Positions 1 through 64,000 of a DNA stretch of 64,000 nucleotides are shown one piece after another. Position numbers and translations under genes: made by a program. The stretch is taken from IMG/VR virus record IMGVR_UViG_3300024262_000026, positions 1-64,000 of that record; one strand, written 5' to 3'. The notes below the pieces were generated by a model. That model saw only the letters and a program-made list of their open reading frames with translations. It did not search any database and was not told the origin of the DNA. The DNA is from a virus. How positions within the stretch are numbered: position 1 is the stretch's first letter; the number at the start of each line of letters is the position of its first letter.

Positions 1-551
1 AGAACTGAACGCCAAGCAACTATATGTGGGTATCGTTTACGATAGTTTAATTGTCCAATAGCATTTCTATCAGGATTTTTTCTTCTCCATTCTCTTATTT
101 TATCATCATTATCAATTCTATATTGTTTCTTATATTCTAAAATATCTTCTCTATTTCCTTCATAGTATTCCTTTTTATTATCTAAAATTTCTTCTTTCTT
201 TTCAGAATATCTTTTTTTATCATATTCTTTTCGTTCATCAGGATTTTTATATTTTTTCTGTATTCCTTTTACACATTCTTTACATTCTGAACGGTGACCA
301 TCTGGTGTTCCTCTTTTAATATGAAATTCTGATAAATCTTTTTCAATACCACAAATTCTACATTCTTTTCTACCTTCATAAATTATTTCTCTCTCTTGTC
401 TTTGTTTTCTTCTTTTTTCGCCCCTTTTCTGATCTGATTTTTTGGAACACTCTTTACAATCATTTCTATAACCATCTTTTGAACCTTTTCTCTTAAAAAA
501 ATTATTAACCTCTTTTAGTTCATTACATTTATTACACTTTTTATATAACAT
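1..551 (-). CDS. Putative HNH-type homing endonuclease, N-terminal part (runs off window edge)
   Basis: Not in the ORF track. ATG at 551 reads MLYKKCNKCNELKEVNNFFKRKGSKDGYRNDCKEC...CRICGIEKDLSEF...CKEC, two zinc-ribbon repeats typical of phage endonucleases. Late-type promoter upstream. Confidence 0.6.
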   Translation of the reverse strand, partial: MLYKKCNKCNELKEVNNFFKRKGSKDGYRNDCKECSKKSDQKRGEKRRKQRQEREIIYEGRKECRICGIEKDLSEFHIKRGTPDGHRSECKECVKGIQKKYKNPDERKEYDKKRYSEKKEEILDNKKEYYEGNREDILEYKKQYRIDNDDKIREWRRKNPDRNAIGQLNYRKRYPHIVAWRSV

Positions 552-606
552 ATCTTATCTTTTCTTTTATATATTAAATTTTAATAGTCCCCTAACAAAA
601 ATATAT

Positions 607-637
607 AAAAAAAGACACAATTTGAAATTGTGTCTTT
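607..637 (-). terminator. Intrinsic terminator after tail tube gene
   Basis: aaagacacaatt/aattgtgtcttt stem with an A-run on its left (U-tract on the - strand). Confidence 0.75.
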
Positions 638-663
638 GTAAGTTATTGATTATCAAATAGTTA

Positions 664-1227
664 TTAGTAGTAGAAATCTTCCCAATAATCCACAGCCCAT
701 TTGGCTTCAAGTGACATAACTTCTGTATTTGAAGACCAATCTAGTTGTTCCATTCCAGTAAATGTATGGAATTGGCAGTTATGGTAAGTTACTCTTCTGA
801 TAACTTTACCTTCTCTATCGTGTTGGTGTAGGATTATATCGCCTACCATATTTTTCTTATAGTGTAGTGTTCCAGTTTCGTTATTCCAAGCGAGGTCGTA
901 CCAATCTTTCAACATTTTAAACACAAAAATTTGGTAATCATCATTTTGGTTAAGGTTGAATGAGATACCCATATCTTTTATAGAAGTTTCCGTTGGAGTC
1001 ATCACAAAGAGTCTTGTTGAATATTTGAATCTTTGTTCTTTAGTTCCAAGAGGTGGGTAAGTAGGCATATTCGCTTTTGTAGTATTTTCCAAAAGTAGGT
1101 GAGTAGCATTTGGGTGAATACCTTGTAAAATTTGAGGTAATATAATTGTCACCTCATAAAGATTAGGGTGAATTGGTTCCCATTTTTCTTTGTGTGAGTC
1201 TATCATTGTAAAGTGTGCTAATGGCAT
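664..1227 (-). CDS. Tail tube protein (T4 gp19-like)
   Basis: 187 aa downstream of sheath; WEPIHPNLYEV, KDWYDL, HDREGKVIRRVTYHNC, LDWS pattern of gp19-like tubes. Confidence 0.8.
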   Translation of the reverse strand: MPLAHFTMIDSHKEKWEPIHPNLYEVTIILPQILQGIHPNATHLLLENTTKANMPTYPPLGTKEQRFKYSTRLFVMTPTETSIKDMGISFNLNQNDDYQIFVFKMLKDWYDLAWNNETGTLHYKKNMVGDIILHQHDREGKVIRRVTYHNCQFHTFTGMEQLDWSSNTEVMSLEAKWAVDYWEDFYY

Positions 1228-1260
1228 ATTTTTTATATTATTTTTTCTATACGTATTTCT

Positions 1261-1270
1261 CTATATATTA
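1261..1270 (-). promoter_or_regulatory. Putative phage late promoter (TAATATATAG)
   Basis: Recurrent WATATATA motif shortly upstream of structural genes; analogous to T4 TATAAATA. Confidence 0.6.
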
Positions 1271-1300
1271 AAATTTCGCTTTTTCCTCGGAAAATAATTT

Positions 1301-1609
1301 TTATGGTTTAAAACCACCTGTATGTTCACCAAAACTTGCTACTTTTTTCTTTTTTGCTTTAGGTTTTTTCTCATCCTTAGGTTTCAAATTTTTTGAATCT
1401 TCACATTCTTTACATGTTTCTTTTCCTTTTTCACATGCACATTTTTCACCTTTTTCAACTTCTTTGGTATCTTCTGGTTTATCTTTTTTCTTAGATGCAA
1501 CCATTTCCGCAAACTTTTTTCTTGCTTCTATTTGTGCTTCGGTTGGTTTTTTCTTTTCAGTAACCACTTCAACATTTTCAAATTTATCAAATTTTACAAA
1601 TCTTTTCAT
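1301..1609 (-). CDS. Lys/Glu-rich small protein with capsid-targeting-like N-terminus
   Basis: MKRFVKFDKFE start; CAC...CKEC cluster; lies between sheath and tube. Confidence 0.6.
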   Translation of the reverse strand: MKRFVKFDKFENVEVVTEKKKPTEAQIEARKKFAEMVASKKKDKPEDTKEVEKGEKCACEKGKETCKECEDSKNLKPKDEKKPKAKKKKVASFGEHTGGFKP

Positions 1610-1619
1610 AAGTTATTTA

Positions 1620-1772
1620 TTATTTTTCTTTGAAAAATTCATCAAATTGTGATAATTTTTCATTTTTTTCACATGTACATTCATCTTCACATCCACACTC
1701 ATCACAAGTGCAATTATCAACGCATTCACATTGTTTTTCTTCTTCATTTATGAATTCTAAAAAATCTTTCAT
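1620..1772 (-). CDS. 50-aa Cys-rich (4x CxC) metallothionein-like protein
   Basis: Below the ORF-track cutoff: MKDFLEFINEEEKQCECVDNCTCDECGCEDECTCEKNEKLSQFDEFFKEK*. Confidence 0.7.
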   Translation of the reverse strand: MKDFLEFINEEEKQCECVDNCTCDECGCEDECTCEKNEKLSQFDEFFKEK

Positions 1773-1796
1773 TTTTCTGTTTTCATTTTTAAAAGC

Positions 1797-1821
1797 AAAG
1801 AGGGAACTGAGTTCCCTCTTT
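1797..1821 (-). terminator. Hairpin after tail sheath gene
   Basis: aaagagggaact/agttccctcttt perfect inverted repeat. Confidence 0.65.
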
Positions 1822-1836
1822 GACTTTAATTATTTA

Positions 1837-4800
1837 TTATTGAGGTGTGAATCCACCTGATTGAATATCACCTTTTTTAAGGATAGTAATGTTATTAACA
1901 ATTATACCCATACCTTTGATAATTTCAACGTAAGTATCAAGAACACCCATTTGAAGGTCTATGATATAGTCTGTATTATTTGTGGCATCACAAACATTTT
2001 TAAAATCGTAGAAAGCATCACCATCTAACATTTCTTTACAGATTTTATCTGCTCTATATTTGATTTCTGCTCTAACCTCTGCGGTATTAAACGCCCATTG
2101 ATATCTAAGCAACATATCATATAATCTATTTTCAAGTTCAATAAGTACTTCTCTTGAATGAAGGAATGATAATGAACTGAATGGGAAAACCTGTGCGGTT
2201 GACTCATCATTAATACAGTATCCATTGTTAAGTTTGTACACAATTGGATTTGCTCCCATTTGGTGCAAATTCTCAAGGTCTATATTATTAAAATCAATTT
2301 CAGTTTTTGTTATACCATTAATTCTACCATTAGTGATACCTGCGCAAATTGTCCAAGGCACAAAACCTGCAACGTTTGACACAAATTTCTGCATATAGGT
2401 TGTTGCGGCATATGACGCTGGTGGGAACCATTTTGGTATACCATTATCATATATTCTCACATATGGGAAGAAATATCCTACTGTTGAACGACCATCAAGT
2501 TGTCCGTGTCTTGTAGCGAATTGATATAAGTAATCTGGATTTTTAGATTCATCGGCACCTTTTCTTACATATTCTAAGTTAAGTGAACCATCATCATTCA
2601 CAAATGAAGGATTTGATGAGTTTCTGAAATCTTTTGCTGAAGGCATATTTATAAAACCAAGTGCGTTCAATTTCAATCCTGTAAGGTCAACCAATTGTTG
2701 TTTACATCCCCAACCATCATCTGGTTGTAATCCTAATCCCCAAGGGTCAACAAGATATCTCCAAGAAATCTTATTTTTATCAGCTAATGATTTAGCAAGA
2801 TTATTATCGATTGTTAAAACATCAAGAATTGAATTTTGTCTTGAATCAGTACCATTAGGTATTGAATCTTGATGTACAAGGAACGGAGAAATCTTCAATC
2901 CTATATATTCATCAACATACACATCAATACTTTGATAAGTAAATGTTTGATAATCAACAGTTGCTATTGATTGTCCAGATGAAGTACCACTTAATTGGTT
3001 CATATCTGTTAATTTGATAGGTGCATCAGTATAAAGAGTTTTCAACGAAGTATCAGTTGTACTATTTTTAATATCAATGATACGTGTGAATTTTCTTGGT
3101 ACTGAACCTTCCAAATATCCGTCACCATCTGGTGCCTGCCAATTTGCTATGTCATAGTATGCTTCAAGGAAGTCACCTCTCTTAATTTCAGAATATCTTG
3201 TTTTATTAATTGAAATTTGTTGTACAGTTGTCAAATCATCACCTACCCAAGATTCAATCTCAATTGATTGTCTCCAATTTGATTTGTCTGAATAAATAAC
3301 AAGTTGTTTTGTATAATTTGTATTCCAATCATTAACAGATTTGTATGTATAAACTGTACCATCATATGTTTGGAAATCAACAGTTAATATAGATGATTGA
3401 TCTATAAACATTTTCAAATAAACTTTATCATCAGCAGGTACGGTTGAACCTGAGTTATTATCAACCCAGAAATAATCGTCAGAGTTTATAATACCATTGT
3501 AATAATTTTGATAAAAAGTTGAGTATTTACCAACAACTCCAACGTTTCTAGCAAGTCCACCAAGTGTAACTTGTGGTATTTGTGTTACTTCTTGATAAAC
3601 TGTTTTTAATCTTGCAGTATTATCATCTTGTAAAACAAACTCATTATCAACATAATATAATAAAATTGCTGAATCTGTACCTGATATATAATCTGTTGGA
3701 ACTTCAACATTCAATCTAATTAATGCGTTTGATGTTGCTGTTGAATCTACAACTGCTCTACCTGTAATAGGGGTTTTATCTGATAATGAAAAGCTAACAT
3801 TACCTTCAGTACCTAATTGGATTGTCCATAATGATGCTGATTGATAAGGTTGTGAACTAGTTACAGTCCAAGTTAACCCTGTTGCTCCTGAACCAGATAA
3901 CACATAAGAATCAACTGCTAAAGTTATTGTACTTAGTGAATAATCTGTCACGGTCCCAACACAACCATCACCATCTTCGTTTACTACCGTAACGGTTGAA
4001 CCTGAATATAATCCTAAATTTGTTGGCAAACCTGTAATATCAAAATCAACTCCAACTTCTGGAACTGGTGTAAATGCAACCACAGTTTGACCAGTTTCGC
4101 TTATAGTATCAAGATTCGTTATTGTTGTTGCGGATAATATTAATGTTGTACTTGAATAAGATGTTACAGTACCTGTAACTCCACTTGTTGTACCACTAAC
4201 TCTAACGGTAACAACATCACCTGGCACATAATCCAAACCAGCATCAACTGTGTAAGTTAATCCAGTTCTTGTTATACCATTTATCACAACTGTATCTGTT
4301 GATGATGTTTTCTCAAATGGTTCACCATCTTTAATTAATACAGTTTTATCGGTTGTGATATATGTATCCATTTCGTTAAATAAATGATTATTTCTTAAAT
4401 AATTATAATCATTATAAACCCCAGTCATACCAGAAGTTCCCAAAAACTCCATTTGTAAATAATTATCAATATAAGTTCCTGTAACTGATGTAAAACTGAA
4501 ATTATCAATAGGAACATAACCTTTTGTATCAGAACCATATTGATCAACAGTTGAACTATCTCCTACTGTAATAGGTGTATAAACTGCTGTATATGTGCTA
4601 CCAGATTTTATATGAGTAACATAACCAAGTATTATAGTACTATTTAAACTATATGTGTAATTAGGTGCTGTTGCTGTAGGTAATGAAACATTACTTATTC
4701 CTTCCACACCATAAAGTACACTAATTTCTGTAGTGTTATTTGTTAAATAAAGTACGTCAATTTTTGTTGCATATGTTGTTGTTTGTGTCACAGAACTTAA

Positions 4801-6078
4801 TGTTGCTGTATTGAAAGATGGTTCATAAGTTGAGCCATTTAGAACATAATAAGGATATGCGGTTGTTGTTATATCAAAACCAAATGTTGTTGATGTTGAA
4901 CCTGTAGTTCCATTAACATCATCAATATAAATACCGTATGTGTGTCCATTTGTATATGCACCTGTTCTTGTTCCACCACTAACTGTTAAGTTATTTAAAG
5001 GTGTTGCAATATTAGTAAAAACATTATTTGCTGAGTCAAGATATTTATTACTATATGTCAAAGCTTCTTTTAGAGTTGCGTTATAAGACATAAAATTGAT
5101 ACTTGTAAAATCTTGCCCTACAAGAACATCACCAATAATATCAAGATTTCCAAGTTTAAAATCAGCCTCAAGTAAAGCATCTTCATTATATGTGCAGAAT
5201 AATCCTGTTTTATCAGTATTATTATTAACTACATTTTTAATGTACATATCTCTATCATTTAAATCCTTAAAATAAGGAATTAATGATACATCATAAGACG
5301 CTAAAACTGTTACAGTTCTTTCATTAACAAAATTGCTAACTTGTCCTTTAATTAAACCATTTCTATTGAAGTATCTTGAAAAAGTAGTATCATTTGCCAA
5401 TGTTCTATAATCGGTCCAATCTCCTGCTATCACAACAATACTTGCAAGATAGTCTGATATCCATTCTCTATAATCTATATATGGAGGAACTTTATCACGT
5501 CCACCATACCATTCTTCTGCTGTGATGTCAAATCCACTAATGTCTGATTTGAACATAAATATAGTAATGTCTTTATCACCCATATTTGTAATATGAAATA
5601 GACGATTATTGTCCTGAACACCACCATTATTATTTTTTACGATATTTAAGAAAGCATCTGTATCTCTTTCCCAAAAATCTTGTCTATTAAAGAATAGTTC
5701 ATATGCTGTTGAATTTACTGTACTGTTTTCATATTGAGCAGATACCGAAATTGTTTGCCATTCTAACTTATCTCTATTAGGATCTGTTGATAATAGGTTT
5801 AAAGCCCAAACAGGACCTGATTTTAACATCTGTTTTACGGTTTTGTGAAAATAAGAACCTTTGTTTTCTAATCTCCTATCATCTTCACCAAAGATTGCTT
5901 CAAAATCACTTGGATTTGTAATATAAATTGGAGCGTTAAAAGGTCCTTTCTTTGAAAAACCTGGCACCAAGTTAATAAGAACATCCTGAACTGGAAGTTC
6001 TATAATACTTGCATCTATCTCTTCTATGAAAATCCCTGGTCTTTTGTATTTTCCAAGGTCTCTATCTTTTATTGGCAT
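1837..6078 (-). CDS. Tail sheath protein (gp18-like) with large internal insertion
   Basis: N-terminal RPGIFIEEID..GFSKKGPFNAP; C-terminal sheath motifs (PPASY, AGITNG, CDATNNTDYIID); 1413 aa. Confidence 0.9.
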   Translation of the reverse strand: MPIKDRDLGKYKRPGIFIEEIDASIIELPVQDVLINLVPGFSKKGPFNAPIYITNPSDFEAIFGEDDRRLENKGSYFHKTVKQMLKSGPVWALNLLSTDPNRDKLEWQTISVSAQYENSTVNSTAYELFFNRQDFWERDTDAFLNIVKNNNGGVQDNNRLFHITNMGDKDITIFMFKSDISGFDITAEEWYGGRDKVPPYIDYREWISDYLASIVVIAGDWTDYRTLANDTTFSRYFNRNGLIKGQVSNFVNERTVTVLASYDVSLIPYFKDLNDRDMYIKNVVNNNTDKTGLFCTYNEDALLEADFKLGNLDIIGDVLVGQDFTSINFMSYNATLKEALTYSNKYLDSANNVFTNIATPLNNLTVSGGTRTGAYTNGHTYGIYIDDVNGTTGSTSTTFGFDITTTAYPYYVLNGSTYEPSFNTATLSSVTQTTTYATKIDVLYLTNNTTEISVLYGVEGISNVSLPTATAPNYTYSLNSTIILGYVTHIKSGSTYTAVYTPITVGDSSTVDQYGSDTKGYVPIDNFSFTSVTGTYIDNYLQMEFLGTSGMTGVYNDYNYLRNNHLFNEMDTYITTDKTVLIKDGEPFEKTSSTDTVVINGITRTGLTYTVDAGLDYVPGDVVTVRVSGTTSGVTGTVTSYSSTTLILSATTITNLDTISETGQTVVAFTPVPEVGVDFDITGLPTNLGLYSGSTVTVVNEDGDGCVGTVTDYSLSTITLAVDSYVLSGSGATGLTWTVTSSQPYQSASLWTIQLGTEGNVSFSLSDKTPITGRAVVDSTATSNALIRLNVEVPTDYISGTDSAILLYYVDNEFVLQDDNTARLKTVYQEVTQIPQVTLGGLARNVGVVGKYSTFYQNYYNGIINSDDYFWVDNNSGSTVPADDKVYLKMFIDQSSILTVDFQTYDGTVYTYKSVNDWNTNYTKQLVIYSDKSNWRQSIEIESWVGDDLTTVQQISINKTRYSEIKRGDFLEAYYDIANWQAPDGDGYLEGSVPRKFTRIIDIKNSTTDTSLKTLYTDAPIKLTDMNQLSGTSSGQSIATVDYQTFTYQSIDVYVDEYIGLKISPFLVHQDSIPNGTDSRQNSILDVLTIDNNLAKSLADKNKISWRYLVDPWGLGLQPDDGWGCKQQLVDLTGLKLNALGFINMPSAKDFRNSSNPSFVNDDGSLNLEYVRKGADESKNPDYLYQFATRHGQLDGRSTVGYFFPYVRIYDNGIPKWFPPASYAATTYMQKFVSNVAGFVPWTICAGITNGRINGITKTEIDFNNIDLENLHQMGANPIVYKLNNGYCINDESTAQVFPFSSLSFLHSREVLIELENRLYDMLLRYQWAFNTAEVRAEIKYRADKICKEMLDGDAFYDFKNVCDATNNTDYIIDLQMGVLDTYVEIIKGMGIIVNNITILKKGDIQSGGFTPQ

Positions 6079-6102
6079 AATTTATTGATTATTTTTTCTT
6101 TA

Positions 6103-6112
6103 TTATATATTA
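6103..6112 (-). promoter_or_regulatory. Putative late promoter of sheath (TAATATATAA; second copy at 6151-6160)
   Basis: Same motif as upstream of the tube and baseplate genes. Confidence 0.6.
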
Positions 6113-6228
6113 AATATTTTTACTATTTTTGTACCGTTTTTTGATTTAACTTATATATTAAATTGAAAAAACGAAAAAAATATAAAAAAACAGGCAAGAT
6201 ATAATTTTTTTTATCGAAACATATATCT

Positions 6229-6236
6229 TACTTTTG
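6229..6236 (+). promoter_or_regulatory. Bacteroidota primary-sigma -7 element TAnnTTTG
   Basis: TACTTTTG 22 nt before the ATG at 6259. Confidence 0.7.
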
Positions 6237-6258
6237 TTAAAAATAAAAACGATTTAAA

Positions 6259-7074
6259 ATGATTAACTTTAATTTATCAAAAAAATATAACATCAACGAA
6301 ATCAATGAAACACTTGACAAATTTATAAACATACAAAAGAGTAATAGAGTTATTACTTCGTTTGATGGAAAAGAATTATGTTGGGTTGAAGTCTCCAATA
6401 AATACTATAATTTTGATTTTTCATCATTTTGTAAAAAAATAATTGCAGAAATTGAGAATTATTTTACACCTGATGCCTACCTACTCAGAGTTCGTAGTGG
6501 TATTCAAGAGTTAAGATTGGTAGGTAGTGAAGTTGATATTAATGGTGAAACTTATCTTAAAATGATAGGAATTATCAATTCAACTAATAAGGAAAAGGCA
6601 CTTTCAATGAATATTGGCTTGGTTCGTAAATCAAACGTGACAGGTTCTGTTCATGTAAGTTTTCGTAACAAACACTATAAAACGTCAATGCCAAATAAGA
6701 TTAAGAATTTTGCTGACAATCTAATAAACTTTAATATGGATATTGAATACCATATTAAAACCATTGAAGATCTTACACTAAGAAAAATTTCATTTAAAGA
6801 ATTGGTTAAATCACTATCAACCAATAATGAAGGTGATAAAATTAAAAGTATGACTCTTAAAGTGAGAGCACTTGGCAAAAAACTTATAGAATATGGATAC
6901 TCAGATTTTACCAATACTCTACGTAACCCATTTTCAGATACAGTTAAAGATTTTGACGTAAATCTAAAAGATGTATTTGATGCCTACACCGAACTATTCA
7001 AAAGCTATGATACATCAATTATTGGTAGAGAAACACGAAGAATATTAGACGCAATTGAAAAAAATAATAATTAA
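6259..7074 (+). CDS. DUF932/DUF945-like phage protein
   Basis: IINSTNKEKALSMNIGLVR..KH resembles the NSxDG..GxxR..H core of DUF932. Confidence 0.45.
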   Translation: MINFNLSKKYNINEINETLDKFINIQKSNRVITSFDGKELCWVEVSNKYYNFDFSSFCKKIIAEIENYFTPDAYLLRVRSGIQELRLVGSEVDINGETYLKMIGIINSTNKEKALSMNIGLVRKSNVTGSVHVSFRNKHYKTSMPNKIKNFADNLINFNMDIEYHIKTIEDLTLRKISFKELVKSLSTNNEGDKIKSMTLKVRALGKKLIEYGYSDFTNTLRNPFSDTVKDFDVNLKDVFDAYTELFKSYDTSIIGRETRRILDAIEKNNN

Positions 7075-7077
7075 CAA

Positions 7078-7260
7078 ATGCCACTTAAAAATCCATTTAC
7101 TGAAACAAAATGGAAGAAAATTAAAACAGACAAACAAATTCTTATAGAGAGCAGAGTAAACAAATTAAGAAAAATTGAAGGTCAAAAGCCAATTGACTTT
7201 GGACCAAACTACATTAAAGAAGAAGTGTATAATTATGGAATACACTCACTACTTGAATAA
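7078..7260 (+). CDS. Hypothetical protein with internal RxxKLxxI motif
   Basis: ESRVNKLRKIE. Confidence 0.55.
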   Translation: MPLKNPFTETKWKKIKTDKQILIESRVNKLRKIEGQKPIDFGPNYIKEEVYNYGIHSLLE

Positions 7261-7348
7261 AATTAATTGAGCAATTATAGAAACTCAAAATTAATATATA
7301 AAAAACTTCAAAAAGAAGTAACATTTTTAATTTAATATTGTCTAATAT

Positions 7349-7552
7349 ATGAACAGAATTGTATTGACTGAAAAAGATTTTATATCTTTAGTAAGTAACT
7401 CCATGGTATTCAAAGGTATAAAATTTACTGATGAAGACCTATTAAATTTAATCACAGGTGAAATTGTTGAAATTGATAATAACCTTATTATTTTACAGGA
7501 TATTGGTTTCATTAGAATTTCAGACATCTTGGACAAATATAGAAAATTTTAA
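7349..7552 (+). CDS. Hypothetical protein
   Basis: 67-aa ORF with an internal TEKDF/TDEDL repeat. Confidence 0.6.
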   Translation: MNRIVLTEKDFISLVSNSMVFKGIKFTDEDLLNLITGEIVEIDNNLIILQDIGFIRISDILDKYRKF

Positions 7553-7571
7553 TTTTCTTATAAAATAATTT

Positions 7572-7598
7572 AAACTTTTTGTTTTTATTATACTATAA
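7572..7598 (+). promoter_or_regulatory. Putative ECF-type promoter AAACTT-N16-TATAA
   Basis: Directly upstream of the sigma gene; same spacing recurs at several loci. Confidence 0.6.
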
Positions 7599-7640
7599 GG
7601 GGGTTCGGGTTTCTTATTTTAACTTAAAAAAATAAATTAT

Positions 7641-8285
7641 ATGGATTTATCTATGGACAAAAAATTGAATCAATTAGCGAAGGATTTTGAACATCGTACA
7701 AAATTAGACTTCCAAAAATTCTACAAGGACTATAAGCCAAAACTTATCTGGTATTTGGCGAGATACACTAAAGACACAGAAATTGCTGAAGATTATGCTG
7801 AAGAAGCATTTATTCAAGCAATGTTAAACATCAGCACTTATAAAAGACCTGAAGAAGGTGGGGCTCAAGTTAATACTTGGGTATATAAAATTGCGGAAAA
7901 CATTGTCAAAAAGGCTCATAAAGATAATGGAAAATTACCATCAACATCATTAGATAAGGAATTTGATGAAAATGTTAATTTAACTAATCTAATACCTTAT
8001 GATGATGGTAAGAGAGAAGAACACGAATATCATGTTTTTGTAAGAAAAGCCGAAATCATTAAAGATGCAATATACAGTTTACCTAAAAAAGATGATAAGT
8101 ATAAACAAGTACTCATAATGAGAGAATTAGAAGGTATGGCATATAAAGATATTTCAGAATATCTTGATATCAATTTATCAACTATCAAATCTCAAATCCG
8201 AAAAGGTAGAAGCATCATTCGCAAAAAAGTCATTAAGAAACTTCAAGAAATTGATAGTAATGGTTTAAGTGAATTTGATATATAG
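7641..8285 (+). CDS. ECF-type (RpoE-like) RNA polymerase sigma factor
   Basis: Region 2 (AEDYAEEAF, NTWVYKIAEN) and region 4 HTH (EGMAYKDISEYLDINLSTIKSQI). Confidence 0.9.
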   Translation: MDLSMDKKLNQLAKDFEHRTKLDFQKFYKDYKPKLIWYLARYTKDTEIAEDYAEEAFIQAMLNISTYKRPEEGGAQVNTWVYKIAENIVKKAHKDNGKLPSTSLDKEFDENVNLTNLIPYDDGKREEHEYHVFVRKAEIIKDAIYSLPKKDDKYKQVLIMRELEGMAYKDISEYLDINLSTIKSQIRKGRSIIRKKVIKKLQEIDSNGLSEFDI

Positions 8286-8288
8286 ACT

Positions 8289-8507
8289 ATGTTATCCTAT
8301 GAATCAAGTAAATGGTATGTGAAAATATGGCGGAGACGTTGGTATTTTTACATACCATTTCTTTTTTTCAAATTAAAATTATTCAAATTTAGATTTCTTG
8401 GTATGTTAGTTGAAGAACCAGGTAAAAGTGATAGAGAAGATTTAATTAATTCTTGGTTCGATATTAAAAAACATGTCGAACTAACCAAAATGCAAAAATA
8501 CACATAA
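8289..8507 (+). CDS. Small hypothetical protein, possibly membrane-associated
   Basis: WYVKIWRRRWYFYIPFLFF aromatic/basic stretch. Confidence 0.6.
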   Translation: MLSYESSKWYVKIWRRRWYFYIPFLFFKLKLFKFRFLGMLVEEPGKSDREDLINSWFDIKKHVELTKMQKYT

Positions 8508-8694
8508 TATAGATTGAATACGTGATGATAACTAACTTTTTTTAAGATGTAATAGGAGTAAACAGGTTGCTGCTGTAAACCAAATTACTATACACTTAAT
8601 TAATGGACATGTAGATAGTTTCCTAAAAAGGCTAAAAACTGTAGTGTTATAAAAATAAGTTAATCCATAGTGAATACAGCGCTCAATCTATATT
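8506..8694. ncRNA. Candidate structured non-coding RNA (~190 nt)
   Basis: ORF-free gap bounded by a 12-bp inverted repeat aatatagattga/tcaatctatatt, with further internal stems. Confidence 0.35.
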
Positions 8695-8716
8695 TTTTTA
8701 TTTCAAAAATTTTTCT

Positions 8717-8724
8717 TACTTTTG
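8717..8724 (+). promoter_or_regulatory. Bacteroidota -7 element TAnnTTTG
   Basis: TACTTTTG upstream of the rhomboid gene. Confidence 0.7.
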
Positions 8725-8761
8725 CATTTGATTCAATCACAAACTTTTTAAAACAATATTT

Positions 8762-9511
8762 ATGTCATACGATCCCAATAGCGGTTTCAAAAATATGTCA
8801 GACGACAAAAAACAACGTCTGAAAGATATGTTCTTCACAGAAGAGTATCATAAAAATCAAGAAAAAAGAAAAACCACACAAAAAAGGCGAGAAAAACTTG
8901 CAAAATTTGGTATTGTAGGATTTATCATTGTAATAAATACTCTTATCTTTTTACCACAATGGTTTTCAGCAAGTGCAACACAATGGATGTATGAAACTCT
9001 TGGTCAAAGTGGTATCATATCAGGACATCCAGGAAATTTCACATTTCAAATTTGGCAACCATTCACGGCTATGTGGATGCATGGAGGATTTATTCACTTA
9101 GCGATCAATATGTTCGTTTTATGGTCATTCGGCAGAACAATGCAATCAATTTGGGGTGATAAAAAATTCTTACTATTATACGTTCTTAGTGGATTAGGTG
9201 GTGGTTTATTGATGTTGATGTTTAGTTCAATATATGCTTATCCCGTAGGTGTTGGGGCATCAGGTGCTATTTGCGGATTAATGGGCGCAATGGTTGTTCT
9301 TCAGCCTGATTCTAAAGTACTATTATTTTTCTTTATACCTGTAAAAATTAAACCTATGGTAATATGGTTTGGAGTTATATCATTAGTATTAGCAGTAACT
9401 AATTTCAATTTTGGAATTGGAAATGCGGCTCACCTTGGTGGACTTATTGTAGGATATTTACTCACAAGATATTGGAAAGAAAAAAGTAACTTATATACAA
9501 CTTTTATTTAA
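8762..9511 (+). CDS. Rhomboid intramembrane serine protease
   Basis: WQPFTAMWMHGGFIHLAINM, catalytic GASG and AHLGG, multiple TM helices. Confidence 0.95.
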   Translation: MSYDPNSGFKNMSDDKKQRLKDMFFTEEYHKNQEKRKTTQKRREKLAKFGIVGFIIVINTLIFLPQWFSASATQWMYETLGQSGIISGHPGNFTFQIWQPFTAMWMHGGFIHLAINMFVLWSFGRTMQSIWGDKKFLLLYVLSGLGGGLLMLMFSSIYAYPVGVGASGAICGLMGAMVVLQPDSKVLLFFFIPVKIKPMVIWFGVISLVLAVTNFNFGIGNAAHLGGLIVGYLLTRYWKEKSNLYTTFI

Positions 9512-9535
9512 AAATATATTAAAAACATAGAGAAA

Positions 9536-9826
9536 ATGAAGAAAATTATTTTATTAATATTAGTAATGTTTATTGGAATATCTGCTTACTCCCAAAAGAA
9601 AACTGTTGAAATTCCAAAACAAGACACATCTTTATTGTATATTGCAGATAGTTTAAATAGTGTTGGTGAAAACGTTAAATTAATTGGTGAAGAATTATAT
9701 AAGGATTATGATGAATTTGGGTTTGTTGGTTTTGTAAGAGTTTACAAATATTTCATACTTACTGCATTATTACTCATAGCACTCACTCTACTTTGGTTTA
9801 GAAATCGATATAATAACGAAGATTAA
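9536..9826 (+). CDS. Secreted/membrane protein
   Basis: Bacteroidota-like signal peptide MKKIILLILVMFIGISAYS|Q and a C-terminal TM helix. Confidence 0.7.
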   Translation: MKKIILLILVMFIGISAYSQKKTVEIPKQDTSLLYIADSLNSVGENVKLIGEELYKDYDEFGFVGFVRVYKYFILTALLLIALTLLWFRNRYNNED

Positions 9827-9860
9827 ACTAAAAATAATTTTTTTGTATTAAAATAAATTG

Positions 9861-9868
9861 TATTTTTG
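9861..9868 (+). promoter_or_regulatory. Bacteroidota -7 element TAnnTTTG
   Basis: TATTTTTG upstream of 9901. Confidence 0.65.
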
Positions 9869-9900
9869 CATTAGTAAAAAATTAAACTTAAAATAAAATT

Positions 9901-11643
9901 ATGAGTTCATACTTGAAAAATATTATGCCAAACAGGATGCATCAGAAACTAACAGACGCAGTTGTTGCTATGATGGCGACTGGTGACCTTCCTTACTATG
10001 GCGAATTTGCACTTTTTATCAATTTCTATGAAATCAATAATCCACAAGTACCTACTGCTGGTGTCAATGTTACTGCAAAAGGTATGAATTTTTATTGGAA
10101 CAAAGATTTCATTGATGGTATGAAACAACCTGAAGTGAATTTCTTATTAATTCACGAAGAATTTCACCTTCTTTTTGATCACGTCAAAAGAAGTGTTGGT
10201 TACGATCAAAGAATGGCAAATATTGCCCAGGATATGATTATCAACCAAATCATTCACGATGAAATTATGAAACAACAAGGACTTGGTGCCGCAGGAACAG
10301 GTGTTGGACAAGATCCTTTCTTAGATATTCCAAAAGACCATTTCAAAAATAACTCCGCACTTATGATTCCAAAAGAATACAAGGGTGAACCAATCTTTGA
10401 AGAACTTTACGAATGGCTTATTAACGAACAAAAGAAATGGCGTAAGAAAAACCAGGACAAACTCAAAGATATGAGAAGTAATCAGAGTAAATGTCCTAAA
10501 TGTGGAAAAGGAATGGAAGACAAGAACCAAAAAGGTGAAGGTCAAGATGGTGACGGAAACGCATCTGGAAAAGAGGATAAAGAAGAAAAAGACGGTAAAG
10601 GAAACGCTGAAGGTAAAGGTAAAGGTGACAAATCTGATGACCAAAATCAGCAAGGTGGTTCAGGTGACGGCAAAGGTGACAAATCTGATGAAAAAAACCA
10701 AGGTGATGGTGGAGGTTCAGGTGACGAACAATCCGATGACCAAAGTCAAGGTAGTGGTTCAGGTTCAGGCTCAGGTGATGGTGGTGAACAAGAAAACGAC
10801 CCAAACACTTGTCCTCATTGCGGACACAAAAAATCTGCAAAAGAACAACAAGAATCACGTAACGGTGATAAAGACACAGAAGGAAAAGATAGATATGGTA
10901 AATATGGTAAAAATGATGTAGAATGTTACTCAAAGGAAACTATATTTGAAGGTGAAGAGAGAAATGAACAAAATACTCTTGACACTCATATTAGTGATGA
11001 AGTTCCACCTGAAATGAAACGTGAAGTTGTTGAAGGTGTTATGCAGACTTTGAAAAATCGTGGATTATCAAGTGGTGAAATTGAAACCATCTTGAACAAA
11101 CTTAGAAAAACACGAAAAGATTACTTAAAAGAAATCAAAAGAACTATGAGTAATCACGTTTTTGGAACAAAAAAACAAAAAACTATTGTTCGTCCAAACA
11201 GGCGTGGTATTCAAGGTTTAAAAGGACACAAAAAATACAGAAACGAAATTAATTGTATCTTAGATACATCAGGTTCTATGGGTGGTGAATTTGAAAAAGT
11301 TCTTTCTTACATTTTCCAAAATGATATTGAAATAAACCTTATTCAAATTGATGCACAAGTTCAAGATGTTATTAAAATTAAAGAAAAGAGAGAACTTGAA
11401 AGAATGAGAATCCGTGGTCTCGGTGGAACAATTTTACAACCAGCAATTGACTTTATGACTGACCCAAAAAATAAGATTTACAAAAACAATACTGTAATTC
11501 TTACTGATGGATATACAGATAGTTTGAATTTTAAAAATGTCAAAGGTCAAACATTAATACTTTCAACCGCCAGCAAGTGTCCTATAACTTTTGATAATGG
11601 AAGAGTCAAACAGATAGTAGATATAGGTAAACAAGAAGATTAA
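9901..11643 (+). CDS. Metallopeptidase-like + VWA domain protein (DUF2201-like)
   Basis: HEEFH (HExxH), Gly/Asp-rich linker flanked by CPKC and CPHC, MIDAS DTSGS..GGT..LTDG. Confidence 0.9.
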   Translation: MSSYLKNIMPNRMHQKLTDAVVAMMATGDLPYYGEFALFINFYEINNPQVPTAGVNVTAKGMNFYWNKDFIDGMKQPEVNFLLIHEEFHLLFDHVKRSVGYDQRMANIAQDMIINQIIHDEIMKQQGLGAAGTGVGQDPFLDIPKDHFKNNSALMIPKEYKGEPIFEELYEWLINEQKKWRKKNQDKLKDMRSNQSKCPKCGKGMEDKNQKGEGQDGDGNASGKEDKEEKDGKGNAEGKGKGDKSDDQNQQGGSGDGKGDKSDEKNQGDGGGSGDEQSDDQSQGSGSGSGSGDGGEQENDPNTCPHCGHKKSAKEQQESRNGDKDTEGKDRYGKYGKNDVECYSKETIFEGEERNEQNTLDTHISDEVPPEMKREVVEGVMQTLKNRGLSSGEIETILNKLRKTRKDYLKEIKRTMSNHVFGTKKQKTIVRPNRRGIQGLKGHKKYRNEINCILDTSGSMGGEFEKVLSYIFQNDIEINLIQIDAQVQDVIKIKEKRELERMRIRGLGGTILQPAIDFMTDPKNKIYKNNTVILTDGYTDSLNFKNVKGQTLILSTASKCPITFDNGRVKQIVDIGKQED

Positions 11644-11645
11644 AT

Positions 11646-11678
11646 GAAAAAGTCACATTGTTAGATGTGACTTTTTTT
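11646..11678. terminator. Bidirectional intrinsic terminator
   Basis: aaaaagtcacat/atgtgacttttt between convergent genes. Confidence 0.85.
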
Positions 11679-11680
11679 AT

Positions 11681-12574
11681 TTATAAAAATTTTAATCTAT
11701 ATTCATTTTCATTTAATGAACCCTTTTGTGAATTTAATCTATTTTTTGTAAAACATAAATTATCAATATTTGCAATTTGCTCAATATCTAAATTATTAGA
11801 AAATCCATAAAAAACGCTAATTTTATGATCTAATGTAGGATAATTAACATTCTGTGCTGTTAATGAAAAATTATCTTTTATATATTCACCATCATAATAG
11901 TCATAACCATTCCAATCTTTTAACATATCATTTTTTAATCTATCTGAAATATTATCAACTTTTCTTCGGTATAAAAAATATGATTCTAATAAATGATCAG
12001 GAATTTGATTACCCCTTTTAATTCGAGTTTGTTTTCGTTTTTCTTGCTGACTCGATAATTTGCTATCATGCACAACTCCCCAATTTTTTAAATTTGATAT
12101 GATACCTTTACTTTTAACTTTATCACTTTGTTTAGGATTCACAACACCATATTTTTTCAAACAAGTCTTTTTAATTTTATCTTTCACTTCTTGTAATTCC
12201 ATTTGATGATTAACACCATATTTTTCGTTAAATGTTTTTTTAATTTTTTCTTTAACAAAATCTGATTGAAATGGATTTTCAACTCCATACTTTATCACAC
12301 AAACATCTTTAATTTTCTGATTTGAACAATCTTTATTTAAACATGCATCTTTATTACAAATTTCATTATGTTTTATATAATTCTTATAAATCACACTTAA
12401 CACCTTCCCACAGTAATCACACTTAACACTAACCAACACTTTGCTACCTTCACTTAAGTCTTTAATATCGATTTCAAATAATTCTTTAGATGAATTTATA
12501 TTATATCCCAATTTTTGATAATATTTGAATTTTCTTGATCCTGCTTTGATTTTTACTTTTTTACTAATTAACAT
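11681..12574 (-). CDS. Putative HNH homing endonuclease with YGVxNP repeats
   Basis: CDYC zinc finger, four [YW]GVxxxxQ repeats, C-terminal TLDHKIS...NLCF..NSQK. Confidence 0.7.
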   Translation of the reverse strand: MLISKKVKIKAGSRKFKYYQKLGYNINSSKELFEIDIKDLSEGSKVLVSVKCDYCGKVLSVIYKNYIKHNEICNKDACLNKDCSNQKIKDVCVIKYGVENPFQSDFVKEKIKKTFNEKYGVNHQMELQEVKDKIKKTCLKKYGVVNPKQSDKVKSKGIISNLKNWGVVHDSKLSSQQEKRKQTRIKRGNQIPDHLLESYFLYRRKVDNISDRLKNDMLKDWNGYDYYDGEYIKDNFSLTAQNVNYPTLDHKISVFYGFSNNLDIEQIANIDNLCFTKNRLNSQKGSLNENEYRLKFL

Positions 12575-12680
12575 CTTACTCTATTATTTTCACTTAATCT
12601 ATATATAAAAATTGTAGTGCCCCCTAATCACTTTATTTGATATTTTTTTCAACTTTTATTTTTTATATCAATAAAAATAT

Positions 12681-12688
12681 TATCTTTG
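12681..12688 (+). promoter_or_regulatory. Bacteroidota -7 element TAnnTTTG
   Basis: TATCTTTG upstream of 12711. Confidence 0.7.
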
Positions 12689-12710
12689 TACAAATTATAA
12701 AAGAAAAAAA

Positions 12711-14699
12711 ATGAGTAGAAAAGACGATTTATTAAAATTATTCTCACAGAATACAAATTATTATTTTCATATTATTCCAAATGAACTTGGACAACTGATA
12801 TATGTAAGTCAAGAAAAAGATGAATATACTACCGAAGGATTAGAATTCAAACTCAACTCTATCATTGAAGGATTTCTCAATAAATCTGAAGAAATTAAAT
12901 TCAAAAAAGTTGCACCATCAATATACTTCACAAAAGAAACAAATATTGAAAAATTGAAATATGAACTTGGTGAGGATATGATGGAAGATGCTAATTTTTC
13001 ATCATTCATTGAAGATATTAAAGATGAATACAGGGCTCTTGAAGTTGAAGATTTTCTTCTTTATGAAAAAGATCCTGATGCATATGAAAAGAAAAAAGAA
13101 GAAGAATATAAACAACAACAACTTGAAACTTGGGAAAGATATAAAAAACAATCCGAAGAACAAGAAAGAATTAAAAGAACCGCAATTAAAGAATATGATA
13201 ATGATTTAGTAAAATTGTTCAAAGATAATCTTACTCACGACATTATAAAAAAAGATAAAAAATGGAATTTAAAAAATCCATTTTCTCAAATAGTATATTC
13301 GATTCTTACAAATGATGAAGAACAAGGAAAAATGTGGCCGATGCGTGAAAATCAATCAATTACAGGTAATGAAAAATTTGAACCAATCTCCATTGATGGG
13401 AATTTGATGTCAATTTTACTTTCCGATAGAATGTCTGATACATATATCGTAAATTTTAAACTTAATGGTCCTGTTCTTGATATTGATAGTGTTGTAGGTC
13501 CTGTCGAATCTGACACCAAACATATGTCAGACTATGATTTCCTTATGAAAATTTTTGATTTTGACATTACACCTAATTTTATTGATTGGAAAAATATGTA
13601 CGAAAATGAAAAATTGGACGCAGTTGTTGATGAAATAATTAGACTTCATAATGAAGAAAAAGAACAAAAAGAGAAAGAAAAAAATGAAGTTGTAAATTCT
13701 TCTATTGCTAAGGCTTTCTTTATAATTGATAAATATGAAGTACAAATTGGTGAGATACCTGGTATTATTGGAGAAAATATTTCAGATGAATTATTCAAAA
13801 TTGTTGAGGATAAAGTAACTGAATTAGAAATTGAGTTTAAAAGAGGTGATTGGTTAAATAACAATATCGAATTTATTGAAACTATTACTTATAATCAAGT
13901 TGAAAAAATTTATAAACATCTTATCGAAAATGGATATATGTTAGATACATATAGACAAGAAACTGAATTTCCTTTTATGGATTTGAGAAAACCAGATACA
14001 TCACAATACACTATTTATGTTGGATGGGAAGATTCAGATGAACAATATGGTGATGGTGGCTATTATGATGATGAATTTTCTTTCAATATTTACACCTCTC
14101 ACACAACAGATGTTGTGTATGATCAACCTGTTAAATGGATAGATCAAAGAATATCCCAACTCTTAAAACCATTGAATGGTGGGGATTTTTATATTGATTT
14201 TGGAGCCGCTGAAAATTTACATTCGGTAACAGTTAAAAACGCATCAAAAGGTAATTTGAAATTAAGAGTGAAAAATTTTATAAGTCAAATGGAAGACTTA
14301 GTCGATTCTACCGAAGGATTTGAATGGTATAATGAAAATCCAACATATAATGGTAATAATAATAACAACACCAATAAGAATTTAAGCAATATGAATACTA
14401 ATGATTATATGTTTGGTGTTTGTATACCACCTCAGGTTGGTGATATGGAACCTCCAGCAATCGCAATGGTGACAAAGAATTTTTACATGAATAATGGTGG
14501 AGGTTTGGATGATTCTTTTGGCTCACATAGTTTACCTAAAAATATTATAGATGCTCTAAATAGAGCAGGTATTTGTGGTGATGTTGAATTAATGGAATCA
14601 ATATGGGAAGTAATAGATTACTCTAGAACTAAACAAGATATAATTAATAGTCTAGTAAAAGAAGGATTTGTTTATAGCCCAGATATGGATTCATTTTAA
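12711..14699 (+). CDS. Large acidic hypothetical protein
   Basis: 662-aa ORF, no family recognised. Confidence 0.8.
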   Translation: MSRKDDLLKLFSQNTNYYFHIIPNELGQLIYVSQEKDEYTTEGLEFKLNSIIEGFLNKSEEIKFKKVAPSIYFTKETNIEKLKYELGEDMMEDANFSSFIEDIKDEYRALEVEDFLLYEKDPDAYEKKKEEEYKQQQLETWERYKKQSEEQERIKRTAIKEYDNDLVKLFKDNLTHDIIKKDKKWNLKNPFSQIVYSILTNDEEQGKMWPMRENQSITGNEKFEPISIDGNLMSILLSDRMSDTYIVNFKLNGPVLDIDSVVGPVESDTKHMSDYDFLMKIFDFDITPNFIDWKNMYENEKLDAVVDEIIRLHNEEKEQKEKEKNEVVNSSIAKAFFIIDKYEVQIGEIPGIIGENISDELFKIVEDKVTELEIEFKRGDWLNNNIEFIETITYNQVEKIYKHLIENGYMLDTYRQETEFPFMDLRKPDTSQYTIYVGWEDSDEQYGDGGYYDDEFSFNIYTSHTTDVVYDQPVKWIDQRISQLLKPLNGGDFYIDFGAAENLHSVTVKNASKGNLKLRVKNFISQMEDLVDSTEGFEWYNENPTYNGNNNNNTNKNLSNMNTNDYMFGVCIPPQVGDMEPPAIAMVTKNFYMNNGGGLDDSFGSHSLPKNIIDALNRAGICGDVELMESIWEVIDYSRTKQDIINSLVKEGFVYSPDMDSF

Positions 14700-14738
14700 T
14701 AAAATTGAAAATAAATTTTTTTATTAGAAAAACTTCCA

Positions 14739-14746
14739 TACTTTTG
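14739..14746 (+). promoter_or_regulatory. Bacteroidota -7 element TAnnTTTG
   Basis: TACTTTTG upstream of the AAA gene. Confidence 0.7.
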
Positions 14747-14785
14747 TAAAACGAAATTAATAAATAATAAATAGAAAATAATAAT

Positions 14786-16114
14786 ATGGCACAGAAAATG
14801 GCTCAACCAAAAAGAAAGATTACTGACAATCCAGCCGCTCTTAAAGGTTTTGAAAAACTATCAGAAAGAGAACAAAGATATTTCAGAGTTATGTACTCCA
14901 AGTCTGGTGTACTTTTTATCACATCACCTCCAGGTATCGCAAAATCCGCTGTTGCAAGGTCAATCGCCCGCAAATTAGGTATGCAGTATTTCGATATTCG
15001 TTTATCTATGGTTGATGAAACCGATGTTGGTTTGTTCCCTGTTGTTGATACTGTTACAATTGAAGATTTTGATAGTATTGATGGTTTTGGTAAAGGTATG
15101 ATTAGTTCTGTTGATCCTAATCAAAAGAAAACCGTCCAAGTAAAAACTTTGAAGCATGTCGTTCCAGAATGGGCTATCAAAGCCAATATGAAACCAACAC
15201 TTATTCACTTTGAAGAGTTAAACCGTTCAACACTTCAAGTAAGAAATGCCGCACTTCAGTTGCTTCTTGAACGTGAAATTGGTGCTTTCTTCAAATTTAA
15301 CGATTCAGTATTTATGATGTCCTCAGGTAACCTTGGAGAAGAAGATGGTACTGATGTTGAAGAATTTGACCAGGCTTTGAATAACCGTCTTATTCACTAT
15401 ACTCACGATATGCCTTTCCCAGAATGGAAAAAAGAATTCGCTGATGAAAATGTTCACCCAGTTGTTGTAGGTTTCCTTCGTGCCAATGCACAATATTACT
15501 ACAAGAAACCTGATGAAAGAACTCAAAACAACAAGGCTTACGCAACTCCACGTTCTTGGACTTTCCTTTCTGATTATATCTTTGCCAACTATGGTGAATG
15601 GGAAGAAAAACTTGATATGGATAGCAATGTTGTGAAAGATGAAAAAGGCAATTCTGTTATGATTCGTAGATTTCCTCACCCAAATGTATGGTTGAATGAT
15701 ATTCAGCACATTGGACACTCTTTCGTTGGAGCACCTAACGCAAGATTCTTAAGATATGTACAAGATACGTTGAAAATATCTCTTATTGATGTTCTTGATA
15801 GATTTGATGAAATTGAAGATGATATCAAAGAATTCACCCGTGATAAGAAATCTGAACTTCTTACCAATATGAAAGAAAAGAAAGTTGCTGATTTGAAATC
15901 ACATCAAGTTGATAACCTTGTTAAGTTCCTTATGACTGTATCTGATGATGAAGTTGTAGGTTACGTTCTCCACGTACTTGATATGGAATACAACTTGTCT
16001 GACAACACCAAACCTAACAAAATGTCCGAGAAATTCTTGGCTGATAAGAGGTTTGAAAGATTCCGTGCCACCATCTACGGTCACGTTGATGATGATAAGA
16101 ATAAAAAGAAATAA
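14786..16114 (+). CDS. MoxR-like AAA+ ATPase
   Basis: Walker A variant SPPGIAKS, Walker B variant IHFEELNR, SGN, ALNNR, TPRSW. Confidence 0.9.
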   Translation: MAQKMAQPKRKITDNPAALKGFEKLSEREQRYFRVMYSKSGVLFITSPPGIAKSAVARSIARKLGMQYFDIRLSMVDETDVGLFPVVDTVTIEDFDSIDGFGKGMISSVDPNQKKTVQVKTLKHVVPEWAIKANMKPTLIHFEELNRSTLQVRNAALQLLLEREIGAFFKFNDSVFMMSSGNLGEEDGTDVEEFDQALNNRLIHYTHDMPFPEWKKEFADENVHPVVVGFLRANAQYYYKKPDERTQNNKAYATPRSWTFLSDYIFANYGEWEEKLDMDSNVVKDEKGNSVMIRRFPHPNVWLNDIQHIGHSFVGAPNARFLRYVQDTLKISLIDVLDRFDEIEDDIKEFTRDKKSELLTNMKEKKVADLKSHQVDNLVKFLMTVSDDEVVGYVLHVLDMEYNLSDNTKPNKMSEKFLADKRFERFRATIYGHVDDDKNKKK

Positions 16115-16146
16115 TACTCTCTCTTTCTTTTTGGTTAATCCCAACG

Positions 16147-16177
16147 AAAAAAGAGGCTCAATTTTGAGCCTCTTTTT
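16147..16177. terminator. Bidirectional terminator
   Basis: aaaaagaggctca/tgagcctcttttt at a convergent junction. Confidence 0.8.
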
Positions 16178-16580
16178 CTATTTTATCAAGTTTGATTTTT
16201 CTATCCCGTTTTAATAGTTCCTTTGTTGTAAAACCCCAAGCAATACATCCAAACCGAACATCAGTATCAATATCAGATTTACCTTTTACTGCGGTATCAC
16301 CATCTATCGATGTAAGAGTTAAACCATCTTTACAGATATGATATGCCCATAATGGCATCACTATTAAATTTTCATCCCAAGACGAAAACCCAAGTTCGAA
16401 TAATTCATCCTTTGTAAACTTTGTAAAATCAATATCTTGATCTTCACAAAATTTGTCATATGCTTCACGAATTTGTTTAAGCTTAAAATCATCACCCCAA
16501 CCATCATATTCAAAAGCCTGAGCATTTGTCGAAATAATATAATTTTTATAACTGTTTATTTTCTGTACTTCTTCTCTCAC
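16158..16580 (-). CDS. Hypothetical phage protein with C-terminal RxxKLxxI tag
   Basis: Ends DRKIKLDKIEKEAQN. Confidence 0.75.
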   Translation of the reverse strand: MREEVQKINSYKNYIISTNAQAFEYDGWGDDFKLKQIREAYDKFCEDQDIDFTKFTKDELFELGFSSWDENLIVMPLWAYHICKDGLTLTSIDGDTAVKGKSDIDTDVRFGCIAWGFTTKELLKRDRKIKLDKIEKEAQN

Positions 16581-16586
16581 TAAAAA

Positions 16587-19061
16587 TTAATTATATTTTT
16601 GGTAGGACTTTTCTTCCACCAGAGAACTACCTTTGCTGACATTTATTCTTTTCTTAATATCAGATCTCACATCATTTGTAAAATATACACTTCTTGCAAG
16701 TTCTACAAATTCATCATCAAATGTTTTCTTTCGTTCTTTATCTCTAATATCATCTTCAATTTTCCAAAGTTTTCTATTGATTTCTAATAAATCTTGATAA
16801 TCATCATCTTCTTCAAAAATATCAATTTCATTCTCCATTATTTTCTTAAGTTCATTATATTCTTTTCTGATATTTTTGGTTTTGTTTTCATCCTTTATAT
16901 TTTCAAGTTTTATCTGTAAAATAGTAACTTTATCGACTAATTCTCCTTTTGAGTTTGGAATGTTTACTGAATTCTTTTCTAATTCAATTTCTTTTATTGC
17001 CTGAATAACTTCAGCAGGTTGAATTACTTTTGAACATATAAAATCTTTATCTTGAGGACAATATAACCATTTATGTGTGTCAAATTTTAAAGATGTATCA
17101 TTCCAACAACCATTACAAACCGAATCATTATGAATACGTTTAATATTCTTTTTAAACTCATTCCAAGGCTTTGTAAAGCCTGATATCATAATAGTTGGAG
17201 TATTCAACGCCCAAGCCATCCAAGCCAACCCAGTACTCAGGGTGATTATCATATCCGCATTTTTAATATCGACAATTCTATCCACTAAATCAATATTACC
17301 TGTCTTATCAATAAGTCCTCTAACTTTTGGTGCCTGATTAAAATGTCCAGAAATTCCAAAACTTTTTTCTCTATCAATTACAACTATTTTATATCCATTA
17401 TTTTTAAGATAATCAAATACTCGTTCCCAACCTACAGGATTATTCCAATATTTTAATTGTGCGGTTGATTGTAATGCAATTACAACATATTTACCTCTTA
17501 TATTTCGTTCCCTTTCAGGTTCATCTATTTTACCATCAAGTTCTATCATCGGCAAACCTAAGGCATTTGGTGCAATTAATTGAATTGGCAAATTTCTATA
17601 ATCAATCATCGATGGATTATCAAATCTACTTAAATCCATATCACTTATAGTGAGTGGATAATAATCAATTAAAAATCTCTTTGAAAATGAATATTTATTA
17701 TCATCTTCTGGTTTAATAAATTTTAAATTAGGGAACGAATTTATAAAAAGTTGATTCCAAAATGTACTAATATAAACTTTAACGTTGTGTTTCTTTCTAT
17801 ATTCTTCAGCATAAGGAACCCAAGAAATTGTATCACCTAATGATGTACTACTAATCCTAATATAATGTATCTCATCTTCTTTCTTTATAACCTTTACTTC
17901 AAATTCTTCATATTCTGGTAAAATTTCAACATCACCGATTTCGAATTTTTCTATATTTTCTATAACTTCTTGTGCCGTAATAGTTTTAGAACAAATAAAA
18001 TGCTCAAAAGTACCTTTATGTTTAGGACACCAGTTCCAATCACCTGGATCAAAAGATGCATATTCATCAGGCTTATTCATACAACCGTTACACACATCAT
18101 CATTATGCAACCTAACACAACCTGTTAAAAATTCCATAAAAGGTTCTGTAAATCCAGATATCATAATAACTTTAACTTTAAGTGCCCAAGCTAGCCAACT
18201 TATCCCTGACGATAATCCTATGAAAAATTCACAATGTTCTAACAACTTTATTGCTTCATCTAATGAATTATTATCAGGTTTAATAACACCATCTAAAGGT
18301 TTATTTCCCATATATTCGCCAGTTTCTTTACTTAGTGAATACACTAAATATCCTTTTGACTTCAAATAATTAACAACATCTTGCCAACCTGTAGGATTAT
18401 TCCAATATTTACATTGTGCGGTAGAATGTTCCGCAATACAAACATATTTTTGTTCTATTTTTCTCTCAGATTTTTCATAATAGATTGGTGAATGTTTTTC
18501 TTTCCAATTTTTAATACCCAAAATGTCAGCAACAACTTTTTGTAAAGGCTCACCGAATGGTTTAGTTACATTTTTATTTAAATTATTTCCACCATCAAAA
18601 TATCCCAACTTATAAGAATGAAGAAAATCATCACTACTTCGGGTATTTGGTTCAAAAAAAATTATATTTGGATATAGATTTTTAAAATATTTATTATAAA
18701 ATGTTGAACAATAAATTTTATTTAAATTGTGTTCTATTCTAAATTGTTCTACCATTGGCATCCAACCAATATTATCACCCAACGCTTTACTATCAAAAAA
18801 TATACAAACATCTTTTTCTTTTAAATCTAATTTTTTCTCAAAAACTATCTTATTATTAAATTTTACTCTGATTAACCAGTTAACGTAATATTTTTTATTA
18901 GTTTTTGCCCAATGATTGCTTTTCAAATCTATCTGAAATTCAACATTCTGATTATCCTGATTAACAAAATCAACATTATATGTATTTATACCATTTTTAT
19001 CATCAGGATCTTTTATATTTAAATAAGCACCATCATTAAAAGCATATTCAAAATTTACCAT
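16587..19061 (-). CDS. Tandem autotransporter O-heptosyltransferase-like (TibC/AAH) glycosyltransferase with C-terminal DUF6165-like domain
   Basis: Two repeats of SxxLGDxIxW, SxGxxWxAWAL, ISGFT, VCNGC..CP..CSK; tail GELVDKVTILQIK..LARSVYFTND..EEKSY. Confidence 0.8.
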   Translation of the reverse strand: MVNFEYAFNDGAYLNIKDPDDKNGINTYNVDFVNQDNQNVEFQIDLKSNHWAKTNKKYYVNWLIRVKFNNKIVFEKKLDLKEKDVCIFFDSKALGDNIGWMPMVEQFRIEHNLNKIYCSTFYNKYFKNLYPNIIFFEPNTRSSDDFLHSYKLGYFDGGNNLNKNVTKPFGEPLQKVVADILGIKNWKEKHSPIYYEKSERKIEQKYVCIAEHSTAQCKYWNNPTGWQDVVNYLKSKGYLVYSLSKETGEYMGNKPLDGVIKPDNNSLDEAIKLLEHCEFFIGLSSGISWLAWALKVKVIMISGFTEPFMEFLTGCVRLHNDDVCNGCMNKPDEYASFDPGDWNWCPKHKGTFEHFICSKTITAQEVIENIEKFEIGDVEILPEYEEFEVKVIKKEDEIHYIRISSTSLGDTISWVPYAEEYRKKHNVKVYISTFWNQLFINSFPNLKFIKPEDDNKYSFSKRFLIDYYPLTISDMDLSRFDNPSMIDYRNLPIQLIAPNALGLPMIELDGKIDEPERERNIRGKYVVIALQSTAQLKYWNNPVGWERVFDYLKNNGYKIVVIDREKSFGISGHFNQAPKVRGLIDKTGNIDLVDRIVDIKNADMIITLSTGLAWMAWALNTPTIMISGFTKPWNEFKKNIKRIHNDSVCNGCWNDTSLKFDTHKWLYCPQDKDFICSKVIQPAEVIQAIKEIELEKNSVNIPNSKGELVDKVTILQIKLENIKDENKTKNIRKEYNELKKIMENEIDIFEEDDDYQDLLEINRKLWKIEDDIRDKERKKTFDDEFVELARSVYFTNDVRSDIKKRINVSKGSSLVEEKSYQKYN

Positions 19062-19077
19062 TTTTTCATTTTATTTT

Positions 19078-22000
19078 TTAATCACATCCTTGAAATCCAC
19101 AATCTTGACATTCTTTACAACCATTTTGCCAAATAATATTTGTGCTTCCACATTCAGGACAAATTGTACCTGTAGTTTCAACAGAATCTTTTATCCATTT
19201 TTTTAAAATTCGTTTTACACCTGCTTTCCAAGTTCCAAAATTGAGTTCTTCTTCACCATTAGTTGCCATATTCATACCATCAACAATATTTAATACACTA
19301 GGTAGATGTATTCTATGTCTCAAAAATGCAGACACCATTTTAGAATAATTCCAAAATTCACGATTAAATGCTCTATTTAATCCTTGCATTGTAACCTTAT
19401 ATCCATCTCTATCCGTATATTCAAAATCATATCTTTTATGAATAACACCGTCACTATCCTTTTCTTTAATTTTAATAATAGTTCCATGTTCCACATAAAT
19501 AGGAATTTGAAACGATTCAGCCAAACCTGTAAATAACTCATATGGATATTTTTCTTTTGATATCTCATCTATACCTAAAAATGCTACCCATTTTTCTTTA
19601 TTATTAGTGAACTTTATAATTTCACATTCTAATCTTTTAGGTCTACGCTTTGCATTATTTTCTTTCATTTGTTGCTCAATACTCTTTTCATCATGAGACA
19701 CAATAACACCTTGTCGTGAACCATCACGATAGACTGTTATACCTTTACAACCTGATTTCCAACCAGTTTCATACACTTTAGAAACCATTTCTTCAGTAAC
19801 ATCATTTGGTAAATTTACAGTAACAGAAATTGAATGATCAACATATTTCTGAACTTCGCCTTGCATACGAACTTTTTCAACCCAATCAACATCATTTGAT
19901 GTCGCTTTATAATAAGGAGATTTTTTAATAATTTCTTTTAATTCGTCTTCCTTCATCTTCTTAACTTCACCAATATTATAACCATTGATTTCTAACCATG
20001 TTTCAAATTTATGGTGAAATACATTATATTCTTCCCAATGAACACCTTTATCATCAATAAAATCACTTCTAGAATCTTTATCATTAGGATTAATTTTTCT
20101 TCTTCTTTTATAAGATACTAAATATACTGGTTCTATACCTGAGGTTGTTTGTGTACAAATTGAAACTGAGCCTGTTGGTGCAATAGTTAAAAGTGCAATA
20201 TTTCTTCTACCTTTCTTTAATTTTTCATTCAACTCAGGATCATCATTTTTCAAACGACTAATAAAAGGATTATTGATTTCTTTTTCATAATCATAAACAG
20301 GGAAAGAACCTCTTTCCTCTGCCATTATTGCAGAAGATTTATAAGCATTAATCGCAAGTATTTTATGAACTTTAGTTGAAAACTCGGTTGCTGGCTTAGT
20401 ACCATACCTCAAATTAAGAGCAGCAATCATATCACCTTCAGCAGTTACACCTAACCCTGTCCTTCTACCCTTTTCTGACATTTCTTTAATTTTCAACCAT
20501 AATTCAGTTTCAGTTCTTTTAATATGTGCGGGTTCTGGATCTGTTATAATTTTTTCTAAAATTTTATCAATTTTTTCAAGTTCTAAATCAATAATATCAT
20601 CCATAAATCTTTGAGCATATTGTACATGCTCTGAAAATAATTCAAAATCAAAATATGCATCTTTTGTAAAAGGATTAACAACATATGAATATAAGTTAAT
20701 TGCCAATAAACGACAAGAATCATAAGGACATAAAGTTATTTCACCACAATTTTTCACACAAATACCACCTGATGTAATATATTTATCATCTTCAAAATTA
20801 GTAATTATATTATAGTTATGATTATCATCAACTGTTATATTATACACATCCTCATAACCATAAAATTCAATTTTCATAACTTTATGATTATTCACAACCT
20901 GATTTTTAAAATCTGCAAAAGTTTTATCATTTGAATTATCAAAATCCTTATGATGTATTGCTACATTTTTATAATCTACAAACTCATCATAATAAAATTC
21001 ATGTATCAATCTATATTGCCTTCTATTTCTAAATCTACCACCCAACATTTTCTGACCAGTTTGTGCAATTTGCCTATATCCTTTATTTGAACTAAAAGAA
21101 TAAAATGATGATATAGAATCTCCTTCTATTAAATCTTTTAACTCTTTATAAGTATTATTCTTCATATAAATTCTATGATCTGGAGTTGCTATCAACTCAG
21201 AACCATCATCTAAAGTTAACTTCCATACTTCTACATTTTTCTTAGTTTTTCTAGGATTTCTACCCCATTTAATTTCAACTTTACCTTCATTATTAGTCGA
21301 ATATACAGGCACATCTTCACCTTCTAATGCCAACTGTTTTATACTAACAGCATTTCTACCATCAGCAACAGCAATCAAAGAATCACCAACAACACACGGA
21401 TTCGTACTAATTGTCTTAAAACCATACTCTTGGTAACAATCAGGCACAGATTCTCTCATAATAGTGTCCCAAAATAATATACCAGGTTCTGCTGATTTCC
21501 AAGCATTATGAACAATTTTATCCCATATAGGTTTAGCTTCAACATCTTTTGTAAATTTTGGATTTTTTGAATCTATTGGAAAACTTTGAGTATATTTTGT
21601 ATTTTTACTAACAGCTTTCATAAAATCATCATGAATTTTTATAGATACATTTGCACCAGTTATTTTACCCTCTTGCATTTTCGCATCAATAAATCCACCT
21701 GAATCTGGATGTTTAACACTTACTGTTAACATCAATGCGCCTCTACGTCCATCTTGTGCAACTTCTTCAGTAGTATTTGAAAATCTTTCCATAAAAGGCA
21801 CTATACCTGTAGATGTTAAGGCTGAATTTTTCACTCTCATTCCCTTTGGTCTGATATGTGATAAATCATGACCAACACCACCTCTACGTTTCATTAATTG
21901 TGCTTGTTCTTGATCTGTTAAAAATATACCACCATAAGAATCAGCATCATTACCAATTACAAAACAATTAGATAATGATACCGTTTGTCTATCATTACCT

Positions 22001-22290
22001 ATACCAGACATAGGCGAACCTTGTGGTACCATATATTTGAAATTTTTAATTAAGTCAAATATTTTTTCTTCACTCAACGGATTTGAATATTTCTTCTCTA
22101 TTCTATGCAACTCACGGGCAATCCTTTTATGCATATCATCAGGAGTTAATTCATAATATACAGTATTATCATCCACTCTACCATCTATTGTATCTTTTAA
22201 TGAGTACTTATTAATCCAAACATCAGTTGCTAATGTATCGCCTTTGAAATATTGTAAAGTAGCATTATATACATCTTCTCTTTTGTACAT
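19078..22290 (-). CDS. nrdJ: Class II (adenosylcobalamin-dependent) ribonucleotide reductase, intein-containing
   Basis: SLSNCF, RRGGVG, EPG, STNP|CGE, TIAPTGS, KGITVYRDGSR, C-terminal CPEC..CQDC; no beta subunit adjacent. Confidence 0.93.
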   Translation of the reverse strand: MYKREDVYNATLQYFKGDTLATDVWINKYSLKDTIDGRVDDNTVYYELTPDDMHKRIARELHRIEKKYSNPLSEEKIFDLIKNFKYMVPQGSPMSGIGNDRQTVSLSNCFVIGNDADSYGGIFLTDQEQAQLMKRRGGVGHDLSHIRPKGMRVKNSALTSTGIVPFMERFSNTTEEVAQDGRRGALMLTVSVKHPDSGGFIDAKMQEGKITGANVSIKIHDDFMKAVSKNTKYTQSFPIDSKNPKFTKDVEAKPIWDKIVHNAWKSAEPGILFWDTIMRESVPDCYQEYGFKTISTNPCVVGDSLIAVADGRNAVSIKQLALEGEDVPVYSTNNEGKVEIKWGRNPRKTKKNVEVWKLTLDDGSELIATPDHRIYMKNNTYKELKDLIEGDSISSFYSFSSNKGYRQIAQTGQKMLGGRFRNRRQYRLIHEFYYDEFVDYKNVAIHHKDFDNSNDKTFADFKNQVVNNHKVMKIEFYGYEDVYNITVDDNHNYNIITNFEDDKYITSGGICVKNCGEITLCPYDSCRLLAINLYSYVVNPFTKDAYFDFELFSEHVQYAQRFMDDIIDLELEKIDKILEKIITDPEPAHIKRTETELWLKIKEMSEKGRRTGLGVTAEGDMIAALNLRYGTKPATEFSTKVHKILAINAYKSSAIMAEERGSFPVYDYEKEINNPFISRLKNDDPELNEKLKKGRRNIALLTIAPTGSVSICTQTTSGIEPVYLVSYKRRRKINPNDKDSRSDFIDDKGVHWEEYNVFHHKFETWLEINGYNIGEVKKMKEDELKEIIKKSPYYKATSNDVDWVEKVRMQGEVQKYVDHSISVTVNLPNDVTEEMVSKVYETGWKSGCKGITVYRDGSRQGVIVSHDEKSIEQQMKENNAKRRPKRLECEIIKFTNNKEKWVAFLGIDEISKEKYPYELFTGLAESFQIPIYVEHGTIIKIKEKDSDGVIHKRYDFEYTDRDGYKVTMQGLNRAFNREFWNYSKMVSAFLRHRIHLPSVLNIVDGMNMATNGEEELNFGTWKAGVKRILKKWIKDSVETTGTICPECGSTNIIWQNGCKECQDCGFQGCD
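20749..21396 (-). mobile_element. Intein (216 aa) at the catalytic NP|CGE motif of RNR
   Basis: Starts CVVGDSLIAV, block B ATPDH, block F DVYNITVDDNHNY, ends VKN followed by Cys+1. Confidence 0.92.
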
Positions 22291-22307
22291 TTCTTATTCT
22301 TATTTTT

Positions 22308-22970
22308 TTATATGAAGTTGATATTATTTAAATTATCTAAATATCCACTTTGTTTTAACTCATATATAATTTGAGTTGCATATTCTTTATCAAGCAATTT
22401 AAACATATTAAAAATGTTATCTGTAAAATAATATGATAGTTCTACGAAAATTTCAGATTTTGAATATTTTCGTCCTAAACTATCTAACAACATTCTATAA
22501 TAATCATTAAATGCTTGTCTATTAGGTTTTCTTCTATTTGATGTAAAATCAAGTGAAGTTTTCTGCTGTAATAAAGTATAAACATCATTAGACAACTCTA
22601 ATCTATTAACATATTCATCATTATGCTTACTTTCAAATTCATATGCGGACCCCGCTTCAATAGGAAATCCTTCTGACGGGGCATAATCTTCTGTTATATA
22701 TGAATGTTGTTCTGGTTCTTCTTCAATTTTACCCTTAAAGATAGTATCTCGTTTTAAACTATGTTTACCCTCAATTTTGTGATTATTGGTATTAAATTTG
22801 AACATAATATCAATATCATCATCCTCATTGTTCTCATCCGAATCATCTTCCGATTCATCAGCAGATTCATCATCCGATTCATCTTCATCAATTTCAGGAT
22901 CAATATCCAAATCAATTTCTTCCAATTCATCTAAATTTTCAGTATCTTTTAATTCTTTTTTACTCATCAA
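22308..22970 (-). CDS. Hypothetical protein with acidic N-terminus
   Basis: 220 aa in the replication operon; D/E-rich first 55 aa. Confidence 0.8.
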   Translation of the reverse strand: MMSKKELKDTENLDELEEIDLDIDPEIDEDESDDESADESEDDSDENNEDDDIDIMFKFNTNNHKIEGKHSLKRDTIFKGKIEEEPEQHSYITEDYAPSEGFPIEAGSAYEFESKHNDEYVNRLELSNDVYTLLQQKTSLDFTSNRRKPNRQAFNDYYRMLLDSLGRKYSKSEIFVELSYYFTDNIFNMFKLLDKEYATQIIYELKQSGYLDNLNNINFI

Positions 22971-22979
22971 TTTTCATCA

Positions 22980-24320
22980 TTATTTTACACCAGTAAGTTG
23001 ATCATTTTCCATAGTTAAAAACTTAGTATTAAAATCAAATCTTACTTGTTCTTCTTTATGTTCACCATCTCTTAATTTTAATATTTTCAATCTATAAACA
23101 TTATTTCTTTTCATTTCAGGATTTCTTATAATACCCCAAACTGAGTCTGCGGTATCAGCAATAGCCTTACTTTCAGGTATATCAGCCAATTTAATATCTG
23201 ATGCTCCCCAAACGGCTTTATCTACTTGAGTTGCGGTAATAAGTGCCACTTGATATTTGTCTGCGATTCTTCTTAATCCTTCGGCTAAATGCTTACCTTT
23301 TAAATATAACATGTTACCTGCATCATTACCCTTTTCAATAGACATAATGTTAATATAGTCAACTATTACCATACCAACTTTTAATCTTTTTACCTCTTCA
23401 AATTTCTTTATATAATTATCAATATCTGTTATTGTACAATCAGATGTATTATACTTTTTTACAAATATTTTACCAGGTTGTGAATCAAAAAGATCACCAA
23501 CTGTTGATTGTGATTTCAAATTATTTATTCTTTGTTTCATAAATACTGAATCCTTTGATTTTTCATCATATTCATCAATATTTATTTTTAATCTCATAGA
23601 ACCAATTCTCTTCATTACTTTTTGGTTTGTCATTTCTAATGTTATCATTAAAACATTAGTACCAGCATTTGCAGCATTACAAGCAATATTATGAAGCCAC
23701 ATCGACTTTCCAACATTTGTCTCACCCATAAGAACATTAAATGTTGATTTACTCCAACCACCACCTAATATCGAATCAATTGACGACCAACCAGATGGTA
23801 TGGTGTTCTTTAATAATCTTTGTTTATGTGTCTCAGGGTCATCAAAATCATCACCTAAATCTTCATCATCGTCATCAACAAGCATGACATTATTGAAGAG
23901 ATTTTTAAGTTTAGAGGCAACTTCTTGTATATTATCATAATTCACATCTTCTATTCCTCTAACCATATCAATACTCTTCAATACATCACCCTTTATTTGA
24001 TTTTGTATTTTCCAAGCCTTAAATCTTGGGGAAAGCCATTCATCACTTATATCAGTATTGTCCGACTTAAGTAACAATTGAATAACTTTCGCATTAATCT
24101 TATTATCCTCATCAGCCAATTTGACCATTGCATAAATTTGTTGGGGGCTAGGAATAATACGACTCTCACTCTTAAGATATTCTTCTCGAATGACGGTATA
24201 TATAAATTGTATATCTTGATTTTTGAAAAAATATGGCTCAACTTTACTAAATTGTTCAGGATTATCCATAATCCAAATAAAGTAATGCTTCTCCATATTT
24301 GTATTCATAGTATCAGCCAT
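22980..24320 (-). CDS. Replicative helicase (DnaB/T4 gp41-like)
   Basis: GETNVGKS, ITLEM, VIVDYI, ITATQ. Confidence 0.92.
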   Translation of the reverse strand: MADTMNTNMEKHYFIWIMDNPEQFSKVEPYFFKNQDIQFIYTVIREEYLKSESRIIPSPQQIYAMVKLADEDNKINAKVIQLLLKSDNTDISDEWLSPRFKAWKIQNQIKGDVLKSIDMVRGIEDVNYDNIQEVASKLKNLFNNVMLVDDDDEDLGDDFDDPETHKQRLLKNTIPSGWSSIDSILGGGWSKSTFNVLMGETNVGKSMWLHNIACNAANAGTNVLMITLEMTNQKVMKRIGSMRLKINIDEYDEKSKDSVFMKQRINNLKSQSTVGDLFDSQPGKIFVKKYNTSDCTITDIDNYIKKFEEVKRLKVGMVIVDYINIMSIEKGNDAGNMLYLKGKHLAEGLRRIADKYQVALITATQVDKAVWGASDIKLADIPESKAIADTADSVWGIIRNPEMKRNNVYRLKILKLRDGEHKEEQVRFDFNTKFLTMENDQLTGVK

Positions 24321-24345
24321 ATATTATGGTTAATTTTTATCTCTA

Positions 24346-25581
24346 TTATTCAAATAGTGAGCCATCATCTAAATCATCAGAGGAAATGATATTATCTGCT
24401 TCAATATCATTGAGTTTTTCATCAAACCCTTCTAATTCTTTAAGATATTCATCGTATGATGGATATTTAAAATATTCATAAATTATTGGTTCCATCGCCT
24501 TCAAAACATCAGCATTAAATACTTTTCTATTATAAAGTTGTTTTTCAGTTAATGATTTATCATCTAAATGCTTTACAAGCCACCTTGTCGATGGTTCATA
24601 TGTAATCTCACCAGTAGATTTATCTAAAACTTTTTTTGCTTTTGCGATTCCAAGTTTATCAAAATTTTCAAATGTGCAAAAGAAATCTAATCCTTTATAT
24701 GGATTTATACCTTTTGTGAAGTCAATCTCAAATTTAACCTTCTTAGGTTTTGCTATTCTATTTTTCGCAGATTTCGCAGTAATAACAGAGCCACTTTTAC
24801 CTAAATCTAATTCATCTTCTTGACCAGTTTTTAACTTTGCATCAGATAAAAATAGAATTACACTCGCTGCATAATATAAACCTTCACCTCCACCCATAAT
24901 AGTTTGAGGGAACATATCCATTGTTAAATATGTATGATTAGTCGCAACTAATGGAATACCTAAAAAACCTAAATCATTTGTTATAAGTCTAACGAGAGAT
25001 TTAATTTGTTTTGCTCTTGTCATATCTTGTTTAGATTTGAACGCAAGAACATCATCTTTTTCTTTTTCAGAAGCTAACATACCAATTGAATCGATAAAAA
25101 TTATTGTTTTTGAGACATCCAAACCTTCATCTTTCAATTTTTGTAACGCATCTAAAAATGATGTCAAAAACATTTTAATTTTCTCAACAACATTAGTTCT
25201 CATTAACATAAATTTGTTAGGATCAGTAGTGTCAATACCATACATTTCGAAATCTGTTTTCTCAATTGAAAACTCTGTATCTATCCATACAATATTATAT
25301 CCTTCAAGTTGTGCGTTTCTTGCTATGTTTAGGGAAATGAAACTCTTACCTGTCTGTTTAGGACCAGCAATTACAGTTATTTTATTGTTTGGTATACCAC
25401 CCTTCAATATACTTTTAGATAATAAGCCATCTAAAATATGTATTCCAGTAGATATAAAATGTTTTTCTTTATCTAATTCTTCAATAGTTACAATATCTTT
25501 TTTAGATATATTGTCAATTAAATTAGAAATTTTTGAGAAATCAAAATCCTTACTAGACTTAGCGGATTTTCTTTTTGCCAT
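24346..25581 (-). CDS. uvsX: RecA/UvsX-like recombinase
   Basis: ISTG, AGPKQTGKS, WIDTE, IDSIG, TNHTY, GGGEGLYYAAS. Confidence 0.9.
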   Translation of the reverse strand: MAKRKSAKSSKDFDFSKISNLIDNISKKDIVTIEELDKEKHFISTGIHILDGLLSKSILKGGIPNNKITVIAGPKQTGKSFISLNIARNAQLEGYNIVWIDTEFSIEKTDFEMYGIDTTDPNKFMLMRTNVVEKIKMFLTSFLDALQKLKDEGLDVSKTIIFIDSIGMLASEKEKDDVLAFKSKQDMTRAKQIKSLVRLITNDLGFLGIPLVATNHTYLTMDMFPQTIMGGGEGLYYAASVILFLSDAKLKTGQEDELDLGKSGSVITAKSAKNRIAKPKKVKFEIDFTKGINPYKGLDFFCTFENFDKLGIAKAKKVLDKSTGEITYEPSTRWLVKHLDDKSLTEKQLYNRKVFNADVLKAMEPIIYEYFKYPSYDEYLKELEGFDEKLNDIEADNIISSDDLDDGSLFE

Positions 25582-25630
25582 TTGTTTTGTATTATTTTTT
25601 ATTTAGACTTATTATAAATAAATCTATTCT

Positions 25631-25657
25631 TTATACAAGAAAGAACCAAAAAAGTTT
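25631..25657 (-). promoter_or_regulatory. Putative ECF-type promoter AAACTT-N16-TATAA of the replication operon
   Basis: Exact match to the motif upstream of the sigma gene. Confidence 0.6.
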
Positions 25658-25740
25658 TTTAAATTATTTATTGTTTTAAATAATTTTGAGAGGACCCTTT
25701 TATAAGTAATATATAATAGAAAATTATTTGTTTATCGTTT

Positions 25741-26139
25741 ATGAATTTTTATGTAGTTTTCGTTAAGAATAGGAAAAAATTTGATAAATATGTTAAAATA
25801 AATAGAGTTAGAAACAAGGCGATCATCGACATCAAACAACAACTGGATGAACATGGAATTGAGAATCTTGATGACTATAAAGACTATTTTAACCTATTAA
25901 TTTACACTAAAATAATTCAAACGTTTAGAAAAAAACGTGATGTTTATTATATACCAAATTTAAATAAAATAAAACACATTGGAATAGAAGATGTGTTACA
26001 AATCAAAGAGAACCTTGGTATAAATCATAAATTTAATTTATTATTATTTTTTGAAGATTTTAAAGATAGTGATAATATATCAAGTATCATATCAGATATG
26101 AACATTTTTGATGCCGTCCAAATAATAAGCGACTATTAA
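25741..26139 (+). CDS. Hypothetical protein
   Basis: 132-aa ORF preceded by TAATATATAA. Confidence 0.75.
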   Translation: MNFYVVFVKNRKKFDKYVKINRVRNKAIIDIKQQLDEHGIENLDDYKDYFNLLIYTKIIQTFRKKRDVYYIPNLNKIKHIGIEDVLQIKENLGINHKFNLLLFFEDFKDSDNISSIISDMNIFDAVQIISDY

Positions 26140-26169
26140 TTTCTCACCTAATACAAAGAAAGAAAAATT

Positions 26170-26179
26170 TTATATATAA
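26170..26179 (+). promoter_or_regulatory. Putative late promoter (TTATATATAA)
   Basis: Upstream of the baseplate cluster; another copy at 28325-28334. Confidence 0.6.
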
Positions 26180-26198
26180 GTAAAAATTACAATATGTT

Positions 26199-27836
26199 AT
26201 GGCACATTTCTCTGAAATGGAATTTTTATTTATAAACACCCCTGGCAAAAAAACACCAGCAACGAACACTATCGATAATACTGTTGGTGATAATGAGAGA
26301 TCCATATATGCATTAAATACCACAAGTACCCAACATTACTATGTATATAAAGGAAGGGAAGGAATAAGAGAAAAAGGTGTTGATAGCACAGGATTACGAA
26401 ATGAAAGATTATTAGGAAATCACAAAACAAAAGAAATTAAAAATTACACAAAAACAACAGTATATGAAAAAGGTTCAAACAACCCATATGTAGATCTAAT
26501 TAATAATTTTAATGGTACAAACTCTTCAAAATCTTTACTAATTAAACCATCAGACTTAGCATATCTAAGAGAATTAGGTGTGTATCCAATAAACAGAATG
26601 GTGATACTTAGAAGATTTGATGAAGGTTCAGCAATACCTGAAAAATTAGATGAATTAAATTCAGCACCAATATCAACGGTTATTGGTTGGTTAAAAGAAG
26701 AAGATAGTTTTGGTAAAATTAGATTTAATGAAAATTGGACAACTACACAAAAAAGATTAGATGAATTGCTTGGTGATATGATAAAAGAAAACTTTGCAAA
26801 AGGTAGCAATCTAAAATCAATTATGCCTGTGCCAAGTTTTGCCAGAGGAATACTTTTTGGATTAATGAGACAAATGGGAATTACAGGTGGGGAAGATTCA
26901 CCTTGGAATTGGAATAATATACCTATTGGCAATCCAAATGTGCTTCAAGAAGGACCATATAGAGACCCATCTACCCAAAACATAAAATCAGATATGCAAT
27001 ACTCATTTGAAACAACATATGAGCAAAAATTTATTGGTGATGTTGATCCAGGTGCGGCAATGATTGATATTATTGATAACCTATTAAAAATGGGCACAAG
27101 TGATATGAAATATTGGTTGAATGGTGAATCTGGAATAATACAATCAGCAAAAAGTGGAATTATGAAGGATGATATAAATTATTGGTGGTTACTTGTAAAA
27201 CGAGCAGTAACTGGTTTAGGTGAACTAATTAAAAAATCTATCAGCGCATTAAAAGCCGCAACAGGTGAAGCCGTGGACAAATTGCAAGAACTGTCACCAG
27301 GAGAAATTATGGAACAAGGTAAAAACCTTCTCAGGGAGACTTTAAAAACTGTAATGACAGCCACAATTGCAAAATATAGATGGGAACTTAAAGGTTCAAT
27401 AGAGATGATGACAGGTAGAGATAGTTCAACACCATGGTATTTAACCGTAGGCAATCCTTACACACCTTGGTTAGCAACCAACCATATAATAGTCAACAAA
27501 GTAGATATTGAAACAAGTAATGAAGTTGGATTTAATGATATGCCTATGTGGTTAAAAGCTACAATAAGTTGTAGTCAATCAAGAAATTTAGGTAGAAATG
27601 AAATTATCCGAATGTTTAATAATTCATTTTTGAGAGATTATTCTAAATATGATAAAAATCCTATGGGGGATAATATAAAACCTTTTGATCAAGCCACACC
27701 ATTGACAAGTGAAAACAATCCAAACAATGTTGGCACCGAATCATCAACGGAAAAAAGACAAATGTTAAATATACCTAATGTTGACACACAATCACAAATC
27801 AACAGTTTAACCACATCATTAAATAAATTACGATAA
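26199..27836 (+). CDS. Putative baseplate/tail-tube initiator protein
   Basis: Position in the baseplate cluster; PWYLTVGNPYTP..GFNDMP motif; inferred mostly from context. Confidence 0.5.
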   Translation: MAHFSEMEFLFINTPGKKTPATNTIDNTVGDNERSIYALNTTSTQHYYVYKGREGIREKGVDSTGLRNERLLGNHKTKEIKNYTKTTVYEKGSNNPYVDLINNFNGTNSSKSLLIKPSDLAYLRELGVYPINRMVILRRFDEGSAIPEKLDELNSAPISTVIGWLKEEDSFGKIRFNENWTTTQKRLDELLGDMIKENFAKGSNLKSIMPVPSFARGILFGLMRQMGITGGEDSPWNWNNIPIGNPNVLQEGPYRDPSTQNIKSDMQYSFETTYEQKFIGDVDPGAAMIDIIDNLLKMGTSDMKYWLNGESGIIQSAKSGIMKDDINYWWLLVKRAVTGLGELIKKSISALKAATGEAVDKLQELSPGEIMEQGKNLLRETLKTVMTATIAKYRWELKGSIEMMTGRDSSTPWYLTVGNPYTPWLATNHIIVNKVDIETSNEVGFNDMPMWLKATISCSQSRNLGRNEIIRMFNNSFLRDYSKYDKNPMGDNIKPFDQATPLTSENNPNNVGTESSTEKRQMLNIPNVDTQSQINSLTTSLNKLR

Positions 27837-27851
27837 AAATAACCACTTACA

Positions 27852-28307
27852 ATGAACATTTATTCATTTGACATATCATCATTAAAGTTAAAAGATAAAC
27901 TATTTAATCTATTTCAAAAAAATATTGTCTATAATATTGAAATTCAACTTTACACATATATAGTACCTAGAGAATATGAAATGAGGTTAGATTTAATTTC
28001 CAAAAGAATATATGGTTCGTCAAATTATGTTGAAGAACTAATGGTTATTAATAATATTATTAATCCATATTCAGTAAAAGAGAATCAAGAAATATATTAT
28101 TGCTCAGAAAATAATATAAATTATCTTTATGTTAAAGATGATTTAGAAGATACTGATGATATAAGAGAGCATATTATACGAACATCACAACCTAATAAAA
28201 ATCGTGAAACTAATAAAATTCCCACAACATTACAACCTAAAAATATCAAACAGGTTACTATAGACACTAAGAATAGGAAGATTAAAATCATGAATTCATT
28301 TAAATAA
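27852..28307 (+). CDS. Baseplate wedge protein (gp53/LysM-like)
   Basis: MRLDLISKRIYGS..LMVINNIINP. Confidence 0.75.
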   Translation: MNIYSFDISSLKLKDKLFNLFQKNIVYNIEIQLYTYIVPREYEMRLDLISKRIYGSSNYVEELMVINNIINPYSVKENQEIYYCSENNINYLYVKDDLEDTDDIREHIIRTSQPNKNRETNKIPTTLQPKNIKQVTIDTKNRKIKIMNSFK

Positions 28308-28353
28308 CGGGGTAAGTTGCATTTTTATATATAATAAAAATGTAATTTACAAA

Positions 28354-29727
28354 ATGATAGAAGTAAAGGAATATTCTAATATTAAACAAAGATTAATTGA
28401 ATTTAATTTCGCAGGTAATCAACCTGACAACGCATTAACAGATTATGCATCATCCTTTGATATTTTTCCTATTGTTTTATTAAGCAAATCTAACCAAAAT
28501 TCGGGCACAACAATTGATCCTAGTGCAATTTTTAATATCAGATTGTTCAATAACAAATTTTTACCAGAAATTGAAATGGTATGTATAGATGAAATTGGTA
28601 CATTAATTGACGACTTTTTTCCTTTTGATAATGATGTAATATTAAGCATTTTTGTAAAATCAACATCAGAAGAAACTATGCCAATTAGAATGGATTTTAG
28701 AATATTACAATATAATCCAATACAAGCAAGTATTGAAAGCACAGAAAAAAGATTCTCACTTAAAGGAATATTAGATGTTGAAGGGTTACACTACACAATA
28801 TTTGAATCATATCCACATGAAACTAGTTATAATGTTTTAAAAACCATATCCAATAAAATAGGTTTAGGATTCGCAACAAATATGAGTAATACTGATGATA
28901 ATATGACTTGGATAAACCCAGCATATACTTATTTAGAATTTATTCAGGATATTACTAAAAGAGCATATATATCAGACAATACCTTCGTTTGGTCATTTAT
29001 AGACTTTTACTATAATTTAAACTTTGTTGATATAGAAACCGAACTTAGCGAATCACCAAAAGTCTTACAATCCATAAATACAAACTTTACTGATGAAAAA
29101 AACGAAGAAAAAAAAGAAGATTTCGTTGATCTTTATCTATCAACAAGCGACAATTTAGCAATGACAAACAAATTTATCGCAAAATACAATCTAACTAACC
29201 GTTCATTTAACACAAATTTAGATTCAGGATATATTTATTCTTCTAGATGGTTTGATAAATCAACAAATACAATTGAACAAACACTCACTCAAGAGAACCA
29301 AACTGACGATCCAAATTTAATTCAACTAATAACTAATGAACCTATCGTAAATAATAATAAAGGTGGCACATTCTTAGGTAAAATAGATGAAGATAATGTA
29401 CATAAGAACTATCACTTAGCATTAACACTAAATGAATTTAATATATCTAAATTACATAAAGTAACAATGACAGCAACACTTCAAATGGTTAATTTTGAGA
29501 TTCGAAGATTTCAAAACTTATTAATAGATTTTTTTGATGTTAATATAACAAAGGATGATATCGGAGTAAAAGAAAAATTGTCTGGATATTGGTTTGTTAC
29601 TGGAATTAATTATAACTTCAAAAGAAATGGTGGAGCAACACAAGAAATCACATTAGTTCGTAGAGATTTAAATTTAACATATACAGAACTTCACGACATA
29701 AGAAACGAATTAAATCGAAAAAAATAA
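28354..29727 (+). CDS. Putative baseplate hub protein (gp27-like)
   Basis: C-terminal LSGYWFVTGINYNF..QEITLVRR; context. Confidence 0.6.
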   Translation: MIEVKEYSNIKQRLIEFNFAGNQPDNALTDYASSFDIFPIVLLSKSNQNSGTTIDPSAIFNIRLFNNKFLPEIEMVCIDEIGTLIDDFFPFDNDVILSIFVKSTSEETMPIRMDFRILQYNPIQASIESTEKRFSLKGILDVEGLHYTIFESYPHETSYNVLKTISNKIGLGFATNMSNTDDNMTWINPAYTYLEFIQDITKRAYISDNTFVWSFIDFYYNLNFVDIETELSESPKVLQSINTNFTDEKNEEKKEDFVDLYLSTSDNLAMTNKFIAKYNLTNRSFNTNLDSGYIYSSRWFDKSTNTIEQTLTQENQTDDPNLIQLITNEPIVNNNKGGTFLGKIDEDNVHKNYHLALTLNEFNISKLHKVTMTATLQMVNFEIRRFQNLLIDFFDVNITKDDIGVKEKLSGYWFVTGINYNFKRNGGATQEITLVRRDLNLTYTELHDIRNELNRKK

Positions 29728-29736
29728 TTAACAACT

Positions 29737-31284
29737 ATGCCTTTAAGTTACAGAAATTTAATAAGTGGTAATAAAATAATGGACACTCTTGGTTCCATTG
29801 GAGATAAAGATGAATTTGATAGAAATCTACAGGATATCATAAAAAATCAGAGAATTAATCCTAAATATGTGAAAGGTTATGAAAGTGAAACTTTCTGGGA
29901 AAGCGTATTTGGTGGACAATTAGGCGCAAAAGATAATCCTGAAATGCAAAGTAGGTTTGGTCAATTATTTGGATTTGAGAATAAAGAAATTGATCCTTAT
30001 GATCCTTACACTATTTCTGGTGCAAAAAAGGAAGTGTGGTGGAAAGATGAGAATGGAGACCCAATGGTAGGTCGTGTCTTATTTCCAAAAATAGATGAAG
30101 ATGTAAATACATTTAGAAATATATTATTTAATGATTTTAATAATGATCCATATGAGCAATATGAAGATCCACTAATTTTAGGTTTCAAGGTTGGATTCAA
30201 CCCAAATTCACCATTTTTTAATGGTTCAACAGTAGGAGATGATATTAGTTCTTCACCTTTTAATAGTATTCGTTATTTCTTCGATAAATATGGATTTGGT
30301 GGTGATGCACCAATAGACGAAATTGCAACTAGATATGAATGGTATTTGGAATTTAAAAGAAAATTATTTACAATTTTTGAAAAAAATATCACAGAAGGAC
30401 AACCAGTATATAATAAACCATATTATATCAATAAAATATCGGGATTAAATAATTTAAACAAAAAGATAATTAAATATGGTGATGACAAATTAACTATCAC
30501 TCTAAATGAAGATGTTAGAATGATTGCTTGGTATCTTTCAGAATTATATAATAACTTAGTATATTCATATAAAAACAAAAGGTATATGATACCTGAAAAT
30601 CTTTTAAGATTTGATATGAATATTCAAATTAGTGATATGAGAAATCACATCTTTCCTACTGGGAAATTACAACCAGAATTGAGAGAAGATCAAAACAAAC
30701 TATTTAAATATGAAATATCTCCAAAATCAACAATAATGTTTACATTACATGATTGTAGTTTTAACTTTTTCAATTCATATAACTTTAGTGACGATATCAT
30801 ACAAGCAGGTTATGGCGCATCAATGCCTTCTCAATCAGAATTACAATTTGATATTATATATAAATCTGTAACAAGATGGAGCACCTTTCCTTTTCTTGAT
30901 GGTGGAACAGAAATTAATCCTTGGGAAAATACAATAGATAGTAAATATTTTAAAGAATTAGAAATAATAAAATCAGAAAGTACATCTCCTACACCTAAAG
31001 GATTTTGGAATAGTAAATTAAGTTCCGTAGCACAAACAGTTGCTAACGCAGGTTTGAATTATCTTGACAATTTAGAAACTAGGTTAAGAGAAGAAAGAGG
31101 TAAATTTGTTGAAAGTTCTTTAAATGAATTTAGAAATTGGACTACTATTAACAAAATAGAACCCGATAATGTTTATTCACCAGATTTCAATAATAGATTA
31201 AGTTTAAAAAATGCTGGAAAAGCCTTAGCATCAGACTTATTAAATGATTTGGAAGGTGATGTAAGAAATATAACTAACTTTTAA
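29737..31284 (+). CDS. Putative baseplate/tail structural protein
   Basis: EDPLILGF, IPENLLRFDMNI; between hub and spike genes. Confidence 0.5.
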   Translation: MPLSYRNLISGNKIMDTLGSIGDKDEFDRNLQDIIKNQRINPKYVKGYESETFWESVFGGQLGAKDNPEMQSRFGQLFGFENKEIDPYDPYTISGAKKEVWWKDENGDPMVGRVLFPKIDEDVNTFRNILFNDFNNDPYEQYEDPLILGFKVGFNPNSPFFNGSTVGDDISSSPFNSIRYFFDKYGFGGDAPIDEIATRYEWYLEFKRKLFTIFEKNITEGQPVYNKPYYINKISGLNNLNKKIIKYGDDKLTITLNEDVRMIAWYLSELYNNLVYSYKNKRYMIPENLLRFDMNIQISDMRNHIFPTGKLQPELREDQNKLFKYEISPKSTIMFTLHDCSFNFFNSYNFSDDIIQAGYGASMPSQSELQFDIIYKSVTRWSTFPFLDGGTEINPWENTIDSKYFKELEIIKSESTSPTPKGFWNSKLSSVAQTVANAGLNYLDNLETRLREERGKFVESSLNEFRNWTTINKIEPDNVYSPDFNNRLSLKNAGKALASDLLNDLEGDVRNITNF

Positions 31285-32990
31285 TGGAAAAAAGATTTGA
31301 AAAGAAATTATATATGGGGATCGTTGAAGATAATTATGATCCAAATCGTAAAGGTAGAATTAAAGTTAGGGTGCAGTCCTTATATAATGAGATACCACTA
31401 AGCGATATTCCTTATGCTTCACCATTTATGGATTTAGCAGGTAAAGAATATAAAGTTCCAGCAATTGGTAAAATTGTAAATATTTTATTCTTAACTAATG
31501 ATTTTTATGACCCATATTATATCTATTCTGAAAACTATAACATAAATTTAGAAAATAAACTAAATATGTTAAGTGATGATGAGTATGTCAATTTTGTTGC
31601 ATTACTTTTTGATGAAAGAACACAAATTTCAGCGGATAGTAATGAATTAACAATTGATCATCTTTATAACAAAATAACAATTAATAAGGAATCAATAAAT
31701 CACGAATTAAAAGATAATACCCAATTATTAAATTTAGGGGACAGAGCCGCTGGACAAGATGCAGTATTAGGTAATCATTGGTTTGATTGGTTTGATGAAT
31801 TTGTAAGTACATTACTACAACCAACATCATTATTAGGAAATCAATCAGCCCCAATAATAAAACCTCAAATTGATGGATTGTTACATAAATATCAAGCAAT
31901 TAGACCAACATTCGTTTCTAATCACGTTAAAATTGTCGATAATAACCAAGTTACAAAACTTGATAGAAATCCTAGAACAGATACATCAAAAGAAGATAAA
32001 AGTCTAATTGATAACACTATCAATTTTGATAATCAAGAACTTTTACAAAGAATTGAAGAACAAAATAAAAAGGCATGTAAAATTGAAGTATCTTCAAAAC
32101 CAACTTCACGATTACCACAACCTGAAACTGAATCTCATGGTGATGATCCAAATTTCACACCTGATGAAGGTTCTTATGAAAAACGATTAATTGATGGAAA
32201 AATTTATACTGTGACTGATGCAAATAGACAAGAACTTGATAATCTTGAAAAATCAATAGAAGCTCAAAAAGAATTAGAAAATAATACTCCAAGTGGAAAA
32301 TATAAAGGTCAAAGTTATTTAATTGATGGTAAATATAACACCAAAAGTAAAGTTTATAATCCTGAAGAAATTGAAGAAACCAAAGTTACATTACCAGATT
32401 CAATAGGAAATTATCCTATATATAATAAAGGTGTAGAAATTAGTAAAAAACCCGCAGTTAAAGTGCAAAATAAAATAGTTATTAGTGACTACTACCCAGC
32501 ATTTAAAAAAATGTATGATGCGGCAAAATCTGATGGTGTGATACTTAGATTAAACGATGCTTATAGATTATGGGACGACCAATATCGTTTAAGAGTTCAA
32601 AATGCACCAACAAACAAAAAAACTGATGAAACATTTTTAAAAACCGCAAGTTCAAAACTTTTTAAACCTGTAACTGCACCACCAGGTTATGGGTATCACC
32701 ATTATGGAATAGCATTTGATATATCGACAAATGGAGGTAAAAATGATGCGTATAAATGGTTAGAAAAAAATGCTGTTAATTTTGGATTTGTAAGAACAGT
32801 AAAATCAGAAACATGGCATTGGGAATATAAACCTTGGGAAGTTAGAAATATAAGATCGTGGGACAAATATGCAGTAGTTCCTAAGAATCATAATACTTGG
32901 ACAATCGGAGGTGACGAACTTGATGATCAACAAATTGCAACTAAACAAAATACTAGAAATTATACTCCTAGTTCACCAAGAGAATGTTAA
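31284..32990 (+). CDS. Baseplate spike (gp5/VgrG OB-fold) fused to M15 (VanY-like) peptidoglycan peptidase
   Basis: GIVEDNYDPNRKGRIKVRV; C-terminal AYR..Q, APPGYGYHHYGIAFD, ETWHWEY. Confidence 0.85.
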   Translation: MEKRFEKKLYMGIVEDNYDPNRKGRIKVRVQSLYNEIPLSDIPYASPFMDLAGKEYKVPAIGKIVNILFLTNDFYDPYYIYSENYNINLENKLNMLSDDEYVNFVALLFDERTQISADSNELTIDHLYNKITINKESINHELKDNTQLLNLGDRAAGQDAVLGNHWFDWFDEFVSTLLQPTSLLGNQSAPIIKPQIDGLLHKYQAIRPTFVSNHVKIVDNNQVTKLDRNPRTDTSKEDKSLIDNTINFDNQELLQRIEEQNKKACKIEVSSKPTSRLPQPETESHGDDPNFTPDEGSYEKRLIDGKIYTVTDANRQELDNLEKSIEAQKELENNTPSGKYKGQSYLIDGKYNTKSKVYNPEEIEETKVTLPDSIGNYPIYNKGVEISKKPAVKVQNKIVISDYYPAFKKMYDAAKSDGVILRLNDAYRLWDDQYRLRVQNAPTNKKTDETFLKTASSKLFKPVTAPPGYGYHHYGIAFDISTNGGKNDAYKWLEKNAVNFGFVRTVKSETWHWEYKPWEVRNIRSWDKYAVVPKNHNTWTIGGDELDDQQIATKQNTRNYTPSSPREC

Positions 32991-33367
32991 AAAATTTCTT
33001 CTTGTAAAATTTCCATACATTCAGTCACAGCAATTTTAGTACCAACTATCACATAATCATATAAACTAAAGACATCATTTTCTCTTGCAGTTTTATTGAA
33101 AAAATCATTATCGGTGAGTAGTTCATCAATATCGCCTTTATATTTTAAATAGAAATTAAAAATATCATTATCTTCTACGAAATTTTCAATTACAGTATCA
33201 GAATCTTCAATATACTTATTGATAAAATTTTGATAGTTAACCATTTCTGAACTATTTATAGTACCATCAATTAATTCTAAAATACCTCTTTTAAGGCTTT
33301 TATATTTACCAGTAATTTTTTCTTCGAAAGAACTGATATCTTCATTTAATTTGGAAAATCTTTTCAT
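32987..33367 (-). CDS. Hypothetical protein with capsid-targeting-like N-terminus
   Basis: MKRFSKLNE; late motif immediately upstream. Confidence 0.75.
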   Translation of the reverse strand: MKRFSKLNEDISSFEEKITGKYKSLKRGILELIDGTINSSEMVNYQNFINKYIEDSDTVIENFVEDNDIFNFYLKYKGDIDELLTDNDFFNKTARENDVFSLYDYVIVGTKIAVTECMEILQEEIF

Positions 33368-33378
33368 AAATTTATATA

Positions 33379-34053
33379 TTAATTTACAATTATCTTTTTT
33401 AATTCAATCTCAGTATAATTTTCATTAATACCAACATCAAAATATATCAATTCTTCATTGACAACTCTAAAACCAATATTACCCGAATGAACATCAACTG
33501 GGTAAATATTATATTTCTTAGTTTCTATTGCAATATGTTTCAATTTTTCAATATAACTATCAACCTGCTTTTCCGTAAGACATATTTTACACTCATCAAA
33601 ATATTTAGTCTTAAAATAGTTAATATACGAAGGATGGAATTCATTATATTTAAAGAAATCTTCTTGATTATAATTCACTGCAAAATAGTCAAAAAAATCT
33701 CTTACTGCTTCTGAGTACTCAACTAATGTAATCAAATACTCCATTATTAATACATATGTTGGCTTTTTTAATTCGGAACTCACCAATTCATACACTTCAT
33801 AATATTTAACTATATTATTTGTATTTTCACCAATCAACATATTTGCGGTAAACGCTTCTCTTTTATCTGTTGTAATTTTCATTACTTTATATCCATCCAC
33901 TTTATATGCTGAGCCATATGATCCAGTATTAATATAATTCATAATATCTCTACCTATCTTTCGAGCAACATTTCGTGCAAATACCATACTATATCTACTG
34001 GACGCAATTTGTTCCACTTGCCATTCTTCAAAGCAACAATACATTTTCTTCAT
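33379..34053 (-). CDS. Protein kinase-like protein
   Basis: TGSYGSAY Gly-loop, VMKIT, LIMEYL hinge, DVHSGN catalytic loop, FDVG. Confidence 0.8.
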   Translation of the reverse strand: MKKMYCCFEEWQVEQIASSRYSMVFARNVARKIGRDIMNYINTGSYGSAYKVDGYKVMKITTDKREAFTANMLIGENTNNIVKYYEVYELVSSELKKPTYVLIMEYLITLVEYSEAVRDFFDYFAVNYNQEDFFKYNEFHPSYINYFKTKYFDECKICLTEKQVDSYIEKLKHIAIETKKYNIYPVDVHSGNIGFRVVNEELIYFDVGINENYTEIELKKIIVN

Positions 34054-34069
34054 TGTAACCTTATATATT

Positions 34070-34096
34070 AAACTTTAAAAAAAGATTTTGATATAT
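34070..34096 (+). promoter_or_regulatory. Putative ECF-type promoter AAACTT-N16-TATAT
   Basis: At the head of the small-ORF array. Confidence 0.5.
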
Positions 34097-34121
34097 TAAA
34101 TTATAAAAACAATTAAAAATC

Positions 34122-34550
34122 ATGTTAGAACATTTATATGATAAAAATGGGGATTTAAAACCTGAGATAAAAGAAAAAATAGAAATTTTTGCTGAAGAAT
34201 TCAGCGCAAAATTAGATATTGAATATAAAAGAGCACAAAAACTCAAACACTATTTAGATGAAAGAGATTTTGATGATTTTATAGGAAGAATAATTAGAGA
34301 GCATGGTGACAAATATTGTGATAAATGTTATAAAAAAGGTTATGAACCTTATCCTAATAATAAATTTAATTTATTATTAAAGTTAGTTGAAATTGAAGGA
34401 GAAGAAATAACAGACATTGATTTTAAGGATGATTGTGTTTTTCCAAATCAAATTATAAAATATAAAAATTATTATTTTCAATGGATTTGGGGGCAAGGCT
34501 GTATCATACTTATATATGATGAAAATCATGAAAGAATATTTTCAATATAA
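34122..34550 (+). CDS. Hypothetical protein
   Basis: 142 aa; CDKC; stop overlaps next start. Confidence 0.75.
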   Translation: MLEHLYDKNGDLKPEIKEKIEIFAEEFSAKLDIEYKRAQKLKHYLDERDFDDFIGRIIREHGDKYCDKCYKKGYEPYPNNKFNLLLKLVEIEGEEITDIDFKDDCVFPNQIIKYKNYYFQWIWGQGCIILIYDENHERIFSI

Positions 34551-35005
34551 TGGCAAGTTTACATAAACCAATATCACCATTTTTCCCAAATCCAATTTTA
34601 TTATTTGAACCTATCTATAACAATTTAGTTGATATTGACTTTGGTGAGAATGTTTTAAATGAAAATTGTTTTAAAATAAAAGGCAATATTGCACACATTC
34701 ACAACAATTATGATAATATAAGGAAAAAAAGTACATCACAAATAATAGAATCTTTGATTAATACTAATTTGCCAAAAGTTATATTTAATTATCACGATAA
34801 AAATGGTGAAGTATTAGAACAAATAATTGTTTGCAATTTCAAATTTATAAAAATCATAAATAAATTAGATTTTAATTGGAATGAGAATACACTAAAAAAA
34901 TTAAAAGTTCAATTTGAATATGATAAAACTTTTCATTCTGAAAAAGAATACAATTCATATATTCGAAAAGAAAAATTAAACAAAATAAATGGACGAAAAG
35001 ATTAA
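34550..35005 (+). CDS. Degenerate tail-tube paralogue with C-terminal RxxKLxxI tag
   Basis: FEPIYNNL, YHDKNGEVLEQIIVCN and LDFNWNENT align with the 664..1227 tube; ends IRKEKLNKIN. Confidence 0.65.
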   Translation: MASLHKPISPFFPNPILLFEPIYNNLVDIDFGENVLNENCFKIKGNIAHIHNNYDNIRKKSTSQIIESLINTNLPKVIFNYHDKNGEVLEQIIVCNFKFIKIINKLDFNWNENTLKKLKVQFEYDKTFHSEKEYNSYIRKEKLNKINGRKD

Positions 35006-35321
35006 AAAATTAGAAGAACATCTAAATTTTGTTTGGAGTTTAATTCCAAACAAACCAACATATGGAGAATTTAATAAAATATTTCCTGTTAAAAATAATG
35101 TGGAAGTATTAAGAAACTTTGAAAAAGAAAATGAATGGTTTGGTATAGCAAGATATGATACCGAAAATGAAGGCATTTCAATACTTAGTATGTTTGCATC
35201 TATCACAGACTTTTTAAGTGATGGTTGGAGATTAGCATTTGACACCGAAGGTGATAATAAAGATACACCAATAGAAGAACAAATAATTGTGGGATTTAAA
35301 ATGATTAGACTTGATAATTAA
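34989..35321 (+). CDS. Hypothetical protein
   Basis: Start overlaps the upstream tag. Confidence 0.7.
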   Translation: MDEKIKKLEEHLNFVWSLIPNKPTYGEFNKIFPVKNNVEVLRNFEKENEWFGIARYDTENEGISILSMFASITDFLSDGWRLAFDTEGDNKDTPIEEQIIVGFKMIRLDN

Positions 35322-35554
35322 TCATCAACATTTTCAATGTAAGGAAATCTTTCTTTATTTCTCGGATCTATAATATCTTTGCGATATTCAAGAACATCTA
35401 ATTTTATTTCTCTACACTTCTTTGCCACATCCTCTAATTTTCTTCTTAACCTAATAGATGCCGCCTTAATATTCTTACTATAAGTTTTATAATAATCAAC
35501 TCTTGCTGACTCTAATATTTCAATCAGTTCGTCAATTTCATTTAACTCACCCAT
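35318..35554 (-). CDS. Histone H1-like (Hc1-type) small basic protein
   Basis: KNIKAASIRLRRKLEDVAKKCREIK resembles the Bacteroidota Hc1-like GNKAAGTRARK core; start revised to ATG 35554 after a late motif. Confidence 0.6.
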   Translation of the reverse strand: MGELNEIDELIEILESARVDYYKTYSKNIKAASIRLRRKLEDVAKKCREIKLDVLEYRKDIIDPRNKERFPYIENVDD

Positions 35555-35631
35555 AAAACTTATTTTTATTTTTATATATTGATTGAAATAGGACCCATAC
35601 ACCATAATATATAAAAATAAAAATCATTATA

Positions 35632-36096
35632 ATGATGAAAAGAAGTGAATTTTTTGATCTATACAATAAATTGCAAGGTCTTAGATACCATAGTGACAAC
35701 AAAAATTTTTCTTATGCCTTAATAAAAAATATTAAAGCTATTGAACAAGATATTAACAAACTTAATGAAGTTATAAAACCAACTGAAGAATTTCTACAAT
35801 TTGAACAAGAGCGACTTGCTATTTGTCAATCACATTCAATTAAAGATGATAATGGTGACCCACTTTTAAATGGTGATGAATTTCAAATTGAAAATATTGA
35901 AAAATTTAATGAAGATTTAATACCATTAAAGACGAAATATCAAGACATGTTAAATTATAGACAAGAACAAATAGAAAAGTATAATTCTCTTTTAGATCAA
36001 GAAATTGAAATGGAATTAGTTAAAATAGGACCAGATGATTTACCTGATACTATAACACCAAACGAAATAGAAGATATCTATCCTATATTGTTATAA
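35632..36096 (+). CDS. Hypothetical coiled-coil phage protein
   Basis: FSYALIKNIKAIE; late motif upstream. Confidence 0.75.
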   Translation: MMKRSEFFDLYNKLQGLRYHSDNKNFSYALIKNIKAIEQDINKLNEVIKPTEEFLQFEQERLAICQSHSIKDDNGDPLLNGDEFQIENIEKFNEDLIPLKTKYQDMLNYRQEQIEKYNSLLDQEIEMELVKIGPDDLPDTITPNEIEDIYPILL

Positions 36097-36790
36097 TAAA
36101 TGCTTTTTTTCTTACAGATAATATATCACAAAAGGTGATGGAACTTATTTTGTCACCTTTTGTCCATATATTTTGAACCTTATTGTGTCCAACATATTGA
36201 TGAATATTTTCTAATGGCTCCTCTAATTCTCGTTTATCCGCCCAAGTTGGTCCACCTATATAAGAATCACCACCTCTCCAAGATGATACTTGCATTAAAA
36301 TATCTCTCCATTTATCATCATTTCCAATATCATTTAACACTTCAGCTAAATTTGAATTATCTTCTTTTAATCCAAAATATTTTAATACCTCAATATGTTC
36401 ATCATACCACCAAACACTAATACCAGCATGTACAAAAATATGATTATCTCTTTGTAATGCAAATTGGAAAAGAGATTTATTTTTTTGAAAAACTTTTATG
36501 GTTTCTTTTAACCTTTCATTATAGTTTACTGAACTTGTATGGTATTTAGGATACCACATATATTGGGCATCGTGATTACCTATAAGTAATGTAACATTAT
36601 CTGGGTGAGACTTTTTATAATTTATAATCAAATTCAAATTTACAAGTGCATCACTATCATCAATCTTATTATCATAAGGATCACAATAATCACCCAGAAA
36701 AATAAAATGGGTATCTTTATTCTCACCAACAAAATCCATCCAGGAATCTCTACCGTGAATATCACCTATAACACAAAATCTCATAAACAA
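36083..36790 (-). CDS. Calcineurin-like metallophosphoesterase
   Basis: GDIHG, GDYCD, GNHD, HAG, GHN. Confidence 0.9.
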   Translation of the reverse strand: MFMRFCVIGDIHGRDSWMDFVGENKDTHFIFLGDYCDPYDNKIDDSDALVNLNLIINYKKSHPDNVTLLIGNHDAQYMWYPKYHTSSVNYNERLKETIKVFQKNKSLFQFALQRDNHIFVHAGISVWWYDEHIEVLKYFGLKEDNSNLAEVLNDIGNDDKWRDILMQVSSWRGGDSYIGGPTWADKRELEEPLENIHQYVGHNKVQNIWTKGDKISSITFCDILSVRKKAFIITI

Positions 36791-36848
36791 TTCTTTATTT
36801 AATGAATATACTTATAATATATCACAACTGAATAAAAGTTTGATAATT

Positions 36849-37178
36849 ATGGTTAATATAACATTTGACGAATATGTAAATATGATGGAAGACGAATCTA
36901 AATGGCAAATAATAAAAGATTTTGTTAATGAAACAAAGTACTTTCGTTCCAGAGATATTCCACTTGGAAGTACTGGAAAAGTATATGTAAACTATTTACA
37001 CAAAGCTGGATTTTTAGGTAGACCTAAAAAAGGTATTTATTCATTAAACTTACATGTCGAAAATGATATAACATTATATAAAGTAACGGACTACGCTTAT
37101 GGTGACAATAAAGGAGTAATCAATAAAGTTGTTCGTAAAAACAAAATTATAAATTTAAATGAAATTTCAGAAGAATAA
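36849..37178 (+). CDS. Hypothetical protein with C-terminal tag variant
   Basis: Ends VRKNKIINLNE; ATG 36849 preferred over TTG 36840. Confidence 0.7.
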   Translation: MVNITFDEYVNMMEDESKWQIIKDFVNETKYFRSRDIPLGSTGKVYVNYLHKAGFLGRPKKGIYSLNLHVENDITLYKVTDYAYGDNKGVINKVVRKNKIINLNEISEE

Positions 37179-37476
37179 AGACGGTTACATAGAAGTTGAA
37201 TATGAAGGTTCTTATTATTTTCTAGATGGTAAAAAATGGGTAAGAGATTTTAAAATTGATAACTCAACATATTACAGCAATACTGGTCATAACACAACAA
37301 GAAAATTTATTATTCCAGTAGGACAACTATCTAGAAAACAGGCAGAAAAGCAAATAAAACAATTGATGGCACAATATACTGATAAAGAGGTATTTTACGA
37401 TGAAATTCAATCTAAATTGACACGATTATTAAGGAAAGCAAAATTAGATCAATTAAAAAATGTTGAAATTTTATGA
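37159..37476 (+). CDS. Small protein with portal-like segment and RxxKLxxL tag
   Basis: RKFIIPVGQLSRKQAEKQIKQLMAQY; ends LRKAKLDQLK. Confidence 0.65.
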   Translation: MKFQKNKDGYIEVEYEGSYYFLDGKKWVRDFKIDNSTYYSNTGHNTTRKFIIPVGQLSRKQAEKQIKQLMAQYTDKEVFYDEIQSKLTRLLRKAKLDQLKNVEIL

Positions 37477-37844
37477 GCAAATATTGGGTTAAAGTAAACG
37501 TTACTTGTAGGAACGACATCAAACTTTATACAGATGATAAAGAAAAACTTAATGAACTAGAAAAAGATGCTGTTACACAAGCATTTTTACATGAAAGAAC
37601 TTGTAAATTATGTGCAGATATCAAATGGATGAGAGAACAAAGAGAAAAAGAAGATGCACTTTATAGAGTACAATCAGTTGCAAGATGTGGAGAAATATTA
37701 TTTGTTGAACACACAAATCCATCTGAAGTAAGAAAAACACAGATGGAAAGAAATGTATGTCAACAAGTGGCGGAACATAGAAGAAATTGTATAAAATGTA
37801 TAAGAATAGAAAAATTAGATAAAATAAAGAATTTAACAATTTAA
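37473..37844 (+). CDS. Cys-rich hypothetical protein with RxxKLxxI tag
   Basis: HERTCKLC / HRRNCIKC repeat; ends IRIEKLDKIK. Confidence 0.7.
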   Translation: MSKYWVKVNVTCRNDIKLYTDDKEKLNELEKDAVTQAFLHERTCKLCADIKWMREQREKEDALYRVQSVARCGEILFVEHTNPSEVRKTQMERNVCQQVAEHRRNCIKCIRIEKLDKIKNLTI

Positions 37845-37855
37845 TAAAATTAAAA

Positions 37856-38452
37856 ATGGAATTAGAATATACACAAAACGATTTAAAATCAGCATTTGAA
37901 TTTGGTAAAAAGTATCCAAATTTAAAATTAAAAGATTGGTTTAAATATGAGAAAACTCAACTAACAAAAGAAGAACAAAAATTATTTAAATTTATTGATG
38001 TTGCAACAGTACCGATAGGTAAATCCAAATTGTTTTTTATGAATTGGAACGGTGTTGGAGGTGGACATTTTTCTGAACCTTTTAAAATATTCAAGAGAAA
38101 ATATTTTAACAAATATTATCAATTTTTTAATAATTGTTCTGGAGAGTTTAGTGTGATAGTAACAGGAGAAGATTTTTTCAACTTAAAAACCTTTGATAAA
38201 ACTGATTATGAAGGTGTGTATGTAAAAGAAATAATTCATAATGATGTAAAAATTACTATTATGAATTATATTGATTTTGATGGCGATAAAGATGAACATC
38301 AAGCTCATATGTTCTATTCTTGGAGAAACACTTTAGAACGAAATAATTACCATTTTTGGCAAATGGCGAATTGGGACGTTTATATTGATAAACCTTATAA
38401 TTTAAACGTCACACCAGCATTAGAACTTTTAGAAAAAAAAATCATTAAATGA
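37856..38452 (+). CDS. Hypothetical protein
   Basis: 198-aa ORF in array. Confidence 0.75.
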   Translation: MELEYTQNDLKSAFEFGKKYPNLKLKDWFKYEKTQLTKEEQKLFKFIDVATVPIGKSKLFFMNWNGVGGGHFSEPFKIFKRKYFNKYYQFFNNCSGEFSVIVTGEDFFNLKTFDKTDYEGVYVKEIIHNDVKITIMNYIDFDGDKDEHQAHMFYSWRNTLERNNYHFWQMANWDVYIDKPYNLNVTPALELLEKKIIK

Positions 38453-38715
38453 AATATAAAGTAGGTGATAAATTAGTTTGTAGAGAAAATTTTGGTGATT
38501 GTATGGATACCATAATTTGGTATAAAAAACATAATTCATATGAAATAAATGACATCAGAAATAATTGGTTTGAAGAAAATAAAACTGCATATTTTATATC
38601 AATTAATGATAGTTCTGATCTTGAATTTGAATATTCTGAACTACTTAAACATTTTTATATACCAAGTGAACTTAGAAGAAAAAAATTAGATATCATAAAT
38701 GAAATATCCGAATGA
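38449..38715 (+). CDS. Hypothetical protein with RxxKLxxI tag
   Basis: MKYKVGDKL...LRRKKLDIINE. Confidence 0.75.
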   Translation: MKYKVGDKLVCRENFGDCMDTIIWYKKHNSYEINDIRNNWFEENKTAYFISINDSSDLEFEYSELLKHFYIPSELRRKKLDIINEISE

Positions 38716-39742
38716 TTTTATAAATAAAAATATAGTTGGCGACTCAGTAGAATTGATGAAGCAAATTCCTGATAATGTTATTGATTTAACAGTAACATCA
38801 CCACCATACGATAATCTCAGAACATATAAAGGTAAAATAAAAGATAATATTACTTTTGATGATTATTCATTTCCTTTTCAGGAAATGGCACAAGAACTCT
38901 ATCGTATAACAAAGAAAGGTGGTATCGTTGTATGGGTAGTAAACGATCAAGTAAAAAATGGTGGAGAAACTGGCACATCATTTAGAATGGCATTATATTT
39001 TCAACAAATAGGATTCACTATTTATGACACTATGATTTATCACAAAAATGGTCCACCATTTCCAGAATCTGGTAGATATTCACAAGTTTTTGAATATATG
39101 TTTGTATTTTCAAAGGGTAAACCAAATACTGTCAATTTAATTAAAGATAAAGAAAATCGTTGGTCAGGACACCAAAATTTTGGCACACCTTCTGCAAGAA
39201 CAAAAGAAGGCAACTTAAAAAAATCTGAAGCATTTACTGTTGCAGAATATGGCACAAGATATAATGTTTGGTACATCAATGCTGGTAAAGGCTACACAAC
39301 TAAGGACGATTATGCTTACGTTCACCCAGCAATGTTCCCAGAAAGTTTATCGGAGGATCATATTTTATCTTGGACAAATGAAGGTGATATTGTATTAGAT
39401 CCGATGTGTGGAGCAGGCACCACTTGTAAAATGGCAAAACTTAATAATCGTAAATACGTGGGTATGGACATCAATCAAGAGTATGTTGATATATCTGACA
39501 GACGAGTAGAGATCGTGTCTTACAACAAGGATAAACCTAACCCAAAGGTTAAATTTATCGTTTCAAGGGATGAAATCTTAGAAAAACGAAAGAAAACTAG
39601 AGAAGAAAACAAAAGAAAGAAAGAAATGGATTTAACGGAAAAAGATATAGAAATTTTGGAAAAAACAATTGAAAATCCACCAGAACCAAATGAAAAATTA
39701 AAGGAAGCTGCGGAAAAATATAAAGAAGATATAGATGATTAG
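38699..39742 (+). CDS. DNA N4-cytosine/N6-adenine methyltransferase (beta class)
   Basis: TSPPY before HPAMFP and VLDPMCGAGTT. Confidence 0.92.
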   Translation: MKYPNDFINKNIVGDSVELMKQIPDNVIDLTVTSPPYDNLRTYKGKIKDNITFDDYSFPFQEMAQELYRITKKGGIVVWVVNDQVKNGGETGTSFRMALYFQQIGFTIYDTMIYHKNGPPFPESGRYSQVFEYMFVFSKGKPNTVNLIKDKENRWSGHQNFGTPSARTKEGNLKKSEAFTVAEYGTRYNVWYINAGKGYTTKDDYAYVHPAMFPESLSEDHILSWTNEGDIVLDPMCGAGTTCKMAKLNNRKYVGMDINQEYVDISDRRVEIVSYNKDKPNPKVKFIVSRDEILEKRKKTREENKRKKEMDLTEKDIEILEKTIENPPEPNEKLKEAAEKYKEDIDD

Positions 39743-39917
39743 CGAAGAATTACTTAAAATTCACTATAATAGTCGTAATGATGGTTTTGATGAAGAAGAA
39801 GATGATGACTATGAAAAAATTCAAGAAATTTATAAGCAATCCGCATATGAATATGAAAAGTGTGTGAAATTATATATTGATTATATGGAACAAGAAAAAA
39901 TAAAAGTAAACAGATGA
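39735..39917 (+). CDS. Hypothetical protein
   Basis: 60-aa ORF overlapping the MTase stop. Confidence 0.55.
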   Translation: MISEELLKIHYNSRNDGFDEEEDDDYEKIQEIYKQSAYEYEKCVKLYIDYMEQEKIKVNR

Positions 39918-39939
39918 GTAAATTAAAAAGTGAATTATT

Positions 39940-40674
39940 TTAAAGTTTATGATTATTTATTCTATTTTGTGCTAATTCAAAAGTTTCAGACTCTATCTCA
40001 ATACCAATAAATTTTCTATTAGTGTTAAGGCAAGCTATTCCTGTAGTACCTGAACCCATAACATTATCCAACACAACATCGCCTTCATTTGTGTAAGTTT
40101 TTATTAATTCTTCTAACAATTCTATACTTTTCTCTGTTCTATGAAGAGACTTGCTAGGGTGTGGCTTTTGAAAAGAAAAAATAGATGTTGGGTATTTTTC
40201 TGTTGTGCCCGCTCTCGAATCATCAACCATATCAAAATCACCATAATTTTGATTTTTATGTTCTTTATTTAAATATGATGTACCTTTAGAATGTAATGGT
40301 TTGCCACATATAAATTGTGGATTATAAGTTGGCAATTTTGAATAAAAGACAGCTATTTGTTCATGAACCCTCAATGGCATCCTGTTTGCATTTAAAAATC
40401 CACTAATCAATTGTTTATCCCAAATTATATCATATCTAAACATTTTTCTATTTGAATTAACTAAATCAACATAAAATATACCTTGAGAGAATAATAATAT
40501 TGGACCATTATCTTTAATAACTCTTTTATATTGCTTCCATAATGGCTCAAAAGGAATTCTAATATCCTTCTTATTTTGTGTCACACCAAACGGCAAGTCT
40601 GCCAATATTATATCGACACTTTTATCTTCTATTTTATTCATCACATTTAAACAATCACCCTTATATAATATCAT
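39940..40674 (-). CDS. DNA amino-methyltransferase (beta class)
   Basis: DLPFG, HRTEK, VLDNVMGSGTT. Confidence 0.9.
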   Translation of the reverse strand: MILYKGDCLNVMNKIEDKSVDIILADLPFGVTQNKKDIRIPFEPLWKQYKRVIKDNGPILLFSQGIFYVDLVNSNRKMFRYDIIWDKQLISGFLNANRMPLRVHEQIAVFYSKLPTYNPQFICGKPLHSKGTSYLNKEHKNQNYGDFDMVDDSRAGTTEKYPTSIFSFQKPHPSKSLHRTEKSIELLEELIKTYTNEGDVVLDNVMGSGTTGIACLNTNRKFIGIEIESETFELAQNRINNHKL

Positions 40675-40778
40675 ATATTTTATTAATTTTTACTTTATAT
40701 ATTTAAAAAATGATATTGTTTTTGTTACCTTTTTACATTTACATTTTTAATATATAAATAAAAACCACTTTTTATAAA

Positions 40779-41822
40779 ATGAAATGGACAAAAGAAGAAT
40801 GTACAAAAGAGGCACAAAAATATTTATATAAAAAAGATTTTAAAAAATATTCATCAGGCGCATATACATCATCAATTAAAAATAAATGGTTGGATGATAT
40901 AACTAAACATATGATATCTTTACGAAAAAGCAAAGATGAGTGGACATTAGAAGAATGTAGAGATATTGCAAAAAAATACAAAACAAGGACAGAATTTAAT
41001 AAAAAAAGTATATCAGCTTATAGAATATCATTATCTAATGATTGGATAGCTGATGTTTGTTCACATATGAATTGTTATGGTAATAGGTATTTGAGATGTA
41101 TATACTCATATGAATTTAGTGATAACTCAATATATATTGGGTTAACATATAATACGGATAATAGACATAAAAAACATATGTTTAAAGGAACAGTAAAAGA
41201 ACATATGATTAAAATTAACGAGAATCCAAAAATTAAAAAATTAACAGAATATCTACCAATAAATGAAGCAAAAAATGAAGAATATAAATATGTAGAATTT
41301 TATAAAAAAAATGGCTGGAAAATTTTGAACAAAATAAAAACAGGGGGAGTTGGAGGCACATCAATCATATGGAATTATGAAAATTGTAAAAAGGAATCAT
41401 TGAAATATAAAAGTAGAAGTGAATTTGCAAAAAATAACGGTAGCGCATACTATTCATCTATAAAAAACAAATGGCTAGATGATATATGTTCTCATATGAT
41501 ACTAAAAAAGAAACCTAATGGATATTGGAATTATGAAAATTGTAAAAAAGAAGCCTTAAGATATAAAACTAAAAAATTTTTTTATAAAAACTCAAAAGGT
41601 GCTTATAACTCAGCAAAAAGAAACAAATGGCTTAATAATATCTGTGAACATATGATAGGTAATAAAAACATAGGATATTGGAATTATGAAAATTGTAAAA
41701 AAGAAGCTTTAAAATATAAAACTAAAACAGAATTTAAAACTAAATGTGGTAGTGGCTATTTTTATAGCTATAAAAACAAATGGCTTAATGATATCTGTGA
41801 ACATATGACAAAAAGCGATTGA
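40779..41822 (+). CDS. GIY-YIG-like homing endonuclease with five ~50-aa repeats
   Basis: CIYSYEFSDNSIYIGLT..R..H; repeats WxxExCxxEAxKY...AY...KWLxxICxHM. Confidence 0.75.
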   Translation: MKWTKEECTKEAQKYLYKKDFKKYSSGAYTSSIKNKWLDDITKHMISLRKSKDEWTLEECRDIAKKYKTRTEFNKKSISAYRISLSNDWIADVCSHMNCYGNRYLRCIYSYEFSDNSIYIGLTYNTDNRHKKHMFKGTVKEHMIKINENPKIKKLTEYLPINEAKNEEYKYVEFYKKNGWKILNKIKTGGVGGTSIIWNYENCKKESLKYKSRSEFAKNNGSAYYSSIKNKWLDDICSHMILKKKPNGYWNYENCKKEALRYKTKKFFYKNSKGAYNSAKRNKWLNNICEHMIGNKNIGYWNYENCKKEALKYKTKTEFKTKCGSGYFYSYKNKWLNDICEHMTKSD

Positions 41823-41830
41823 TTTAATTA

Positions 41831-42358
41831 ATGGAACTACCTAATAATGAACAAATATATAAAGATATGTTTGATATGATGAATAAGGTTTTCAAAGAAA
41901 ATAACGTTTTTCAAAGAAAACCAACAATACTTTATGATGATTATTATACAAATTTTATAACATTTTTGAAAAATAGCTTTGAATATGATCGTTTTCAAAA
42001 TGAAAAGTTAAATATTGTTGATTATGTTGATAATTTTAAAAATTTAGAACTATTCTTTAAAATTATCAGTAATACGAATGTTTTTTTAGTTGAACAACCA
42101 TCATTTATTTTGCATTATCTTCAAGATGATAACCAACTAACTACAATTACTAAACAAGTATCCGAAACAAACATTTATGGCTTTGTTGATGAATTTAATA
42201 AAAGCAATAAAATATTTATTTTATATATGATTAGGAGTAATGGAATGTTGAGATATGTCACAGTTGATAAAGATCCAAGATACATACAACTTAATGTGAA
42301 AGAAAGATTAAAGAAAGAAAGAAGATTAAAATTAGAACAAATAAATGAAACAATATAA
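41831..42358 (+). CDS. Hypothetical protein with RxxKLxxI tag
   Basis: Ends ERRLKLEQINE. Confidence 0.75.
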   Translation: MELPNNEQIYKDMFDMMNKVFKENNVFQRKPTILYDDYYTNFITFLKNSFEYDRFQNEKLNIVDYVDNFKNLELFFKIISNTNVFLVEQPSFILHYLQDDNQLTTITKQVSETNIYGFVDEFNKSNKIFILYMIRSNGMLRYVTVDKDPRYIQLNVKERLKKERRLKLEQINETI

Positions 42359-42731
42359 ATGGATAATATGGTTTCCTAAAAAATGGGAGAGACATACACA
42401 TTCATCTCCTTCTGTGCTTTATGGATATTTAGATGGTGAAATATTTATATCAAATAAATATCTTTTCAATACTGACATTGAAAGTGAATCTAATGGTTTC
42501 ACACCTATTGATGAAAGATTTAAAGAAAAATATTATTATGAATTTTTTGATTCTAAAGATGATGTCGTTATATTGAGCAAAGAACTTCAAAGGGAAAAAT
42601 ATAAAATAAAACAAGAATTTCAAGATAAAATGGAAAACTTTTATTCTAAAACATCTTTAAAAAAGATGAAAAATAAAATTAGAGAAGCGAAATTAAAACA
42701 AATAAATGAGCAAATTTACGATAGGGGATAG
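42345..42731 (+). CDS. Hypothetical protein with RxxKLxxI tag
   Basis: IREAKLKQINE. Confidence 0.75.
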   Translation: MKQYKWIIWFPKKWERHTHSSPSVLYGYLDGEIFISNKYLFNTDIESESNGFTPIDERFKEKYYYEFFDSKDDVVILSKELQREKYKIKQEFQDKMENFYSKTSLKKMKNKIREAKLKQINEQIYDRG

Positions 42732-42975
42732 AGTTATTTATATTGGTTTCAATGATGATGGTTTAGATGGTCCAAATGCTTGGAAATTAGAAAGATTGCA
42801 AGAATATACTATCACAAATAAAGCATTTGAAACACATAAAGATACAGGTATGTTTTATGGTGTGAGAGATTATAAAGGTGTAGAAACTACTTGGTATAAA
42901 GAAAAGGATTTTATAAGTATTGTTGAAGCTAGAAAATTAAAATTAGATAAGATAAATGATAGATATAACATATAA
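42706..42975 (+). CDS. Hypothetical protein with RxxKLxxI tag
   Basis: MSKFTIGDRV...ARKLKLDKIND. Confidence 0.75.
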   Translation: MSKFTIGDRVIYIGFNDDGLDGPNAWKLERLQEYTITNKAFETHKDTGMFYGVRDYKGVETTWYKEKDFISIVEARKLKLDKINDRYNI

Positions 42976-43789
42976 TAGAACAGAAAACACAACTCGGGTA
43001 GAATTATCAACATTTAACATTTTTAATGAGGAACAATTACCTCTTGTAGTAAAATTTAAAAATTTTATTAACAATAAAATAGTTTGGACTCGAAAATTAG
43101 ATGAAGGTTGTTGGGTTGAATGGTCAGGTGGTGAAGTCATATACAATTTTACAATTGATACTGCTCAAGAACAACGAGTATTAGATTGGAAATATCAAGT
43201 TGAAAATAATGGCACACTTGTAGAAAAAACATTATATTATTTCATTAAAAATACCCCACATAGAACTAAAGGACTTATTGTTGGTTCACATAATGGATTA
43301 TGGGGTCAATGGATATTTCCAGTAATAGAAAATGCTTGTGATGTTGTAATGGTTGATGGTAGTTCACTTCAATTGGAAGAAGCCAAAATAAACTATTCTC
43401 ATCTAAATAATTGTAAATTTATAAATGAAATAGTTACACCTGATGGTAAAGATGTTACTTGGTTTCAAGGTAAAGAAGGGTGTACAGATACCGTGGATAA
43501 GAAAATTATTTCAAAATTTTTAAACGAAGATGAAATCATAAGTAGTTTTAGAACGACTATATCAATAAACAATATTTTTGAACAATACGGAAACTTTGAT
43601 TGGCTCTATTTAGATGCTGAAGGTATAGACTCAGATTTAATATTATCTCTTAATTATCATCCTGGTTTAATAATATATGAACCTGATCATATCTCTGATA
43701 AACAAAATATCAAATTGATGGAATGGTTTAAATTAAATGGGTATAAAGTATTTGAAGAATTAGATTGTATAGCAATAAAAGAAATATGA
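42956..43789 (+). CDS. FkbM-like SAM-dependent methyltransferase (divergent)
   Basis: LIVGSHNG, DWLYLDAEGID..I, IIYE. Confidence 0.65.
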   Translation: MIDITYNRTENTTRVELSTFNIFNEEQLPLVVKFKNFINNKIVWTRKLDEGCWVEWSGGEVIYNFTIDTAQEQRVLDWKYQVENNGTLVEKTLYYFIKNTPHRTKGLIVGSHNGLWGQWIFPVIENACDVVMVDGSSLQLEEAKINYSHLNNCKFINEIVTPDGKDVTWFQGKEGCTDTVDKKIISKFLNEDEIISSFRTTISINNIFEQYGNFDWLYLDAEGIDSDLILSLNYHPGLIIYEPDHISDKQNIKLMEWFKLNGYKVFEELDCIAIKEI

Positions 43790-44046
43790 GATACGAAAAA
43801 GAATATTTAGATAAAATTGGAATGAAAGTATCACACAAAATTGATGAAGATACAATGGCACCAATAGTAACATTTGAACTTAATGGTGTTGAATCTACAA
43901 TAAAAATGACAAGACTTGATATGGAAGATTTTAAAAGTGGTCCACCATATGATGATTTTATTGTTAAAAGAATTAACTCACATATAACAGAATTAATAAA
44001 AATTGTTAGGAAAAAGAAATTGGAAGATATAAATGAAATGGACTGA
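43786..44046 (+). CDS. Small protein with capsid-like segments and RxxKLxxI tag
   Basis: IDEDTMAP, MTRLDMEDFK, VRKKKLEDINE; ATG 43786 overlaps the upstream stop. Confidence 0.7.
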   Translation: MRYEKEYLDKIGMKVSHKIDEDTMAPIVTFELNGVESTIKMTRLDMEDFKSGPPYDDFIVKRINSHITELIKIVRKKKLEDINEMD

Positions 44047-44314
44047 AGAAAGAAGAAAAGCATACGGTATTGATTTAGATACTATGAGTGAAGCGACAAT
44101 GGCACCAAGATTAAGAATAACAATTAATGGATACTCAACCTTAATGTCATTAACTAGAGAATTTATAGAAGATTTAAAATGGCAAACACCGAATTCAGAA
44201 GTGTTTATTGATAGTATGATAGATGATGAAATTGAAAGACACCCTGAATTTAAAAGGATAGTCAGAAAAAAGAAATTGGAACAAATTGAACGATTGGACA
44301 GAACGGATAGATAA
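44033..44314 (+). CDS. Paralogue of upstream gene; capsid-like segments and RxxKLxxI tag
   Basis: MSEATMAP, LTREFIEDLK, VRKKKLEQIE. Confidence 0.7.
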   Translation: MKWTEERRKAYGIDLDTMSEATMAPRLRITINGYSTLMSLTREFIEDLKWQTPNSEVFIDSMIDDEIERHPEFKRIVRKKKLEQIERLDRTDR

Positions 44315-44588
44315 TATGTATTGGTGGGATGAATATAAAAAAGAAACTATTATAATCTCCAAAGAAGATGTTAATGAATCAGTAGGTAAAGGTATGCCTA
44401 CTAAGATCATAAAGAAAAACACAAAACTAAAAATTACAGATAGTTTCAAATTTATGATATTTGTAGAAGATGAAAATAGAAATTTGGGGGTAATTGATAC
44501 TAAAGATATAAATAGATTTTATAATACTAAAGAAAGTGCTAAAATTATTAGAAAAGAAAAATTAGATAAGATAAATGATAAAATATAA
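44286..44588 (+). CDS. Hypothetical protein with RxxKLxxI tag
   Basis: IRKEKLDKIND; true start may be ATG 44316. Confidence 0.7.
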   Translation: MNDWTERIDNMYWWDEYKKETIIISKEDVNESVGKGMPTKIIKKNTKLKITDSFKFMIFVEDENRNLGVIDTKDINRFYNTKESAKIIRKEKLDKINDKI

Positions 44589-45132
44589 TTTTGGAATAGA
44601 ATGTGAAATATCTTGGAATAAATTTCTCTGTGTTAATATGGGTGAAGAAAGACGATATAAACAAGAATTTGAAAATTTTAATGAATTTTTCTATTTTTTA
44701 GAACACAATAAACGAACTATAACAAAATTATTATTTGATGGGTATGAATATATTCTTCAAAATGGACTATTACATAATTTATACGGACCTGCAAAATTAA
44801 GACATAAAGAAAAAGAAGATGGAGATCCATTTTTCGGCACAACCAAATGGTTTTTTATCAATGGTAAATTGGTAACCGATAAATTAGAAAACTATAGGGG
44901 ATGTAAGAATTTAGAAGATTTTGAAAATAATGAAATTTTCTTTTACGAAGAAGTAACAGGTAAAAAATCTGGTAGAGATGAAAAGACTGGACAACTTTAT
45001 AGACGAAAAGAGGGTATTGATTATATAAAACATCCAATAAATTTAGAATCACTTAGACAAAAAGATATAAGAAAAAAGAAATTAGACCAAATAGATGAGC
45101 AAGATAATTATAATCAGCAATACCCAATTTAA
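44575..45132 (+). CDS. Hypothetical protein with RxxKLxxI tag
   Basis: GLLHNLYGPA..KWFFING; IRKKKLDQIDE. Confidence 0.75.
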   Translation: MIKYNFGIECEISWNKFLCVNMGEERRYKQEFENFNEFFYFLEHNKRTITKLLFDGYEYILQNGLLHNLYGPAKLRHKEKEDGDPFFGTTKWFFINGKLVTDKLENYRGCKNLEDFENNEIFFYEEVTGKKSGRDEKTGQLYRRKEGIDYIKHPINLESLRQKDIRKKKLDQIDEQDNYNQQYPI

Positions 45133-46063
45133 CATATCAAAAAACCTTACAACTAAAGAATGGTTGAAGAATATGGATTATTATTTCAACAACGAATTTA
45201 TACCTTATTTAAAGCAAAATAAGAGCGATAACGACATATTAGTACACTTAGGTAATCTACTATCAAATACCAAAAACATCAACTTAGAAGTCTTAAAATT
45301 CATTCAGGAGACATTTGAGAGTATAAGTTCAATACTACCAGTCTATATTTTAAACGGTGAAAATGATACACACACAAAAACCATCTTAAACAACATTAAA
45401 GATATTGAAATAATATCAGAACCTAAAGAAATTGAAATTTTATTAGACCAAAGATTCGCAATGTTACCAAGTAATAGTAAAGTAGAAGATATTGACAAAT
45501 TTGATTCTGATTATTGTTTTTTTCACTTTGATATTAATACACCTCAAAGAGATTCAATACTTAAAAAATTATCAAAATTTCAAAAATGTTATTGTGGTTA
45601 TTATGATAAAAATGGTGTTATGAAAAATATTAAATTTTTAGGTTCACCATACAACTTAGAAAAAGATGAAAAGAAAGGGTTTATTGTTCTAGAAACACAC
45701 ACTAATAAAGATAAATTTATTCTTAATAAAATAAGTCCATCATTTAAAAAAATTACAATAAATGATGATGAAGATTTTGAAATAGATAAATCCATATTTT
45801 TAAATAACTACGTGAGTCTCACATTAAATAAAAAACTTTTTGTTGATAATAAACTAAAAATAGAAATGTTATTATCAGAAAATGATTTTAAAAATGTTTC
45901 TTATACGGATGATGATATTAAAAGAGATAGAGATCTGATACAATTAGATGGCGAATCAGTTTCATTGAAAGAGATGATATCCGAATATATACAGAAATCA
46001 GAAATAGATAATAAAGATAGATTATTACAAGAATTTGAAAAAATAACAAAATTAAATGGATAA
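45095..46063 (+). CDS. Mre11/SbcD/gp47-like nuclease homologue with degenerate metal ligands
   Basis: Fold pattern retained (LVHLG, FLGSPY, KGFIVL, NKISPSF) but ligands read SNTQ, GNL, GEND, GYYD. Confidence 0.75.
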   Translation: MSKIIIISNTQFNISKNLTTKEWLKNMDYYFNNEFIPYLKQNKSDNDILVHLGNLLSNTKNINLEVLKFIQETFESISSILPVYILNGENDTHTKTILNNIKDIEIISEPKEIEILLDQRFAMLPSNSKVEDIDKFDSDYCFFHFDINTPQRDSILKKLSKFQKCYCGYYDKNGVMKNIKFLGSPYNLEKDEKKGFIVLETHTNKDKFILNKISPSFKKITINDDEDFEIDKSIFLNNYVSLTLNKKLFVDNKLKIEMLLSENDFKNVSYTDDDIKRDRDLIQLDGESVSLKEMISEYIQKSEIDNKDRLLQEFEKITKLNG

Positions 46064-46259
46064 TTATTACAAAGAATTATTAAAGAAACATTATGAATCA
46101 ATAAATGAAAAAGATATACAAGAGTATATGGATTTCTGTTTGGATTACGTTAAAGAAAACATCATAAATTGTTATAGTAATGAGAAATCAACAAAAAATG
46201 TTATTGAAGAATTATTTAAAAGAGGTATGGCTAAAAAATGGAAATTAAAACATGATTGA
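46056..46259 (+). CDS. Hypothetical protein
   Basis: 67 aa, overlapping both neighbours. Confidence 0.65.
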   Translation: MDNYYKELLKKHYESINEKDIQEYMDFCLDYVKENIINCYSNEKSTKNVIEELFKRGMAKKWKLKHD

Positions 46260-46518
46260 TTTAAAAGGTAAAGTAAATTTTAGGGATTTTACTACAGAAG
46301 ATTTATTGGAATTGGGAATACAAAGTATTTCTACAATATCTGAGGCTTCTTGGAAACCAAAAGTTATGTTTAAATTTTTGGACGGCAATGAAGAATCATT
46401 TAGTGTAAATAAAGATGAAAATATTGAAGATAAAATAAACAATAAAATAAACGAAATTGTTAGAAAGAAAATAGTAGAACAACGAAAAGAAAAACTAAAC
46501 CAATTAAAATGTTATTAG
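46252..46518 (+). CDS. Small protein with capsid-like segment and RxxKLxxL tag
   Basis: QSISTISEASWKPKVMFK; QRKEKLNQLK. Confidence 0.7.
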   Translation: MIDLKGKVNFRDFTTEDLLELGIQSISTISEASWKPKVMFKFLDGNEESFSVNKDENIEDKINNKINEIVRKKIVEQRKEKLNQLKCY

Positions 46519-46778
46519 ATTTCACAACATTGTCAGATGATCAAATACAATTTTTCCTAAAATTTTTAAAAGCTGACATAATTGAAAAAGGAGAAATTGA
46601 AAGATATATATTATCAGGTAAATGTATCAAAATTAAAATATCGTATTATGATACTATTATAATTGAACCTGAAAAAATTATATTTTATCCTGAGGTTGGT
46701 ACACCTCAAACTATTCTCACAATTGAAAATATTCAAAATTGTGTTAATCTATATAATGAATTGATTAAAAATAATTAG
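46509..46778 (+). CDS. Hypothetical protein
   Basis: Last ORF of the array. Confidence 0.7.
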   Translation: MLLDFTTLSDDQIQFFLKFLKADIIEKGEIERYILSGKCIKIKISYYDTIIIEPEKIIFYPEVGTPQTILTIENIQNCVNLYNELIKNN

Positions 46779-46781
46779 CAT

Positions 46782-46816
46782 AAAAAAAGAGAAAGTTAAA
46801 ACTTTCTCTTTTTTTT
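46782..46816. terminator. Bidirectional terminator ending the array
   Basis: aaaaaaagagaaagtt/aactttctcttttttt. Confidence 0.85.
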
Positions 46817-46825
46817 ATGTAAGTA

Positions 46826-47974
46826 CTATTTCTTATTAATTTTAAATCCCATTCCTTTTGTAGAATCATCAACATCAGCCAAATCAATTAATTGTTTTCC
46901 ATTCTTATCATCATAAACTTCTGCTAAAGTTGCCGCAGTTGTAAATTTTTTATTTGCACCAATATACTTAGACAAATCAGTTGCTTGTATAGGTGTTAAT
47001 TTTTTAAATTTATAGTTCACCATCAATCTACCCTTTCTCAAAAGTGCTTCATCAATTATTTTCTTTTCCACATTTAAAGTAGCAATAATTTGCATATCCA
47101 AATAATCATTCAATAAACCATCACTCATATTTAAAATATTTGTAACTGCTTGATCTCTATCCTCAGTAGTATTTGTTAAGATTGTTTCGGCATCTTCTAA
47201 AAGTAAAACAGTATTTTTAAATTTAGAAACAAAAGAAATCAACTCAGGTTCTGCAATACCATACATCATATAACTTGGTACATATATAATAGTCTTTTCC
47301 TCTGATAAATCGTGTATAATTTTACGGATATATGTTGTCTTACCAGTACCTGGTGATCCATGAAATAGAAACAAACCTTTTTTATTTTCTGATAATTTTT
47401 TAATAATTTCTTTATCTTTATCAATAAATTCCTCACCATAATTCATCTTCAAATTAATATCAAGATCCTTAACGGTAGCATTACGAAGTTCATATCCATA
47501 ATTACCTCTTGAAATAAGGAAAAATGATTTGTTTTTTGGTGGATGGTATGTCATTTCTTCAAGTTTTGGTAAAATATCATTATTGACAAAATCAGTCGAA
47601 TCTGACTGGAAATAAATTAACATTTCAAATATTTTATCCTCTTGTTCTTCAGGGGTTTCATATAACTCCGAATCAATAACCTTTTTTTCATCATAAAAAA
47701 TAAACATCACTTTATATGGTTTATTTAGAGTTACAACATACTTATAACTTCGCTCTTCCCTACCTTTTATATCCTTTTGTATATCACAATGAACCATCAT
47801 ATTCTCAGGTTTAACATTATATTCAGTTTTTAAAAAATTCCAAAACTTATCCGATATTATCTGTTGTGATATAGAAAACCTATTTGTAAACTTACCAAAT
47901 TCTACATAGGCATATACATCCTCTTGTCTTTCAAATATATCATTTGAAAGTGTCAAATTTATTGTTTTATCCAT
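46826..47974 (-). CDS. AAA+ ATPase
   Basis: HGSPGTGKT, LLLEDAE, LNMSDG, ALLRKGR. Confidence 0.9.
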   Translation of the reverse strand: MDKTINLTLSNDIFERQEDVYAYVEFGKFTNRFSISQQIISDKFWNFLKTEYNVKPENMMVHCDIQKDIKGREERSYKYVVTLNKPYKVMFIFYDEKKVIDSELYETPEEQEDKIFEMLIYFQSDSTDFVNNDILPKLEEMTYHPPKNKSFFLISRGNYGYELRNATVKDLDINLKMNYGEEFIDKDKEIIKKLSENKKGLFLFHGSPGTGKTTYIRKIIHDLSEEKTIIYVPSYMMYGIAEPELISFVSKFKNTVLLLEDAETILTNTTEDRDQAVTNILNMSDGLLNDYLDMQIIATLNVEKKIIDEALLRKGRLMVNYKFKKLTPIQATDLSKYIGANKKFTTAATLAEVYDDKNGKQLIDLADVDDSTKGMGFKINKK

Positions 47975-48612
47975 TAATTAATATTTTTTTTGAATCTTTC
48001 TTCTATGAAATCATAATTAACCACTCGCTTCTCTATATCCGAATACGAATTCATCTGAGTTGTCATCATCGGGTTAACCATCAAACATATATATTTTTCT
48101 TGAAAATGTTGTGCAAGATAAACGTCAAGAATATCATTCATATTTGCTATTCTATTAACACCCTCATATCTTTTAATAAAAGTGTCGTATGATTTTTCAT
48201 TATACGCCATAGAATGTACAGCAAATGAATTTTTCAATAATATAAGATTTGGTTTTATCTTTATTAACTTATTGTGTGTATTGGCACCTAAGTAAAATAG
48301 AGTCCAATCTAAATTACCAATTTGACTTAATGATTCAGCAAGCACTTCTTGAGGATTATCTACAATAAATTCTACGTCATCCTCAAACACAAGCACATTT
48401 TTTAAGCCCTTCTTTTTTGCTAATTTTACAATACCAAGATTAGATTTAATAATACCTATCCTACCATCATTATCACGAATTGCTGAAAATCTTTGTACTC
48501 TATCTTTAATTCCAGCCTTTTCAAATTCTTTTTGTGCATGTTCCCACCTATCAGTTCGTTCATCAAGATTTACACAATACATTTCATCAAAGAAATCAAA
48601 TGGATTGTTCAT
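47974..48612 (-). CDS. Glycosyltransferase family 25
   Basis: YCVNLDERTDR, RFSAI, VLVFEDD. Confidence 0.88.
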   Translation of the reverse strand: MNNPFDFFDEMYCVNLDERTDRWEHAQKEFEKAGIKDRVQRFSAIRDNDGRIGIIKSNLGIVKLAKKKGLKNVLVFEDDVEFIVDNPQEVLAESLSQIGNLDWTLFYLGANTHNKLIKIKPNLILLKNSFAVHSMAYNEKSYDTFIKRYEGVNRIANMNDILDVYLAQHFQEKYICLMVNPMMTTQMNSYSDIEKRVVNYDFIEERFKKNIN

Positions 48613-48629
48613 TTTTCTTTATTATTTTT

Positions 48630-49685
48630 TCAAAGTAAATGCGGTTTTGCTTCTATCATTCCATTTTGTGTAACTTTAACAAAATCGGAATTTGATCGAA
48701 ATTCACTCAAATTGTCCGCATTAACATAAGACATTGCAGATTTTAAACCTTCATCAATATCATCTATTAACCTTTTAACTTTACCTTTGTATCTTATCAA
48801 TTTAGAATTTCCTTCAACATTTTTTTCATCTAAATTATTTTCAACTTTTGCTTCTAATGAAGCCGAACCTCTATATTTCTTAAATAGTTGTTCGTCAGGC
48901 CATTGACCTGTTTTTTGAATTTTTCCAGGTGATTCTTTAGTTCCAGAAAAAATAGATCCAAACATAACGGTATCTGCACCAAGAGCCAAAGCCTTAGCAA
49001 CATCACCTATCATTCGAACTCCACCATCAGCAATTACTGGCACACCATATCCATCACAAATTTTAATACAATCTACTAATGCGGTAACTTGTGGAATTCC
49101 AACACCAGTTCTAATTCTAGTTTCGCACAATGAACCATTACCAATACCGACTCTAACAGCGTCTGCACCCCATTTACATAAATTTTCTGCACCTTCAGTA
49201 GTCGCAACATTACCTGCTATCACATCTACATCAGGATAAGTTTTCTTAATTCTTTCGATTGCATTTTTCATCAATTTGGTATTCCCATGAGCAACATCAA
49301 TTAGAATAACATTTACTCCAGCATTTACTAATTTACCTAATCTAACAATTGATTCATTTACTCCAATAGCCGCACATATTGGAAAAGAACCAGGTGGTAA
49401 ATAGTCATTCATCAATTCTCGTTTCTCAAGTTGAACCATATTAACAGCATCAACCTGTTCCTCTATACTAAGAAACCTATTAATACAACCAACACCACCC
49501 AATTGCATCATACGTAGTGCCATTTCACCGCCAGTAACAGTATCCATTGGAGAAGAAACGTAGGGTTTGTTAATAGTGAACCTTTTTGTTAATTTTGTAG
49601 TTATATCACAATCTGATCTATGTTCAACATCAGAATATTTTGGAATTATTTGTATATCATCATAAGTTAATGCTTCTCTAAACAT
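48630..49685 (-). CDS. guaB: IMP dehydrogenase / GMP reductase family (no CBS domains)
   Basis: SPMDTV, IDVAHG, GIGNGSLCETR, ADGG, YRGSAS; IMPDH versus GMPR not resolved. Confidence 0.85.
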   Translation of the reverse strand: MFREALTYDDIQIIPKYSDVEHRSDCDITTKLTKRFTINKPYVSSPMDTVTGGEMALRMMQLGGVGCINRFLSIEEQVDAVNMVQLEKRELMNDYLPPGSFPICAAIGVNESIVRLGKLVNAGVNVILIDVAHGNTKLMKNAIERIKKTYPDVDVIAGNVATTEGAENLCKWGADAVRVGIGNGSLCETRIRTGVGIPQVTALVDCIKICDGYGVPVIADGGVRMIGDVAKALALGADTVMFGSIFSGTKESPGKIQKTGQWPDEQLFKKYRGSASLEAKVENNLDEKNVEGNSKLIRYKGKVKRLIDDIDEGLKSAMSYVNADNLSEFRSNSDFVKVTQNGMIEAKPHLL

Positions 49686-49757
49686 ATTTCTATTTTTATT
49701 TACTTCTTTTATAAGAAAATTCTTATTTAGTTTTAATTTTTAATATATAAGTGTACT

Positions 49758-50351
49758 ATGAAGTTAATGAAGTATAAAGAGTTTTTAAATGAAAACATAT
49801 CTACAGGTATTGCACAATTATTACAAAGTGTGGATGCAGAACAGGTCGAGTTTTACTACACACTTGGCATTAATAAAGACAAATTTATTGAAAAAGATAT
49901 TGAATTTATCTATAATGATAGTGATTTTAATAAGGCACTATATAGTAAAAAACTCAAAAAGAGTGAATTAGCATCCACATTAGATATGGAAAATTTCTTA
50001 AAGAAACAATATAATATAAAATATTTTTTGTTGATTGATAGAGATATACCAAAAATTGACACACCAAAATATATAATACTTCAATACTCTAAGAAAAATC
50101 TTGGTTGGAGTGATGTATATATGTATAAAGTTAATGGTAATATTAGAAACTTTTTTGAAAAAATGACATCAAGAACTATCGAAATTGATGATGATGGAGT
50201 AAAATATGTATATCAAACATCAAACTCTGGTAATAATTGGATATTACAAAACATCGAAGATAAGACAGACGAATTTAAAGAAACATTAGAAAAAGATGAA
50301 TTGCGTGATATTTTAAAACAAAAAAACTTAGAATTGAACATAATAGAGTAA
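49758..50351 (+). CDS. Hypothetical protein with capsid-targeting-like N-terminus
   Basis: MKLMKYKEFLNE; TAATATATAA at 49741-49750. Confidence 0.8.
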   Translation: MKLMKYKEFLNENISTGIAQLLQSVDAEQVEFYYTLGINKDKFIEKDIEFIYNDSDFNKALYSKKLKKSELASTLDMENFLKKQYNIKYFLLIDRDIPKIDTPKYIILQYSKKNLGWSDVYMYKVNGNIRNFFEKMTSRTIEIDDDGVKYVYQTSNSGNNWILQNIEDKTDEFKETLEKDELRDILKQKNLELNIIE

Positions 50352-50399
50352 AAAATGAAAAAATATATTAATATATACAAAAAAAGAATTTAAATAGAG

Positions 50400-50822
50400 A
50401 TGGATAAATTAAATAACTTAATATCGTTCAAAGATTTTGGTAAATTTGACATGAAAGTTGAAAATCAACCTGGTAAAAAAGTAGTTGAAAAACTAAATAA
50501 CATTAAATCATTCGATACATTAGTAGATGAAGGTTTTTTCACAGATACCGAATTAGGAAATAAGATAAGAAAAGGTGCTGGTTTTAAAAACAAAGGAGAA
50601 AAATTTGAAGAAGCTAAACAAGCCATCCTAAGTCACCCTATTAGAAGAAAAGCGTATGAAACGTTCCAAAAAGAAGATCCAAATAAAGCTGAAAAGTATG
50701 TTGAATTTTTTGTAAAAAATCCACAAGGTCACCCAAAATGGACTAATGGTGAGTGGATTGATACTGCTCGTTATTCACACGAATTACTCGCAGATGTTGG
50801 ATCACCTAAAAGTGGATATTAA
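50400..50822 (+). CDS. Hypothetical protein with duplicated capsid-targeting-like motif
   Basis: KLNNLISFKDF and KLNNIKSFDTLVDE. Confidence 0.75.
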   Translation: MDKLNNLISFKDFGKFDMKVENQPGKKVVEKLNNIKSFDTLVDEGFFTDTELGNKIRKGAGFKNKGEKFEEAKQAILSHPIRRKAYETFQKEDPNKAEKYVEFFVKNPQGHPKWTNGEWIDTARYSHELLADVGSPKSGY

Positions 50823-50842
50823 TCCTGAATACCTTTATATAC

Positions 50843-50878
50843 AAAAAACTCTACCTTTTTAAGATAGAGTTTTTTTTT
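50843..50878. terminator. Bidirectional terminator
   Basis: aaaaaactcta/tagagtttttt. Confidence 0.75.
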
Positions 50879-51263
50879 ATCTAAACATTTTTTGTGAAAC
50901 TCCACTTCTCACATCATCAAATATAATTCTTGTGAGTTTCTGTATTTGAATTTTACTTCTTAATCTATTTGCGACTATTAAAATACTACCAGTAAGTAGT
51001 AAAGATATCACAAATAACCAAATCATATTGTGTTGTAGGAAAAATACACCAGAAAAAAGTAAAATTGTGGCAACGAGGAAAGAAATCTTCATTTTAATTG
51101 ATAATCTATCAATAATAAAATCTGTTTCAGCATTAAGTGCATCACACTGTTCAATTTCATTCATAGATTCAAGATACTTAATTTCTTCTTCAGAACATTT
51201 ATGTTTCTTTAAACCAAGTTTCTCTAATCTTGAATAAAACTTTGATACTACCATACTCTTCAT
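50877..51263 (-). CDS. Two-TM membrane protein
   Basis: Two hydrophobic helices; TATCTTTG element at 51306-51313 (-). Confidence 0.75.
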   Translation of the reverse strand: MKSMVVSKFYSRLEKLGLKKHKCSEEEIKYLESMNEIEQCDALNAETDFIIDRLSIKMKISFLVATILLFSGVFFLQHNMIWLFVISLLLTGSILIVANRLRSKIQIQKLTRIIFDDVRSGVSQKMFR

Positions 51264-51389
51264 TTTTTAGATTTTATTTATATTATATATATTTCAAATG
51301 TAATGCAAAGATAAACTTTTTTTTTGGAAATAAAAAAGTTATGTGTGTATTTTTATATATAAGATATAAATTAAAAATAGTAATATAAA

Positions 51390-52076
51390 ATGACAATCAA
51401 GAAATTTAATGAATATATTAATGAGAATAATAACACAAATTACTATCAAATAATTGATTATACTAATTTAGATACTCTCTCAAATGATGATATTAAAAAA
51501 ATGTGTTCTGTTGCTGAAGAAAAAAAAGTATATTCTGTTTGTGTATTACCAGAATATGTTAGTCTTGTATCATCATTTCTTGAAAATTATGATATTAAAG
51601 TTGTTGCTACAATAGACTTTCCAAAAGGTAGTAGTTCATCCACAGAAAAGATAAAAGAAATTGATAAAGCACTTGTGAATGGTGCAGATGAAGTTGATGT
51701 TGTATTAAATTATAAACTTATAAAAGAAAAGGAATTTGAAACTATTGAAGATGAAATTAGAAGTATTTCAGAATATGTACATAAAGAAGGAAAAATTGTT
51801 AAAATTATCATTGAAATAGGTGCATTAAGTTTTCAAGAAATAGAACAAGTTAGTGAAATATGTGTTGATGCTAATGTTGATTTTATAATGACATCCACAG
51901 GAAAATTACCAAATGATGGTGACTTTGATGATAAAGTTAAAAAAGTTAAATTTATAAGAAAAATTACTCCTGACGACACTAAGATAAAATTTAGTGGAGG
52001 AATAAGAACTAACGCACAAATTGCACAAGTTGCACAATATTGTGATAGAATAGGAACAAGTATTATACCCGTCTAA
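51390..52076 (+). CDS. deoC: Deoxyribose-phosphate aldolase homologue (Schiff-base Lys replaced by Met)
   Basis: IDYTNL, DFPKG, GADEVDVV, KIIIE, DFIMTSTG, KFSGGIR, RIGTS. Confidence 0.85.
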   Translation: MTIKKFNEYINENNNTNYYQIIDYTNLDTLSNDDIKKMCSVAEEKKVYSVCVLPEYVSLVSSFLENYDIKVVATIDFPKGSSSSTEKIKEIDKALVNGADEVDVVLNYKLIKEKEFETIEDEIRSISEYVHKEGKIVKIIIEIGALSFQEIEQVSEICVDANVDFIMTSTGKLPNDGDFDDKVKKVKFIRKITPDDTKIKFSGGIRTNAQIAQVAQYCDRIGTSIIPV

Positions 52077-52077
52077 T

Positions 52078-52908
52078 TTATAAAGATTTTAACATTGCAA
52101 TAAGATGAGGTTGAGGTGACACATCATATTTATCAGTTCTAATATTACCATGAGACCAGATACCTGGATAACCATTTAATGTTAATGGATTATATTCAAA
52201 TGCCGATTTACCAATCGATTGTACAGCCCAAGCAGTATTATTTCCCCAAACGCCATCTTCTCCTAATGGTTTACCATTTCTACCAACAAATCCATATCTA
52301 TTCAACCATTTTTGTTGTTCCATAATAGATATTCCAGTAGGCATAACTAAAGATTCTTTTTCAATCCATTCTCTTAACCCCATTCTAAGATTAATATTGA
52401 ATTTTGATGATAAATAAAGCAATAATTCTCTAACCGACTCCACTTGTTTATCGGTATACTTATGATAATATTTGAAACCTCTAAATTGATTAGGTAATTC
52501 AATAACATCAGATTCAGGTACTATAGTGTTTACATAATTATAAAATGAGCCATCTCTACCTTTTGTTAAAGGACCATAATTACATATTTCAATACCTATC
52601 GATATTTTATCAAATGTACCTTTTGTACCTTTGGCACCTAAATGCCATGCCCATTTACTTTCAGGAAAACATCTAACAATCACACCATCCCATTCACTTT
52701 CACCATTTCTTGTACTTCTACCACCAACTATAAAAGATGTTGCAATTCGTCTAATTGAGCCATCAGAATTTGAATCTTTATCCCACATACCAACAACCCA
52801 ATCTGGTCGATGTCCACCTGCAGTATGGTGTAAATATATTATAGTTTTATTGAATTCGGTGTGATAATACTCGTCCGAATTTAAGAAAATATCTTTAATG
52901 TCTAACAT
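52078..52908 (-). CDS. N-acetylmuramoyl-L-alanine amidase (putative endolysin)
   Basis: LHHTAG, AWHLG, SIGIEICN, SHGNIRTDKYD; PG-binding-like EDGVWGNNT. Confidence 0.88.
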   Translation of the reverse strand: MLDIKDIFLNSDEYYHTEFNKTIIYLHHTAGGHRPDWVVGMWDKDSNSDGSIRRIATSFIVGGRSTRNGESEWDGVIVRCFPESKWAWHLGAKGTKGTFDKISIGIEICNYGPLTKGRDGSFYNYVNTIVPESDVIELPNQFRGFKYYHKYTDKQVESVRELLLYLSSKFNINLRMGLREWIEKESLVMPTGISIMEQQKWLNRYGFVGRNGKPLGEDGVWGNNTAWAVQSIGKSAFEYNPLTLNGYPGIWSHGNIRTDKYDVSPQPHLIAMLKSL

Positions 52909-52917
52909 AATATTTTA

Positions 52918-54207
52918 TTATTTTTCTTTCGTGTCATTTGTGTTACTATATAATGTTTCTTTTTGTTTTTTTATCTCAGATTTTTCTTCTAAATCCAATT
53001 CACTTTCAACATCATACAATTTAGTTAATTCAATATCTCTTTTATTGTAATGTTCAGTTTCAAAAATAGAACCCAAGTTAGTTTCTCTCCTAACACTATT
53101 TTCCATTTTATAAACTTCACCTAAATTGATATCTTTTTTTAATTTACTATCAACATTATAAACACTACCTTCAGCCAATTTAGGTTTATTTTCAGGATCA
53201 TTATTATAAAGGATTTTATCTGTTATTGTATTTAAATTCTCTTTATCATTATCATATAATGAGGGATTATTTAAAGTAGGTTTCTTATAATCTATGATGT
53301 TATCATAAACAAAATCATTAACAGTTAAGGTTTTATTGCTTTCTTTATTTTCAAATAACTGCTCTCCATTTAATAATTTATCTTCATCTTTATTCTCAAA
53401 TAGTTGTTCTCCATTTAATAATTTATCTTCATCTTTATTCTCAAATAGTTGTTCTCCATTTAATAATTTATCTTCATCTTTATTCTCAAATAGTTGTTCT
53501 CCATTTAATAATTTATCTTCATCTTTATTCTCAAATAGTTGTTCTCCATTTAATAATTTATCTTTGTCAACATTTTCGAATAAGACTCCTTCCATTTTTC
53601 GGTCATAATCAATATTTTCATAAATAATTTCACCATCTAATAATTTATCTTCATCTTTATTCTCAAATAGTTGTTCTCCATTTAAAAGGTGCTCATTATC
53701 TTCATTCACATAAACAATTTCACCATCTAATAATTTATCTTCATCATTATTTTCAAATAGTTGCTCTCCATTTAAAAGGTGCTCATTATCTTCATTCACA
53801 AAGACAAACTCACCATCTAATGTATTATTAACACCAACACCATCAAATAATGTCTCACCATCTAATGTATTATTAACACCAACACCATCAAACAATGTCT
53901 CACCATCTAATGTATTATTAACACCAACACCATTAAATAATGTTTCATCGTTTAATGTATTATTATCTACAACATTATTATTATATAAAGGTGTTCCAAT
54001 TGGATATGATTTTCGGTTTCTTTCTGTAGTATCAATCTGATCAATATATTCCATTCCTGGGATATTTGGTTCATAATCTTCAACTTGAATAGTATTATTA
54101 TCTACAACATTATTATCATATAATTGTGCACCTCCAGGAGTTTTATTCAAATCTCTTCCGTGATTATTAGGAACAATTTTATCTATTACTGGATCCACTC
54201 CACCCAT
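52918..54207 (-). CDS. Acidic protein built from 15-aa tandem repeats
   Basis: NGEQLFENKDEDKLL and DGETLFDGVGVNNTL repeats. Confidence 0.8.
   Translation of the reverse strand: MGGVDPVIDKIVPNNHGRDLNKTPGGAQLYDNNVVDNNTIQVEDYEPNIPGMEYIDQIDTTERNRKSYPIGTPLYNNNVVDNNTLNDETLFNGVGVNNTLDGETLFDGVGVNNTLDGETLFDGVGVNNTLDGEFVFVNEDNEHLLNGEQLFENNDEDKLLDGEIVYVNEDNEHLLNGEQLFENKDEDKLLDGEIIYENIDYDRKMEGVLFENVDKDKLLNGEQLFENKDEDKLLNGEQLFENKDEDKLLNGEQLFENKDEDKLLNGEQLFENKDEDKLLNGEQLFENKESNKTLTVNDFVYDNIIDYKKPTLNNPSLYDNDKENLNTITDKILYNNDPENKPKLAEGSVYNVDSKLKKDINLGEVYKMENSVRRETNLGSIFETEHYNKRDIELTKLYDVESELDLEEKSEIKKQKETLYSNTNDTKEK
53345..53975. repeat. 45-bp coding tandem repeat array
   Basis: About four identical 45-nt units (tctccatttaataatttatcttcatctttattctcaaatagttgt) at ~53363-53563 plus diverged units. 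Confidence 0.9.
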
Positions 54208-54653
54208 TATTTCTTATTTCTTTTTTTAATCATCTCTTGAATATATTGATCCTTAGGTAAACTAATATCAGGGGCACTCTTCATACGTTGAGTTTCTTCC
54301 TCACCTATATAAATACCTTCAACTTCTTCAATTTCTTTAATTATATTTGCAAGATGCTCATCAATAGTTAATTTTTCCTCATTTTTATCATATAGTATTG
54401 TGTAAAGTTTCTCATCATTAAATATAAAATATTCTCTTTCAGATAGTGTAAAGTCCTGATAAAAAGACAATTTACCAATATTACCATATTTTAATATTTG
54501 CTTACCAAACATTGAAAAATATTTTATAATAAATGGATCCTTTATTGAAAATGCCTCAGTTTTTTGATCAAACATACTATCGCCAAGATCCAATTCAAAT
54601 ATATCTAACATTTTTACTTTATTTAATACAACACCATTTGCAATTACTTTCAT
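54207..54653 (-). CDS. Hypothetical protein
   Basis: 148 aa, overlapping neighbours. Confidence 0.75.
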   Translation of the reverse strand: MKVIANGVVLNKVKMLDIFELDLGDSMFDQKTEAFSIKDPFIIKYFSMFGKQILKYGNIGKLSFYQDFTLSEREYFIFNDEKLYTILYDKNEEKLTIDEHLANIIKEIEEVEGIYIGEEETQRMKSAPDISLPKDQYIQEMIKKRNKK

Positions 54654-55102
54654 ACATCATGAATATTATCTTTTAAATCAACATCCTCTTGTTCTTCTTC
54701 ATCAGATTTATCCAGTTCTGATATTTTATCAATAATAAAATCTTCTTTTACATCTTCAACATCAATTTCTTCGACTAATTCTCGTTCTAATTGTTGCGTT
54801 TCATTATCTGTATATTTCTTAATTTTCAAATGCACTTTATCAATCTCATTATCGTCTGTAAATTCATCTACTCTAACGATAAACATAATTTGAAAATAAT
54901 TCTCTGGTGATAAAAATTCAACCATTTGATATTTTTGCATAGGGTTCATTATTTCGTTATTAGTTATTTGAACTAACTGACAACCTGAAGCACCAAGAGA
55001 GCCTCCATCAAACCACTTTTTTACTTGTACTTCTAGTTCCTTAAAGAACACAGATATAATATAATCGGCTGATTCTACATATTCTTCAAATATTTTCTTC
55101 AT
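54650..55102 (-). CDS. Acidic hypothetical protein with capsid-targeting-like N-terminus
   Basis: Start revised to ATG 55102 (MKKIFEEYVE), downstream of a late motif. Confidence 0.75.
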   Translation of the reverse strand: MKKIFEEYVESADYIISVFFKELEVQVKKWFDGGSLGASGCQLVQITNNEIMNPMQKYQMVEFLSPENYFQIMFIVRVDEFTDDNEIDKVHLKIKKYTDNETQQLERELVEEIDVEDVKEDFIIDKISELDKSDEEEQEDVDLKDNIHDV

Positions 55103-55164
55103 CAAATTGAGATTCTTTTTAACTATATATAAAAAATTACTTTTCAATCCGAATATATAAGTGT

Positions 55165-55416
55165 ATGATAACTAATTTTAAATTATTTATAGAGAGCGTT
55201 GAAGTAACACCTAACAACACTTCTGGTTCGGCTGGTGATACATCATCAACAAGAGATCAAGGTGGTTACCTAGTGTCTGGAAATGATGGAAATCCTGGTA
55301 TTCAATTTACACCAAAAGGTGTTGACGACATAAGCAAGTCTTATAAGGATAAAAAACGAAAATATAAAAGATATTTTAGGAAAAATAAAAAATATAAAGA
55401 TGAAAAACATAAATAG
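55165..55416 (+). CDS. Small disordered protein with capsid-targeting-like N-terminus and basic tail
   Basis: MITNFKLFIE; Gly/Ser-rich middle; Lys/Arg-rich end. Confidence 0.7.
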   Translation: MITNFKLFIESVEVTPNNTSGSAGDTSSTRDQGGYLVSGNDGNPGIQFTPKGVDDISKSYKDKKRKYKRYFRKNKKYKDEKHK

Positions 55417-56281
55417 ATTTATTCAAAAATCTAACGAATTATTTAAATATAAATATGATTATTCACTAGTTGAATATAAAAATAATAAAATAAAAGTTAA
55501 AATAATTTGTCCAATACATGGTATATTTGAAAAATCACCAAATAAACACTTATTAGGTCAAGGTTGCCAAAAATGTGCATTAGAAAATTCATCAAAAAAA
55601 CAAAGATCAAATAATAAAGAATTTATTAAAAAATCACTAAATATACACAACAATAAATATAACTACTCACTAGTTAATTATAAAAACAGTAAAACAAAAG
55701 TTAAAATAATTTGTCCAGAACATGGTATATTTGAACAAACACCAACAAAACATTTAAAAGGTTGTGGTTGTCCTAATTGTGCTAACAACGTAAAATTGTC
55801 TAATAGTGAATTTATAAAAAGATCAAATAAAATACATAATGGTAAATATGATTATTCATTAGTTCAATATGAAAATAATAGAACAAAAGTTAAAATAATT
55901 TGTCCAGAGCATGGAACATTTAAGCAAATACCAACAAACCATTTAAGAGGTAAAGGTTGTAATAAATGTAAAATAAATTCTATAGGAGAAGAAACTATAA
56001 AAAATATATTAAAAGATAAAAATATAAATTTCATACATCAAAAAACTTTTGACGATTGTAAAAATAAATTGAAATTACCATTTGATTTTTATATTTATGA
56101 TTTAAATATGTGTATAGAATATGATGGTAGGCAACATTTTAACATAAACACTAAATTTTATTCAGAAGATATTAAAATTAATGATAATATTAAAAATAAA
56201 TATTGTAAATTAAACAATATTAAATTATTAAGAATAAAATTTGATGAAAATATTAAAGAAAAACTAATACAACATTTATGA
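55400..56281 (+). CDS. Putative homing endonuclease (DUF723-like zinc repeats + PD-(D/E)xK/Vsr-like domain)
   Basis: Three YDYSLVxY..KVKIICPxHG..HL.G.GCxxC repeats; LPFDFY..CIEYDGRQH. Confidence 0.8.
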   Translation: MKNINRFIQKSNELFKYKYDYSLVEYKNNKIKVKIICPIHGIFEKSPNKHLLGQGCQKCALENSSKKQRSNNKEFIKKSLNIHNNKYNYSLVNYKNSKTKVKIICPEHGIFEQTPTKHLKGCGCPNCANNVKLSNSEFIKRSNKIHNGKYDYSLVQYENNRTKVKIICPEHGTFKQIPTNHLRGKGCNKCKINSIGEETIKNILKDKNINFIHQKTFDDCKNKLKLPFDFYIYDLNMCIEYDGRQHFNINTKFYSEDIKINDNIKNKYCKLNNIKLLRIKFDENIKEKLIQHL

Positions 56282-56583
56282 TAAAAAATTTTAAATTATT
56301 TATAGAAGATGCCACAGCAACAATGGGCAATATGAACGGAATGGGTAACGTCACTTCTGCAATTCCAAGTGAAACTCCAGGTTCAGTTTCAGATTCTATA
56401 CCAGGTTCTGGTGATATTGGACAAATATTAGGAACACACACCAAAAAATCAACTTTAGATTTAAGAAAGAAAAAGAAAAAGAAAAAAGATTTAAAGAAAA
56501 AAGAAAACTTTTCTCACGAACAAGATAAAACATATGACCAAATGTATGTGGTTAGATTTGGTGACTATAAATATACTAAATAA
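56278..56583 (+). CDS. Small disordered protein with capsid-targeting-like N-terminus
   Basis: MIKNFKLFIE; poly-Lys tract. Confidence 0.7.
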   Translation: MIKNFKLFIEDATATMGNMNGMGNVTSAIPSETPGSVSDSIPGSGDIGQILGTHTKKSTLDLRKKKKKKKDLKKKENFSHEQDKTYDQMYVVRFGDYKYTK

Positions 56584-56584
56584 T

Positions 56585-57229
56585 ATGCTAACATACGAAA
56601 ATTACATTAATTCAGAATTAGAATATGAAGATGGATTTCTAATAGATAAATACGGATCAGTAATAATGAGTATTTATGAAGAACCAATAATGAAAGTTGC
56701 GGCAGAAATTGTTGCTAACAAAGGTGGTGATATTTTAAATGTTGGTTTTGGATTAGGTATAATAGATCATTTCATACAATTAAAAAACCCTACATCTCAC
56801 ACAATTATCGAACCACACAAACAATTATTCAAAGAAGCAATAGAAAATGGTTGGGATAAAAATGTTGAAATGTTAAATGAAAGTTGGTTAGAATCTGTTG
56901 ATAGATTTATTAAAGAAGGTAAAAAATTTGACGGAATATATTTTGATCCTTTTCTGTATGAACAATATAACTCAACTCTAGATAAATTTTTAAAAAAATT
57001 AAAATATATCTTAAAAGAAGATGGAGTTTTCTCATATTTTATGAACCACAACAGTACCAGTAGTGTACAACAAAATGTCAATAATTTTGCTGGGGAAGAT
57101 ATCTATAATGTAAATTTGATCAATTTAAATATTGAATATGATGATAGAAAACTCAAAAAAAGAAATGGATATACAATACAAAAAGAACACTATATTCCAG
57201 TAGTTAGATTCAAAAAAATCATAAAATAA
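56585..57229 (+). CDS. RMT2/GAMT-like SAM-dependent methyltransferase
   Basis: IMSIYEEPIM, GGDILNVGFGLGIID, SHTIIEPH, FDGIYFD; start revised to ATG 56585. Confidence 0.8.
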   Translation: MLTYENYINSELEYEDGFLIDKYGSVIMSIYEEPIMKVAAEIVANKGGDILNVGFGLGIIDHFIQLKNPTSHTIIEPHKQLFKEAIENGWDKNVEMLNESWLESVDRFIKEGKKFDGIYFDPFLYEQYNSTLDKFLKKLKYILKEDGVFSYFMNHNSTSSVQQNVNNFAGEDIYNVNLINLNIEYDDRKLKKRNGYTIQKEHYIPVVRFKKIIK

Positions 57230-57252
57230 TTTTTTTATAATGTTTTTATTTA

Positions 57253-57260
57253 TACTTTTG
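57253..57260 (+). promoter_or_regulatory. Bacteroidota -7 element TAnnTTTG
   Basis: TACTTTTG upstream of 57290. Confidence 0.7.
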
Positions 57261-57289
57261 CGATAAGTATAACCATAAAATATAAAAAC

Positions 57290-57601
57290 ATGCCAGAATT
57301 TAAAGATAAAATTACATTTGAAATGACAGGTTCACCCAAATTTCAAGGATGGTCATATAAACAAGATTTTGTTGATTTTATGACAAAACACGGATTCACA
57401 CACACAACACTCACAAAAAATACCGACTTGCTGGTTACGGATGACGATTCATCAAATACAGGTAAAATGGGTAAAGCGAAAAAATATGGTATACCTATAG
57501 TAACTTATGCCGAACTAGCAAAGGATAAAACTAAACTTTATACTAAATTGACAAGGAGAAACAGAATGGCACACATTATGAAACTAATGGGGGAACTGTA
57601 A
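57290..57601 (+). CDS. Stand-alone BRCT-domain protein (NAD-ligase C-terminus-like)
   Basis: FEMTG..TKNTDLLVTDD..GKMGKAKKYGIPIVTY. Confidence 0.75.
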   Translation: MPEFKDKITFEMTGSPKFQGWSYKQDFVDFMTKHGFTHTTLTKNTDLLVTDDDSSNTGKMGKAKKYGIPIVTYAELAKDKTKLYTKLTRRNRMAHIMKLMGEL

Positions 57602-57625
57602 ACTTATCTCAACTAAATATATATA

Positions 57626-57657
57626 AAACTCCTATCTAAACAGATAGGAGTTTTTTT
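57626..57657 (+). terminator. Intrinsic terminator
   Basis: aaactcctatct/agataggagttt followed by a T-run. Confidence 0.8.
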
Positions 57658-57691
57658 ATAAATAAGACTCAACAAATAAAATACATATAAT

Positions 57692-58690
57692 ATGGACCCA
57701 AATAAAAATTATTATAATATATTAGATGTAGATAAGAATTCTACTGATGCTGACATCAAAAAATCATATAGAAAAAAGGCAAACGAAACCCATCCCGATA
57801 AGCAAGGCGGGGATGATAAAAAATTTAAAGAAATTAATGAAGCTTATCAAGTTTTAGGTGATAAACAAAAGAAAACTAGATATGATTCGCAAAGTCCTCA
57901 CGGAAAAAATTTCACAGGAGGGGGATTTGGTAATTTTGGGGGGTTTAGTTTCAATCACGATCCTTTTTCAGCATTTGAACAATTTTTTAGGGGAGGCTTT
58001 CAACACCAAACACAACGACAACAGCGGGAAGATTTCCAAGAAGATTTGGATATTGTCGCAAATATGAATGTTGATCTGAAAAGAATATATGAAAATAAAC
58101 CCATCACAATTAAATATAAGAAAAGAGCAAAATGTTCAAGTTGTAAAGCCACAGGGTTTGATAGAAATAGTGAATCTTTTGGTTGTGAAGTTTGTGATGG
58201 TAAAGGTAAAGATCTTTATGGCTTTAGATGTGAATCTTGTTTAGGTGAAGGTAAAATATACTCTGGAACCTGTAAAGTGTGTAATGGTGAAAAAGTTATT
58301 CTTACTGAACAAGAAATTGTTTTAGAAAAAACATATACCATCAGAAACTCAACAAAGAACATTAATAGAGGTTTTGGACATCATTCGAAATATTATAGAG
58401 AAAAGGTCGGCTCATTGATAGTTAATATCAATTTTGTTAAAGATGAAAACTATGAAATTAAGAATTATAACCTTCATCACACAAAAAATATTCACTTTCA
58501 AGACGCTATCGAAGGTAAAGAAATAATATATACTCATGTGGATAAATCTCAAATAAAAATAAAACTACCTGAGAAAACTAATGAAGGCGAACTTATCAGA
58601 TTAAAAGATAAAGGTTTACTCAAAGACGACAACACAAGAGGAGATCTATACATAAAGGTTAATATAACAATAGATTATGATAGACTTTGA
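57692..58690 (+). CDS. dnaJ: DnaJ chaperone (class A-like)
   Basis: J-domain HPD, G/F-rich region, four CxxCxxxG-type motifs, GDLYI. Confidence 0.93.
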   Translation: MDPNKNYYNILDVDKNSTDADIKKSYRKKANETHPDKQGGDDKKFKEINEAYQVLGDKQKKTRYDSQSPHGKNFTGGGFGNFGGFSFNHDPFSAFEQFFRGGFQHQTQRQQREDFQEDLDIVANMNVDLKRIYENKPITIKYKKRAKCSSCKATGFDRNSESFGCEVCDGKGKDLYGFRCESCLGEGKIYSGTCKVCNGEKVILTEQEIVLEKTYTIRNSTKNINRGFGHHSKYYREKVGSLIVNINFVKDENYEIKNYNLHHTKNIHFQDAIEGKEIIYTHVDKSQIKIKLPEKTNEGELIRLKDKGLLKDDNTRGDLYIKVNITIDYDRL

Positions 58691-58973
58691 AAATAATTTT
58701 TATTTTTACTCAGAAGAAAAATCAAAATTGAAATTTTATTCTGATGAATTTGAAAAATTGCTTTCTAGATGTGGAATAATATTAGAAAATATTGAATTAG
58801 ATAAGGAAACTGGTGATATTTATTGTTATGTTGATGGTATCAATTATGATAAACTAAATTGTCAAAAATTTGATGAAATATTAAAAAATAATGTCCCATA
58901 CATATTAGACATATTTCTGGAACATGATTATTTTATATTAACATTTAATGTAAAAAATATTGAATTATCCTAA
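58677..58973 (+). CDS. Hypothetical protein
   Basis: 98 aa, overlaps dnaJ stop. Confidence 0.6.
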   Translation: MIDFENNFYFYSEEKSKLKFYSDEFEKLLSRCGIILENIELDKETGDIYCYVDGINYDKLNCQKFDEILKNNVPYILDIFLEHDYFILTFNVKNIELS

Positions 58974-59243
58974 TTCATCTAATTCGTCTCTAAGTTCCTT
59001 CAATTCAACATTAAAATTATCTATCATATAGCCTAATATATTTTGTTGAAAAATTTCAGTTGTTAATTTGCCTTCCTTTAACTCTATCTCAACTTCTTGA
59101 GCCCCTATCTTTGGATCAATAAAAACTGTTGAAACTTTAAAAGATTTACCATCTCTGATTCGTTCTAATTGTAAAATTGTATTTTCCAATTCGTTTATTC
59201 TTTCAAATAATGCTGCGGCTTGTTGAGCAATATCTATTCTCAT
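58965..59243 (-). CDS. Hypothetical protein
   Basis: 92 aa; late motif upstream. Confidence 0.7.
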   Translation of the reverse strand: MRIDIAQQAAALFERINELENTILQLERIRDGKSFKVSTVFIDPKIGAQEVEIELKEGKLTTEIFQQNILGYMIDNFNVELKELRDELDELG

Positions 59244-59291
59244 TATAATTCTTTTTTCTTTATATATTAATAGAATGTTGCTTCCTTGATT

Positions 59292-59870
59292 TTACTCGTT
59301 TCTCTTCTTAATACCTTCAGCCTTTTTAATCAATTCACGGACTTCAGCACTCGCCAATTTCTCCCAAGTCGATTTCAATATTTTCAATTTAGGTTCTTCC
59401 CAAACACAAGTTTGTTTTTGACTTTTAATTGATTTGATAACTTCCGTAGGTTTTTCATCAAATTCCCAAACAAGATAGTAATCACTTTCAACATCAAATT
59501 TAACTTTATCAGATTTGGTTAACTTAATATTAAATTTCATAATATATTTAGAAACTGTATCAGAAACTTTCTCTTCATTCTTTTTACTAAACTTTAGTCC
59601 AACTTTATATGCTCTTTTCTTTAAAACATTCTCTGAATAATCCATTGCCAAAACTTCATTATAATCAAGTTTATAATCTTTATCAGAAACTTCAAATATT
59701 ACAGCACTTGGTAATCCATCTTTATATTCAAAATGTAAATTTCTTGTTTTATCAAACATCTCAGATGCAATTTTTTTAGCATCTCTTTCAATTTCATTCT
59801 TTGCTTTATTAGCACCTTCTGGTTCTTTCTTTTCATTTAAAAATTGAGTAAATTTATATAACTTTTTCAT
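59292..59870 (-). CDS. Hypothetical protein with capsid-targeting-like N-terminus
   Basis: MKKLYKFTQFLNE. Confidence 0.78.
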   Translation of the reverse strand: MKKLYKFTQFLNEKKEPEGANKAKNEIERDAKKIASEMFDKTRNLHFEYKDGLPSAVIFEVSDKDYKLDYNEVLAMDYSENVLKKRAYKVGLKFSKKNEEKVSDTVSKYIMKFNIKLTKSDKVKFDVESDYYLVWEFDEKPTEVIKSIKSQKQTCVWEEPKLKILKSTWEKLASAEVRELIKKAEGIKKRNE

Positions 59871-59886
59871 AATTTATTTTTATTTT

Positions 59887-61050
59887 TTAAACCTTATAAA
59901 CCTTTGATTTATAAGGTTTAATTATATCTTGGTTTTTATCTGGATAAGGTATTACAGATAATATATATCTAATACCATTTAACTGTCCTAATTTTTTATC
60001 ATTCATATCAACAACCACCCAAGGTGCAATATCCGTTGATGTTTTAGCAAACATTTGTTCTTTATAAAATGTAAATCTATCATATCTATCAACAGCCTTA
60101 GCATCGCTTGGACTAAACTTCCACCATTTTATTGGACTCGCTTGCCTTAAAGCAAATCTATATTCTTGTGTTTCTTTTTCAATTGAAAACCAAAATTTTA
60201 TAAGAGTAACACCACCATCAATTATTTTTTCTTCAAATGGTACAACATCTTCAATAAATTTCTTATACTGATCCTCTGTACAAAATCCATTAACAGGGTC
60301 ATTAACTGCTCTGTTATAATAACTTCTATCAAAAAATGTTAAATGTCCTTTAGGCGGCAAAACATCCTCATATCTATCAAACCAATGTTGTTGATCATAT
60401 TGTGTTGGAATACCAAACCATTCATGATCAACAATTTTCTCATTTGTAAAACCTTCAATTAATTTTATAAAAGAACCTTTACCAGCGGAATCTCTACCGT
60501 CACAAGTTACTAATACTCTCATACCAGAATCTTTAATGTATTCTGTCATTTTAACCAACTCAATTGAAAGAGCATCCAGTTCACTTTTAAAAATTTCTTT
60601 AGAAATTTTTCTTTGAGTTTTTGTTTTTTTCTTTAGTTCTTTTACCTTTTTAAATTTATCTTTAACATCCGATTTTGAGAAATCTTGATCTATCTTATCA
60701 AATATTCTTGGTAAATCAGATATATAACCTTTAAAATATTTGATAGCAGAGTCTTTACCATCTATTTTATTCTTTATTGTTAATGCTTTAAAAAATGAAT
60801 CTAACTCCAATAATCTATATAAGTTGTCTCCAAATTTACGGTGGGCATCATTTTTAATTTTAATTGGATCTGAATTTTTCTCAAAATCACTAAAAAATTT
60901 ATCAATAGTATTAACTATTTGTTCATCATCTAAATCACTATTAGCACTATCATAATTAACTGAGAATTCTGGATACGATGATGTTGATGTATAATAAGAT
61001 GGTTTATCTATCTTATACTCTAAAAATGGTTGAAATTTCTTAATACTCAC
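59887..61050 (-). CDS. ppk2: Polyphosphate kinase 2 with N-terminal extension
   Basis: GRDSAGKG, FDRSYYNRA, KFWFSI, WKFSPSD, APWVVV; GTG start. Confidence 0.92.
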   Translation of the reverse strand: MSIKKFQPFLEYKIDKPSYYTSTSSYPEFSVNYDSANSDLDDEQIVNTIDKFFSDFEKNSDPIKIKNDAHRKFGDNLYRLLELDSFFKALTIKNKIDGKDSAIKYFKGYISDLPRIFDKIDQDFSKSDVKDKFKKVKELKKKTKTQRKISKEIFKSELDALSIELVKMTEYIKDSGMRVLVTCDGRDSAGKGSFIKLIEGFTNEKIVDHEWFGIPTQYDQQHWFDRYEDVLPPKGHLTFFDRSYYNRAVNDPVNGFCTEDQYKKFIEDVVPFEEKIIDGGVTLIKFWFSIEKETQEYRFALRQASPIKWWKFSPSDAKAVDRYDRFTFYKEQMFAKTSTDIAPWVVVDMNDKKLGQLNGIRYILSVIPYPDKNQDIIKPYKSKVYKV

Positions 61051-61126
61051 TTCAAAAAACTTTTTTTATTATATATAAAAAATGAAAATTAAAAAACAAA
61101 CCAGAAAAAACAATATATAACCAACT

Positions 61127-61321
61127 ATGTTAATAATAAAAGTAAAAAAAGGTGAAAATATAGACATTGCGTTAAAACGATATAAATTTAAATATCGTAA
61201 AACGAAAGTATCTGAACAACTCAGAGAAAGAATGGAATATACAAAACCATCCGTTAAAAAACGAGCACAGAAGCAAAAAGCCAAATATCTTAATAAGAAA
61301 GAACAAGATGAAAATAAATAA
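61127..61321 (+). CDS. rpsU: Ribosomal protein bS21
   Basis: VKKGENIDIALKRYK..LRERMEYTKPSVKKR..KAKY. Confidence 0.95.
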   Translation: MLIIKVKKGENIDIALKRYKFKYRKTKVSEQLRERMEYTKPSVKKRAQKQKAKYLNKKEQDENK

Positions 61322-61346
61322 AAAAGAGAATCAAGTTGATTCTCTT
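61321..61346. terminator. Terminator between convergent genes
   Basis: aagagaatcaa/ttgattctctt. Confidence 0.7.
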
Positions 61347-61365
61347 AATTTTATTGTCAAGTTAG

Positions 61366-61740
61366 TTAAAAATTGATAGGTTTTGATTCATCATTAATTA
61401 TCAATGAACATTTGTTATCTTTCAGATATTTTTCAGCTATTTTTATTCTCTCCATTTCATCCTTAGCAGAATCTAATAGTTCTCTTTTTTCCTCAGGTAG
61501 TTCAGGAATAATATCACGAAGTTCCATCAATGTTTCATTAAAAGGACTCATAGGAGTCACAATAGACATATCTTCCAATATTGTAAATTGCCAAGGTGAC
61601 ATACCAGAATATACAACTATTTTTGGTATAGAATCTAATTTATAATGTGGAAAATACTCTTTGGACATTTTATGATTATCATAATGAGAATATTTCACAT
61701 TCATTATTTCACATATCTTTTTTACAATTGCTTCTTCCAT
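61366..61740 (-). CDS. Hypothetical protein
   Basis: 124-aa ORF. Confidence 0.7.
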   Translation of the reverse strand: MEEAIVKKICEIMNVKYSHYDNHKMSKEYFPHYKLDSIPKIVVYSGMSPWQFTILEDMSIVTPMSPFNETLMELRDIIPELPEEKRELLDSAKDEMERIKIAEKYLKDNKCSLIINDESKPINF

Positions 61741-61981
61741 AAATTGAATTTCGCTTTAAAATGTCTATTAATAACTTAACTTCTTCAGCATTTGAAAAGA
61801 AAAAATCAGTTTCATTAAATAATTCAACACCAAAATCTTCACCATCATCATTAGTTGTTGATATTAAACAAAACCCATTTAAAAATTCATAAGTAAAGTA
61901 ATAAAAGTCAGTATCACCACTTTCTTCTGCGGTTACTATCTCTTTAGTAAATCCTAATTTTTCTAATTCTTTTTCTTTCAT
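61709..61981 (-). CDS. Hypothetical protein
   Basis: MKEKELEKLGF-type phage ORF. Confidence 0.7.
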   Translation of the reverse strand: MKEKELEKLGFTKEIVTAEESGDTDFYYFTYEFLNGFCLISTTNDDGEDFGVELFNETDFFFSNAEEVKLLIDILKRNSIYGRSNCKKDM

Positions 61982-61994
61982 AATTTATAATTTG

Positions 61995-62237
61995 TTACAG
62001 TTTTTTAAATTCATTAATAAATAATATTTCATCTGGTGTAAAAACAAAATCCAATTTCTTATCTAAACTCTTAAACACAAATTCTTGATATGTCTTATTG
62101 TTTTTGTTATTTTTAAACCTAGAATGTAATTTGACAGGAGTGTTCATATAACCATACCAAGCACCTGTAATGTAATATATTACATTCTTCTCACAATCTT
62201 TTGCTGCAATTTCATTATCACACAAATCTTCTTTCAT
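61995..62237 (-). CDS. Hypothetical protein
   Basis: 80-aa ORF. Confidence 0.65.
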   Translation of the reverse strand: MKEDLCDNEIAAKDCEKNVIYYITGAWYGYMNTPVKLHSRFKNNKNNKTYQEFVFKSLDKKLDFVFTPDEILFINEFKKL

Positions 62238-62277
62238 TTTATATTCAATTTTTCATATAAATAAATGAAAGGTAATT

Positions 62278-63699
62278 TTACTTACCTCTCATTTTTCTCA
62301 TTTGTTTACGATTTTTAGTTTCATCCTTTTCAGATTTGGCTTTTAACCTTTTTTCTTTCCAAGTCATAGATTCACCTTTATCTTTCAAATTTAAGATAGG
62401 TTTAACTCTATCTAAAATTTTAGCGGTTGGAGCAATTGCAGCCTCAATAAAAGCACTCTTCTTGTAGGATTGTGGGGATTCATCCAAAGTTGCTTTACAC
62501 ACACTTGTAGATACTACATCCTTCATTCTAAACTGGAAATCTTTCAAGTCAACTTTCCTAGACGCTTCACCTCTTGACATAATCCTACCCGCCCCGTGAC
62601 AAGCTGAATTGTTCCAATCAGGATTAGATTTACCTTCACAAATTAACATACCATCAGCCATATTTAATGGAATAACCATTCTTTCACCAATATATGAAGA
62701 AATAGCACCCTTGCGAATAATCATATCTTCGAAGTTGATGAAATTGTGAATTGAGTGAATAGTATCTAAAATTTTAATATTCAATTTGTTGACAACAAGT
62801 TCTATCATTCTTGTTCTATTAAAATCTGCATATTTCTGTGCAAAAATCATATCCATAAAATAGTTGATAGCGTCCTGTCCTTCCAAAAATTCCATACCAT
62901 TGATATTAAAATCAAAATCTAAACCTAAATCCTGTTTTGCTTTTTTAATTTCGTTAGGTATGTCTCTTCCTGGAAACTGTTCTTTAATTTCCCTAATCTT
63001 ATCAGTTAAAACGACTTTTCTTTTGTTATCTAATATGCTTTTCGCATTATTTTGGTGATACTCACAAATCATTTTTCCGAAATTTCTTGAACCTGAGTGA
63101 ACAGTAATCCAAATATCGCCAGTATTTTCTGACACACCTACTTCCCAATAGTGATTGCCGCCTCCCAGAGTACCAACAGCCAATTCTGCATCTTGCTTCA
63201 TGCCAATTTCTTTTTGTTTCTTCAAAAACCAATCATATGAATATCTCACATAATCAAAGTTTGTGTTAAACTTCTTATTATATTTCATAATAAAATTACG
63301 AGCAGATTCTGTTGCTTCATCAAATTTGAAATTCTTCTCAAAATATTTTGATGGAATTGAACTTCTTTGGTGTATTTTATTTCCCATAGGAACAACATCC
63401 CTAATATATTCATCAATTTTCAACAATTTATCTTTATTTAAAGAAACTTGATTACCTACATTAGCAGACAAAACTCCACAACCAATATCTACAGAAATAC
63501 TGTTGGGTAAAACTTTTTCTCCCAAAGGCATTGAGAATCCGACTGGTGCAGATTTTCCTGCATGACAATCGGGCATCATAACAATTTTACCATCAAAAGC
63601 CACATGGTTAGTCATAGCGTAAACTTGCTGTAAACATGCTTCTTCAATATCATCAATCGTTATTAACGCATCTGTGTATTTTCCTTTAATTTTTAACAT
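62278..63699 (-). CDS. rtcB: RtcB RNA ligase
   Basis: MPDCHAG, VDIGCG, GTLGGGNHY, HSGSR, HN, RKGA, HGAGR. Confidence 0.95.
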   Translation of the reverse strand: MLKIKGKYTDALITIDDIEEACLQQVYAMTNHVAFDGKIVMMPDCHAGKSAPVGFSMPLGEKVLPNSISVDIGCGVLSANVGNQVSLNKDKLLKIDEYIRDVVPMGNKIHQRSSIPSKYFEKNFKFDEATESARNFIMKYNKKFNTNFDYVRYSYDWFLKKQKEIGMKQDAELAVGTLGGGNHYWEVGVSENTGDIWITVHSGSRNFGKMICEYHQNNAKSILDNKRKVVLTDKIREIKEQFPGRDIPNEIKKAKQDLGLDFDFNINGMEFLEGQDAINYFMDMIFAQKYADFNRTRMIELVVNKLNIKILDTIHSIHNFINFEDMIIRKGAISSYIGERMVIPLNMADGMLICEGKSNPDWNNSACHGAGRIMSRGEASRKVDLKDFQFRMKDVVSTSVCKATLDESPQSYKKSAFIEAAIAPTAKILDRVKPILNLKDKGESMTWKEKRLKAKSEKDETKNRKQMRKMRGK

Positions 63700-63715
63700 A
63701 ATTTCTAATTTTTTA

Positions 63716-63723
63716 CAAAGATA
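63716..63723 (-). promoter_or_regulatory. Bacteroidota -7 element TAnnTTTG
   Basis: TATCTTTG on the - strand upstream of rtcB. Confidence 0.7.
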
Positions 63724-63732
63724 TAAAAATAT

Positions 63733-64000
63733 TTAATATAAAAAATATATTTTCTTTAATTTCCAACCTTTTTTAACTTTATTATATCTATATCCATTTA
63801 TTACTTCACAATTTTCAAATTGTTGATAATTTAAATCATAATTTTTTAATTCTCTTTTAATACCACCTTCAATTATATATTTTTCTCCAATAGGAGATAT
63901 CAATTCCCATAAACAACCATTTGGATTTTTTAATCCCATTTTACTTTCTGATATTTTCTTTCTAACTTCTACTCTTCGTGATGGACTATTATATCCTGTT
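63733..64000 (-). CDS. C-terminal part of a NUMOD3-type homing endonuclease (truncated by window)
   Basis: Frame is open to the window end: GYNSPSRRVEVRKKISESKMGLKNPN..LISPIGEKYII. Confidence 0.55.
   Translation of the reverse strand, partial: TGYNSPSRRVEVRKKISESKMGLKNPNGCLWELISPIGEKYIIEGGIKRELKNYDLNYQQFENCEVINGYRYNKVKKGWKLKKIYFLY

What the first reader, a model, noticed from the sequence alone, without database searches (positions are those of the whole stretch)
34550..46518. Array of ~13 mostly unrelated small proteins sharing a C-terminal R-x-x-K-L-x-x-[IL] tag: candidate modular adaptor or decoy system
Seen: ORFs with largely unrelated bodies end in IRKEKLNKIN (34964), VRKNKIINLN (37134), LRKAKLDQLK (37432), IRIEKLDKIK (37803), LRRKKLDIIN (38674), ERRLKLEQIN (42320), IREAKLKQIN (42681), ARKLKLDKIN (42931), VRKKKLEDIN (44008), VRKKKLEQIE (44264), IRKEKLDKIN (44550), IRKKKLDQID (45070) and QRKEKLNQLK (46483); positions are the first base of the Arg codon. 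A further copy sits outside the array (16158..16580, DRKIKLDKIE). Arg uses CGA, CGT, AGG and AGA and Leu uses TTA, TTG and CTA, which points to selection on the peptide. Inference: a constant amphipathic docking helix on a variable cargo, like an F-box/SOCS-box adaptor library, could recruit many targets to one hub. Candidate hubs are the AAA+ ATPase convergent with the array, the MoxR/VWA pair, DnaJ or a host protease. I know of no description of this system.
Basis: partly seen in the sequence, partly recalled or inferred. Interest (0 to 1): 0.92.

Follow-up and report, generated by a model that had tools for sequence, protein, structure and literature searches.

The report
Shared tail tag joins phage genes
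Dozens of unrelated small proteins of an uncultured giant phage end in the same ten-residue helix, and the DNA that encodes this helix also holds the next gene's start and is the seam at which whole genes are swapped between related phages; what the helix binds is still unknown.

Summary
All 13 array copies and the outlier sit where stated. 14 of 93 genes carry the motif in their last 25 residues, against 0.3-0.7 in shuffles.

The contig is about 10% of a ~700-kb Mahaphage-like phage with SD-less, A-rich start regions. The tag recurs in other AT-rich huge-phage contigs. It gave no matches in pattern scans of five published relatives.

In pooled loci I found 100 unique tagged junctions. Bodies fall into at least six families unrelated by profile comparison, plus singletons.

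Leave-one-out counts and codon diversity show selection on the peptide: Arg 38 of 38, Leu by four codons.

The coding DNA is also a cassette joint. The next gene's ATG lies 25 nt after the Arg codon in 9 of 13 window copies. Close relatives differ by whole-gene insertions, deletions and swaps that break at the tag, including one hybrid tag.

No receptor was found. MoxR is not tag-specific and the AAA+ link is weak. The docking reading is plausible but unproven. Other scan notes describe different shared tails in other phages.

The parts
34550..35005 (+). tagged ORF 1 (151 aa). Tag codons 34964-34990, RKEKLNKIN. Next gene's ATG at 34989 (+25).
36840..37178 (+). tagged ORF 2 (112 aa). Tag 37134-37160, RKNKIINLN. 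Next ATG at 37159 (+25).
37159..37476 (+). tagged ORF 3 (105 aa). Tag 37432-37458, RKAKLDQLK. Next ATG at 37473 (+41, ATGA overlap with the stop).
37473..37844 (+). tagged ORF 4 (123 aa). Tag 37803-37829, RIEKLDKIK. Next ATG at 37856 (+53).
38449..38715 (+). tagged ORF 5 (88 aa, SH3-like family I). Tag 38674-38700, RRKKLDIIN. The ATG of the DNA methylase gene is at 38699 (+25). The same junction follows an unrelated body in L043.
41831..42358 (+). tagged ORF 6 (175 aa). Tag 42320-42346, RRLKLEQIN. Next ATG at 42345 (+25).
42345..42731 (+). tagged ORF 7 (128 aa). Tag 42681-42707, REAKLKQIN. Next ATG at 42706 (+25). This cassette is absent from L040, L042 and L043.
42706..42975 (+). tagged ORF 8 (89 aa, SH3-like family I). 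Tag 42931-42957, RKLKLDKIN. Next ATG at 42956 (+25). In relatives three other genes start at this same ATG.
43765..44046 (+). tagged ORF 9 (93 aa from TTG; start uncertain). Tag 44008-44034, RKKKLEDIN. Next ATG at 44033 (+25). Paralogue of ORF 10.
44033..44314 (+). tagged ORF 10 (93 aa). Tag 44264-44290, RKKKLEQIE. No ATG at +25. The next gene probably starts at 44316.
44316..44588 (+). tagged ORF 11 (90 aa from ATG 44316; listed from TTG 44286). Tag 44550-44576, RKEKLDKIN. Next ATG at 44575 (+25).
44575..45132 (+). tagged ORF 12 (185 aa). Tag 45070-45096, RKKKLDQID. Next ATG at 45095 (+25).
46252..46518 (+). tagged ORF 13 (88 aa). Tag 46483-46509, RKEKLNQLK. Next ATG at 46509 (+26).
16158..16580 (-). 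Outlying tagged ORF. Tag from 16202 down to 16176, RKIKLDKIE, with Leu as CTT. No same-strand gene follows it, since it is convergent with 14786-16114.
46031..46057 (+). Half-tag at the end of the 322-aa gene 45095-46063 (EFEKITKLN, no Arg-Lys). The next gene's ATG is embedded at 46056 in the same phase. Conserved in L040.
40750..40757 (+). ATATATAA promoter-like motif ahead of the 40779-46778 run of co-directional, mostly overlapping genes. The same motif precedes the tail sheath and baseplate genes.
   Evidence: motif position only; function inferred
46826..47974 (-). Classic-clade AAA+ ATPase convergent with the array. Context only: a candidate reader of the tag, not shown to be one.

Best explanation
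The tag is a portable 'cassette end' with two layers.

Protein layer. A roughly 10-residue helix-forming peptide, hydrophobic-R-K-x-K-L-[D/E/K]-x-[I/L]-N, closes most small proteins (56-185 aa) encoded in head-to-tail arrays. These arrays occur in a lineage of AT-rich, roughly 700-kb Mahaphage-like phages, whose hosts are probably Bacteroidota. The peptide is kept by selection on the amino acids, and it sits on bodies of several unrelated families. It most likely acts as a one-faced docking helix for a common partner. That last step is inferred and the partner is unknown.

DNA layer. The same 26-35 nt form an imperfect direct repeat at each gene boundary. In this phage the Lys-Leu codons (AAA TTA) lie on the genome's SD-less A-rich start motif, and the next gene's ATG is embedded in the Asn codon. 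So the end of one cassette is the start region of the next. Recombination between such joints inserts, deletes, duplicates and reorders whole cassettes in frame.

What is shown: the tag exists, it is under peptide-level selection, the start codon is embedded, and cassette breakpoints fall at the tag. What is inferred: the translation-start function, recombination as the mechanism, and docking.
For: Enrichment at C-termini. 14 of 93 genes carry the motif, against shuffle means of 0.29 and 0.71. In 257 kb pooled from 20 sources, hits inside long ORFs pile up 10-14 residues before the stop (85). The other bins hold 13 (15-19), 13 (20-24) and 16 elsewhere.

Selection on the peptide. The motif was detected with one position left free at a time. 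Arg was 38 of 38 (AGA 34, CGA 3, AGG 1). Lys4 was 38 of 38. Position 5 was Leu 38 plus Ile 4 of 42, with Leu codons TTA 18, CTT 16, CTA 2 and TTG 2. In orthologues of 42706, Ile8 is ATA, ATC or ATT and Arg1 is AGA or AGG. All 7 database orthologues (61-89% identity) keep R-K-x-K-L-x-x-[IL], while position 9 and the tail vary. The outlier copy has no downstream gene. The Ile/Leu codon puts T at -3 in 10 of 13 junctions, although A is preferred there in other genes (49 of 80).

Unrelated bodies. 73 bodies fall into 53 BLAST clusters. Six families compared profile to profile gave probability of 0.7% or less in 15 of 15 pairs. Viral SH3-like clusters of 70-75 aa align only to residues 1-73 of 38449, that is, without the tag helix. 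An AF2 model has a helix at 72-87, where block-mean pLDDT is about 82-84.

Start region. A 4-nt SD core occurs in 2 of 93 genes. AAAAWTA occurs upstream of 38 of 80 untagged-junction genes, against 7.6% of coding windows. It peaks at -17 (11 cases), and sits at -17 in 5 of 13 tag junctions. The ATG is at +25 in 9 of 13 window copies. In pooled data it is at +25 in 24 of 88 junctions that have a downstream ORF; the next most common positions are +28 (12), +31 (10) and +35 (9).

Cassette seam. The junctions form direct-repeat families of 26-58 nt at 71-88% identity. After the 42706-type gene, four different genes follow in four phages. Three of them start at the identical embedded ATG. L040 carries a hybrid tag that joins this gene to the 45095-type gene, with five cassettes missing. 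The methylase junction is kept behind an unrelated body in L043. G002 has 14 consecutive tagged genes in 3.5 kb and 9 in 3 kb.
Against: No partner was found, so the function of the peptide is not shown.

The extra codon preference expected if the tag also serves as a start signal is only a trend. TTA is used in 14 of 21 tags with ATG at +25 against 17 of 40 others (p=0.11). ATA is used in 11 of 21 against 12 of 40 (p=0.10).

The -17 motif was established only in this genome. Pooled junctions with other ATG positions show no -17 peak.

In pooled data only about a quarter of junctions are phase-locked. Part of that follows simply from an AAT codon followed by a codon that begins with G.

Breakpoints at gene boundaries are expected anyway, because only intact genes survive. 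The direct sign of crossover inside a tag is a single hybrid junction.

The comparison rests on four short metagenome loci.

BLAST clusters overstate the number of independent families. For example, the 'AY-LY ... YY-KA' proteins are singletons by BLAST but clearly one family.
Confidence: 0.68

Rival explanations
1. The shared peptide is only a by-product of a nucleic-acid signal that the upstream ORF happens to read through. The signal could be a translation start region, a translational operator or a promoter. The peptide itself would have no function.
For: The tag core coincides with the genome-wide AAAAWTA motif at -17, and the ATG is embedded at +25 in 9 of 13 copies. Same-phase junctions give tag-like peptides without Arg-Lys: EFEKITKLNG at 46056, and IKEKLIQHL at the end of 55400-56281. 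A clear case of such a by-product exists nearby: gene ends KFN[LI]-stop beside promoter-like motifs.
Against: Leu is encoded by TTA, CTT, CTA and TTG, and Arg by AGA, CGA and AGG, with no non-synonymous variants in the leave-one-out sets. The tag is kept where the next ATG lies 28-59 nt away, and where no gene follows at all. Orthologues keep the peptide while losing the embedded ATG. The peptide forces a disfavoured T at -3. Another same-phase junction, 39735 (AEKYKEDIDD), carries the A-rich motif but not the peptide.
Confidence: 0.08
2. All tagged proteins are diverged paralogues of one ancestral small protein. The tag would simply be the slowest-evolving part of that family, not a module moved between bodies.
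For: The genes lie in tandem arrays with obvious local duplications: 9 SH3-like copies in 3 kb, three RKYKL copies in L012, and 43765/44033 in the window. BLAST misses real families (alignment of family II). All 23 complete family-I members carry the tag.
Against: Six families show no profile-profile similarity once the tag is removed (15 of 15 pairs at 0.7% or less). One family looks beta-rich and SH3-like, while family II has different conserved motifs. Sizes range from 56 to 185 aa. An unrelated body sits on the same methylase junction in L043. Similar SH3-like viral proteins lack the helix.
Confidence: 0.1
3. One reading: an adaptor or decoy library whose constant helix docks on a hub encoded in this window, namely the AAA+ ATPase, the MoxR/VWA pair or DnaJ.
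For: The AAA+ gene is convergent with the array in G000 and in the close relative L040 (90% identity). Its N-terminal 170 residues are matched in tag-bearing G002 (55% identity over residues 9-380) but not in the scan-negative LR756501 and LR756504, where only the ATPase part matches. A full DnaJ is present.
Against: MoxR has full-length orthologues in four scan-negative phages, and no VWA domain was detected next to it. In G002 the AAA+ gene lies more than 70 kb from the nearest tag site found there, with no tagged neighbours. N-domains diverge quickly in any case. The window is only about 10% of the genome, so the partner is more likely encoded elsewhere or in the host.
Confidence: 0.08
4. 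The tag is a virion-loading signal. The tagged small proteins would be packed into the huge capsid and injected with the DNA. This would be a C-terminal counterpart of the T4 internal-protein targeting sequence.
For: [quoted passage not shown] The run 40779-46778 follows the same ATATATAA motif as the tail sheath and baseplate genes, while the upstream regions of the recombinase, helicase and reductase genes listed lack it.
Against: There are no virion data. The meaning of the motif is inferred. The T4 signal is N-terminal and is cleaved off. There may be a very large number of tagged genes per genome.
Confidence: 0.1

Closest known systems
Capsid targeting sequence of the T4 internal proteins (IP locus)
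   Same: A short terminal peptide is the only thing shared by otherwise diverse small phage proteins encoded in a variable locus (PMC3012670, passages read).
   Different: The T4 signal is N-terminal. From recall, it is removed by the prohead protease. Here the tag is C-terminal, no processing or packaging is known, and its DNA overlaps the next gene's start.
PeSL mobile regulatory cassettes of T4-type phages (Arbiol et al. 2010, PMC2839356; abstract read)
   Same: Short repeated units at gene boundaries in hyperplastic regions. Recombination between them shuffles, deletes and inserts non-essential genes between close relatives.
   Different: PeSLs are non-coding promoter-plus-terminator units between genes. 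Here the repeat is translated, is conserved at the amino-acid level, and contains the next start codon instead of a promoter and stem-loop.
SD-less, A-rich translation start regions of Bacteroidota (Baez et al. 2019, PMC6847099; abstract and section 15 read)
   Same: No Shine-Dalgarno sequence. An adenine-rich tract upstream of the start acts as a positive determinant. The phage's relatives are predicted to infect Bacteroidetes (PMC7162821, passages read).
   Different: In F. johnsoniae the tract is at -14 to -11. Here A peaks at about -19 to -14 with a T-T-A step, and the region is inside the preceding ORF. No expression data exist for this phage.
Recombination junctions of polymorphic toxin cassettes (Zhang et al. 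2012, PMC3482391; only the search listing's abstract seen; details recalled)
   Same: A conserved coding motif marks the seam at which variable protein-coding cassettes are exchanged by recombination.
   Different: There the constant part is a large N-terminal delivery region and the variable part is a C-terminal toxin with an immunity gene. Here each cassette is a whole small gene, and no toxin or immunity pair is evident.
Shared C-terminal docking or loading peptides in general, such as clamp-binding tails, protease and unfoldase tags and encapsulin cargo peptides (all recalled, not tested)
   Same: A short terminal peptide on unrelated proteins, read by one receptor.
   Different: No receptor is known here, and the sequence resembles none of these motifs as far as I recall. 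Other notes of this scan describe different shared tails in other phages whose docking reading later received low odds.

Membership tests
Any Pfam or PHROG protein family | Score above the family's cut-off | tested here: not met
   Pfam: 0 of 14 window tagged proteins and 0 of 10 tagged proteins from other loci reach a curated cut-off. PHROGs was run on 10 of the 14 and gave two weak hits, E 0.0046 and 0.0074.
T4-type capsid targeting sequence | N-terminal position on the packaged protein | tested here: not met
   The tag lies 9-25 residues before the stop, not at the N-terminus.
T4-type capsid targeting sequence | Directs the protein into the prohead and is cleaved off | not testable with these tools
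   No virion proteome or culture exists.
PeSL-type mobile regulatory cassette | Non-coding unit made of a promoter and a terminator stem-loop | tested here: not met
   The repeat lies inside ORFs and is translated. Stem-loop formation was not tested.
PeSL-type mobile regulatory cassette | Gene insertions, deletions and replacements between relatives break at the repeats | tested here: met
   Comparison of G000 with L040-L043, including one hybrid tag. The sample is small.
Bacteroidota-type SD-less start region | No SD core; A-rich tract upstream of the start | tested here: met
   An SD core in 2 of 93 genes. A is the majority base at -19 to -14, and AAAAWTA peaks at -17.
   The conserved stretch is about 10 residues, with no domain match. 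The hub is unknown.
MoxR-VWA client system | A MoxR ATPase paired with a VWA protein, and specific to tag-bearing phages | tested here: not met
   MoxR-type hits are below cut-off and no VWA was detected in 12711-14699. Orthologues of the ATPase occur in four scan-negative phages.

The most novel reading that the evidence does not exclude
A natural plug-and-play payload system. The tag would be an address label read by one receptor, for example the capsid interior for co-injection or an unfoldase. Its coding DNA would have evolved into an in-frame recombination joint that also restarts translation. Co-infecting huge phages could then trade, duplicate and reorder whole small-protein 'payload' cassettes, each arriving already addressed and already expressed.
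Probability: 0.27. Interest if true: 0.85.

Novelty: new variant of a known kind. Interest (0 to 1): 0.62.

Why it matters
Huge phages carry hundreds of small ORFan genes whose origin, turnover and handling are unknown. This lineage shows a concrete architecture for them. One short coding repeat gives every product the same C-terminal helix. It also supplies the next gene's start in an SD-less system, and it marks the seam at which whole genes are exchanged between relatives.

If the helix is an address label, finding its receptor would assign a common fate to over a hundred unknown proteins at once. That fate could be packaging, unfolding, degradation or localisation.

The case is also a caution for the scan's many 'shared tail' findings. 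Part of such a tail can be dictated by the neighbouring gene's signals. Both layers must be separated before a docking model is accepted.

Tried and rejected
Complex prediction of the AAA+ N-domain (residues 1-200) with the aligned tag tails: no support (score 0.01 against a mark of 0.32). This is no evidence either way.

AF2 of the whole AAA+ from 3 sequences gave mean pLDDT 48. The wide fold search gave a best Z of 6.5, within the noise range stated by the tool. The N-domain fold is therefore undetermined.

A word-based protein search with the tag region found only the query itself.

The Atlas search with the tag part alone gave no usable hit. The structural rows were short helices in unrelated proteins.

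The tag pattern scanned over genome contigs gave 7 hits, and none is a C-terminal tag in a long ORF. Most lie in stop-filled, apparently non-coding frames, three of them just upstream of an ORF beginning MCGIVAAAS. This gave no host clue.

The megablast of the array against phage records found no match.

The search for related loci in viral contigs for 42706 found no relative.

Sequencing runs: no RNA holder listed.

Net charge of the bodies shows no common trend: 28 acidic, 26 neutral, 20 basic.

I looked by eye at position 8 (Ile or Leu) within and between genomes and saw no genome-wide switch. This was not counted.

Frameshift or polyprotein reading of the junctions was considered and dropped. 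Downstream genes start with conserved Met-initiated N-termini in several loci.

Literature searches found no description of this tag or of a translated cassette joint in phages. Only open-access papers and bioRxiv were searched. Supplementary files were not seen, and the supplements of the huge-phage paper could bear on this.

Full report
WHAT IS THERE. They also confirm the outlier on the minus strand at 16158-16580. The window is 64 kb of a single 73,024-bp IMG/VR record, rated 10% complete. Its UvsX-like recombinase is closest to the 634-735-kb 'uncultured phage' genomes LR756501-4 and LR745206 (48-62% identity). It is more distant from Lak phages (33%). Passages of the huge-phage paper say that the genomes over 634 kb cluster in the Mahaphage clade and are predicted to replicate in Bacteroidetes (PMC7162821). 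The window also holds tail sheath, tube and baseplate genes, DnaB, RtcB, an intein-bearing ribonucleotide reductase, two DNA methylases and a full DnaJ.

IS IT MORE THAN CHANCE? Yes. The motif R..K[LIV]..[ILV] lies in the last 25 residues of 14 of 93 genes. Composition-preserving shuffles give 0.29 (whole protein) or 0.71 (last 25 residues only). The maximum was 5 in 2000 shuffles. Only 2 hits fall in the remaining 20,565 residues. In the plus-strand run 34122-46778, 13 of 24 genes are tagged. All tagged products are 88-185 aa, and the large enzymes are untagged. With tags removed, only one pair of bodies is similar by BLAST (43765/44033, E 1.6e-4). No tagged protein reaches a Pfam cut-off. 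PHROGs, run on 10 of the 14, gave two weak hits.

HOW WIDE IS IT? Two tag-derived DNA patterns found 8 and 13 stretches in IMG/VR. All are 22-27% G+C, and several come from contigs of 110-330 kb rated 16-46% complete. In five such records a stricter pattern matched 2-6 times each, against 0 for the reversed control. The same kind of pattern found nothing in LR756501, LR756502, LR756504 and LR745206, and nothing above control in Lak-A1. The tag therefore appears to mark a sub-lineage rather than all Mahaphages.

In 257 kb pooled from 20 sources, hits within long ORFs lie 10-14 residues before the stop in 85 cases. A further 13 lie at 15-19, 13 at 20-24, and 16 elsewhere (counts not de-duplicated). 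After adding five more stretches of two large contigs I had 100 unique tagged junctions. One stretch of G002 has 14 consecutive tagged genes in 3.5 kb, and another has 9 in 3 kb.

PEPTIDE OR DNA? I detected tags with one position left free at a time. The free position was Arg in 38 of 38 cases (AGA 34, CGA 3, AGG 1). It was Lys in 38 of 38 at position 4. At position 5 it was Leu 38 plus Ile 4 of 42, with Leu spelled TTA 18, CTT 16, CTA 2 and TTG 2. Only 1-2 internal matches turned up per pattern. One search pattern demanded CTT and so inflates that codon. Among tags not targeted by a pattern, CTT is still 15 of 61.

Five orthologues of 42706 spell Ile8 as ATA, ATC or ATT, and Arg1 as AGA or AGG. 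Seven database orthologues (61-89% identical) all keep R-K-x-K-L-x-x-[IL], while position 9 and the tail change. The outlier has the tag with no gene behind it. This is selection on the amino acids.

In a helix the conserved R1, K4, L5 and I8 share one face (my inference). An AF2 model of 42706 from 12 family members (mean pLDDT 66) puts a helix at 72-87, where block-mean pLDDT is about 82-84.

ARE THE BODIES REALLY UNRELATED? 73 bodies fall into 53 BLAST clusters. This overstates independence, since some singletons plainly form one family. I therefore defined six families by eye and by HMM and compared them profile to profile without the tag. All 15 pairs gave probability of 0.7% or less.

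The largest family is SH3-like. The Atlas lists viral clusters of 70-75 aa that align to residues 1-73 only, which means without the tag helix. It also lists SH3 domains of helicases and NifZ. Within the pooled loci, 23 of 24 hits of the tag-less family-I profile carry the tag. The 24th is cut off by the end of its locus. The tag thus behaves as an add-on shared by several folds, spread further by tandem duplication.

THE DNA LAYER. Only 2 of 93 genes have a Shine-Dalgarno core at -20 to -5. Instead, 38 of 80 genes without a tag upstream have AAAAWTA within 40 nt of the start. The background is 7.6% of coding windows. The motif peaks at -17, with 11 cases. This resembles the SD-less, adenine-dependent initiation described for Flavobacterium johnsoniae, although the tract there is at -14 to -11 (PMC6847099, section 15).

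In 9 of 13 array copies the next gene's ATG lies 25 nt after the Arg codon, inside AAT-G. That places the Lys4 codon at -16 to -14 and Lys-Leu (AAA TTA) on the motif at -17 in 5 of 13. Conserved N-termini of the downstream genes in other loci begin exactly at that ATG.

There are limits to this. In pooled data +25 is the mode but only 24 of 88, with +28 at 12, +31 at 10 and +35 at 9. The expected extra preference for TTA and ATA in phase-locked tags is only a trend, at p=0.11 and p=0.10. The tag forces T at -3 where A is usual. Same-phase junctions without Arg-Lys also exist, at 39735 and 46056. The start region therefore explains part of the spelling but not the peptide.

CASSETTE SEAM. The junctions show up as direct-repeat families of 26-58 nt at 71-88% identity. 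Four metagenome loci that encode orthologues of 42706 are close relatives, with proteins 53-90% identical. Their gene orders are:
- G000: 41831*, 42345*, 42706*, 42956, 43765*, 44033*, 44316*, 44575*, 45095, 46056, 46252*, 46509, AAA+.
- L042: 41831-like, 42706*, 44316*, 44033*, 44575*, 45095.
- L040: 41831-like, 42706*, 45095, 46252*, 46509, AAA+.
- L043: 37473*, a new tagged gene, methylase, methylase, 41831*, 42706*, and a second SH3-like gene*.

At the nucleotide level the 42706 orthologues stay alike through the tag up to the embedded ATG. After it, three different genes begin. In L040 the junction is a hybrid of this tag and the one that precedes 45095 (RKEKLEKIRKINEQNIYNK). The methylase keeps its junction in L043 behind a body with no match in G000.

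This is the pattern described for PeSL-mediated modular shuffling in T4-type phages (PMC2839356, abstract), except that here the repeat is translated. One caution applies: selection alone favours breakpoints at gene ends, and the sample is four short loci.

WHO READS THE TAG? This is unknown. The MoxR-like ATPase has orthologues in four scan-negative huge phages, and no VWA domain was found beside it. The classic-clade AAA+ ATPase keeps its place next to the array in L040. Its N-terminal part is matched in tag-bearing G002 but not in two scan-negative genomes. However, in G002 it lies far from the tag sites found there, among genes with a different ending. These facts are too weak to name a hub.

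The run 40779-46778 follows the same ATATATAA motif as the tail sheath and baseplate genes. The upstream regions of the recombinase, helicase and reductase genes listed lack it. This would fit co-expression with virion parts, and a loading signal like that of the T4 internal proteins (PMC3012670). The motif's meaning is inferred.

VERDICT. The best-supported account is a two-layer cassette end: a selected C-terminal helix of unknown partner, whose coding DNA doubles as the next gene's start region and as a recombination seam. I found no description of it in the searches listed. Other notes of this scan report different shared tails in other phages, and the same phase-lock on this stretch. I rate it a new variant of known kinds (shared terminal tags, and repeat-mediated modular shuffling), of moderately high interest.

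Noticed in passing
L027 (G002:47671-51777), genes at 2732-3010, 3021-3329 and 3326-3928; also window 567-710 (-) and 34061-34246 (-): Three consecutive genes beside the G002 AAA+ orthologue end in KFNL or KFNI followed by the stop. In the window, two short ORFs end in KFNI where the ATATATAA promoter-like motif lies. This looks like a shared 'tail' produced by reading through a DNA signal, a useful contrast to the RKxKL tag.
   Followed up: partly
window 6110, 26172, 28327, 35607, 40750, 49743, 51355, 55153 (+ or - strand as listed): The motif ATATATAA, often after a T-run, lies 15-40 nt upstream of many genes. These include the tail sheath and baseplate genes, both methylases and the tagged operon. 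The upstream regions of the UvsX, DnaB and reductase genes listed lack it. It is a candidate phage promoter class.
   Followed up: partly
window 37159-37476: This tagged 105-aa protein has sub-threshold similarity to T4-type portal proteins over about 32 residues (Pfam Portal_T4 E 0.0029, PHROG portal E 0.0046). The hit is too weak to call.
   Followed up: partly
window 40779-41822: A 347-aa protein built of 3-4 internal repeats of about 50 residues (DNA direct repeats D1 and D2), each ending in NKWL[DN][DN]IC.HM. It has no Pfam match.
   Followed up: no
window 19078-22290 (-): The ribonucleotide reductase large subunit is interrupted by an intein (Pfam Intein_splicing at residues 308-493).
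   Followed up: no
window 16587-19061 (-): An 824-aa protein with two heptosyltransferase (GT9) stretches and a C-terminal DUF6165.
   Followed up: no
window 57692-58690: A complete DnaJ (J domain, Cys-rich region and C-terminal domain) encoded by the phage.
   Followed up: no
window 55400-56281: An HNH or homing-endonuclease-like gene whose product ends in IKEKLIQHL. This is a near-tag without Arg, overlapping the next start by ATGA.
   Followed up: no
L036 (G001:217000-220000), minus strand: A 247-aa ORF carries a perfect tag (RKLKLDNIN with an embedded ATG) 94 residues before its stop. It looks as if two cassettes had fused in frame.
   Followed up: no
L002/L005/L012 and L006: MoxR-like ATPase genes lie within 1-8 kb of tag arrays in several contigs. 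In L002/L005 there are two paralogues with a long acidic N-terminal extension. The family is also present in scan-negative relatives, so the proximity may mean nothing.
   Followed up: partly

Follow-up and report, generated by a model that had tools for sequence, protein, structure and literature searches.

A C-terminal peptide tag on many small proteins of a huge phage coincides with repeated gene junctions

The element repeated at gene junctions of the viral DNA analysed here (IMGVR_UViG_3300024262_000026:1-64000, called the window over its whole length of 64,000 nucleotides) encodes the peptide R-K-x-K-L-x-x-[IL], usually preceded by hydrophobic residues, and it is this peptide that is conserved. 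The favoured explanation combines a peptide tag, a distance to the next start that arises as a by-product of gene packing, recombination at the junctions and an A-rich initiation region within the tag codons; as a whole it is considered likely. The window belongs to a 73-kb fragment from an uncultured huge phage with low GC content, the tail sheath of which shows its best likeness to published phages with genomes of 635-735 kb. The nearest named relatives of the window phage are phages of Bacteroidota; the published phages of 635-735 kb are predicted to have hosts of this phylum. Protein-seeded scans of the viral collection gave no close relatives, and a metagenome scan for relatives of the gene array returned only three short contigs. 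A typical tagged protein had no tblastn match among GenBank phages, and the ESM Atlas returned only unnamed viral clusters.

An earlier note on this DNA had reported that the Arg codon of the tag and the ATG of the next gene are exactly 25 nt apart at nine junctions and 26 nt apart at one more. All ten junctions were read, and the ATG was present at the reported distance each time (Table 1). The description of the units as cassettes running from ATG to tag without a stop codon of their own was also borne out: the upstream frame of the ten junctions reads R-[KRE]-x-K-[LI]-x-x-[IL] and continues for 3-12 more codons into the downstream gene, with overlaps of 10-38 nt. At nine of the ten junctions a TAA or TAG codon lies immediately 5' of the ATG in the downstream frame, so that the downstream start cannot be located further upstream; a programmed frameshift joining the units into a polyprotein was ruled out by the same stop codons.

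Table 1. Tagged genes and tag-like junctions. Positions are counted from the first nucleotide of the window; distances in parentheses are counted from the Arg codon of the tag.
Feature	Position	Strand	Tag	Next start and remarks
Tagged gene, 151 aa	34550..35005	+	R-K-E-K-L-N-K-I, 34964-34987	ATG 34989 (+25)
Tagged gene, 112 aa	36840..37178	+	R-K-N-K-I-I-N-L, 37134-37157	ATG 37159 (+25)
Tagged gene, 105 aa	37159..37476	+	37432-37455	ATG 37473 (+41, ordinary ATGA overlap)
Tagged gene, 123 aa	37473..37844	+	Variant R-I-E-K-L-D-K-I, 37803-37826	11-nt spacer, next gene 37856
Tagged gene, 88 aa, SH3-like by alignment only	38449..38715	+	38674-38697	ATG 38699 (+25), start of DNA methylase gene
Tagged gene, 175 aa	41831..42358	+	42320-42343	ATG 42345 (+25)
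Tagged gene, 128 aa	42345..42731	+	42681-42704	ATG 42706 (+25); no counterpart in relatives L062 and L064
Tagged gene, 89 aa, predicted SH3-like barrel and tag helix	42706..42975	+	42931-42954	ATG 42956 (+25)
Tagged gene, 93 aa	43765..44046	+	44008-44031	ATG 44033 (+25); paralogue of 44033..44314
Tagged gene, 93 aa	44033..44314	+	44264-44287	No ATG at +25; TTG at +22 or ATG at +52
Tagged gene, 100 aa from TTG (or ATG 44316)	44286..44588	+	44550-44573	ATG 44575 (+25)
Tagged gene, 185 aa	44575..45132	+	45070-45093	ATG 45095 (+25, within I-D-E); 38-nt overlap
Tagged gene, 88 aa	46252..46518	+	46483-46506	ATG 46509 (+26)
Tagged gene outside the array, 140 aa	16158..16580	-	R-K-I-K-L-D-K-I, Arg codon 16202	Convergent neighbour, no start behind
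Degenerate tag-like junction, end of methylase gene	39711..39737	+	..E-K-Y-K-E-D-I-D-D	ATG 39735; 8-nt overlap
Two degenerate junctions	46031..46259	+	E-F-E-K-I-T-K-L-N-G; K-K-W-K-L-K-H-D	ATG 46056; ATG 46252

A degenerate DNA pattern of the element (at most three mismatches) matched nine times on the plus strand of the 73-kb record and not at all on its minus strand, and a reversed control pattern gave no match on this record. Four more tags, which the note had missed and which have no ATG at +25, lie in the window (three on the plus and one on the minus strand), and the ATG stands at +25 in 9 of the 13 plus-strand tags. Overlaps of at least 8 nt were found at 9 of the 12 tag junctions compared with 7 of the 55 other co-directional gene pairs; at the tag junctions they measure 10-38 nt in nine cases and 4 nt in one. 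The tag is located 9-20 codons from the stop codon in all 14 window copies.

The element is a real peptide tag, as the note had considered, and selection on the peptide itself is evident from residues kept among orthologues, from background codon usage and from a near-fixed distance to the stop codon even where no gene follows. The Arg codon at the window junctions is CGA, CGT, AGA or AGG and the Leu codon TTA, TTG or CTA. Over 148 unseeded tags, R0, K1, K3 and L4 are encoded with the codon usage of the bodies of the same genes (tag versus body fraction: TTA, 0.586 versus 0.607; AGA, 0.838 versus 0.732). Orthologues of the 89-aa gene keep R76, K77, K79 and L80 and differ in their tails. Over the unseeded tags, the conserved peptide context reaches 7-12 residues upstream of the Arg.

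In the published phage LR745206.1 (635 kb) about 130-140 proteins carry the tag. Of its 1,021 long open reading frames 128, approximately one in eight, are tagged, and 139 motif matches lie within 20 codons of a stop, compared with 9 for the reversed motif. The distance from tag to stop peaks at 10-11 codons, both where a start follows (48 of 81 tags) and where none does (37 of 55, these 55 being part of 136 tags). A codon-specific DNA pattern gave 0-1 sites in five GenBank huge phages, which is uninformative, as the tag of LR745206.1 differs in residues and codons. In LR756501.1, the published phage closest by its tail sheath, no tag was found in the first 398 kb (five matches, mostly artefacts, versus one in the control), and the distribution is therefore patchy. 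Literature searches on huge phages and megaphages brought up no such tag, and the term 'C-terminal' is absent from the main text of PMC7162821. The tag looks like a widespread and undescribed feature.

Comparison of the bodies of 14 tagged proteins yielded a single significant pair (E = 9.7e-05), two further pairs reaching 0.12 and 0.73. A beta barrel was predicted for one tagged body and an all-helical fold for another, with the tag, a short helix of amphipathic and basic character, at the C-terminus of both. The AlphaFold model of the 89-aa protein comprises five strands and the C-terminal helix (pLDDT 72), and the best Foldseek matches of the barrel among solved structures were PWWP, SH3, Tudor and PetP, all of them weak (E ~0.03). 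For the helical tagged family Foldseek gave no match among solved structures, and a profile search of PDB sequences returned a single row at chance level. None of the 14 tagged window proteins matched Pfam at the curated cut-off, 10 of the 14 scanned against PHROGs had no convincing match (best E-value 0.0046), and the 10 largest tagged proteins of LR745206.1 had no Pfam match. The SH3-like tagged family comprises 3,442 cluster representatives at E <= 1e-3; at a Pfam E-value of <= 0.01, 41 of 42 of its proteins had no match, and the weak remaining one (E 0.0023) was taken as chance. SH3_15 scored 32.9 bits on an untagged multi-repeat relative of the SH3-like domain, and one multi-repeat relative bears the source label NusG. 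A complex prediction for two differently bodied tagged proteins scored 0.00, which speaks neither for nor against binding, and neither a partner nor a reader gene of the tag was identified. Our guess is that the tag is a docking helix for one shared partner.

The note had also treated the 25-nt phase as locked and I-[ND]-[ED] as the end of the tag that supplies the ATG. As a requirement, the phase does not hold among the relatives, the offsets of which range from 23 to 46 nt, nor in LR745206.1, which mostly uses +28/+29 (31 of 81 tags with a downstream start), with ordinary ATGA overlaps and a stop codon of its own. The offsets counted for 137 unseeded tags of the relatives included 23 (12 tags), 25 (23), 28 (9), 29 (6), 31 (14), 32 (8) and 34 nt (8), and 29 tags had no start nearby. 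The offset +25 accounts for 23 of the 108 tags with a nearby downstream start; finding at least 9 of 13 in the window has P = 2.8e-4 against this proportion, a value to be read as a guide only, the copies not being independent events. The residues [ND][DE] occur where the ATG sits there, namely in 13 of the 21 tags whose next start lies at +25, in 4 of 87 at other offsets and in 0 of 17 with no gene behind, and since they are nearly confined to +25 tags, they are imposed by the start codon and are not the end of the tag. Only 2 of 8 orthologues of the 89-aa gene retain N-[DE] at positions 8-9, and all 4 orthologues of the 175-aa gene retain I-N-E.

The 25-nt phase is thus a local by-product of a near-C-terminal tag and maximal packing, and not a requirement of the tag or a mechanism. 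Owing to the very tight packing of the genes, the next ATG would be written just behind the tag core, and +25 would be among the earliest positions able to hold an out-of-frame ATG with the core unchanged. An ATG at this place would force AAT or GAT followed by GAN, i.e. N or D followed by D or E, and the upstream gene would then be read to the first out-of-frame stop. The window genome shows a more uniform +25 offset than the family, although the bodies are unrelated, and packing alone is insufficient to account for this.

Related genomes, the comparison of which the note had suggested, differ from the window by whole genes. The closest relative (L062, 81-89% identical) is without three blocks, 42345-42731, 42956-45094 and 46056-46259, with breakpoints inside the repeated junctions; at all three indels the alignment ends overlap within the junction repeats (by 20, 7 and 17 nt). 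The last two degenerate junctions of Table 1 flank a 67-aa gene that is missing in L062. Junction 1 of L062 is a clean recombinant: upstream of 13 identical nucleotides it corresponds to the left junction, and downstream of them to the right one. Another L062 junction contains nine additional bases in frame, and that of L064 is imprecise. In two DNA sequencing runs, examined as contigs, a low-depth variant joining 42349 to 42705, with 24 letters replaced, equals the L064-type arrangement and was taken as real; many other joints, frequently between tags and with sides of fewer than 31 letters, were left out of the count. The proposed cassette shuffling stands as regards gene gain and loss with breakpoints in the junction repeats, but a more distant pair of relatives differs by indels of 348 and 881 nt located at ordinary gene boundaries that carry no tag, and the tag junction is therefore not the sole shuffling point. 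These sequence comparisons support a cassette-like gain and loss of genes. One junction of 13-28 nt appears to be repeated at every gene boundary of the array, and recombination between junctions could for this reason remove or add entire genes in frame; it has likely also spread the +25 design through the array.

The absence of Shine-Dalgarno sites assumed in the note agrees with the data, as an SD-like 4-mer is found at only 2 of 91 gene starts and the nearest named relatives are phages of Bacteroidota. An A-rich box is located genome-wide at about -20 to -10 of the starts. With a matrix built from 81 untagged starts, mean scores were 4.51 for tag junctions, 2.40 for untagged starts and -3.17 for internal ATGs, so that in composition the tag DNA resembles a genuine upstream region, in line with the note; the register of the matrix is blunt, a shift of -5 scoring 5.24 versus 4.51 in register. 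The A-rich tag codons, being similar in composition to the region usually found upstream of starts in this phage, probably double as an initiation region for the gene that follows.

The same A-rich box would also be expected if the DNA or RNA element were primary, i.e. if the 28-mer were an initiation region, a promoter or a recombination site and the peptide mere read-through. Untagged genes, too, extend across the box and terminate in tails rich in K, N and E, and the three degenerate junctions of Table 1 are tag-like. Such a reading is nevertheless very unlikely, given that the codons of the conserved residues follow background usage, with 31% of the Leu codons being CTN and breaking the AAATTA stretch, and that the invariant Arg, encoded by two codon families, falls outside the part of the box that carries information. 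Moreover, it is at odds with the conserved residues upstream of the Arg, with the range of offsets to the ATG and with a position that is kept where no gene follows, both in LR745206.1 and for the tag on the minus strand of the window. The offset range tells equally against a nascent-chain tag, the last 8-10 residues of which would slow or hold the ribosome from within the exit tunnel and hand it over to the downstream ATG. In two lineages the tag stands at a near-constant 8-10 codons from the following ATG (9 of 13 here, 31 of 81 in LR745206.1), which fits this idea, as does the near absence of SD-like sites; the overlaps of 10-38 nt would need another aid, since coupling requires very short stop-start distances in the reporter work of PMC10666635. 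Yet the tag is kept with no downstream start in the 55 of 136 cases of LR745206.1 and in 17 of 125 of the other relatives, and we regard this explanation as highly improbable.

Plain tandem duplication of one ancestral gene, with a junction identical by descent and bodies diverged beyond recognition, is likewise given little probability. One paralogue pair lies within the array, relatives contain runs of clear paralogues with one offset per run, and the SH3-like tagged family is very large; against it, the bodies adopt at least two different predicted folds and several families are unrelated by sequence. Untagged multi-repeat SH3-like relatives end at R-F-E-L-V without the tag, which marks the tag as an add-on, and the clean recombinant in L062 reflects exchange at the junction and not duplication.

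Several known systems share features with the tag that is favoured here. The capsid-targeting sequence of T4 internal proteins is N-terminal and is removed by the prohead protease; it resembles the tag in being one short peptide on otherwise unrelated small proteins, maybe with one reading partner, whereas the tag is C-terminal and helical, tolerates 1-12 residues behind it and is present on approximately 130 proteins in one genome. Cargo-loading peptides of encapsulins, LPXTG and PEP-CTERM sorting tags are C-terminal address labels and, like the tag, consist of a short motif on many unrelated proteins at a near-fixed distance from the end (10-11 codons in LR745206.1); the motif here is a different one, the tails listed contain no hydrophobic anchor, and the carriers are small phage ORFans. 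PeSL cassettes (promoter-early stem-loops) of T4-type phages mediate the modular shuffling of small genes that lie in hyperplastic regions (PMC2839356). As with PeSLs, a short repeat lies between many small, non-essential and fast-changing phage genes, and whole genes have been inserted, deleted or replaced between close relatives, the exchange points lying in the repeats; unlike PeSLs, the repeat is coding and under selection at the peptide level. Between 33500 and 47500, 117 sigma-70-like promoters were counted versus 115.2 +/- 11.1 in shuffles, i.e. there was no excess of sigma-70-type sites, and three terminator-like sites versus 2.3 +/- 1.6 expected, none at a junction. Among overlaps that couple genes, -4/-1 is reported to be by far the commonest type (PMC10666635). 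The overlaps at tag junctions are co-directional as well, and 30 of 81 tag junctions of LR745206.1 are of the ordinary ATGA type; those of the window are for the most part far longer.

It is conceivable, though rather unlikely, that the helix is a proteome-wide address label with one reader for more than 100 ORFans per genome and that the junctions form a gene-recruiting trap. The label might, for example, serve to package ORFans in the very large capsid so that they are co-injected, or to bring them together at a single site of the infected cell, and an open reading frame dropped between two junctions would gain a start site, a position coupled to its neighbours and the label at once. Most genes of huge phages are without known function, and a shared C-terminal helix offers a handle on a whole class of them. 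The tag is present in thousands of metagenomic protein clusters, and its reader would define a pathway common to all of these proteins. As a coding repeat with two uses, it would allow in-frame gene gain and loss independent of an integrase and may also give the following gene its start region in a host lineage that lacks Shine-Dalgarno pairing, which extends the idea of modular shuffling in T4-type phages from regulatory to coding repeats.

The association between tag and start codon is real. In all ten junctions that were read, the Arg codon of a C-terminal peptide tag (core R-K-x-K-L-x-x-[IL]) is followed by the ATG of the next gene, and the spacing of 25 nt claimed in an earlier note was confirmed for nine of them, the tenth measuring 26 nt. 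Scanning the complete record at the peptide level located 13 tagged plus-strand genes, all between 34.5 and 46.5 kb, and a single minus-strand gene at 16202; an ATG at +25, counted from the Arg codon, is absent from 4 of these 14 genes. A degenerate DNA pattern of the element gave nine forward matches, none in reverse and none with a reversed control. Overlaps of at least 8 nt were found at 9 of 12 tag junctions versus 7 of 55 other co-directional pairs (Fisher P = 4e-5).

The window covers bases 1-64000 of a virus record of 73,024 bp, which CheckV estimated to be about 10% complete, and the GC content of the window is about 24-33%. The tail sheath homologue is closest to that of LR756501.1, an uncultured 735-kb phage (52% identity), followed by uncultured 635-642 kb phages (LR745206.1 and others; 45-47% identity) and by sheaths from phages of Flavobacterium, Prevotella (Lak), Tenacibaculum and Chryseobacterium. 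According to PMC7162821, in which these uncultured phage genomes were described, the 'Mahaphage' clade takes in all genomes above 634 kb, and the hosts are predicted to be Bacteroidetes.

Annotated phage functions encoded in the window
Feature	Position	Strand	Remarks
Tail sheath homologue	1837-6078	-	1,413 aa; sheath family profile matches the last ~350 residues only
gp5-like baseplate hub with VanY domain			
Ribonucleotide reductase large subunit	19078-22290	-	split by intein splicing domain
RtcB			
UvsX-like recombinase and DnaB-like helicase			

Several other genes are located within the array. A 95-aa protein encoded on the opposite strand (35318-35605, minus) matches histone H1-like Hc1 with 31.2 bits at a cut-off of 23.5, and two N6/N4 DNA methylase genes (38699-39742 and 39940-40674, the latter on the minus strand) face each other, the former closing with a degenerate tag-like junction. 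The 347-aa protein of 40779-41822 contains several internal repeats of about 45 residues (W..E.C.KEA.KYK...EF......AY..A.KNKWLDDIC.HM) and had no Pfam match; its gene is partly present, in inverted orientation, in the related metagenome contig L062, and may be a mobile gene of the nuclease type.

The evidence points to the peptide as the selected entity. At the window junctions the Arg residue is encoded by CGA, CGT, AGA or AGG and the Leu residue by TTA, TTG or CTA. Searching the viral collection with a pattern yielded 53 loci of relatives; most lie on contigs that span 40-500 kb and have a GC content of 20-27%, and hundreds of small genes across these loci carry the same terminal motif. At the four fixed residues, codon usage is equal to that in the bodies of the same genes (148 tags, search seeds left out), and the tag profile reaches upstream of the core, with an aromatic residue at -12 and F-I-[ST]-[IL]-K-E-[ILY] at -7 to -1. 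Orthologues of the SH3-like 89-aa gene, with alignment identities of 54-86%, all retain R, K, K and L and vary in the residues past the core. Only one pair among the 14 tagged bodies of the window gave a significant BLASTP E-value; no Pfam model matched among the tagged proteins scanned and no PHROG model among the ten tagged window proteins scanned. AlphaFold predicted a five-stranded barrel for one tagged family (pLDDT 72) and a confident all-helical fold for another (pLDDT 96), the tag forming a C-terminal helix in both.

A profile built from 42 SH3-like tagged proteins matched 3,442 cluster representatives when the threshold was E <= 1e-3, of which 338 remained at E <= 1e-10. Among the best 149 matches, 134 are single-domain proteins and 132 of these carry the tag, a count that is biased since the profile itself contains the tag. 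The repeats of untagged multi-repeat relatives each end at R-F-E-L-V, and the tag is therefore an addition to the SH3-like domain. In proteins P0049 and P0012-P0014, two SH3-like units lie within one frame; in P0049 the full tag is followed by the in-frame Met of the next unit, while in P0012-P0014 the tag of the first unit is shortened. These proteins look like fused cassettes.

The order of cause is settled by the published 635-kb phage LR745206.1 as a second lineage. In its segment 374174-377377 (L072), R-x-x-[KR]-[LI]-x-x-[LI]-G-I-stop terminates five consecutive small genes (996-2236 of the segment), and ATATGA at these gene ends places the next ATG at +29, the overlap being the ordinary one of 4 nt. 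Over all 635 kb, 139 occurrences of the motif lie no more than 20 codons from a stop, versus 9 of the reversed motif; such counts include a few artefact rows in which the pattern runs across a stop. The distance from motif to stop peaks at 10-11 codons alike with (48/81) and without (37/55) a downstream start, so the near-C-terminal position of the tag is a property of the protein. Tagged frames account for 128 of the 1,021 frames of at least 60 aa and are small (median 102.5 aa). Scans of the first 398 kb of LR756501.1 and of the first 199 kb each of Lak-C1 and PTm1 gave no signal of the tag.

The interpretation of the 25-nt spacing as a phase lock was not borne out by the relatives, in which the next ATG lies 23-46 nt from the Arg codon and the commonest value, 25, accounts for just 23 of 137 tags. 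Past the core, an out-of-frame ATG fits first at +23, where it yields Cys, Trp or a stop, and next at +25 and +26; the genome of the window uses +25. The residues [ND][DE] follow the core in 13 of 21 tags at +25, in 4 of 87 at other offsets and in none of 17 without a gene behind, so it is the start codon that writes [ND][DE]. In L036, a tagged locus of another relative, a tag ending in I-N-E with ATAAATGA (1254-1300) is followed only by M-K-L-stop, with the next gene beginning after a further 26 nt; this tag may be the remnant of a lost cassette.

The tag DNA would also suit the role of a start region. SD-like 4-mers were found at only 2 of 91 starts, and the starts are A-rich at -18 to -11 with T at -13/-12. 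When scored with a matrix built from 81 untagged starts, the ten tag junctions reached a mean of 4.51 and nine of them exceeded the 95th percentile of internal ATGs, which denotes compatibility and no proof because the register is not sharp. Across the whole record, nearly every start, tagged or untagged, has an A-rich box such as GAAAAAATAAT in front of it, with its end some 9-10 nt upstream of the ATG; examples are the starts at 1227 (-), 6078 (-), 7078, 25581 (-) and 29737.

Genes are gained and lost along the array. Three segments are absent from L062 (81-89% identical), namely the 128-aa gene, a block of five genes and a gene of 67 aa, and the alignment ends at these gaps overlap by 20, 7 and 17 nt. 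At the first junction, left and right are cleanly recombined over 13 identical bases; the second junction keeps the frame and is 9 nt longer. In L064, another related contig, the 128-aa gene is missing imprecisely, four genes are replaced by a different tagged 172-aa gene and the 185-aa gene has a TTG start; a sequencing run containing the window includes a low-depth variant of this type. Two relatives that are more distant from each other have indels at untagged boundaries as well. The pattern is best explained by a novel C-terminal tag together with tight packing and recombination at the junctions, and the exact 25-nt phase is no device in itself.

What the first reader, a model, noticed from the sequence alone, without database searches (positions are those of the whole stretch)
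43786..46518. Three tagged ORFs carry major-capsid-like peptides
Seen: IDEDTMAPIV (43840), TMSEATMAPRL (44081) and QSISTISEASWKPKV (46321) share an E-x-[TS]-[MW]-x-P motif. The two adjacent paralogues also share TR-x-x-[MI]-ED-[FL]-K. From recall, both motifs resemble gp23-family major capsid segments of large phages (ISEGTMAPK near the C-terminus, TREQxQDLK mid-protein), here in permuted order. Together with the tube and portal mimics, this suggests the array samples epitopes of several virion proteins that host immunity senses.
Basis: inference. Interest (0 to 1): 0.72.

Follow-up and report, generated by a model that had tools for sequence, protein, structure and literature searches.

The report
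Small genes built from capsid pieces
Three small genes of a large uncultured phage are each built from two rearranged pieces of that phage group's major capsid protein plus a shared tail tag, and related phages carry whole rows of such tagged fragments of their own virion proteins, which seems not to have been described.

Summary
ORF1 (43786-44046), ORF2 (44033-44314) and ORF3 (46252-46518) are paralogues in a rare family of about 90-aa phage proteins: 26 relatives among 1.84 billion representatives.

Both flagged motifs are the family's signature. They match two nearly invariant segments of the gp23-type major capsid protein (MCP) of related large phages. One is the P-loop hairpin near the C-terminus (SISxISEATFAPRMLLR). 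The other is the strand plus short acidic helix in mid-protein (SALRRtEIEDIKA). In the small proteins the two are joined in swapped order.

In T4 gp23 these two elements form the contacts between neighbouring capsomers, and head-length mutations map to them. T4 gp23 itself lacks the motifs.

Other tagged ORFs in the window carry a portal piece (37159-37476, E 2.8e-9) and a tail-tube piece (34550-35005). Sister phages hold rows of ORFs that tile the MCP and carry a sheath domain, each ending in a different shared tag.

So derivation from virion proteins is well supported. The function is not. I favour mimicry of the capsomer edge acting during head assembly. The phage's own MCP could not be obtained.

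The parts
43786..44046 (+). ORF1, 86 aa, family member. Its ATG overlaps the stop of the upstream 277-aa ORF.
   Evidence: Identical to representative P0003. An MCP profile ranks it 3rd of 448 small ORFs (E 0.12, profile positions 319-389). blastp to an MCP gives 29% identity over 83 aa, E 6e-4, against a small database of about 46 MCPs.
43825..43878 (+). ORF1 segment A (KVSHKIDEDTMAPIVTFE), the counterpart of the MCP P-loop hairpin
   Evidence: Alignment A2; column counts.
43882..43947 (+). ORF1 segment B (NGVESTIKMTRLDMEDFKSGPP), the counterpart of the MCP strand plus short acidic helix
44008..44034 (+). ORF1 C-terminal tag RKKKLEDIN. The ATG of ORF2 (44033) lies inside it.
44033..44314 (+). 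ORF2, 93 aa, family member and first row of alignments A1 and A2
   Evidence: AF2 model with pLDDT 77: strand 13-17, loop, strand 26-31, NG turn, strand 34-39, helix 42-51, helices 55-69 and 71-92.
44069..44122 (+). ORF2 segment A (IDLDTMSEATMAPRLRIT)
   Evidence: hhalign pairs it with MCP 525-542 QSISVISEATFAPRMLLR, prob 92.7%, E 4.4e-7.
44126..44191 (+). ORF2 segment B (NGYSTLMSLTREFIEDLKWQTP)
   Evidence: hhalign pairs it with MCP 323-344 GTIEVTSALRRSEIEDIKANTG, prob 43%, E 2.5e-4.
44264..44290 (+). ORF2 tag RKKKLEQIE. The next ORF starts with TTG at 44286, in the position where other tags carry an ATG.
46252..46518 (+). ORF3, 88 aa, a more distant family member. Segment A is clear. Segment B is shortened and degenerate.
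   Evidence: MCP profiles hit it at E 0.011 and 0.0012, at the MCP C-terminal hairpin positions.
46321..46374 (+). ORF3 segment A (QSISTISEASWKPKVMFK)
   Evidence: blastp gives 56% identity over 18 aa to MCPs of the sister clade. Profile hit to MCP positions 522-542.
46483..46509 (+). ORF3 tag RKEKLNQLK. The ATG of the next ORF (46509) lies at its end.
37159..37476 (+). Tagged ORF (105 aa) carrying a 70-aa portal-protein segment; same phenomenon
   Evidence: A portal profile of 23 sequences gives E 2.8e-9, profile 240-309 of 571. Weak Pfam Portal_T4 and phrog_213 hits. phmmer to the relative's portal-like ORF gives E 0.0019.
34550..35005 (+). Tagged ORF (151 aa) whose residues 74-122 resemble residues 128-177 of the phage's own tail tube (664-1227, minus strand)
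   Evidence: E 6.8e-4 over 490 ORFs, single-sequence profile. The tube is identified by phrog_45, E 1e-9.
56278..56583 (+). 101-aa ORF without the RK tag. It has an N-terminus like a T4-type capsid-targeting sequence, followed by a copy of MCP residues about 44-93.
   Evidence: MCP profiles give E 4e-7 and 6e-7. N-terminal pattern.

Best explanation
SHOWN. ORF1-3 belong to a conserved family of about 90-aa phage proteins. The core is a rearranged copy of two pieces of the gp23-type major capsid protein (MCP) of this phage group. The first piece is the P-loop hairpin from near the MCP C-terminus. A D/N-G turn joins it to the second piece, a mid-protein beta-strand plus short acidic helix plus the start of the spine helix. 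A lineage-specific C-terminal tag follows (R-K-x-K-L-x-x-I-N here).

By alignment to T4 gp23, these two elements lie in the P domain at the capsomer edge. There they make the contacts between capsomers at the quasi-threefold axes, and head-length mutations map to them.

The family is one case of a wider habit. Tagged small ORFs in this window and in sister phages carry pieces of MCP, portal, tail tube and sheath.

INFERRED (about 0.4). The proteins fold as free-standing copies of the capsomer edge and work by mimicry. They occupy whatever binds that surface. I think the most likely partner is unassembled MCP or the prohead during head assembly, so that they cap or modulate capsomer-capsomer contacts. 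The tag would be a common handle, perhaps a C-terminal prohead-targeting or processing signal.

That the core derives from the MCP I put at about 0.9.
For: Family. 26 relatives at E<=1e-3. 24 of the 27 aligned members carry the RK tag. Two carry another tag, DPYGEE-x-WE.

Link to the MCP. The family profile searched against a whole 642-kb relative gave 3 matches, 2 of them in one 571-aa ORF, the gp23-type MCP. A second relative gave 4 matches, again 2 of them in its MCP. With Z=1 the full-sequence E is 7e-9. In 41 IMG/VR loci (2773 ORFs) the profile hit 24 full-length MCPs at E 6e-8 to 2e-6, always through the same two segments. hhalign gives E 4.4e-7 and 2.5e-4.

Reciprocal test. An MCP profile ranks the three ORFs 2nd, 3rd and 5th of 448 small ORFs.

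Motif specificity. SE[AG][TS][MWF]xP[KR] hits only the MCP among the 4158 ORFs of the relative.

Conservation. The best-conserved family columns all carry the MCP residue: P 25/26, E 21/25, D 20/23. Both MCP segments are invariant or nearly so in 120 of 120 MCPs.

Unambiguous fragments in sister lineages. blastp to MCPs gives E 1e-23 to 1e-5. One 16.7-kb record holds 6 pieces covering MCP positions 3-39, 86-143, 136-306, 308-377, 509-558 and 528-545. A 130-kb record rated 100% complete holds a full MCP plus 2 fragments.

Structural meaning. The alignment to T4 gp23 places segment B at T4 residues 262-283 and segment A at 457-474. Passages of PMC9546572 place A268V, A275T, D285V and D287V/N by the short acidic P-domain helix, and T457A, R460C and G461S at the P loop. 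Both sit at the quasi-threefold contacts between capsomers.

Fold. In the AF2 model of ORF2 (pLDDT 77) the order strand-loop-strand-turn-strand-helix matches these elements.

Leads towards the prohead. ORF 56278 joins a capsid-targeting-like N-terminus to an MCP N-terminal piece. 5 of the 12 tags end in I-N-E or I-D-E, which fits the T4 protease site L/I-X-E. The MCP has Q-I-N-E|N at its likely propeptide junction. T4 Alt and gp21 have C-terminal propeptides (passages of PMC9026906).
Against: No binding was tested. The complex-prediction job was never accepted.

The phage's own MCP is unknown, so mimicry of self is extrapolated from relatives. The SbcD-like protein is only 28% identical to the nearest named relative.

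Taken singly, ORF1 and ORF2 match MCP profiles only weakly (E 0.12 and 2.1). The case rests on the family profile.

Fold searches did not return a capsid protein. Foldseek against PDB and BFVD gave E>=0.17. VIA-align gave best Z 5.0, with no capsid protein among the 50 listed.

The 642-kb relative has neither the family nor the tag and presumably builds capsids without them.

The genes lie among early-type genes for DNA metabolism and are patchy and fast-evolving. That pattern is more typical of arms-race genes than of assembly factors.

A single capsomer-edge contact is weak, so a monomeric mimic may bind poorly.

Only 5 of 12 tags fit the protease motif.
Confidence: 0.4

Rival explanations
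1. Immune decoys. The tagged fragments display conserved pieces of virion proteins (MCP, portal, tube, sheath) to host sensors that recognise those proteins. They bind the sensors without triggering them, or drag them to a partner recruited by the tag.
For: The fragments come from exactly the classes of conserved virion proteins known (from my own recall of the literature) to trigger bacterial defences. MCP, portal, tube and sheath pieces were confirmed.

The genes are accessory and patchy: absent from the 642-kb relative. They evolve much faster than the MCP: 25-40% identity within the family, against 75-100% among the 120 nearest MCPs. They sit in rows of small ORFs next to DNA methylases and an SbcD-like gene.

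The family keeps MCP-identical residues at its best-conserved columns, as a decoy would have to.

Linear tiling of the whole MCP, buried parts included, suits sensors of unfolded or peptide epitopes.
Against: There is no contact with any defence protein. PADLOC gave 0 hits for the three ORFs and for 8 of the 9 other array ORFs tested; only the AAA ATPase matched weakly. No RNA data bear on timing. From recall, expressed MCP fragments can activate rather than block a sensor (T4 Gol with Lit). I found no phage decoy made of its own virion-protein fragments in three literature searches.
Confidence: 0.25
2. Cassette debris. The tag-coding repeats, which also carry the next gene's start codon, promote recombination. 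That recombination captures and shuffles bits of phage genes. The MCP-like ORFs are by-products with little or no function.
For: In 9 of 12 tags the ATG of the next ORF sits at the same spot, and 1 more has TTG there. In sister phages the last tag codons encode GGAGG followed by ATG (read from the ORF starts). Pieces appear in non-collinear order, and some ORFs are fused with internal tags: one 673-aa ORF has 6 tags. The mosaics even reuse the tube's N-terminus, M[PG]LAHF.
Against: The permuted family is conserved across lineages that use different tags, with its conservation concentrated on the MCP-identical residues. The fragments are old. They are no closer to the MCP of their own genome than to other MCPs of the clade. 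The frames are intact in 27 of 27 aligned members. The tag is also appended to a conserved 140-aa protein (16158-16580) where a hairpin follows rather than a coupled gene, and the relative's homologue lacks it. That points to selection at the peptide level.
Confidence: 0.12
3. Chance or convergent resemblance. The family is an unrelated small fold, for example a regulator, whose motifs merely look like MCP segments.
For: The matches are short (18 and 22 columns). No fold match to capsid proteins was found. A non-significant sequence hit to fatty-acid-binding proteins (E 0.5) has a similar G-[IV]...KP-strand pattern.
Against: Two independent segments hit the same protein in every genome tested. 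hhalign gives E 4.4e-7. The reciprocal ranking agrees. In sister lineages the same row holds long, unambiguous MCP fragments (E down to 1e-23) beside members of this family.
Confidence: 0.04

Closest known systems
gp23-family major capsid protein (Pfam PF07068), P domain
   Same: The two conserved blocks of the small proteins align to the MCP P-loop hairpin and to the strand plus short acidic helix plus spine-helix start. The predicted order of secondary-structure elements is the same.
   Different: About 90 aa instead of about 570. The two blocks are in swapped order and joined by a two-residue turn. There is no A domain, insertion domain, N-arm or E-loop. There is no Pfam hit. These are not capsid proteins.
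T4 internal proteins IPI-III with their capsid-targeting sequence, in variable loci
   Same: Rows of small, fast-diverging phage ORFs share one short terminal peptide. In T4 that peptide directs packaging into the prohead and ends in the protease site L/I-X-E (passages of PMC9026906). Here 5 of 12 tags end in I-N-E or I-D-E, and T4-like targeting N-termini exist in this phage group.
   Different: The tag is C-terminal, not N-terminal. Packaging and cleavage are untested. The cargo is made of pieces of the phage's own virion proteins, which is not known for T4 internal proteins.
T4 Soc and other small proteins that act at quasi-threefold capsomer junctions
   Same: A small protein (80-90 aa) expected to act at the contact between capsomers.
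   Different: No sequence or fold relation was found. Soc did not appear among the rows shown by the fold searches. Soc is not derived from the MCP (recalled).
Capsid-derived interfering proteins of other systems (Fv1 and enJS56A1 in mammals, coat-protein-mediated resistance in plants, satellite capsid-remodelling proteins), all recalled
   Same: The principle that a fragment or copy of a structural protein interferes with, or redirects, assembly of the full-length protein.
   Different: Those are encoded by hosts or satellites, not by the virus against or for itself. None is a tagged array of fragments.
T4 Gol peptide (a gp23 fragment that activates the Lit protease), recalled
   Same: A short MCP segment acting on its own as a ligand. 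Sister-phage rows include the segment that aligns by eye to the Gol region.
   Different: Gol is an experimental fragment that triggers defence. Here the fragments are natural genes, and the window's three ORFs carry other MCP segments.

Membership tests
gp23-type major capsid protein (PF07068) | A match to the family profile over the HK97-type fold, above Pfam's cut-off | tested here: not met
   No Pfam family at E<=0.01 for any of the three ORFs. Only two short local matches to MCP profiles.
gp23-type major capsid protein (PF07068) | Length of about 500-600 aa with A, P and insertion domains | tested here: not met
   The ORFs are 86-93 aa. The related MCPs are 552-615 aa.
MCP-derived P-domain mini-protein family (defined here) | Segment A (S-E-A-T-aromatic/M-x-P-K/R plus a strand), then a D/N-G turn, then segment B ([ST]-R-x-x-I-E-D-L-K) | tested here: met
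   ORF1 and ORF2 have both segments. ORF3 has segment A and a shortened segment B.
MCP-derived P-domain mini-protein family (defined here) | Significant similarity of both segments to the MCP of the same phage clade | tested here: met
   Met at family level: hhalign E 4.4e-7 and 2.5e-4, and 24 full-length MCPs hit twice each. The phage's own MCP could not be tested.
T4-type internal proteins (capsid-targeted cargo) | An N-terminal capsid-targeting sequence ending in L/I-X-E | tested here: not met
   The N-termini of the three ORFs do not fit the pattern that finds 3 of the 490 ORFs of the own record and 9 of 4158 ORFs in the relative.
T4-type internal proteins (capsid-targeted cargo) | Presence in proheads or virions and cleavage by the prohead protease | not testable with these tools
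   Needs virion proteomics. The only lead is that 5 of 12 tags end in I-N-E or I-D-E.
Anti-defence decoy | Binding to, and inhibition of, a host sensor of virion proteins | not testable with these tools
   No PADLOC hit for the three ORFs. No host is known.
Fatty-acid-binding protein / lipocalin-like fold | Significant sequence or fold match | tested here: inconclusive
   PDB sequence search gave E 0.54 only. The fold is not among the fold-search rows.

The most novel reading that the evidence does not exclude
Some large phages keep a 'self-mimic library'. These are rows of small genes that cut the phage's own conserved virion proteins (capsid, portal, tube, sheath) into tagged mini-proteins. 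The library is made so that host sensors of those proteins are saturated, misled or destroyed through the shared tag. This would be a bait-and-handle counter-defence with no described precedent. The three ORFs would be the capsomer-edge baits of this phage.
Probability: 0.2. Interest if true: 0.92.

Novelty: categorically new. Interest (0 to 1): 0.82.

Why it matters
A virus that encodes many small, tagged copies of pieces of its own capsid, portal, tube and sheath proteins alongside the intact genes is, as far as three full-text searches show, not described.

Either reading is useful. If the mini-proteins act on assembly, they are natural, ready-made probes of the capsomer-edge contacts that set head size in T4-type capsids. 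They would also be a new class of assembly modulator. If they are decoys, they mark which parts of virion proteins bacterial immunity reads, and they show a new counter-defence principle.

The shared tags (three kinds were seen) also point to an unknown common partner or processing step. Pull-downs and virion proteomics could find it.

Tried and rejected
- **Family libraries.** Pfam, PHROGs and PADLOC gave no family for any of the three ORFs.
- **T4 itself.** T4 gp23 and gp24 contain none of the motifs, 0 matches for every pattern. hhalign of the 4-sequence family alignment against T4 gp23 gave prob 0.1%. The link is to the MCP clade of large uncultured phages, not to T4.
- **Solved structures by sequence.** Only fatty-acid-binding proteins at E 0.5. 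Set aside as not significant.
- **Fold searches with the ORF2 model.** Foldseek against PDB gave best E 0.44. Foldseek against BFVD gave best E 0.17. VIA-align over 48,161 chains gave best Z 5.0 and no capsid protein among the 50 listed. A sub-domain of this size may simply escape these searches.
- **ESM Atlas.** Scores were 0.86 or lower, with nothing usable.
- **AF2 model of a related MCP.** It was poor (pLDDT 51) and was not used for the C-terminal segment.
- **Complex prediction (MCP with a family member).** No verdict exists.
- **The phage's own MCP.** No PF07068 match in the 73-kb record. The single metagenome scan extended the left end by only about 1.2 kb, on two short alternative contigs. 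Scans of viral contigs with ORF2, P0008 and the SbcD-like protein found no close relative.
- **Expression.** No RNA holder is listed among the 2 sequencing runs that hold the stretch.
- **Promoter and terminator scan of 33-48 kb.** 129 promoter-like sites against 125 expected, so it was uninformative.
- **A weak phmmer hit.** ORF2 against a 186-aa ORF of the relative is low-complexity coiled-coil and was dropped.
- **Earlier findings of this scan.** Nothing is on record.


Full report
**Setting.** The window is the first 64 kb of a 73-kb IMG/VR virus record that CheckV rates 10% complete. G+C is about 27%. It encodes a tail sheath, a tail tube, baseplate parts, a ribonucleotide reductase with an intein, a DnaB-like helicase, a RecA/UvsX-like protein, a sigma factor and many small ORFs. 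By its SbcD-like protein (28% identity) the nearest named records are uncultured phages of 460-640 kb and the Lak phages. It is therefore a fragment of a large T4-superfamily-like phage. Its MCP gene is not in the record.

**The observation.**
- E-x-[TS]-[MW]-x-P occurs 3 times in the record's 490 ORFs, and those are these three ORFs. It occurs once in the 4158 ORFs of a 642-kb relative.
- TR-x-x-[MI]-ED-[FL]-K occurs 2 times against 0.
- ORF1 and ORF2 are clear paralogues: 34% identity, E 3e-11. ORF3 is more distant: E 0.011.

**The tag.** All three ORFs end in R-K-x-K-L-x-x-I-N, which 12 ORFs of the window share.
- In a six-frame scan 12 of 13 matches lie 2-11 residues before a stop. A stricter pattern gives 11 matches here and 0 in the 642-kb relative.
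- In 9 of 12 tags the ATG of the next ORF sits at the same spot inside the tag, and 1 more has TTG there.
- The tag is not only a gene-junction signal. It varies at synonymous sites (Arg as AGA, AGG or CGA; Leu as TTA, TTG, CTT or CTA).
- It is also appended to a conserved 140-aa protein (16158-16580), where a hairpin follows it rather than a gene. The relative's homologue lacks it.

**The family.** A word-based search found only the ORF itself and one 67%-identical protein. A profile of four sequences, read against 1.84 billion representatives, found 26 small proteins (58-119 aa) at E<=1e-3.
- 24 of the 27 members carry the RK tag. Two carry a different ending, K-R-V-Y-S-D-x-D-P-Y-G-E-E-x-W-E. 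One ends early.

**The capsid link.** T4 gp23 and gp24 contain none of the motifs, and hhalign to T4 gp23 is null. The large-phage relatives tell a different story.
- The family profile, searched against two whole relatives, matched one 571-aa and one 560-aa ORF twice each, with few other matches: 2 of 3 and 2 of 4. That ORF is a gp23-type MCP, and the 120 homologues listed carry PF07068.
- Family positions 15-32 align to MCP 525-542 (QSISVISEATFAPRMLLR). Positions 37-75 align to MCP 325-364 (IEVTSALRRSEIEDIKANTG...). The full-sequence E is 7e-9 for a single comparison.
- hhalign of family against MCP alignment gives 92.7% / E 4.4e-7 and 43% / E 2.5e-4.
- In 120 of 120 MCPs examined both segments are invariant or nearly so.
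- In 41 IMG/VR loci the family profile hit 24 full-length MCPs at E 6e-8 to 2e-6, always through both segments.
- Reciprocally, an MCP profile ranks ORF3, ORF1 and ORF2 2nd, 3rd and 5th of 448 small ORFs (E 0.011, 0.12, 2.1). A second profile gives ORF3 E 0.0012.
- The best-conserved family columns all carry the MCP residue.

**What the two segments are.** Aligning the MCPs to T4 gp23 (81.7%, E 1.1e-5) equates IEDIKANTGMD with T4 residues 275-285, and the C-terminal segment with T4 residues 457-479.

Passages of Fang et al. 2022 (PMC9546572, read by term search) state the following. Neighbouring capsomers meet near the quasi-threefold axes through the P loops, and through a short acidic P-domain helix facing basic P-domain strands. 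The head-length mutations A268V, A275T, D285V and D287V/N lie by that helix. T457A, R460C and G461S lie at the P loop.

So the small proteins join precisely the two capsomer-edge elements. The AF2 model of ORF2 (pLDDT 77) has the fitting order: strand 13-17, loop, strand 26-31, N-G turn, strand 34-39, helix 42-51, then further helices. No fold search returned a capsid protein.

**The wider phenomenon in this window.**
- The tagged ORF 37159-37476 carries 70 residues of the portal (E 2.8e-9).
- The tagged ORF 34550-35005 resembles the C-terminal part of the phage's own tail tube (E 6.8e-4).
- ORF 56278-56583 joins a T4-like capsid-targeting N-terminus to MCP residues about 44-93.

**The wider phenomenon in sister phages.** These were reached through family member P0009.
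- Consecutive ORFs that all end in the DPYGEE-type tag are pieces of the MCP (blastp E 1e-23 to 1e-5).
- One 16.7-kb record has six pieces covering most of the MCP. The last ORF of the same row is a tail-sheath C-terminal domain (Pfam 40.3 bits against a cut-off of 26.9).
- A 130-kb record rated 100% complete has an intact MCP plus two fragments. By a simple greedy ORF selection of mine it has 208 candidate genes. Among these I counted 30 DPYGEE-type motifs (15 C-terminal) and 21 copies of a third tag, EE[ND]IEW (19 C-terminal).
- The fragments are not closer to the MCP of their own genome than to other MCPs of the clade. They are therefore old, maintained genes.
- Three small proteins of that lineage begin with the tube's N-terminus, M[PG]LAHF: family members P0009 and P0018, and the neighbouring weak relative L048:5297-5593.

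**Interpretation.** Derivation of the three ORFs from the MCP is well supported (about 0.9). How they work is inferred.
- I favour mimicry of the capsomer edge acting on MCP or proheads (0.4). Three leads link tags to the prohead. First, targeting-like N-termini and DPYGEE tags occur on the same proteins. Second, 5 of 12 RK tags end in I-N-E or I-D-E, which fits the T4 protease site L/I-X-E and resembles Q-I-N-E|N at the MCP's likely propeptide junction. Third, C-terminal propeptides are known for T4 Alt and gp21 (passages of PMC9026906).
- The immune-decoy reading (0.25) fits the patchy, fast-evolving, early-region character of the genes and the choice of proteins. It has no direct support.
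- Debris of cassette recombination (0.12) and chance (0.04) are less likely.

**Limits.** The phage's own MCP is unknown. No binding or expression data exist, and the complex prediction never ran. I did not consult the supplements of the two papers.

**Literature.** Full-text searches for the DPYGEE motif, for capsid decoys or mimics in anti-defence and for capsid fragments in huge phages found no description of such arrays. For these I saw listings and abstract starts only.

Noticed in passing
window 37159-37476 (+): A tagged 105-aa ORF carries a 70-residue segment of the portal protein. A portal profile gives E 2.8e-9, profile positions 240-309 of 571. Pfam Portal_T4 and phrog_213 hit weakly.
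   Followed up: partly
window 34550-35005 (+) and 664-1227 (-): Residues 74-122 of this tagged 151-aa ORF resemble residues 128-177 of the phage's own tail tube (E 6.8e-4 over 490 ORFs). The tube is identified by phrog_45, E 1e-9.
   Followed up: partly
window 56278-56583 (+): A 101-aa ORF starts like a T4-type capsid-targeting sequence (M-I-K-N-F-K-L-F-I-E-D). It continues as a copy of MCP residues about 44-93, the stretch just after the likely propeptide cut (E 4e-7). A poly-Lys run follows.
   Followed up: partly
window 51390-52076 (+); own record 71065-71520 (-); 9 ORFs of the 642-kb relative: N-termini of the form M-x-I-K-K-F-x-E-Y-I-N-E recall the T4 capsid-targeting sequence with its L/I-X-E cut site. 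One sits on a DeoC-like aldolase, which hints at an enzyme packaged in the head.
   Followed up: no
window 46056-46259 (+): The 67-aa ORF just upstream of ORF3 resembles region 4 of the phage's own sigma factor (7641-8285, residues 152-191; E 0.002). It may be a stand-alone region-4 fragment. If so, the fragment habit is not limited to virion proteins.
   Followed up: no
window 16158-16580 (-): A conserved 140-aa protein (phrog_6726; homologue in the relative at E 1e-26) has gained the RK tag in this lineage only. A hairpin plus T-run follows it, not a coupled gene.
   Followed up: partly
L048:3648-6826 (+), L049:9239-10965 (+), L050:10001-10957 (+): Rows of consecutive ORFs all end K-R-[IV]-Y-S-D-x-D-P-Y-G-E-E-x-W-E. 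Their cores are different pieces of the MCP: N-terminus, N-arm region, insertion-domain piece, spine helix, A-domain piece and C-terminus. The W-E-E codons supply GGAGG for the next ORF.
   Followed up: partly
L048:6413-6826 (+): The last ORF of that row is a tail-sheath C-terminal domain (Pfam Phage_sheath_1C, E 3.6e-10, above the cut-off) with the same tag.
   Followed up: no
L052:4306-6324 (+), with an identical ORF in L053; several 281-835-aa ORFs of G002: Long ORFs hold 3-6 internal DPYGEE motifs spaced about 80-115 aa apart. They could be polyproteins or fused cassettes. G-E-E fits the phiKZ-type head-protease site S/A-X-E only if Gly is allowed at the first position.
   Followed up: no
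L050:317-7100 (+) (G002): A third C-terminal tag, ...Y-K-E-E-[ND]-I-E-W-[LVMF], ends about 20 small ORFs in rows. The next ORF's ATG overlaps the E-W-L codons.
   Followed up: no
P0009, P0018, L048:5297-5590: Small proteins of the DPYGEE lineage begin M-[GP]-L-A-H-F. That is the N-terminus of the tail tube (MPLAHFT in this phage, MPLPHFT in the relative). P0009 and P0018 are family members; L048:5297-5590 is only a weak relative (E 0.0019).
   Followed up: no
window 19078-22290 (-): The large subunit of ribonucleotide reductase is interrupted by an intein (Pfam Intein_splicing, E 4e-13).
   Followed up: no
window 40779-41822 (+): A 347-aa protein with an internally repeated K-N-K-W-L-D-D-I-C-x-H-M motif (phrog_20046, 4 stretches, E 1.5e-67) lies at the head of the row of small ORFs.
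   Followed up: no
window 1-35; L089 and L090: Two short contigs (1298 and 1301 bp) both continue leftwards from the window's first bases. The record probably ends at an assembly branch point between variants.
   Followed up: no
window 42706-42975 (+), 44575-45132 (+): By eye, other RK-tagged ORFs resemble small-domain cargo also seen with the DPYGEE tag in sister phages. One is an F-x-I-G-D-x-V, SH3-like start. The other is MORN-like W-F-x-N-G-K-L repeats. The same cargo types may thus carry different tags in different lineages.
   Followed up: no
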